Shown here: one piece after another, positions 1 to 22,596 of the stretch | Layout of the letters: each line of letters opens with the position of its first letter | Position numbering within the stretch: the stretch's first letter is position 1 | Origin: a bacterium | Lineage (GTDB): Bacteria; Oederibacteriota; PGYV01; Palsa-1178 | Assembly (NCBI GenBank): GCA_037138355.1 | Contig: JBAXIL010000029.1 | Coordinates: 1-22,596, forward strand | Direction of reading: 5' to 3' | DNA: 22,596 nucleotides | Translations under genes and position numbers: made by a program | The notes under the pieces: model-generated | What the model saw: only the letters and a program-made list of their open reading frames with translations | The model's database searches: none | What the model was told of the DNA's origin: nothing

Positions 1-432
1 TTGAAATTTTCAACAAGAGGAAGATATGCTTTACGCGCGATGATTATGCTCTGTGAACACTATGGAGATGGTCCGCTAACTATACGCGCAATATCAGAAA
101 AACAGGAAATATCGTTAAAATATCTTGAAACAATCATGAGAACTTTTGCAACAGCTGGTTTGGTAATTAGTGCAAAAGGAAAGAGTGGTGGTTTCATACT
201 GGCTAAGAATCCAAAAGAAATCACTATGACTGATATACTTAAGACATCAGAAGGGACTCTTTCACCAGTTGCATGTTTGGATAACCCAGATATATGTGCA
301 CTAAAGGAAAGTTGTAAGTCTATGAAAATGTGGAAGGAATTAAAAGAAATAACTTTGAAATATCTGGATTCTATAACATTAGAGGCAATCGCCACACAGG
401 AAATGCCAGAAAAATTTATTAAACAAACTTAA
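1..432 (+). CDS. Rrf2 family transcriptional regulator (IscR/CymR-like, 3 Cys)
   Basis: Starts MKFSTRGRYALRAM; HTH EISLKYLETIM; wing KGKSGGFILA; C-terminal C-x6-C-x5-C (CLDNPDICALKESC). TTG start lies at the window edge. Confidence 0.92.
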   Translation: MKFSTRGRYALRAMIMLCEHYGDGPLTIRAISEKQEISLKYLETIMRTFATAGLVISAKGKSGGFILAKNPKEITMTDILKTSEGTLSPVACLDNPDICALKESCKSMKMWKELKEITLKYLDSITLEAIATQEMPEKFIKQT

Positions 433-459
433 GGTGCAAAACCTAAAGAACAATAAATA

Positions 460-930
460 TTAGAAATTAAGAGTTGTTTTAGGAATGTTCTGAAGAATGT
501 CTTTATATACTCTAAAGTTGATTTCAGAAGTTTTGATTTGTATTATACAAAAATCTCCAAGGGATCCAGTATCTTTAAGAGTCGAAATCATTGAAGATTT
601 CTCTGAAAGAAGTTCAAGTCCTACTTTTACTTCAAGAGAATCAAATTTAGAAAATAGTTTTGCTGTTCCATGAACCTGAGTCTCAGAGGAGTCATCAAGT
701 TTATTACTTGGACCGAGTATTAAGAGGTTGGCGTAAGAATTTTTAGCAAGTTCGGATATCTTTTTAGATGTTTTGTTTGTAACAAGGTAAAAATTTTTCA
801 AATCGGAATCTGCTGCAAAGACCATAATTCTTGAGTTGATTTTATCTTGGTCAAAAGTATTAAAAGTTGTGTAAAGAGATCTTTGAAGGACTAAGGATAT
901 GAAGCCTGCATCGTATTTTAACTTTGGCAT
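460..930 (-). CDS. Pyridoxamine 5'-phosphate oxidase-like FMN-binding split-barrel protein
   Basis: 156 aa with INSRIMVF, FYLVTNKTSKKISELAKNSYANL and QVHGTAK, a pattern typical of PNPOx-like proteins. AGGAG RBS upstream on the minus strand. Confidence 0.75.
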   Translation of the reverse strand: MPKLKYDAGFISLVLQRSLYTTFNTFDQDKINSRIMVFAADSDLKNFYLVTNKTSKKISELAKNSYANLLILGPSNKLDDSSETQVHGTAKLFSKFDSLEVKVGLELLSEKSSMISTLKDTGSLGDFCIIQIKTSEINFRVYKDILQNIPKTTLNF

Positions 931-983
931 GTCTATTGCTCCTTTTTAAAACTTGTAGTCGGTAATGTCATATTTCTTTATTA

Positions 984-1011
984 ATAGTAGCATAAATACT
1001 TTATCTTTCAA
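984..1011 (-). promoter_or_regulatory. Putative sigma70 promoter for the PNPOx-like gene
   Basis: Minus strand reads TTGAAA-N16-TACTAT with an extended -10 (TGn). Confidence 0.45.
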
Positions 1012-1073
1012 TAAATATTTTGATAAAATAGCATTATAATCAAAATAACTGGGAGTATAGGAAAAAGATTTTT

Positions 1074-1102
1074 TTGACATAATATAAAGATTAAGTTATA
1101 AT
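1074..1102 (+). promoter_or_regulatory. Consensus sigma70 promoter of the second rrf2 gene
   Basis: TTGACA (1074-1079), 17-bp spacer, TATAAT (1097-1102). Confidence 0.8.
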
Positions 1103-1157
1103 GATATCAGTTCAATGATATTTAAACTATAAATGATGATATTATAAGGAGAAGAAA

Positions 1158-1607
1158 ATGAGGATTTCAACCAGAGGAAGGTATGCCACAAGAGCTTTGT
1201 TACATCTTGCTACAAAGTATGGTAAATCGCCTGTTTCACTAAAAATAATCTCAATAGATCAGGAAATATCAGTAAAATATCTTGAAAATATAATGCGCCT
1301 GCTTGTTAAGGTAGGCTTAGTAAAAAGTACTAAAGGTAAAAATGGTGGTTTTGTTTTGGCAAAGGCACCAGAAGACATTAACTTGAGTGAAATAGTCACA
1401 GCTGCGGAAGGGTCTATAGATCCAGTTTTTTGCGTAAGTGACCCAGCGAGTTGTAGTCGTGCCAGATTTTGTTCTTGGAGAGATGTATGGTCAGAATTAA
1501 AACTTAGGACAATGGAATATATGAACTCAATTACACTTGCTGACATGTTAGAAAGACAAAATATGAAGGCAAAGATAAAAGTAAAAAACAAAAGCAAAAA
1601 AAAGTAA
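1158..1607 (+). CDS. Rrf2 family transcriptional regulator (IscR/CymR-like, 3 Cys)
   Basis: MRISTRGRYATRAL, EISVKYLENIM, KGKNGGFVLA and CVSDPASCSRARFC; AAGGAG RBS. Confidence 0.93.
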   Translation: MRISTRGRYATRALLHLATKYGKSPVSLKIISIDQEISVKYLENIMRLLVKVGLVKSTKGKNGGFVLAKAPEDINLSEIVTAAEGSIDPVFCVSDPASCSRARFCSWRDVWSELKLRTMEYMNSITLADMLERQNMKAKIKVKNKSKKK

Positions 1608-1804
1608 TATATAAATTAGCAAAATAATTATATTTATTTTGTCCTTTCTAAAAATCCTCTTATTCTGGTTTTTTTAATATAAAAAAATATTAATTACAAA
1701 AAATTCCAAAAAATATTTTCAAATAAATATTCAAAAAAGCAATAAAATCAGCATATTTCGTATCGAAATAAAACAATAATGGTAGCATAATGCCTAAAAC
1801 ATTA

Positions 1805-1833
1805 TTGACAACATACTTTGCAATTGCTATATT
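1805..1833 (+). promoter_or_regulatory. sigma70 promoter of the arsR-tusA-hdr/qmo operon
   Basis: TTGACA (1805-1810), 17-bp spacer, TATATT (1828-1833) with an extended TG at 1825-1826. Confidence 0.75.
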
Positions 1834-1836
1834 AAT

Positions 1837-1866
1837 TTTAAGTTAATGAATTAATAAACTCTTAAA
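1837..1866 (+). promoter_or_regulatory. Candidate ArsR operator (imperfect palindrome over the transcription start)
   Basis: AGTTAATGAATTAATAAACT (1841-1860) matches its reverse complement at 16 of 20 positions; TTTAAG...CTTAAA inverted pair at 1837-1842 and 1861-1866. Confidence 0.45.
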
Positions 1867-1886
1867 CTTGTCAGAAAGGAATGTAA

Positions 1887-2195
1887 ATGAAAGAAATAAT
1901 AAAAATGCAGGCGGACATATGTAAAACATTTGCTAATCCTTCAAGACTTCATATAATTAATCTTTTGTGTAAAAAAGAAATGAACGCTGCGGAATTAATA
2001 AAAACCGTAAAAGTGAGTAAAGCGAATCTATCCCAGCATATGTCCATGTTAATTAGCAAAGGTATTGTAGTATCTCGTAAAGAAGGAGTGAATGTGTACT
2101 ATGTGTTAAGTGATAAAAAAATATCGCAGGCTTGTTCTCTAATGAAAGAAGTTGTCGTGAATTCTATAAATAATAAAATGAAATCAATAAGATAA
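1887..2195 (+). CDS. ArsR/SmtB family transcriptional repressor
   Basis: ADICKTFANPSRLHIINLL, SKANLSQHMSML and RKEGVNVYY; AAGGA RBS. Confidence 0.93.
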   Translation: MKEIIKMQADICKTFANPSRLHIINLLCKKEMNAAELIKTVKVSKANLSQHMSMLISKGIVVSRKEGVNVYYVLSDKKISQACSLMKEVVVNSINNKMKSIR

Positions 2196-2222
2196 GCATA
2201 ATAAAAAAACATGGAGGTTTTT

Positions 2223-2477
2223 ATGACACAAGATGAGTTGAAAGCTATTAAATCAGACAAGATAGTGGATGCGAGAGGTTCTTCTTGCCCAGGACCGTTA
2301 TTGGAGGCAAAAAAAGGCATAGGTGCTGTAGCAGTAGGTCAGATTATAGAGATATTAGCAAATGATCCAGGGACCAAAAAAGACATACCAGCGTGGTCTT
2401 CAAAAGTTGGACAGGAGTGCTTGGGAGTAATAGAAGATCCATCATACGACAGAATTTTTGTTAAAAGACTCAAATAA
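2223..2477 (+). CDS. tusA: TusA/SirA family sulfur carrier
   Basis: VDARGSSCPGPLL (CPxP motif) and NDPGTKKDIPAW. GGAGG at 2213-2217 favours ATG 2223 over 2211. Confidence 0.9.
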   Translation: MTQDELKAIKSDKIVDARGSSCPGPLLEAKKGIGAVAVGQIIEILANDPGTKKDIPAWSSKVGQECLGVIEDPSYDRIFVKRLK

Positions 2478-2531
2478 ATAATCAATAGTAGTATGAGGTT
2501 AATAGTGCTTTTAAAAAAATGGAGATAATTT

Positions 2532-2954
2532 CTGAATACTATAAAAGATAAAACACAAACTAAAGCAAAGATACTTCTGATAACTATGGCGCGCAGTTCT
2601 TATTTAGCGGCGGACGCTTTAGGTCAATTGCATATGGAATACTCTGCTGATGTATATATTATAAAAACTCTATATCCTGGAATATTACCTGCGTATTTTT
2701 ATTTGGATTCATTTCAAAAAGGGATAGATGGAATTATCGTTGCTGCCGCAGGGGCAGATTGTCCGATAGAGGATTCATACAAACAACTGTCTGAAAATAT
2801 TAAACAGGCTCATGCCACTATGACTGAAAAAACAATGAATGTAAAAAGATTAAGACTTACTGCTATTTGTTCGGTTTGTACAAATGCACTATTAAAGGAA
2901 ATAAATCAAATGTCGGAACTAATTAATAAAGAAAAATCAGAAGGTAGATTATGA
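2532..2954 (+). CDS. MvhD/FlpD-like (hydrogenase delta subunit-like) protein, divergent
   Basis: KILLITMARSSYLAADALG and KGIDGIIVAAAGADCP follow the MvhD pattern. The frame is open back to CTG 2532, which follows GGAG (2521-2524); the ORF-track start at 2586 truncates the first strand. Confidence 0.8.
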   Translation: MNTIKDKTQTKAKILLITMARSSYLAADALGQLHMEYSADVYIIKTLYPGILPAYFYLDSFQKGIDGIIVAAAGADCPIEDSYKQLSENIKQAHATMTEKTMNVKRLRLTAICSVCTNALLKEINQMSELINKEKSEGRL

Positions 2955-4231
2955 AAAAATATCATTCCATAGTTGTGGGCGCTGGTATTGCAGGAATGGA
3001 AGCTTCTCTAAATCTGGCTGCACAGGGATATAAAGTATTGCTTGTTGAAAAAGAACCTTCCATAGGCGGCAATATGATAGGGCTGTCAAAAGTATTTCCT
3101 ACGCTTGATTGTTCTTCTTGCATAACAACACCAAAAATGTCAGAAACAGCACATTCTGATAATATAGAAGTAATGACATACGCTGAAGTTTCTTCAATAG
3201 AAAAACAAGAGACAGGTTTTAAGGTAACTGTGCTAAAAAAACCTCGTTATGTGAGTGAAAAACATTGTATCGGATGTAAAAAATGCGAGGATGTCTGCCC
3301 GGTATATGTAAAGCATGAATTTGAAAGAGAGTTAGGTGCCAAAAAAGCTGTATGCATACCATTTACAACTGCTATACCACAAACAGCAGTTTTAGATCCA
3401 AAATACTGTATGCAGTGCGGAAAATGTTATGATGTGTGTCCAACTGAACCTAAATCAATAGAGTTTGATCAAGAACCTGAAACTTTAGATTTTGAGGCCT
3501 CTTCTGTAATAATTGCTTCTGGTTTTAAACTTACAGATATAGATAGAAAGAAAGAATACTCAACTGGAAAAGAAAAAAATGTAGTAGCCGCAATGCAAAT
3601 GGAAAGGATATTAGCACCAAGTGGGCCATTTGGTTCTGTCATGAGACCATCGGATGGAAAACTTCCAGAAAATGTGGCTTTTATTTTATGTGCAGGTTCG
3701 CGTGATAAAAGTATAGGTGTTCCTTATTGCTCACGAGTGTGTTGTATGTATTCAATAAAACAAGCCATGCTGTTATCAGGCGCATTGCCGATAGCGGATA
3801 TTACAATATATTATATGGATATAAGGGCTTTTGGTAAGGGGTATGAACAATTTTATAGAAATGCTGAAGCCATGGGAATAAAGTTTGTCAAAGCAAAAGT
3901 TTCAAAAGTCAAAGAGCTTGAAAATACTGATCTTGAACTTTCTATCGAAGAAATAGAAACATCTGGTTCACCAAAAAAAATAGTTCACGATCTTGTGATA
4001 ATGGCAAATGGAATACTTCCTGAAATAGACCAACTAAAAATGTCAAATGTTGGCACTGACAAATATGGTTTTATAAAACAGGAAAAAATGAAGTATGACC
4101 CGCAGGTGACAAATATAGAAGGGCTATATTTTGCTGGAGTAGCTGGCGGTCCTAAAGATATAACTGATACAATTGCAGAAGCTGGCGCGGCCGCTATGAA
4201 GGCATCAATTTATATTAATAGTAATAAATAA
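2951..4231 (+). CDS. hdrA: HdrA/QmoA-like FAD and Fe-S flavoprotein (short form)
   Basis: GAGIAG Rossmann motif, KVFPTLDCSSC, two CxxCxxCxxxCP motifs, CAGSRD, CSRVCCMY and GPKDI. ATGA overlap with the upstream gene. Confidence 0.9.
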   Translation: MKKYHSIVVGAGIAGMEASLNLAAQGYKVLLVEKEPSIGGNMIGLSKVFPTLDCSSCITTPKMSETAHSDNIEVMTYAEVSSIEKQETGFKVTVLKKPRYVSEKHCIGCKKCEDVCPVYVKHEFERELGAKKAVCIPFTTAIPQTAVLDPKYCMQCGKCYDVCPTEPKSIEFDQEPETLDFEASSVIIASGFKLTDIDRKKEYSTGKEKNVVAAMQMERILAPSGPFGSVMRPSDGKLPENVAFILCAGSRDKSIGVPYCSRVCCMYSIKQAMLLSGALPIADITIYYMDIRAFGKGYEQFYRNAEAMGIKFVKAKVSKVKELENTDLELSIEEIETSGSPKKIVHDLVIMANGILPEIDQLKMSNVGTDKYGFIKQEKMKYDPQVTNIEGLYFAGVAGGPKDITDTIAEAGAAAMKASIYINSNK

Positions 4232-4265
4232 AATATTATTTATAAAAGAACAAAATATGTAAAGG

Positions 4266-6272
4266 ATGGAAGAAATGACTGAATTAGAAAAAACAAATGA
4301 CGCCCCACGCATCGGAGTTTATGTTTGTCATTGTGGAGGCAATATATCTGATGTCATAGATGTAAAGCGCGTCGCTGAAGAAATAGGAAAAATGTCCGGA
4401 GTGACACTTTCTACAGATTATATTTTTATGTGTTCTGACCCAGGACAACAAAAAATAAAAGAAGCTATTAAAGCTGGAACTATAAATAGAGTTGTGGTTG
4501 CGGCGTGTTCCCCAAGATTACATGAGCTGACCTTTAGAAGGGCTTTAACTTCTGTTGGGCTTAATCCATTTCTTCTTGAACATGTAAATATAAGAGAACA
4601 GGGAAGCTGGGTTCATAAAATGGATCATGAGGGTGCAACTGAAAAGGCGATTAGACTCGCACGGGGTGCAGTGGAAAAAGTAAGGCTTGCAAAACCCCTT
4701 GATATGCTTGAAATAAAATCATTACCATCGGCACTTATAATAGGAGCAGGTCCTGCCGGTTTACGAGCAGCAGCTGATTTAAGTCGCAGAAACTCAACTG
4801 TTTATCTTGTGGAAAAGACTCCTTTTACAGGTGGAAATACTGTAAAAATGGGAAAACTATATCCTACTAAGGAAGATGCAAAGGAAATAATAAGTAAGCT
4901 TAATGAAGGAATACATAATAATTTAAAAGTAGTTTTATTTACTAATGCGGAGATTGTTGATTCGGTTGGTGGTATAGGAAATTTTAAAACAAAAATAAAA
5001 CAAGTGTCGCGCGGTATCTTGTCTCCAATGACGGTAGCTGAATTTAAAGAGGCACAAGCGGTATGTCCTGTAGAAGTAGATGATGAGTTTAATTATAAAA
5101 TAAGTAAAAGAAAAGCAATATATATGCCATATGATACTGCATATCCACAAATGCCGGCAATAGATTGGAACAACTGTAATCAATGTGGTAAATGTGCGGA
5201 AGTTGCAAATGGAAAAATTGACCTTAATAAAAAAGAAGAACTTATAGAAATAGAAACTGGTATTGTTATTGTAGCTACAGGCTATGAACATTATCAGCCA
5301 TATGAAGGGGAGTATGGTTTTGGAAAAAATCCTAATATAATTACACTTCCACAGTTAATTAGAATGCTTGACGAAAAAGGACCAACTAAAGGAGCAATTA
5401 CTTATAAAGGAAAGAAAATAAAAAATATAGGTTTTATACATTGTGTTGGTTCCAGGCAACAAGATGGTGCGGATTCTAATAATCCAGAAAAAAGATTAAA
5501 TGCACATTGCTCCAGAGTTTGTTGCACGGCTACGCTTCAGGCAATAAATGAAGTGAAAGAACAAATGCCAAAAGTAAATATATATGATTTATATCAGGAT
5601 ATAAGGACATACGGTAGAGATGCTGAAGAGCTATATTATGAAACGGCTTCAAAATCAGGAACTTTATTTTTTAGATATAATCCAATGCAATTACCAAAGG
5701 TGACTGTTGATAAAGATTCAATAAAGGTTGTGGTCAAGGATTTGCTAACACAAGGTGAAGAAATGGAAATTGAAATGGACATGCTCGTGCTGGCAACTGG
5801 CATGTTGCCAGGGGACCCTGGAGTATTTGCAGATAAATATAAAATGCCAAAATCAATAGATCGATTTTTGCAGGAAGTGCATCCAAAACTGCGTCCTGTG
5901 GAAACCGCAATTGGTGGTATCTTTTTGGCAGGAACAGTTCAGGCCCCTTTTGATACTACTGAAACTACCGCTATTGCAGCAGCAGCAGCTGTAAAGGCCG
6001 CATCTATTTTAGAAGGTGGAACAGTACATTTGGAACCATTTGTAGCAGTGGTTGATAAAATAAAATGTAAAGGGCATGGTAATTGTATAAAAGTATGTCC
6101 AGCTGCTGGCGCTATATTTATTAATAAAGAAAATAATAAAGCAGAAGTAAATCCAGTGCTCTGTATTTCGTGTGGAAACTGTGTGGCTGTATGTCCTGAA
6201 AGAGCAATAGATGTCCAAGGTTTTGAAATAGAAAAATTTGAAAAAATTGTTGATGAAATTATAAAAGTTTAA
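4266..6272 (+). CDS. hdrA: HdrA/QmoB-like FAD and Fe-S flavoprotein (long form, no fused MvhD)
   Basis: RIGVYVCHCGGNI, FMCSDPGQ, AACSPRLHE, NIREQ, GAGPAG, CVGSR, CSRVCC, EVHPKLRPVET and a C-terminal ferredoxin domain. The true start may be ATG 4275. Confidence 0.92.
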   Translation: MEEMTELEKTNDAPRIGVYVCHCGGNISDVIDVKRVAEEIGKMSGVTLSTDYIFMCSDPGQQKIKEAIKAGTINRVVVAACSPRLHELTFRRALTSVGLNPFLLEHVNIREQGSWVHKMDHEGATEKAIRLARGAVEKVRLAKPLDMLEIKSLPSALIIGAGPAGLRAAADLSRRNSTVYLVEKTPFTGGNTVKMGKLYPTKEDAKEIISKLNEGIHNNLKVVLFTNAEIVDSVGGIGNFKTKIKQVSRGILSPMTVAEFKEAQAVCPVEVDDEFNYKISKRKAIYMPYDTAYPQMPAIDWNNCNQCGKCAEVANGKIDLNKKEELIEIETGIVIVATGYEHYQPYEGEYGFGKNPNIITLPQLIRMLDEKGPTKGAITYKGKKIKNIGFIHCVGSRQQDGADSNNPEKRLNAHCSRVCCTATLQAINEVKEQMPKVNIYDLYQDIRTYGRDAEELYYETASKSGTLFFRYNPMQLPKVTVDKDSIKVVVKDLLTQGEEMEIEMDMLVLATGMLPGDPGVFADKYKMPKSIDRFLQEVHPKLRPVETAIGGIFLAGTVQAPFDTTETTAIAAAAAVKAASILEGGTVHLEPFVAVVDKIKCKGHGNCIKVCPAAGAIFINKENNKAEVNPVLCISCGNCVAVCPERAIDVQGFEIEKFEKIVDEIIKV

Positions 6273-6344
6273 GTTTTAAAAATGAAATTATTGAGTGTTT
6301 TAGATTTTGAAATTTGAGTATTGTTGCAAACAAAGGAGAAAGAC

Positions 6345-6623
6345 ATGAAAGGTATTGAGGCAATAAAAAAGTTTAAAGAGAAGCATGGTCCTTTACAAAA
6401 AGAACTTTTGGATTGGATAAGATTTTGCAATACCTCAATGGTATGTATAAGAAAAAAAATGAAGGAAGAACCAATCACTGCACCTCAAGCGGCAGAAGCT
6501 GCTGGAATAAAATCAAATGAAGCGTTTTGGATTATTAATGCTATGAGAAAATATGGAGAAGTGGTAATAGTGGGGGATGATAATGGATATAAAAAGTATA
6601 GCTTGAAGGAAAACATAAAATGA
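6345..6623 (+). CDS. Small winged-helix-like protein of unknown function
   Basis: AAGGAG RBS before ATG 6345; PITAPQAAEAAGIKSNEAFWIINAMRKYGEVV resembles a wHTH; ATGA overlap with the next gene. Confidence 0.7.
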   Translation: MKGIEAIKKFKEKHGPLQKELLDWIRFCNTSMVCIRKKMKEEPITAPQAAEAAGIKSNEAFWIINAMRKYGEVVIVGDDNGYKKYSLKENIK

Positions 6624-7792
6624 TAAAAGTTAATCCTGAATTGATAAAAGATATTAAGAAATATGGCGCTTTTGATGTGTCTGCCTGTTTTAATTGTGGC
6701 AATTGCACAGCGATTTGTCCTTTATCCACAGAAAAATATTCATTCCCAAGGCAAATGATAAGAAGTGCGAGCATAGGGGATGAAAAGACAATTCTTTCAA
6801 AGAAAGAAATGTGGTTGTGTTATTATTGTGGTGAATGCTCAAAAACTTGCCCGAGAGAAGCTAAGCCAGCAGCTTTTATGGCGGCAGCAAGACGCTATGC
6901 AATAGCTAAAGCTGATTTGACAGGCATAACAGGACTTTTATATAAATATCCAATATTTAATTTTATTTTTATGTCTATAATGGCAATAGTATTCGGTCTT
7001 TTTATGTATGCAAACAGGGTAGAGGCAAGAAGTACAGAAAAAATTATAGAAATATTTAATATACCATACCATCTTATACATACGATTGGTTTGGTAGTTA
7101 TAGTATTAGCAACTTTGACTCTTTTGTCTGGTATGTTTATTATTGCTTTAAGAGAAATAGATGTAAAATATATATTTGAATATTTAAAGAAAAATAAAAA
7201 GTTGCTTTTTGATTTAAAATATATTTTCAAACTTGTTAAAAATGTGATATTGACAGTTGGTCAGGAATTGTTTGCTTTCAAACGATTTAGGGAATGCGAT
7301 GAAGAAAAAAAGGAAATACCATTTATGCTAAAACCATGGTTTTTGCATGCTACTGTGGCATGGGGATTTATGGGTTTGTTTTTATCTACTGTAATTGATT
7401 TTTTGTTTAAAGATCCAGCCATAAAAGTGGCGCTTTGGTATCCTCCAAGGTTTTTAGGTATAGTATCTGGTATAGTATTACTTTATGGGGCAACCGTGAT
7501 TATTATAAAGCGCTTAAATGTCAAAGAAGTGAATTATGCTAACAGCACATTTTCTGACTGGTGGTTTATAGGAAATCTTTGGTTTATTGGTTTAACGGGA
7601 TTTGTATTAACTGTATTGGTATATTTGCCGTCAGTAAATCAAAAAACAGCAGATATTTTATTTATATTTCATGTGGCACCAGCAATGCAAATCGTAGTTA
7701 TGGCGGCATTTACAAAATTGGCGCATGTTTTTTATAGAACGCAGGCTTTAGTAGTACATAATCTTAAAGAACAAATTACTAATTTCAAATAG
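6620..7792 (+). CDS. QmoC-like protein: HdrC-type 2x[4Fe-4S] domain plus NarI/HdrE-like membrane heme-b domain
   Basis: CFNCGNCTAICP and WLCYYCGECSKTCPR, about 6 hydrophobic helices, and His in HLIHTIG, WFLHAT, FIFHVA and TKLAHVFYR. Confidence 0.85.
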   Translation: MIKVNPELIKDIKKYGAFDVSACFNCGNCTAICPLSTEKYSFPRQMIRSASIGDEKTILSKKEMWLCYYCGECSKTCPREAKPAAFMAAARRYAIAKADLTGITGLLYKYPIFNFIFMSIMAIVFGLFMYANRVEARSTEKIIEIFNIPYHLIHTIGLVVIVLATLTLLSGMFIIALREIDVKYIFEYLKKNKKLLFDLKYIFKLVKNVILTVGQELFAFKRFRECDEEKKEIPFMLKPWFLHATVAWGFMGLFLSTVIDFLFKDPAIKVALWYPPRFLGIVSGIVLLYGATVIIIKRLNVKEVNYANSTFSDWWFIGNLWFIGLTGFVLTVLVYLPSVNQKTADILFIFHVAPAMQIVVMAAFTKLAHVFYRTQALVVHNLKEQITNFK

Positions 7793-7803
7793 GAGGTGTT
7801 GTT

Positions 7804-8286
7804 ATGGCAGAAGAAACAAAGAAACTTTCAATTATCTGTTTTTCAGGAGATTTTGACAAGGCACTTGCGGCAATGGTTTTAACAAGCGGTGGAAGGGCTT
7901 TTGATTATGAAGTAAACTTATTTTTTACTTTTTGGGGACTTAATATTTTGAAAAAAAGAAGTGGACGCAGGCCAGGCAAAGGCATGTTTATGCAGAAAAT
8001 GTTTAATATGTTAATGGGCGGTCGCAATAATCTGCCTCTTTCAAAGTTTAATTTTGGTGGTATTGGGCCAGAACTTATGAAGGGAATAATGAAAAAGAAA
8101 AATATCAAAGATGTGGATGGTATGCTCCAAGATGCAATACAATTAGGAGCAAAAATTTATGCTTGTGATATGGCAATGAGTGTAATGGGCGTTTCAAAAG
8201 ATGACCTGATAGATGAAATAACAGATATAGTTGGAGTTGCCACATTTATAGCAAATGCTGAAGGTGGACAAGTACTTTTTATTTAA
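7804..8286 (+). CDS. DsrE/DrsE_2 (DsrE2/YrkE-like) sulfurtransferase
   Basis: LSIICFSGDFDKA, FFTFWGL, IYACDMAM (conserved Cys) and VGVATFI...LFI; AGGAGG RBS. Confidence 0.9.
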   Translation: MAEETKKLSIICFSGDFDKALAAMVLTSGGRAFDYEVNLFFTFWGLNILKKRSGRRPGKGMFMQKMFNMLMGGRNNLPLSKFNFGGIGPELMKGIMKKKNIKDVDGMLQDAIQLGAKIYACDMAMSVMGVSKDDLIDEITDIVGVATFIANAEGGQVLFI

Positions 8287-8323
8287 AGAGCAGTTTAATA
8301 CAAAAAAGAGCTTAAAAAATTAT

Positions 8324-8387
8324 ATAGCAGGCAGTATTTAATAGCTTTTTCCTTTTAAAAGCTATCATTTAAGCCTGCTATTTTTTT
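8324..8387 (+). terminator. Rho-independent terminator with a nested double stem
   Basis: Outer stem ATAGCAGGC (8324-8332) pairs with GCCTGCTAT (8373-8381); inner stem ATAGCTTTT (8341-8349) pairs with AAAAGCTAT (8357-8365); T-tract at 8381-8387. Confidence 0.75.
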
Positions 8388-8415
8388 GTCTATATTGTTT
8401 AAAATGTGCTATATT
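8386..8415 (+). promoter_or_regulatory. Putative sigma70 promoter for the thiolase-yciH-ECF unit
   Basis: TTGTCT-N18-TATATT with an extended TG at 8407-8408. Confidence 0.4.
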
Positions 8416-8456
8416 ATATGTATTAAATGACAAATACAGTATTGAAAGGAAATGAA

Positions 8457-9455
8457 TTGAAAGCAATATCTCTCTTGTCAGGCGGATTAGATAGCACACT
8501 TGCTACGAAAATTATTAAAGATATGGGTATAGAAGTAATAGCCCTTAATTTTACATCTCCTTTTTGTCAGTGCGGGGGCAAACATAAAGATGGGTGTAAA
8601 CATAAGGCACAGGAAATGGCCGAACAGTTGGGCGTAGAACTTAAAATGCTCAATAACTCTGTAGAGTTTATAGAAATAATCAAACATCCCAAGTATGGTT
8701 ATGGGAGTGGAGCAAATCCGTGTATAGATTGCAGGATATTAAAGTTTAAGACGGCAAAGAAATATATGGAAGAAATAGGCGCATCATTTATTATTACTGG
8801 TGAGGTTGTAGGACAAAGACCTATGAGCCAAAACAGACGGGCAATGGATATTATAGAAAAAGATAGCGGTTTGGATGGATTGATAGTCCGTCCTTTATGT
8901 GCAGGACATATGAAACCTTCTATTCCTGAAGTAAATGGCTGGATAGATAGAAGTAAACTTTTATCCATTGAAGGTAGGAGCAGAGAAAAACAATTAGATC
9001 TTGTAGATGAGTTTAAAATAGAAAATCACGCTTGCCCTGCCGGGGGTTGTCTGCTAACAGATAAAAATTTCAGTATGAAGATAATGGATTTAAGGAAATC
9101 AGATATGCTTACCCTACCTAATGCCAGACTTTTTGTATATGGAAGATATTTTGCAGTAACTGATAAGTTTAAAATGGCTGTGGGAAGAGATGATGCTGAG
9201 AATAAAATGGTACAAAACTTTGCTTCTTCTGGAGATTTGCTGATAATTCCAGAAGCAAAAGGACCGACTGCTATAGGTCGTGGAGATGTTAGTGATGAAA
9301 ATATTAAAATAGCTCTAGGTATAATAGCTCATTACTGTAAAAAGGATAAGGAACAGATTTTGAATTACAAGGTCTTCCCTGAAGAGTATAAAACCACACG
9401 AGTGGATGAAGTGCCTGAAGTGGATCCAAAACCATTCTCGGTAAATGTGGTTTAA
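8457..9455 (+). CDS. PP-loop ATPase, ThiI/MnmA-like tRNA thiouridylase lacking an N-terminal THUMP domain
   Basis: SGGLDS PP-loop, NPCIDCR, TGEVVGQRPMSQ, RPLCA, GRSREKQ and PAGGCLLTD. TTG 8457 after AAGGA is preferred; ATG 8427 is the alternative start. Confidence 0.8.
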   Translation: MKAISLLSGGLDSTLATKIIKDMGIEVIALNFTSPFCQCGGKHKDGCKHKAQEMAEQLGVELKMLNNSVEFIEIIKHPKYGYGSGANPCIDCRILKFKTAKKYMEEIGASFIITGEVVGQRPMSQNRRAMDIIEKDSGLDGLIVRPLCAGHMKPSIPEVNGWIDRSKLLSIEGRSREKQLDLVDEFKIENHACPAGGCLLTDKNFSMKIMDLRKSDMLTLPNARLFVYGRYFAVTDKFKMAVGRDDAENKMVQNFASSGDLLIIPEAKGPTAIGRGDVSDENIKIALGIIAHYCKKDKEQILNYKVFPEEYKTTRVDEVPEVDPKPFSVNVV

Positions 9456-9473
9456 TAAAAAGGAGTATTTATA

Positions 9474-9710
9474 ATGAAAAAAGAAAATCCATTATCACCA
9501 AAGCCAGAGATAAAATATGAAACCAGAAATGGAAGGAAAGTAACGGTTATTTCAGGGCTACAGACATATGGGCAGTTTCGTTTGAGTGAGATTGCCAGAA
9601 CTTTAAAAGGTCTTTGTGCTACAGGTGGAACAGTGAAGAATGGAAGAATTGAAATTCAGGGAAATAAGGTAGCGGAAGTAGAAGCATGGTTTCAAAAAGA
9701 AAAGAAATAA
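9474..9710 (+). CDS. yciH: SUI1/YciH translation initiation factor homologue
   Basis: RNGRKVTVISGL and LKGLCATGGTVKNGRIEIQG; AAGGAG RBS. Confidence 0.85.
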   Translation: MKKENPLSPKPEIKYETRNGRKVTVISGLQTYGQFRLSEIARTLKGLCATGGTVKNGRIEIQGNKVAEVEAWFQKEKK

Positions 9711-9745
9711 GGTATGTTTTTTAGACGCTTATTAGGAAAATCGGG

Positions 9746-10321
9746 GTGAGTGAAGTGGACGAAGATATAAAACTTATGCTTGAACTAAAAGCTGGTCAAA
9801 GAGCCGCGTTTGACAAAATTCTTGATAAATATGAGAAATCGATAGTAAATTATATATATAGATTTACTGGTTCTAAGGAAGATGCAGAAGATTTAGCTCA
9901 GGACACTTTCATAAAAGTTTACAATGCCGCCGCAAAATATACTCCTTCAGCAAAATTCACCACATGGTTATACCGTATAGCTTCAAATGTCAGTATAGAT
10001 TATCTTCGTAAAAGAAAAAAATTAATAAATACAAGTAGTTTGGATGAACAATTTGAAACAGAACAAGGAACGATAAAAAAAGAAATTGCTGATATAAGAG
10101 AAGGTAGTGTTTTAGAAAAAGTTGAAAAAGAAGAGAAAAATAATGAAATTCAAAAGGCATTATTAGCATTGCCTGTGAATCAGAGGTCGGCAATTGTGCT
10201 TAAAATATATGAGGATAAACCCTATATAGATATAGCTGTTATTATGGGGATATCAGTTTCTTCGGTTGAATCATTGATTTTTAGGGCAAGACAGGCTTTA
10301 AAAGATAGGTTAAAAAGATAG
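9746..10321 (+). CDS. ECF (sigma70 group 4) RNA polymerase sigma factor
   Basis: Region 2 EDAEDLAQDTFIKVY...FTTWLYRIASNVSIDYLR; region 4 LPVNQRSAIVL...SVSSVESLIFRARQAL; GTG start. Confidence 0.93.
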   Translation: MSEVDEDIKLMLELKAGQRAAFDKILDKYEKSIVNYIYRFTGSKEDAEDLAQDTFIKVYNAAAKYTPSAKFTTWLYRIASNVSIDYLRKRKKLINTSSLDEQFETEQGTIKKEIADIREGSVLEKVEKEEKNNEIQKALLALPVNQRSAIVLKIYEDKPYIDIAVIMGISVSSVESLIFRARQALKDRLKR

Positions 10322-10365
10322 AATTCAGTAATTGTCAGTATTTCAAAAAAATAATCCAAAATACA

Positions 10366-10394
10366 CCGCAAGTTTTTACCCATGCCTGCGTTTA
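10366..10394 (+). promoter_or_regulatory. Candidate ECF-type promoter upstream of the anti-sigma/cus operon
   Basis: CCGCAAG-N16-CGTTTA resembles the ECF -35 AAC/AAG and -10 CGT geometry; it is a GC-richer island in an AT-rich spacer. Confidence 0.5.
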
Positions 10395-10432
10395 TATATT
10401 AGGAACGAAAATTATCATAAAGGAGATACATT

Positions 10433-10963
10433 ATGAAACATAAAGAAATATTAAGCAAAATTGGTGCTTTATTAGATGGTGAAGTTAAAGCTGAACAAAA
10501 AGATGAAATAATGCAGCATATTAGCACATGTCAAGAATGTTCAAATGAATATAAATCTTTATTGGAATTGGATGCGAATATGAAAAACCTTACTGACCTA
10601 AATCCTCCTTTGTATTTCAGAGAAAAACTGGATAGAAAAATAAAAGAAAATAAAGTAAGCACTTTTGAATTTAATATACTGAAATTAATCCCAACAAGTG
10701 CTGTGCTTGCGGCATTTGTTTTATTTGTTTCAACTTTTATTATTGTGTCTCCTTATATATATGCCACAGATAGTCAGGACCTGCCAAAGCAGGTTGTAAA
10801 CTCTATAAAATCAGCCGTAGTCACATGCATGACTGCTTCTGTTTTTTCCCCAGCGGCTTTTGCAGCTTTTTGTGACAGCTGTAGTATGAATATGTGTGAG
10901 TGTTGTAAAACAAAAGATAAAAATTATGTATGCCATTGTGGAGGTCACAAACATGGGAAATAA
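10433..10963 (+). CDS. zf-HC2 (ZAS) membrane anti-sigma factor with a Cys-rich C-terminal tail
   Basis: LLDGEV...HISTCQEC (HxxxCxxC); TM helix AVLAAFVLFVSTFIIVSPYI; 8 Cys in the C-terminal 45 aa; AAGGAG RBS. Confidence 0.88.
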   Translation: MKHKEILSKIGALLDGEVKAEQKDEIMQHISTCQECSNEYKSLLELDANMKNLTDLNPPLYFREKLDRKIKENKVSTFEFNILKLIPTSAVLAAFVLFVSTFIIVSPYIYATDSQDLPKQVVNSIKSAVVTCMTASVFSPAAFAAFCDSCSMNMCECCKTKDKNYVCHCGGHKHGK

Positions 10964-11219
10964 AAGTAAAGTAGCAGTATTAGCATTGGTCGGTGGAATC
11001 GCATGTTTTTTAAACTTGTTTGGTATTGAAAAGGCTGCACTTGCAATTACAGCAGGTTGGTTAGCATTAAAGGAAATTGATTTGGAAGCAAAAACAGGCA
11101 GATATTTGGCATATGCGGGTATTATTTTAGGGTTCTTGTATATAGTTGTAATTACAATTTTAATAATAGTAAAGGGACCAGAATTTATCACAATGATACA
11201 GAACTTAAAAGGAAAATAA
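10953..11219 (+). CDS. Small membrane protein (DUF4190-like)
   Basis: GGAGG at 10940-10944 before ATG 10953; SKVAVLALVGGI, ALKEI and GRYLAYAGIILG follow the DUF4190 pattern; overlaps the anti-sigma stop codon. Confidence 0.7.
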   Translation: MGNKSKVAVLALVGGIACFLNLFGIEKAALAITAGWLALKEIDLEAKTGRYLAYAGIILGFLYIVVITILIIVKGPEFITMIQNLKGK

Positions 11220-11220
11220 A

Positions 11221-12456
11221 ATGAAGAAAATATTAGCAGTAGTCATGCTTATAACGATGACTTTAACTGGATTAATTAAAGGTGAAACACTGATTATTAC
11301 TGAGAGTGCTGTTGTAAAAGCCGCTCTTGAAAATAATCCAGCTTTAGTAGTCGCCAATAAAATGGCTGATGCGGCAGATGCTGCTTCGCACAAGGAATTA
11401 TGGTTGCCTAATCCTATGGTTGGAATTGAATATATGGGAGTAGCTGATTCAGGTGTAGCTTTAGGAACTGCTACAGGAAAAAACTTAACTGTTTCGCAAG
11501 TTGTTCCTTGGCCATTTAAATATGTTTGGAAAATTGGAGCTGCTGTGTCTCGTTCGGATTATGCAAGGTATATGGCGAAAATGAAAGAACAGGAAGTGAT
11601 AAGCAATGCAAGACAAGCATTTTATGAATTATATAAAATAAACAAGACAATAGTAATTACGCAAGAAGCTTGTTCCATAGTTAAGGAGTTTTCGGAAATA
11701 GCATTTGCTAAATATAATAGTGGTGGTCAATCACAGCAAGATGTATTAAAGGCTGATATAGAAAATCAGACATTACAAAATGAATTGCAGTCTTTAAAAA
11801 GATTAAAACAAATCGCAATTGAAAAAGTTGAAGTATCAACAAACTGGGTACTAAATCTAACATCTACTGTATTTGATTTAGCTGAACCAGAGTTACCTGT
11901 CTTGAAAAATGATTTTGATAAAGTAAAGGAGCAGGTACTTGCAAACTCTCCTATAGTAAAAGCAGCTGTGGCTTCTGCAAATATTGCTGAAAATATGAGT
12001 AGCATGGCAATTTCAGACTATATACCAGACCTAAAATTAACATATAAAAAAATGATAGATCCAAATACTTCTGGTTATTCTTTAATGGCTGAAGCCGAAA
12101 TACCACTTTGGTTTCTAAACAACCAACAGGCTGATATAGGAGAAAAAGGAGCTATGGCTGAAGCTGGCAAAAAAGATGTTATAAATATAAGCAATAATGC
12201 AGTGCTTCAAGCAAGGGAACATTATGAAATAGTAAGTTCGGATTTTAAGACACTGGAGTTATATAAAAATAAACTTATACCACAACTTCAAGCAGCGGTT
12301 AAGTCTATGACTGCAAATTATAAAAGTAAAAAAGCTGATTTTATGGAACTTTTGGATTCGCAGCGCATGTTACTTGAAATGCAAAAAGATTATTACATGA
12401 AAATGGAAGAATATCTAATGCACTATAGAATGTTAGAAGAACTTACAGAAAAATAA
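11221..12456 (+). CDS. TolC family outer membrane efflux protein (CusC/CzcC-like)
   Basis: Signal peptide, [13 protein letters not shown] and [16 protein letters not shown] (OEP repeats); located upstream of the RND genes. Confidence 0.88.
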
Positions 12457-12485
12457 TAATTACAAATATCAACAGGAGGAATAAA

Positions 12486-12692
12486 ATGAAAAAGTTTATG
12501 ATAATTGTGGTAATGTCAGTTTTAGTAGTGATTATAATTGCTACTGGGTGTTCAAATGTAAAGCCTGTAGCAAAAGTTCAAACATCAGGTGCTGCACAGC
12601 TTGTGCAATATACTTGTCCTATGCATCCAGAAGTAATATCGGATAAGCCAGGGAAATGTCCTAAATGCGGAATGGAATTAGTTGTAAAATAA
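12486..12692 (+). CDS. Heavy-metal-binding domain (HMBD) lipoprotein
   Basis: Lipobox-like IATGC after a hydrophobic stretch; [25 protein letters not shown]. Confidence 0.88.
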
Positions 12693-12731
12693 ATTATAAA
12701 TAATGATTTAAGTGAAAAAAGGAGTTCTAAG

Positions 12732-13793
12732 ATGAAAAACAAAAAAGTTCTCATACTGCTTGCTATTCTTGCATTAATTATTGGGGTTGTATTTATTTCG
12801 TGTGCAAAACATTCAGGGGAGAAACAATTATGGACCTGCCCTATGCACCCAAGTTATATAACTGATAAAGCAGGGGACTGCCCAATATGTGGAATGAAGT
12901 TAGTTAAGGTAGAAAAAAGCATAAGTGAAGAACCCAAAGAGCAGAAAAATCAGAACGCAATAGCAGATCATATTGCGGTAAAAATTAGTCCTGAAAAACA
13001 GCAACTGATAAATGTAAGACTTGATAGTGTTGCTATACGGCCGCTTGCAGTAATGGTAGAGGCATCAGGTGTGGTAGCAAATGATCCGGAATTGTATTAT
13101 GTGGAAGAGCAACTTATTGCAGCGGACAAGGCATATAAAAGTGTAATAAAAAGCGGGAGCGTAGGAGACATACAGGATGCTAAAAATAGTTTGAAATCAG
13201 CACAAACACGCATGAAAATTATGGGATTTGATATAAAACAGATTAAAGCGATTGCTTTGAAAAAGTCGCCTGATAAAAGTTTGCTTGCAACTGGAAATAA
13301 CCTCAAGTCATGGATTTACGCTCAAGTATATCAAGATGATTTAAATAATATAAAAAAAGGTGCTTTAGTTGAAATTACTTCTGTTTCAACAGGAAGTGTT
13401 AGTTATAAAGGAAGAGTTGTTGCTATTGATCCTTCACTTAATGCTGAAACAAGAAGTGCACTGGTAAGAATAGCATTTATTAATAAAAACTTTTTGCTCA
13501 AAACAGAAATGTATGTGGATGTAAAAATAAAGTCTTTTAAAGGAAGGTATTTGTCAATTCCAGAAGAAGCGATTATTAACTCAGGCACAAAACAGATTGT
13601 TTTTGTATCAAAGGAAGATGGATATTTTGAACCAAGAAATGTAGAGCTTGGCGAAAAGATTGGTGATTATTATGTGGTTAAAAACGGGTTACTTGAAGGC
13701 GAGAAAATAGTGGTTAATGGAAACTTTATGATTGATTCGGAAAGCCAGTTAAAAGCCGCACTCACTGGGTTTAGTGAAAAGAATAAGAAATAA
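12732..13793 (+). CDS. cusB: RND periplasmic adaptor (CusB-like) with an N-terminal HMBD
   Basis: WTCPMHP...CPICGMKL, IDPSLNAETRS, LKTEMYVDV, IPEEAII and GNFMIDSESQL. Confidence 0.9.
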   Translation: MKNKKVLILLAILALIIGVVFISCAKHSGEKQLWTCPMHPSYITDKAGDCPICGMKLVKVEKSISEEPKEQKNQNAIADHIAVKISPEKQQLINVRLDSVAIRPLAVMVEASGVVANDPELYYVEEQLIAADKAYKSVIKSGSVGDIQDAKNSLKSAQTRMKIMGFDIKQIKAIALKKSPDKSLLATGNNLKSWIYAQVYQDDLNNIKKGALVEITSVSTGSVSYKGRVVAIDPSLNAETRSALVRIAFINKNFLLKTEMYVDVKIKSFKGRYLSIPEEAIINSGTKQIVFVSKEDGYFEPRNVELGEKIGDYYVVKNGLLEGEKIVVNGNFMIDSESQLKAALTGFSEKNKK

Positions 13794-13807
13794 TAAAAGG
13801 AGTTATT

Positions 13808-16800
13808 ATGATAAATCGTATTATTGAATGGTCAGCAAAAAACAGGTTGTTTGTTATTTTAACATCTGTTTTTTTAATTGGCTGGAGTGTATGGTCCATT
13901 AAAAATGTACCGCTTGATGCAATCCCTGACATGACAGATACTCAGGTAATTATTTATTCATCATGGGATAGACCACCACAGATTATTGAAGATCAGGTAA
14001 CTTATCCTATAGTATCAGCATTACTTGGAGCACCTAAGGTAAAAGATGTACGCGCTTTTTCTGATTATGGTTTTTCTTATGTTTATGTAATATTTGAAGA
14101 TGGAACTGATGTTTATTGGGCGCGTTCTCGCGTACTTGAATATTTATCAAAGATACAAAGTCAATTACCGCAGGATGTAAAAACGGAAATTGGACCAGAT
14201 GCAACAGGTGTGGGTTGGGTATATCAATATGCACTTATAGATAAAACAGGTAAAAATTCACCAGAGCAGTTGCGCGCTTTTCAGGACTGGAACTTAAAGT
14301 ATGCTTTGCAATCAGTAAAAGGTGTTGCTGAGGTTGCCTCTATCGGTGGTTTTCAAAAACAGTATCAAGTTATAGTTTCTCCGAATGCACTAAAAGCTCA
14401 GGGTATACCGCTTACAAATGTTGTAGATGCGATTAGAAAATCAAATGAAGCAGCAGGAGCAAGATTGCTGGAGTTTTCTGGTGCAGAGTATATGGTTAAT
14501 ATAGGCGGTTATATAAAAAATAAATCAGATATAGAACAGACCGTTTTAAAAACAACAATGAATGGTACTCCCGTAAGAATTGCAGATGTGGCAAAGGTGG
14601 TGTTAGGTCCTGATATAAGGCGTGGGGTGTCTGATTTTAATGGTATAGGTGAAGCCCCTGGCGGTATTGTTGTAATGCGGTACAAGGAAAATGCTTTTAA
14701 TGTGATACAAAGAGTTAAGAAAAAATTACAGGAAATACAATTACCTGAAGGGGTTGAAGCTGTACCTGTATATGATAGGTCGGATATTATTAATAAAGCT
14801 GTGGGAACACTAAAGAAAAAAATATTTGAAGAAATGGCGTTTGTTGCTTTAATAATTCTGATTTTTTTATTGCATCTTCCTTCGGCTTTTGTCCCAATTA
14901 TTCTTATGCCAGTTGCAGTGCTCATATCTTTTATTCCTATGAAAATGATGGGTCTGACTTCTAACATTATGTCTTTGGGTGGAATTGCAATTGCCATAGG
15001 GGCCATGGTAGATGCTGCCATAGTTGTAGTTGAAAATACACATAAAAAACTTGCTCACTGGAAAGAAAATGGGTCAAAAGGTGATTATAGGTTAGTAATG
15101 TTAGAGGCAATAAAGGAAGTAGCAGGGCCGTCGTTTTTTTCATTGCTGGTGATTGCGGTTTCTTTTATTCCAATATTTACTCTTGAAGGAGCTGAAGGAA
15201 GGCTTTTCAAACCCCTCGCATATACAAAAAACTTTGGAATGTTGTTCTCGGCAATACTTGCCATTACCTTAGCGCCTGCATTGATTATGATATTCATTCG
15301 GGTAAATAAAATATCAATAAAACCAAAATGGTTGAGTGATATATTTAATAATATTTTTGTAGGTGAAATACATTCCGAAGAAAAACATCCAATATCAAAA
15401 TGGTTATTTAAGTATTATGGACCAGCAGTTGATTTTGTTCTGAAAAAACCAAAATTAATTATTAGCTTGGCAATAGCAATAATGATAGGAACTGTGCCTT
15501 TCTTTTTTACTCTTGGCAGGGAGTTTATGCCGGTTTTAAATGAAGGTTCTATATTGTATATGCCTACAACACTTCCAGGGATATCTGTAACACAAGCATC
15601 TGCACTTTTGCAGGTCCAAGATAAAATAATAAAGTCATTTCCAGAAGTAATTAGTGTTTATGGAAAAGCAGGCAGGGCGTCTTCTGCTACTGACCCAGCG
15701 CCATTTTCTATGATGGAAACTACAGTTCTGCTTAAGCCCATGAATGAGTGGCGGCATAAAGACAGGTGGTATTCTAAATATATTCCTAAATTATTGCAGA
15801 GTCCGTTTCGTTTTATTTGGCCCGATACAATTACATGGGACGACCTAATAAATGAAATGGATATGGCTTTGAAAATACCAGGACAGGTAAATGCGTGGAC
15901 CATGCCTATAAAAGGCAGGACGGACATGCTTACGACAGGAGTTCGTACGCCTGTAGGAATAAAAATATATGGCGATGATTTAAGTGTGATAGAAAAGTTG
16001 GGAAAAGAAATAGAGAGTCAAATAACTTTAGTTAAAGGCACTCGTAGTGTATTTTCAGAAAGAACGGCAGGTGGGTACTTTGTGAACTTTAATATCAATA
16101 GAAAAGAAATAGCAAGATATGGGCTCTCTATGAATGAAGTACAAATGAATATAATGGCGGCAATAGGTGGAGAAAATATAACACAAACTATAGAAGGTAG
16201 AGAAAAATATCAGGTTAATGTGCGCTATCCGCGTGATTTAAGAGATAATATAGAACAACTGAAAAAAACATATATAAGCACAATGAATGGAAAACAGATT
16301 CCTTTGTCCTATGTCGCTGACCTAAAAATAGCTTCAGGTCCTGGTATGATAAGGGATGAAAATGGAAAACTTACTGGTTATGTTTATGTGGATGTTAAAG
16401 ATCGAGACATAGGTAGTTATGTAGAAGAAGCAAAAAAGATAATTAAAGATAAAATCAATTTACCTACAGGATACTCAATAGCATTTTCGGGACAGTATGA
16501 GTTTATGCAGAGAGTTAGAGAAAAAATGGGAGTTGTTATTCCACTTACTTTATTTATTATTTTCATACTCCTTTATGTAAATACTCGTTCGTATGTTAAA
16601 ACACTTATTATTTTGCTTGCTGTTCCTTTTTCTATGGTAGGAGCTATTTGGGCACTGCATATTTTTGGTTATAATATATCAGTAGGTGTGTGGTGTGGAA
16701 TAATAGCACTTTTAGGAGTGGATGCAGAGACGGGTGTTTTTATGTTACTTTATCTTGATCTTGCATATAAAGAAAGAAAGGATAAGGGATTGTTAAATAC

Positions 16801-17047
16801 CTTAGATGATTTAAAAGAGGTCATCCATCATGGCGCGGTAAAAAGAATTAGACCAAAAATGATGACTGTCCTTACTATGTTCTTTGGTTTACTTCCAATC
16901 ATGTGGGCAGCCTCGCATGAGATAGGTGCGGATGTCATGAAACGCATAGCGGCACCTATGGTAGGAGGCATATTTACTTCTTTTATAATGGAACTTTTGG
17001 TATATCCTGCGGTATATTTGTTGTGGAAATCCAGAGAACTAAAGTAA
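13808..17047 (+). CDS. cusA: CusA/SilA family Cu(I)/Ag(I) RND efflux transporter
   Basis: DAIPDMTDTQVI and GAMVDAAIVVVEN. Equivalents of the periplasmic Met triad appear in LYMPTTLPG, PFSMMETT and RTDMLTTG; also RIRPKMMT. Confidence 0.96.
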   Translation: MINRIIEWSAKNRLFVILTSVFLIGWSVWSIKNVPLDAIPDMTDTQVIIYSSWDRPPQIIEDQVTYPIVSALLGAPKVKDVRAFSDYGFSYVYVIFEDGTDVYWARSRVLEYLSKIQSQLPQDVKTEIGPDATGVGWVYQYALIDKTGKNSPEQLRAFQDWNLKYALQSVKGVAEVASIGGFQKQYQVIVSPNALKAQGIPLTNVVDAIRKSNEAAGARLLEFSGAEYMVNIGGYIKNKSDIEQTVLKTTMNGTPVRIADVAKVVLGPDIRRGVSDFNGIGEAPGGIVVMRYKENAFNVIQRVKKKLQEIQLPEGVEAVPVYDRSDIINKAVGTLKKKIFEEMAFVALIILIFLLHLPSAFVPIILMPVAVLISFIPMKMMGLTSNIMSLGGIAIAIGAMVDAAIVVVENTHKKLAHWKENGSKGDYRLVMLEAIKEVAGPSFFSLLVIAVSFIPIFTLEGAEGRLFKPLAYTKNFGMLFSAILAITLAPALIMIFIRVNKISIKPKWLSDIFNNIFVGEIHSEEKHPISKWLFKYYGPAVDFVLKKPKLIISLAIAIMIGTVPFFFTLGREFMPVLNEGSILYMPTTLPGISVTQASALLQVQDKIIKSFPEVISVYGKAGRASSATDPAPFSMMETTVLLKPMNEWRHKDRWYSKYIPKLLQSPFRFIWPDTITWDDLINEMDMALKIPGQVNAWTMPIKGRTDMLTTGVRTPVGIKIYGDDLSVIEKLGKEIESQITLVKGTRSVFSERTAGGYFVNFNINRKEIARYGLSMNEVQMNIMAAIGGENITQTIEGREKYQVNVRYPRDLRDNIEQLKKTYISTMNGKQIPLSYVADLKIASGPGMIRDENGKLTGYVYVDVKDRDIGSYVEEAKKIIKDKINLPTGYSIAFSGQYEFMQRVREKMGVVIPLTLFIIFILLYVNTRSYVKTLIILLAVPFSMVGAIWALHIFGYNISVGVWCGIIALLGVDAETGVFMLLYLDLAYKERKDKGLLNTLDDLKEVIHHGAVKRIRPKMMTVLTMFFGLLPIMWAASHEIGADVMKRIAAPMVGGIFTSFIMELLVYPAVYLLWKSRELK

Positions 17048-17092
17048 AATTTAGTAAGTTTAAGGAATAAAATTTTATAAAGGAGAAACAAA

Positions 17093-17455
17093 ATGAGATT
17101 TTTAAAGACATTTGCAGTAGTAATATCCGTACTTATTATGGCGTTTGTCGTATATGCTGGTGAAATGAACTGCATGCATAAGATGGATATGAAGTGTTCT
17201 TCAAAAATGAAGGATTCAGACATGAAGGAAATGAAAACGGAAGTACACAAAAAGATGAACATGTCAAATCAGGCTGTCAAAGAAAGTAAGATGGACGGAA
17301 ATAAAAACGACATAGTCGCATGTCCAGTTACTGGGGAAAAATTAAAAAAGAAGGATGCTTTTGCGATATATGAGTATAAAGGTAAAAAGTATTATATGTG
17401 CTGTGATATGTGCCCAAAACCTTTCACAACTAATCCAGAAAAGTATATAAAATAA
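17093..17455 (+). CDS. Secreted Met-rich YHS-domain metal-binding protein
   Basis: Signal peptide; 9 Met in 33 aa; CPVTGE...YKGKKYYMCCDMC...NPEKY. Confidence 0.85.
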   Translation: MRFLKTFAVVISVLIMAFVVYAGEMNCMHKMDMKCSSKMKDSDMKEMKTEVHKKMNMSNQAVKESKMDGNKNDIVACPVTGEKLKKKDAFAIYEYKGKKYYMCCDMCPKPFTTNPEKYIK

Positions 17456-17529
17456 AATACAAGAGTGAGATGAATTTGTGGAAGAAAATAATAAGATTGA
17501 TAAAACACTTTAGAAAGAAAACGGCAGGT

Positions 17530-17558
17530 TTGACCTCTTGTGATTAAGGTGATATAAT
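17530..17558 (+). promoter_or_regulatory. sigma70 promoter, probably producing a leaderless mRNA
   Basis: TTGACC (17530-17535), 17-bp spacer, TATAAT (17553-17558) with an extended TG. The ATG starts 8 nt after the -10 box, with no SD. Confidence 0.75.
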
Positions 17559-17565
17559 TCAACAT

Positions 17566-18834
17566 ATGACAAATAAAAATGATTCATTTCAATGGTTAGG
17601 GATTAGTCACAGCCTATTAGAAGTAATAAAAAAATTTAATTTCATAATTCCTACACCTATACAGGCAAAGGCCATACCAGTTGCAGTTGAAGGCACAGAT
17701 GTAATTGGAATTGCTCAAACTGGAACAGGAAAAACTTTAGCTTTTGGAATACCAATGGTTCAGAGGTTAATTGAAAATGGTGGATGTGGACTTATAGTTG
17801 TGCCTACGCGTGAACTTGCTTTACAAGTCAATGAAACCTTAAGTAAGCTTGCGCTTGTTGTTAAAATGAAAAGCGTTGTTTTAATTGGTGGAGTAGATAT
17901 GTTCCCACAGGTAGAGTCATTAAAAAACAATCCAAATATTATTATTGCTACACCAGGCAGGTTAATTGATCATATGGATAGAGGGGCAGTGTCGCTTGAT
18001 AAGGTGCGATTTTTAGTCCTTGATGAAGCAGACAGAATGCTTGATTTGGGTTTTTCAATTGAAATATCTGTGATACTTAAGGCCCTACCAAAAGACAGGC
18101 AGACTCTTCTTTTTTCGGCCACTATGCCGTCTGATATTGTTAAAATTGCTACAAATCATATGCGTATGCCTGTCACGATTGAGATTGCACCATCAGGAAC
18201 AGCAGCGGAACTTGTGTCGCAGGAAATGTTTGTGATTAAAGAGGATATGAAAAGTGTCGTGCTTGGAGATTTATTGATAAAATATCCAGGTACAGTATTG
18301 ATCTTTACCCGTACTAAAAAAAGCGCAGCGAGAGTTACAAAAAGTTTAAAAAAATCAGGATTTTCTGCAGCAGAAATACATTCAGATCGTTCTATGAACG
18401 AACGAAAAGAAGCACTTGCTGGTTTTAAATCAGGAAAATATAGAATACTCGTTGCAACCGATATCGCTGCAAGGGGAATAGATGTGACAGGTATAGAACT
18501 TGTAATAAATTATGATTTGCCAGATGAACCAGGAAACTATGTTCATCGTATTGGTCGAACAGGTCGTGCAGGTCTTACTGGTCATGCTATATCACTTGCT
18601 ACGCCAGAACAGGCAGCGGATGTAAAGAATATAGAGAAAATAATTAAAACTATTATTCCTATTTCAAAACATCATAAAGTAACAAATGAAGAATTTGCGG
18701 CGATACCTTTTGATTCTCCACTTGTTAATCCTTTTATGGTAAATCCGCATATAGTGGATACCTTTGTTCCCGATCATGCTGTAGGTAGAGAAAAAAGAAA
18801 GCAAAGAGAAGACAGAAAAGATAAATGGAAATAA
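17566..18834 (+). CDS. DEAD-box ATP-dependent RNA helicase (RhlE/CshA-like)
   Basis: Q motif PTPIQ, AQTGTGKT, PTRELA, TPGRL, DEAD, SAT, ARGID and HRIGRTGRAG. Confidence 0.96.
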   Translation: MTNKNDSFQWLGISHSLLEVIKKFNFIIPTPIQAKAIPVAVEGTDVIGIAQTGTGKTLAFGIPMVQRLIENGGCGLIVVPTRELALQVNETLSKLALVVKMKSVVLIGGVDMFPQVESLKNNPNIIIATPGRLIDHMDRGAVSLDKVRFLVLDEADRMLDLGFSIEISVILKALPKDRQTLLFSATMPSDIVKIATNHMRMPVTIEIAPSGTAAELVSQEMFVIKEDMKSVVLGDLLIKYPGTVLIFTRTKKSAARVTKSLKKSGFSAAEIHSDRSMNERKEALAGFKSGKYRILVATDIAARGIDVTGIELVINYDLPDEPGNYVHRIGRTGRAGLTGHAISLATPEQAADVKNIEKIIKTIIPISKHHKVTNEEFAAIPFDSPLVNPFMVNPHIVDTFVPDHAVGREKRKQREDRKDKWK

Positions 18835-18866
18835 AATAGGTTGGATGCTAAAAAGGAGGTAATACA

Positions 18867-19073
18867 ATGAAAACAGAAATAATAAAAAGTACAGGAATGC
18901 ACTGTAATGGTTGTGAAATGAATACTCAGGATTTCGTATCAGAATTACCAGGTGTTAAAAAAGTTAAAGCAAATCATAAAACTGGAGATGTAAAAGTTGT
19001 TTTTGATGAAAAACAAGTGACGGTTAAAGATATTAAAGATAAAATAAGAGAAGCTGGATATAAAGCGGAATAG
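18867..19073 (+). CDS. copZ: CopZ-like HMA copper chaperone
   Basis: 68 aa with GMHCNGC and a C-terminal EAGY; AGGAGGT RBS; directly upstream of a P1B-ATPase. Confidence 0.9.
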   Translation: MKTEIIKSTGMHCNGCEMNTQDFVSELPGVKKVKANHKTGDVKVVFDEKQVTVKDIKDKIREAGYKAE

Positions 19074-19094
19074 CCTTTTGAGAGGAATGATTTA

Positions 19095-21239
19095 ATGATA
19101 AAACAAAATTTTAAAGTTAAAGGAATGCATTGCGAGAGCTGCGTGCTTCTGATAGAGCGAACACTGAAGAAAAAAATTGGCGTTACTGATGCGGTTGTGA
19201 ATTTGACCACAGAGTTTGCAACTATTTCTTATGATCCTCAAATGATAAAAGATAAAGATTTGGTAATAGCGATTGAAAGCAAGGGTTATAAGGTTGTAAA
19301 AGAGGCAGATTATAATAGAGAAAAAGAAGTGCGAAAGATTGGGTATAAATTACTTATAAGTATTTTACTTACGCTTCCAGTATTTATTTTAAGTATGTTG
19401 GTTAAACCAAAAATTTTTATTGGGCAAGAAATCATTGTATTTGGATTTGCTACAATTGTTCAGTTTGTCATGGGGTGGGAGTTTTATAGAAATACTTTTG
19501 TTTCCTTGAAAAGTTTTGATACAGGTATGGATACACTTGTGGCTTTGGGTACAAGCGCCGCATATTTTTATTCTATTTATCTTATGATTAATGGGCATAG
19601 TGAACATGTATATTTTGAAACCTCTGCTGTACTTATAACCGTTATACTTCTTGGAAGATATCTCGAGGCAAGAGCAAAATTAAATGCTTCTGATGCTATT
19701 AAAAAACTTATGAACCTCACTCCTAAAAAAGCTATTGTAATAAGGGCAAATCAGGAAATTGAAATTATTACTAATGAAATTATTGAAGGAGATATTATTA
19801 TAATAAAGCCAGGTGGTAGCATCCCTGTGGATGGAACTATCACAGAAGGCACATCTTCAGTTGATGAAGCTATGATAACTGGAGAAGCAAATCCAGTGGA
19901 AAAAAATATTGGGGATTATGTAAAAAGTGGGACAATAAATAAAAATGGGACATTTAGATTTAAGGCGGAAAAAGTTGGTAGTGAGACGACTTTGGCAAAA
20001 ATTATTAAGCTCATAGAAGAAGCACAAGGTTCAAAAGCTCCAGTGCAAAGATTGGCAGACTCGGTGGCTTCAGTGTTTGTTCCAACAGTGATAGTTCTTT
20101 CAATAATAACATTTGTGGCATGGATAATTGCTGGCAAAGAATTTGCATTTGCACTTAGCTCTGCTGTGGCTGTACTTGTAATTGCTTGTCCATGTGCTCT
20201 TGGGCTTGCTACACCTGCTGCAATTATGGTGGGTTCTGGAATAGGGGCAAAGAATGGTATCTTGATAAAAAATGCAAGTGCTTTTGAAAACTTAAGCAAA
20301 ACAAAGGCAGTTGTTTTTGATAAAACTGGAACTTTGACAATAGGAAAGCCAGAGGTTTCCAATATTATCTCTGTAGATGGGAATGATGAGGAAGTACTTT
20401 TGGCAGCATATGCACTTGAAAAAAACTCTGAACATCCTCTTGCTGAAGCTATAATGCAAAAGACAACTACATATTTCAAATCCCAAATACTAAATATGGA
20501 TGTTAAGGATTTTATGGCAGTACCTGGAAAAGGGATATCAGGAAGCATAGAAGGAAAAAAATATTTACTTGGTAATACTGCTATGATGAATATCGCAGGA
20601 GTTAACACAATAAAATTTGAGAAGGAAATTGAAATTTTAGAAAGTGAAGGTAAAACAGTTATAAAACTTTCTAAAGACGGTTTACTTGCAGGAATTATTG
20701 CAACGCAAGATCCTATTAGAAAAGAAGCAGAAAATATTTTGATGCAATTAAAGAAAAATGGAATAAAGATTATAATGATAACCGGCGATAATAAGAGAAC
20801 AGCGCAGTTTATTGCAAATAAGCTAATGATACCAAATGTTATGGCAGGGCTTTTACCTGAACAAAAACTTAATGAGATAAAAGAACTGCAGAAAAATGGT
20901 ATTACAGTAATGGTAGGCGATGGCATAAATGATGCTCCAGCATTGGTACAAGCAGATATAGGTATTGCAATGTCTTCAGGTACAGATGTGGCTATGGAGG
21001 CAGGGGATATTGTATTAATGAAAAACGATCTTATGCTGGTTTTAAAGGCCTATAATCTAAGTAACAACACATTAAATAAAATAAAACAAAATTTGTTTTG
21101 GGCTTTTTTCTATAATATAATAGGAATACCGCTTGCAGCATTTGGATTACTAAACCCAATGATAGCAGGCGCTGCTATGGCATTAAGTTCGGTGAGCGTA
21201 GTGACGAATTCGCTATTATTGAGGCAAAAGAAAATATAA
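19095..21239 (+). CDS. copA: Cu(I)-translocating P1B-type ATPase
   Basis: HMA GMHCESC, TGE, CPC, DKTGTLT, SEHP and GDGINDAP, plus the YN and MALSS P1B-1 signatures. Confidence 0.95.
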   Translation: MIKQNFKVKGMHCESCVLLIERTLKKKIGVTDAVVNLTTEFATISYDPQMIKDKDLVIAIESKGYKVVKEADYNREKEVRKIGYKLLISILLTLPVFILSMLVKPKIFIGQEIIVFGFATIVQFVMGWEFYRNTFVSLKSFDTGMDTLVALGTSAAYFYSIYLMINGHSEHVYFETSAVLITVILLGRYLEARAKLNASDAIKKLMNLTPKKAIVIRANQEIEIITNEIIEGDIIIIKPGGSIPVDGTITEGTSSVDEAMITGEANPVEKNIGDYVKSGTINKNGTFRFKAEKVGSETTLAKIIKLIEEAQGSKAPVQRLADSVASVFVPTVIVLSIITFVAWIIAGKEFAFALSSAVAVLVIACPCALGLATPAAIMVGSGIGAKNGILIKNASAFENLSKTKAVVFDKTGTLTIGKPEVSNIISVDGNDEEVLLAAYALEKNSEHPLAEAIMQKTTTYFKSQILNMDVKDFMAVPGKGISGSIEGKKYLLGNTAMMNIAGVNTIKFEKEIEILESEGKTVIKLSKDGLLAGIIATQDPIRKEAENILMQLKKNGIKIIMITGDNKRTAQFIANKLMIPNVMAGLLPEQKLNEIKELQKNGITVMVGDGINDAPALVQADIGIAMSSGTDVAMEAGDIVLMKNDLMLVLKAYNLSNNTLNKIKQNLFWAFFYNIIGIPLAAFGLLNPMIAGAAMALSSVSVVTNSLLLRQKKI

Positions 21240-21261
21240 ATATGTAATGAAAGGATAAAAC

Positions 21262-21912
21262 ATGAAAAATGAAACACTAAAAGAAATAAAAGCAGTATAT
21301 AAAGATAAATATAATGATATACAAAGGGCTTTAAAAAGTTATCGTGCCAAATGGGATACAGGTAAGGAAGAAGAAGTTTTGGCTGAATTATTATTTTGTA
21401 TACTCACCCCACAGTCAAAAGCAAAAGGTTGTTGGTCTTGCATGGAAAGTATAATAGCAAAAGATTTACTTTTAACAGGTAATGAAAAACAGATACTTGC
21501 AGAACTGAAATATCCACGGTTTAAATATAAAAAGGCCAAGTATTTTATTGAAGCGCGTGATAAGTTTGTGAAAAACGGTAGGGCAAATATAAAGGCCTTT
21601 ATGAGAACATTTAAAAATGCTTATGATATGAGAGATTGGTTTCACGATAATATAAAAGGATATGGACTTAAAGAAACAGGGCATTTTATGCGAAATGTAG
21701 GTTTTGGCGAGGATATAGCCATACTTGATAGGCATATATTAAGAAATTTGGCAAAAATAGGAGTTATTAAAAGCGTTCCAAAGTCCATAACGCCAAAGCT
21801 TTACTATAAAATAGAGCAGGATATGAAAAAGTTTGCCAAGAAAGTAAAAATCCCTATGGCTGCTTTAGACCTAATCTTGTGGGCAAAGGAAACAGGTGAA
21901 GTATTTAAATAG
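21262..21912 (+). CDS. ogg: 8-oxoguanine DNA glycosylase/AP lyase (OGG2-type N-glycosylase/DNA lyase)
   Basis: ELLFCILTPQS, HhH KGYGLKETGHFMRNVG, AILDRHILR, LDLILW and a C-terminal Lys (GEVFK). Confidence 0.88.
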   Translation: MKNETLKEIKAVYKDKYNDIQRALKSYRAKWDTGKEEEVLAELLFCILTPQSKAKGCWSCMESIIAKDLLLTGNEKQILAELKYPRFKYKKAKYFIEARDKFVKNGRANIKAFMRTFKNAYDMRDWFHDNIKGYGLKETGHFMRNVGFGEDIAILDRHILRNLAKIGVIKSVPKSITPKLYYKIEQDMKKFAKKVKIPMAALDLILWAKETGEVFK

Positions 21913-21963
21913 AACAAGACAAGCAAGATGATTTAGTAGTAAGTTAAGTGGTAAATAGTGGCA

Positions 21964-21972
21964 TGATATAAT
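21964..21972 (+). promoter_or_regulatory. Extended -10 element upstream of malQ
   Basis: TGATATAAT; no clear -35 box. Confidence 0.35.
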
Positions 21973-22054
21973 TGAAATAAACTGAAAAGACTATCTGTTT
22001 TTAATTCCAAATTTCCTGTATAATAATTATACATAATACATTAAGGAGATAATT

Positions 22055-22596
22055 GTGACAGAAAATCCGTACGAATATTTTTTGACTTCTAAAACAGCTT
22101 CTAAATGGAAAAAATTTGGAGCCATAAGGCGTTCTGGAGTATTGGCACCACTGTTTTCATTGTTTTCAGCAGAGAGTATTGGAATAGGTGAAATTCCTGA
22201 TTTAAAACTATTAGCTGATTGGTGCGAAAAATGCGGCATGTCTATAATACAATTACTTCCTTTGAACGATACGGGGTTTGATTTTGCTCCTTATTCTTGT
22301 CAGTCCACCTTTGCTTTGGAACCTATGTACTTAAGGCTCAATGATATTAAAGGAGTTGAGATTATAAATTTCCAACAAGATTTAAATAGCATAAAAAGTA
22401 AATGTGCTGCAGGACAAAAAAAAGTTAATTATAAAATAAAAAAATTAAAGCTGAAACTTCTGTTAAAAATGTTTAAATCTATAAAAGCTAATGATGTTGA
22501 ATTTGAGACTTTTAAAAAAACTAATAAGTTTTGGCTTAATGATTATGCTGTATATAAAGTACTCAAGGATAAATATGAACAGAAAACATGGGAAGA
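22055..22596 (+). CDS. malQ: 4-alpha-glucanotransferase (GH77), N-terminal part; runs off the window
   Basis: Absent from the ORF track. AAGGAG RBS then GTG 22055; translates to RRSGVLAPLFSL...GIGEIPDL...DW...IIQLLPLNDTG...PYSCQSTFALEPMYL. Confidence 0.88.
   Translation, partial: MTENPYEYFLTSKTASKWKKFGAIRRSGVLAPLFSLFSAESIGIGEIPDLKLLADWCEKCGMSIIQLLPLNDTGFDFAPYSCQSTFALEPMYLRLNDIKGVEIINFQQDLNSIKSKCAAGQKKVNYKIKKLKLKLLLKMFKSIKANDVEFETFKKTNKFWLNDYAVYKVLKDKYEQKTWE

Follow-up and report, generated by a model that had tools for sequence, protein, structure and literature searches.

In an Oederibacteriota lake bacterium, eight genes form an operon whose products are Qmo-like but paired with sulfur carriers instead of a sulfate-reducing enzyme, and loci with these genes are found across many phyla of bacteria. 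The reading that we favor, with moderate confidence, is a quinone-linked HdrA-type complex that would exchange electrons with sulfane sulfur carried by TusA and a DsrE2-family protein. The DNA is contig JBAXIL010000029.1 of genome GCA_037138355.1 (PGYV01; Palsa-1178), a metagenome-assembled genome (MAG) that is 94% complete; "the window" denotes the whole analyzed stretch, positions 1–22,596 (22,596 nucleotides).

Organization of the operon

The operon is a single unit at 1805–8387 with all eight genes on the + strand, running from a promoter-like site to a hairpin with a U7 terminator, in the order arsR, tusA, mvhD-like, short hdrA, long hdrA, wHTH (winged helix-turn-helix), qmoC-like, and dsrE2-family. 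ORF coordinates and family matches agree with the initial annotation on this unit and order, and the coordinates also give its 4-base ATGA overlaps at 2951 and 6620. The gene places stand as well, except for the start of the mvhD-like gene, which is probably not ATG 2586 but CTG 2532 behind GGAGA, because the codons for the first β-strand of the fold precede that ATG. The features are as follows:

1805..1833, + strand: sigma-70-like promoter, TTGACA-17-TATATT with a TG extension (11/12 consensus matches)
1830..1856, no strand assigned: inverted repeat TATTAATT-N11-AATTAATA, overlapping the -10 box, candidate operator
1887..2195, + strand: ArsR/SmtB-family regulator, 102 aa (PF01022; NF033788 73.7 bits)
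2211..2477, + strand: TusA sulfur carrier, 88 aa, Cys26 in a CPGP motif (PF01206 66 bits)
2532..2954 (from ATG: 2586–2954), + strand: MvhD/FlpD-like subunit, canonical Cys set missing, invariant CxVC (PF02662 52.4 bits)
2951..4231, + strand: short HdrA-like flavoprotein, QmoA-like, 426 aa (HdrA2 model positions 141–561)
4266..6272, + strand: long HdrA-like flavoprotein, QmoB-like, 668 aa, no fused MvhD domain (HdrA2 positions 1–640)
6321..6623, + strand: 100-aa predicted winged-helix protein of no described family, between hdrA and qmoC
6620..7792, + strand: QmoC-like membrane subunit, HdrC-like 2x[4Fe-4S] 8-Cys domain plus NarI-like membrane part
7804..8286, + strand: soluble DsrE2/DsrE3-family sulfur carrier, Cys121 (PF13686 158.6 bits)
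8325..8387, + strand: intrinsic-terminator-like hairpin (about 8325–8380) followed by U7 (folding of 8284–8400)

Both bounds proposed initially are borne out. The promoter at 1805–1833 is the top-scoring of 35 promoter-like sites in 1500–9600, a total that is not above that of shuffles; its support is position-based only. The inverted repeat lies in an AT-rich stretch (GC 0.275) and may be a chance occurrence. On the 3' side, the terminator-like fold of 8284–8400 reaches -29.1 kcal/mol (z -3.2), with 1 of 200 shuffles equally good; the hairpin came from this folding, and a consensus terminator scan after dsrE2 returned none. The next promoter-like site follows at 8386–8415, and the gene after the operon, at 8427–9455, encodes a ThiI/MnmA-like PP-loop enzyme.

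The operon is identical in independent lake metagenome assemblies—one contig (run X2) covers 2114–9279 with 0 differing letters. Two short operon contigs, 2320–2522 and 8040–8278, in an RNA library from what is probably the source sample point to expression; they may also stem from DNA carry-over.

Conservation of the gene set

Counts of related loci refer to the best 80 of 579 relatives, picked by likeness to the window QmoC, of which 56 have enough flank to be testable; they describe the window-QmoC subfamily, not all Qmo-like complexes. Within this subfamily the operon is widespread, with at least 80 loci under about 12 phylum labels—two Heimdallarchaeota MAGs among them—and the initial label "orphan" has to be dropped. 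The MvhD-like gene and the HdrA pair are each present in 56/56 testable loci. TusA follows with 55/56, always immediately 5' of the mvhD-like gene, and the DsrE2-family gene with 53/56, lying upstream of tusA in 35 and after qmoC in 18. This neighborhood of tusA and dsrE is what the proposal of a distinct, carrier-tied complex had called for, and together with the absence of aprA and the placement of QmoC described below it supports that proposal. Every further gene family turns up in at most 12 of the 80 flanks; hence, the operon unit is self-contained.

In the host phylum the module occurs in 11/99 genomes (8/60 of high quality), a patchy distribution that marks it as accessory. Haem-copper oxidase family genes are found in 26 of 51 carrier genomes, so that the module is equally common with and without them. 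In about 16 of 67 related loci (three checked by Pfam), the QmoA-like subunit bears a GltD/NfnB-like NAD(P)H module.

Sulfur carriers and regulators

The tusA and PF13686 genes are each single-copy in the host genome, and both lie in this operon only. TusA is highly conserved (mean column identity 60%): C26 is kept in 74/74 family members, and C26, P27, G28, and P29 are invariant among 41 aligned sequences, in agreement with the active-site Cys-Pro-x-Pro motif. C121 of the DsrE2-family protein is likewise kept in 76/76 family members, and the solved chains nearest to this protein are 2qs7_A and 3pnx_A, annotated as "putative sulfurtransferase DsrE". A DsrE2 in the strict sense, of the Allochromatium DsrE2A type, for which a section of PMC12998232 describes two transmembrane helices, is ruled out: the protein scores 67.6 bits against the NF047629 cutoff of 210, and none of its 19-residue windows reaches a hydrophobicity of 1.6.

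Sulfane-sulfur-sensing ArsR repressors of the BigR/SqrR/sHdrR type possess a conserved sensing Cys pair. The window ArsR scores 49.9 bits against a BigR equivalog cutoff of 155; its cysteines are C12, C28, and C83, and among 39 homologs C83 is kept in 28, C12 in 11, and C28 in 4. This lack of a conserved pair counts against the favored reading, as does the presence of an ArsR homolog at the head of only 28/56 testable loci (window-derived profile); a repressor that senses sulfane sulfur is thus at most a candidate role for the window ArsR. The 100-aa ORF at 6321–6623 has no Pfam or NCBIfam match. Its predicted fold is a winged helix-turn-helix (pLDDT 91), with MarR and ArsR-SmtB regulators as best PDB matches (TM ~0.5); it occurs in 53/56 testable loci and bears no conserved Cys.

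HdrA pair and membrane anchor

The short HdrA consists of an FAD domain, an inserted 2x[4Fe-4S] ferredoxin domain, and the HdrA signature cysteines; it matches residues 143–559 of methanogen HdrA (8rvv_A) with 397 bits, and C153/156/159/163 and C247/260/264/265 are kept in 68/68 sequences. The long HdrA comprises an N-terminal cluster domain, an FAD domain, and a C-terminal 2x[4Fe-4S] ferredoxin domain, at which it ends. It matches methanogen HdrA (8rvu_a) over its full length with 493 bits and a canonical QmoB with only 120+78 bits at 27–28% identity; by these sequence scores, it is nearer to methanogen HdrA than to QmoB.

The QmoC-like subunit has about six hydrophobic segments, its eight cysteines are near-invariant, and H154, H243, H351, and H369 are kept in 80–81 of 81 sequences; its N-terminal domain matches HdrC. 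The best NCBIfam match is qmoC (NF038018) at 184.9 bits, below the cutoff of 300. On this model, copies that neighbor canonical qmoA/qmoB or aprA reach 354–424 bits, and TusA-linked copies in other genomes 170–216. In a quick IQ-TREE tree of 85 rows, five canonical QmoC are split from the window's clade with 100% SH-aLRT, and the window QmoC groups with Spirochaetia-labeled MAGs. Branching inside canonical QmoABC, named beforehand as the outcome that would speak against a distinct complex, was thus not what this quick tree gave. Two Apr-linked QmoC (L103 and L109) sit on long branches within its noncanonical part, and hence the boundary between Apr-serving and TusA-linked QmoC is not clean.

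An MvhD-like subunit with a CxVC motif

New here is an MvhD-like subunit that lacks the cysteines common to methanogen MvhD and canonical QmoB and instead bears an invariant CxVC. The predicted structure (pLDDT 91.8) keeps the MvhD fold, with methanogen MvhD (5odc_D) as best Foldseek match (TM 0.80, rmsd 1.7, 124 columns). In methanogen MvhD, the Cys set CCxxC, C, GC, and DC presumably holds the [2Fe-2S] cluster. The CCxxC, C, and GC cysteines are missing from the MvhD-like subunit; the last one alone aligns (C59, 48/70), and no other column has Cys in at least 70% of the family. The CxVC, on the other hand, is invariant in 43/43 aligned sequences (C113/C116 counted from CTG 2532, C95/C98 from ATG 2586) and lies, in the model, in the loop between strand 107–111 and helix 117–136. 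The MvhD domains of canonical QmoB keep four cysteines and have no CxxC (7/7).

Host metabolism and independence from APS reductase

The complex encoded by the operon does not serve APS reductase. As noted at the outset, the window has no aprAB, sat, hdrB, lbpA, or hydrogenase gene, which profile matches of its ORFs confirm; neither operon nor window encodes a lipoate-binding protein, and the only GcvH-family gene of the host is elsewhere, on contig C21. The genome search that had been suggested gave the same picture: over the 94%-complete host genome, no aprA above cutoff, no dsrA, and no CCG/HdrB domain were found (PF02754: 0 matches, with a control search positive in 12/14 genomes). Regarding co-occurrence with aprAB, 4 of 50 carrier genomes have an aprA that passes the cutoff, leaving 46 without, and none of the 80 loci has one within 8 kb of the operon. 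In all four of these genomes, aprA is adjoined by its own qmoA-qmoB—in one of them by a full qmoABC—on a contig other than that of the TusA-linked operon.

A quinone pool in the host is plausible, given a NuoH homolog (413 bits) and an sdh/frd CDAB-like cluster. In this 94%-complete MAG no HemB/ALAD and no MenG over cutoff were found, and a MenA-like prenyltransferase stays below every equivalog cutoff; hence, the supply of haem b and quinone is only putative. The host genome also has no haem-copper oxidase family gene and no YeeE sulfur importer; YeeE appears in 3 of the 80 flanks only.

Proposed mechanism and alternatives

Judged from domain content and synteny, the two HdrA-type flavoproteins, the QmoC-like, the MvhD-like, and the winged-helix protein might assemble into a five-subunit membrane complex on the Qmo/Hdr plan. 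The QmoC-like subunit would combine an HdrC-type 2x[4Fe-4S] domain with a di-haem b, NarI-like quinone-facing anchor, and the MvhD-like subunit would serve as a cluster-less adaptor. TusA and the soluble DsrE2-family carrier, not APS reductase, would be the dedicated partners, holding sulfane sulfur as persulfide on Cys26 and Cys121. From there, sulfur would pass to or from the CxVC dithiol, predicted to sit where MvhD carries its [2Fe-2S] cluster beside HdrA. The two thiol/persulfide electrons would travel to or from the quinone pool via the HdrA flavin, the iron–sulfur chain, and the QmoC haems—with the ferredoxin domain of the long HdrA as a possible third, low-potential port. A sulfur-catalytic subunit of known kind (CCG/HdrB, molybdopterin, or sirohaem) is missing from the operon, and the proposed chemistry hence rests on the putative role of the CxVC.

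For the direction, we tentatively lean toward net oxidation, from sulfide or carrier thiol to quinone, over net reduction, since the module is equally common with and without haem-copper oxidase, characterized TusA+DsrE pairs feed oxidative pathways (PMC11094781), and electron transfer from sulfide to menaquinone is downhill. That the same complex and carriers run reductively seems only slightly less likely: quinol, probably with confurcation of reduced ferredoxin, would then reduce TusA/DsrE2 persulfide or polysulfide to H2S, giving a fermenter an electron sink or clearing toxic sulfane sulfur. At standard potentials of about -74 mV for menaquinol and about -270 mV for persulfide or sulfur, this electron transfer runs steeply uphill, and even ferredoxin would hardly offset the gap. 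The scarcity of low-potential donors in organisms with haem-copper oxidases—about half of the carrier genomes—and the absence of a YeeE importer speak against it too. A host with Nuo and Sdh/Frd-type enzymes but no such oxidase, however, fits an anaerobe in need of quinol sinks, the long HdrA retains the ferredoxin domain that a low-potential booster requires, and an ArsR-type repressor at the head is a usual mark of operons for stress response or detoxification. Moreover, the nearest characterized relative, Qmo in sulfate reducers, works reductively, and flavin-based confurcation has been proposed for it, according to the part of PMC10504309 that deals with this complex.

An electron-transfer or bifurcating enzyme independent of sulfur—a ferredoxin or NAD(P)H:quinone oxidoreductase to which the carriers and the MvhD-like protein are accessory, e.g., for cofactor maturation or redox regulation, rather than substrates—would suit the lack of a recognized sulfur-converting subunit and the GltD/NfnB-like modules, through which pyridine nucleotides can act as partner; ThiI/MnmA-like PP-loop enzymes such as the one downstream also draw on TusA-type sulfur relays. 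We hold it to be improbable, as both carriers persist across phyla with invariant active-site Cys, the MvhD-like cluster site was changed to CxVC specifically in this lineage, and none of the 80 fetched loci has a homolog of the PP-loop gene. Still far less credible are two assignments to known systems, which the data contradict. An sHdr variant oxidizing carrier-bound sulfur to sulfite would require the HdrB/CCG domain absent from the host genome and a lipoate-binding protein, and to our knowledge sHdr systems have no QmoC-type membrane anchor. An ordinary QmoABC for APS reductase, whether it reduces sulfate or oxidizes sulfite, has the same subunit plan of two HdrA-like proteins and a QmoC-like anchor, and qmoC is the best NCBIfam match; it conflicts with the missing aprA, dsrA, and CCG domain, the low qmoC score, the split from the canonical QmoC in the quick tree, and the four genomes that carry both aprA-linked qmoA/qmoB and a separate TusA-linked operon. 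What sHdr loci do share with the operon, as far as the relevant part of PMC11094781 goes, is TusA, a DsrE-family carrier, an HdrA-like flavoprotein, and an ArsR-type regulator.

Comparison with known systems

Like the operon, canonical type I QmoABC, as found in sulfate reducers and green sulfur bacteria, has two HdrA-derived flavoproteins, an HdrC-like/NarI-HdrE-like di-haem b anchor, an MvhD-type module, and presumably a connection to the menaquinone pool. However, its partner is AprAB instead of TusA/DsrE2, and its QmoB bears a fused C-terminal MvhD-like domain with four Cys and no CxVC (seven sequences), whereas the window has a separate upstream mvhD-like gene with CxVC. It also differs in that the window QmoC falls under the NCBI equivalog cutoff, the long HdrA resembles methanogen HdrA much more than QmoB, and an extra wHTH subunit gene is present.

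Chernyh et al. 2020 is reportedly the reference for type II, or HdrA-like, QmoABC. Parts of DiSCo (PMC8477390) and Neukirchen et al. (PMC10504309) describe this type from organisms with or without Apr/Dsr and state its function as unknown, with Ammonifex degensii and Vulcanisaeta moutnovskia as published references. The likeness here is one of description: in both cases, the QmoA/B-like subunits lie nearer to HdrA than to the QmoAB of bacteria. The examples to which these parts assign a role are Apr-linked sulfate reducers, and the same parts make no mention of TusA, DsrE, the Cys-less MvhD, or the wHTH gene. A literature search found no paper tying type II Qmo to TusA. The initial view that no characterized system has this composition keeps its footing for the TusA link; HdrA-like type II Qmo, to which the complex may belong, is already in print (PMC10504309, PMC8477390).

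The sHdr-LbpA system likewise joins a cytoplasmic HdrA-type flavoprotein to TusA and DsrE-family sulfur transferases, often with an ArsR-type regulator. Its HdrB1/B2 catalytic subunits, separate HdrC, LbpA, and lipoate genes are missing from the window operon, which adds a second HdrA, the MvhD-like protein, and the quinone-facing membrane anchor. The methanogen MvhAGD-HdrABC and Fdh/Elp-MvhD-HdrABC complexes (PDB 5odc, 7bkb, 8rvu) are matched by the full-length long HdrA, the MvhD fold, and the HdrC-like N terminus of QmoC. Compared with these, the operon has no HdrB, hydrogenase, or formate dehydrogenase, the MvhD cluster ligands are lost, HdrC and a membrane cytochrome b make up one fused protein, and the HdrA dimer is replaced by a heteropair of a short and a long form.

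Operon layout and gene calls

The window is AT-rich (GC 0.28–0.37), and its long open reading frames lie nearly all on the + strand. Pfam and NCBIfam scans identified the genes of the unit at 1805–8387.

Genes of the operon (coordinates, strand, product)
1887–2195, +, ArsR/SmtB regulator
2211–2477, +, TusA
2586–2954 from ATG (probable start CTG 2532), +, MvhD/FlpD-like protein
2951–4231, +, short HdrA-like protein, 426 aa, HdrA2 model positions 141–561
4266–6272, +, long HdrA-like protein, 668 aa, HdrA2 positions 1–640 (all but the MvhD domain)
6321–6623, +, 100-aa open reading frame without family
6620–7792, +, QmoC-like protein
7804–8286, +, DsrE2-family PF13686 protein

The initial annotation had described these genes as one unit between a promoter and a terminator, and this description is borne out: the genes are in place, the ATGA overlaps at 2951 and 6620 are genuine by their ORF coordinates, a promoter-like site at 1805–1833 (11/12 matches plus TG) is the best of the region, and a strong hairpin with U7 ends at 8387, beyond which a new promoter-like site follows. 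Hereby, the hairpin was found by direct folding, whereas a consensus terminator scan gave no site after dsrE2. An RNA library of the probable source sample contains only two short contigs on tusA and dsrE2—too little for a claim of transcription or of an operon transcript, and the uncovered parts mean nothing.

The frame of the MvhD-like gene stays open from ATG 2586 back to 2529. This upstream part encodes "KILLIT", which lines up with strand 1 of MvhD and forms a strand (13–19) in the model. No ATG, GTG, or TTG lies ahead of fold residue 19. Since the upstream frame encodes this first strand and a CTG at 2532 stands six bases after GGAGA, CTG 2532 is most likely the start; hence, automatic gene calls would truncate the first strand. 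The 100-aa protein is predicted to fold as a winged helix-turn-helix (wHTH) with a confident model (pLDDT 91) that weakly resembles MarR and ArsR–SmtB proteins (TM about 0.5).

Genomic neighborhood

Just upstream of the operon lie regulatory and flavoprotein genes that are not conserved neighbors.

Upstream genes (coordinates, strand, product)
1–432 and 1158–1607, two Rrf2-family regulators (IscR/CymR-like, below equivalog cutoffs), flanking the PNPOx-like gene
460–930, − (opposite to the Rrf2 pair), PNPOx-like flavoprotein

Directly after the operon, with its own promoter-like site, a gene at 8427–9455 encodes a PP-loop ATPase of ThiI/MnmA type with a C-terminal NFACT-R_2 RNA-binding domain. 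Enzymes of this type draw on TusA-type sulfur relays. The Rrf2 and PP-loop genes were considered as members of the unit and rejected, since neither has a homolog in 80 related loci. A metal-resistance block occupies 9746–21239—an ECF sigma factor, a zf-HC2 anti-sigma factor, an outer-membrane factor, and a 68-aa HMBD protein, followed by a CusB-like fusion protein with HMBD and a CusA-like RND pump, and by a YHS protein, a DEAD-box helicase, a CopZ-like HMA protein, and a CopA-type P-type ATPase.

Conservation of the gene set

Over 3000 homologs of the QmoC-like protein are present in the protein collection; the closest of those with a name is from a Candidatus Goldiibacteriota MAG (66% identity). 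A pattern scan with one genome per species gave 579 relatives, of which the best 80 loci were fetched and annotated by ORF calling and a search with the window's proteins plus one profile-building round. Because these loci were picked by likeness to the window's QmoC, all counts hold for this subfamily only. The flanks of qmoC were long enough (5.5 kb or more upstream, 0.8 kb or more downstream) in 56 of the 80; the other 24 were dropped because theirs were too short.

Within the 56 testable loci, the MvhD-like gene and the HdrA pair are each present in all, TusA in 55, the wHTH gene in 53, and the ArsR homolog in 28; tusA always directly precedes the mvhD-like gene. A DsrE2-family gene occurs in 53, either before tusA (35) or after qmoC (18). 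Hence, the two sulfur carriers, on whose constancy as neighbors the initial annotation had staked its reading of a distinct complex, are indeed conserved. No further family is found in more than 12 of the 80 flanks; the minor ones are histidine kinase, PadR, hemerythrin, LysR, and OsmC, and YeeE in three loci. In about 16 of 67 loci (three Pfam-checked), the QmoA-like gene is longer and includes a GltD/NfnB-type NAD(P)H module, whereas the window bears the commoner short type without NADPH module (49/67).

The record titles of the loci name Chloroflexota (most), Bacteroidota, Armatimonadota, Planctomycetota, Acidobacteriota, Myxococcota/"Deltaproteobacteria", Spirochaetia, Latescibacterota, Aminicenantes, Ignavibacteriota, a Syntrophothermus MAG, and two Heimdallarchaeota MAGs, and the module also occurs in Goldbacteria-type bacteria. 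Loci L006/L007 bear Paludibacter/Microbacter labels. One Chloroflexota subclade (L019–L059 group, labelled Chloroflexia/Limnocylindria) carries extra genes after the operon, at about 9.2–11 kb—a hemerythrin-domain gene, a PadR regulator, and an unannotated 337-aa gene, in 11–12 loci each—and several of its loci have two or three tandem tusA–dsrE pairs ahead of the operon.

Cofactor sites and the MvhD-like subunit

In the QmoC family, the eight Cys of the two [4Fe-4S] clusters are kept, as are four His (H154, H243, H351, and H369, in 80–81 of 81 members); the protein has about six hydrophobic segments, as expected of a di-haem b anchor. Both HdrA signature Cys sets are kept (C247/260/264/265 in 68/68; C393/415/419/420 in 74/75), as are both clusters of the inserted ferredoxin domain of short HdrA, and the N-terminal cluster Cys and the C-terminal 2×[4Fe-4S] domain of long HdrA. 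The carrier Cys are invariant (TusA C26, 74/74; DsrE2 C121, 76/76), and the wHTH protein has no conserved Cys across the family. Since the DsrE2-family protein is soluble by hydropathy and far under the DsrE2 equivalog cutoff, "DsrE2" is a family label only.

Most telling among the subunits is the change in the MvhD-like protein. In methanogens, the MvhD adaptor passes electrons from hydrogenase or formate dehydrogenase to HdrA. The MvhD-like model has the MvhD fold (5odc_D, TM 0.80, rmsd 1.7); aligned with methanogen MvhD, however, the protein retains only the last MvhD Cys (C59, 48/70), whereas the CCxxC and the Cys of strand 2 and of GC are missing. Instead, a C-x-V-C motif (C113/C116 counted from CTG 2532, C95/C98 from ATG 2586) is invariant in 43 of 43 aligned TusA-linked members, with its two Cys in 67/70 and 66/70 of the wider ORF set. 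By contrast, the MvhD domains of canonical QmoB (n=7) keep four Cys at the cluster positions and have no CxxC further on. In the model, CxVC falls in the loop between the fourth strand (107–111) and the N-terminus of the last helix (117–136), and redox-active dithiols classically take this form, with a CxxC where a helix begins. The loops after the strands would share one edge, which in MvhD bears the cluster. This location, together with the strict tusA–mvhD adjacency, suggests that the adaptor has been turned into a thiol-based interface for sulfur carriers. Complex predictions of the MvhD-like protein with TusA scored 0.00 in both runs, which were made without controls and speak neither way.

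Relation to Apr, Dsr, and canonical Qmo

The search of the window's own genome (1.66 Mb, 91 contigs, 94% complete) for aprA, dsrA, and HdrB, which the initial annotation had proposed, found none of the three. The best aprA match reaches 38.9 bits against a cutoff of 641.75 and is the flavoprotein of the sdh/frd cluster; dsrA and YeeE were not found, and there is no CCG/HdrB domain at all in this genome. It has one TusA and one PF13686 gene, both within the operon, and one GcvH-family gene on a different contig.

The module also proves independent of aprA elsewhere, as the distinctness put forward in the initial annotation implied: aprA passes the cutoff in only 4 of the 50 further carrier genomes that were examined, which stand for 50 of the 80 loci, and in all 80 loci the 8 kb around the cluster are free of AprA homologs. 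In the four genomes concerned (G022, G029, G035, and G049), aprA adjoins its own qmoA–qmoB genes—as a full aprA–qmoA–qmoB–qmoC row in G022—on a contig other than that of the TusA-linked operon. Hence, the Apr-linked and TusA-linked systems are coexisting paralogs. G022 is a MAG labelled Bacteroides sp., with the canonical row at L102 (G022:C74) and the TusA-linked operon at L034/L091 (G022:C81); this combination is unexpected for the label, and a binning error is possible.

Against the NCBI qmoC model, those QmoC that neighbor canonical qmoA/qmoB (and, in G022, also aprA) score 354–424 bits and TusA-linked copies 170–216 bits, with one intermediate copy at 260 bits; the window's QmoC reaches 184.9 bits (cutoff 300). 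A phylum-wide sample around G029 holds two QmoC over cutoff among 61 genomes. In a quick maximum-likelihood tree of 85 rows, with SH-aLRT support and without bootstrap, five canonical QmoC split from all others (100%), and the window's QmoC groups with three MAG sequences, two of them labelled Spirochaetia (98–100%). Two QmoC that lie beside canonical-type qmoB, L103 (G049:C569) and L109 (G090:C80, with aprA too), are placed—if unsurely—on long branches near the TusA-linked L106 and L107, outside the five canonical ones. As these Apr-linked sequences fall among the non-canonical QmoC, this wider group may be the source of some complexes that serve Apr. Passages of PMC10504309 report "type II" Qmo in sulfate reducers, which is consistent with this placement. 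A QmoC-like gene of the host's phylum, L122 (G133:C6:18089–19222), has one in-frame TGA; the gene may be broken, the codon may be recoded, or the TGA may stem from a sequencing error. Judged by sequence, the operon is neither an Apr-serving Qmo nor sHdr.

Host and distribution

The window's stretch occurs in 20 freshwater/lake metagenome runs of 12 studies, six runs holding at least half of its sampled words. The host likely has a quinone-based chain, as it bears a NuoH homolog (413 bits) and an sdhCDAB/frd-like cluster; no gene of the haem-copper oxidase family was found in it. Its haem-b-type enzymes are the QmoC-like protein and the sdh/frd anchor. In this genome, ALAD was not found, MenG gave no match over cutoff, and a MenA-like gene is weak and below cutoffs—gaps that are no proof of absence, since the MAG is 94% complete. 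Haem and quinone may be scavenged, or the genes may lie in the missing 6% of the assembly.

Within the host phylum, the module is present in 11 of 99 genomes (8 of 60 high-quality ones) and in one of two others of the same genus. This patchy spread marks it as an accessory trait. A COX1-family gene is found in 26 of 51 carrier genomes; hence, the module is not confined to strict anaerobes.

Proposed working and direction

The operon has the parts with their cofactor motifs and a fixed tie to two sulfur carriers, in the absence of Apr, Dsr, and HdrB. We infer that the five proteins assemble as a Qmo-like complex whose QmoC would trade electrons with the quinone pool. TusA and DsrE2 would bring sulfane sulfur to the CxVC of the MvhD-like subunit, or take it from there, and the HdrA flavins and clusters might thereby link a two-electron thiol/persulfide couple to quinone; ferredoxin may take part as a third partner.

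The direction is unreadable from sequence. We tentatively lean toward net oxidation of sulfide or a carrier thiol to quinone, as this is thermodynamically downhill in every host type, as by homology to Mvh–Hdr the MvhD position is the electron entry and the HdrC position the high-potential exit, and as characterised TusA/DsrE pairs feed oxidative pathways. Reduction of a carrier persulfide as an electron sink would suit the anaerobic host, and the Qmo of sulfate reducers acts reductively; given these points, we regard it as only slightly less likely than oxidation. A role of the complex independent of sulfur is very improbable.

A more elaborate oxidative scheme, which we consider improbable, is a flavin-based electron-bifurcating enzyme with sulfur as the donor. 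At the CxVC dithiol/disulfide, sulfide would be transferred to TusA/DsrE2 to form a persulfide, with the cluster-less MvhD adaptor in the electron-entry position of Mvh–Hdr, and the HdrA flavin would split the electron pair between menaquinone and ferredoxin. The menaquinone arm would run via the HdrC-like domain and the QmoC haems in the position of the high-potential acceptor, and the ferredoxin arm via the C-terminal ferredoxin domain of long HdrA; in variants with the GltD module, NADP+ might be the low-potential acceptor. Averaged, the potentials of menaquinone and ferredoxin (about −260 mV) match that of the sulfur/sulfide couple (about −270 mV). If this were true, ordinary heterotrophs of many phyla would make low-potential reductant from sulfide.

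Comparison with known systems

Passages of PMC8477390 and PMC10504309 mention QmoABC that are HdrA-like, termed "distinct" or "type II", both where Apr/Dsr is present and where it is lacking, and call for experiments. Full-text literature searches, supplements aside, returned no description of the set of TusA, DsrE, Cys-less MvhD, and wHTH, and passages of PMC10504309, PMC12142623, PMC12998232, PMC8528874, PMC6397845, and PMC8477390 do not describe it. New here are the family-wide swap of the cluster for CxVC in comparison with canonical QmoB, the finding that four genomes contain Qmo of both types, the patchy spread in the host phylum, and the observation that about as many carriers have oxidase genes as lack them.

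To our knowledge, most carrier groups—from Chloroflexota to MAGs labelled Heimdallarchaeota—are not regarded as sulfur cyclers. If protein-bound sulfane sulfur is linked to the quinone pool, there might be a hidden cytoplasmic turnover of sulfide and persulfide in many "fermenters" and heterotrophs, and the same link would offer a testable answer to a puzzle raised in the literature, that of type II Qmo where Apr/Dsr is lacking. The invariant CxVC in place of the MvhD cluster site allows a concrete hypothesis, at the level of residues, on the point at which sulfur chemistry joins electron transfer.

Qmo and Hdr complexes have a central place in sulfate reduction and methanogenesis. The long HdrA aligns end to end with methanogen HdrA (493 bits), whereas it shares only 27–28% identity with a canonical QmoB. 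The complex of this operon appears as a sister form of the Qmo/Hdr systems—made of the same parts and wired to the universal carriers TusA and DsrE.
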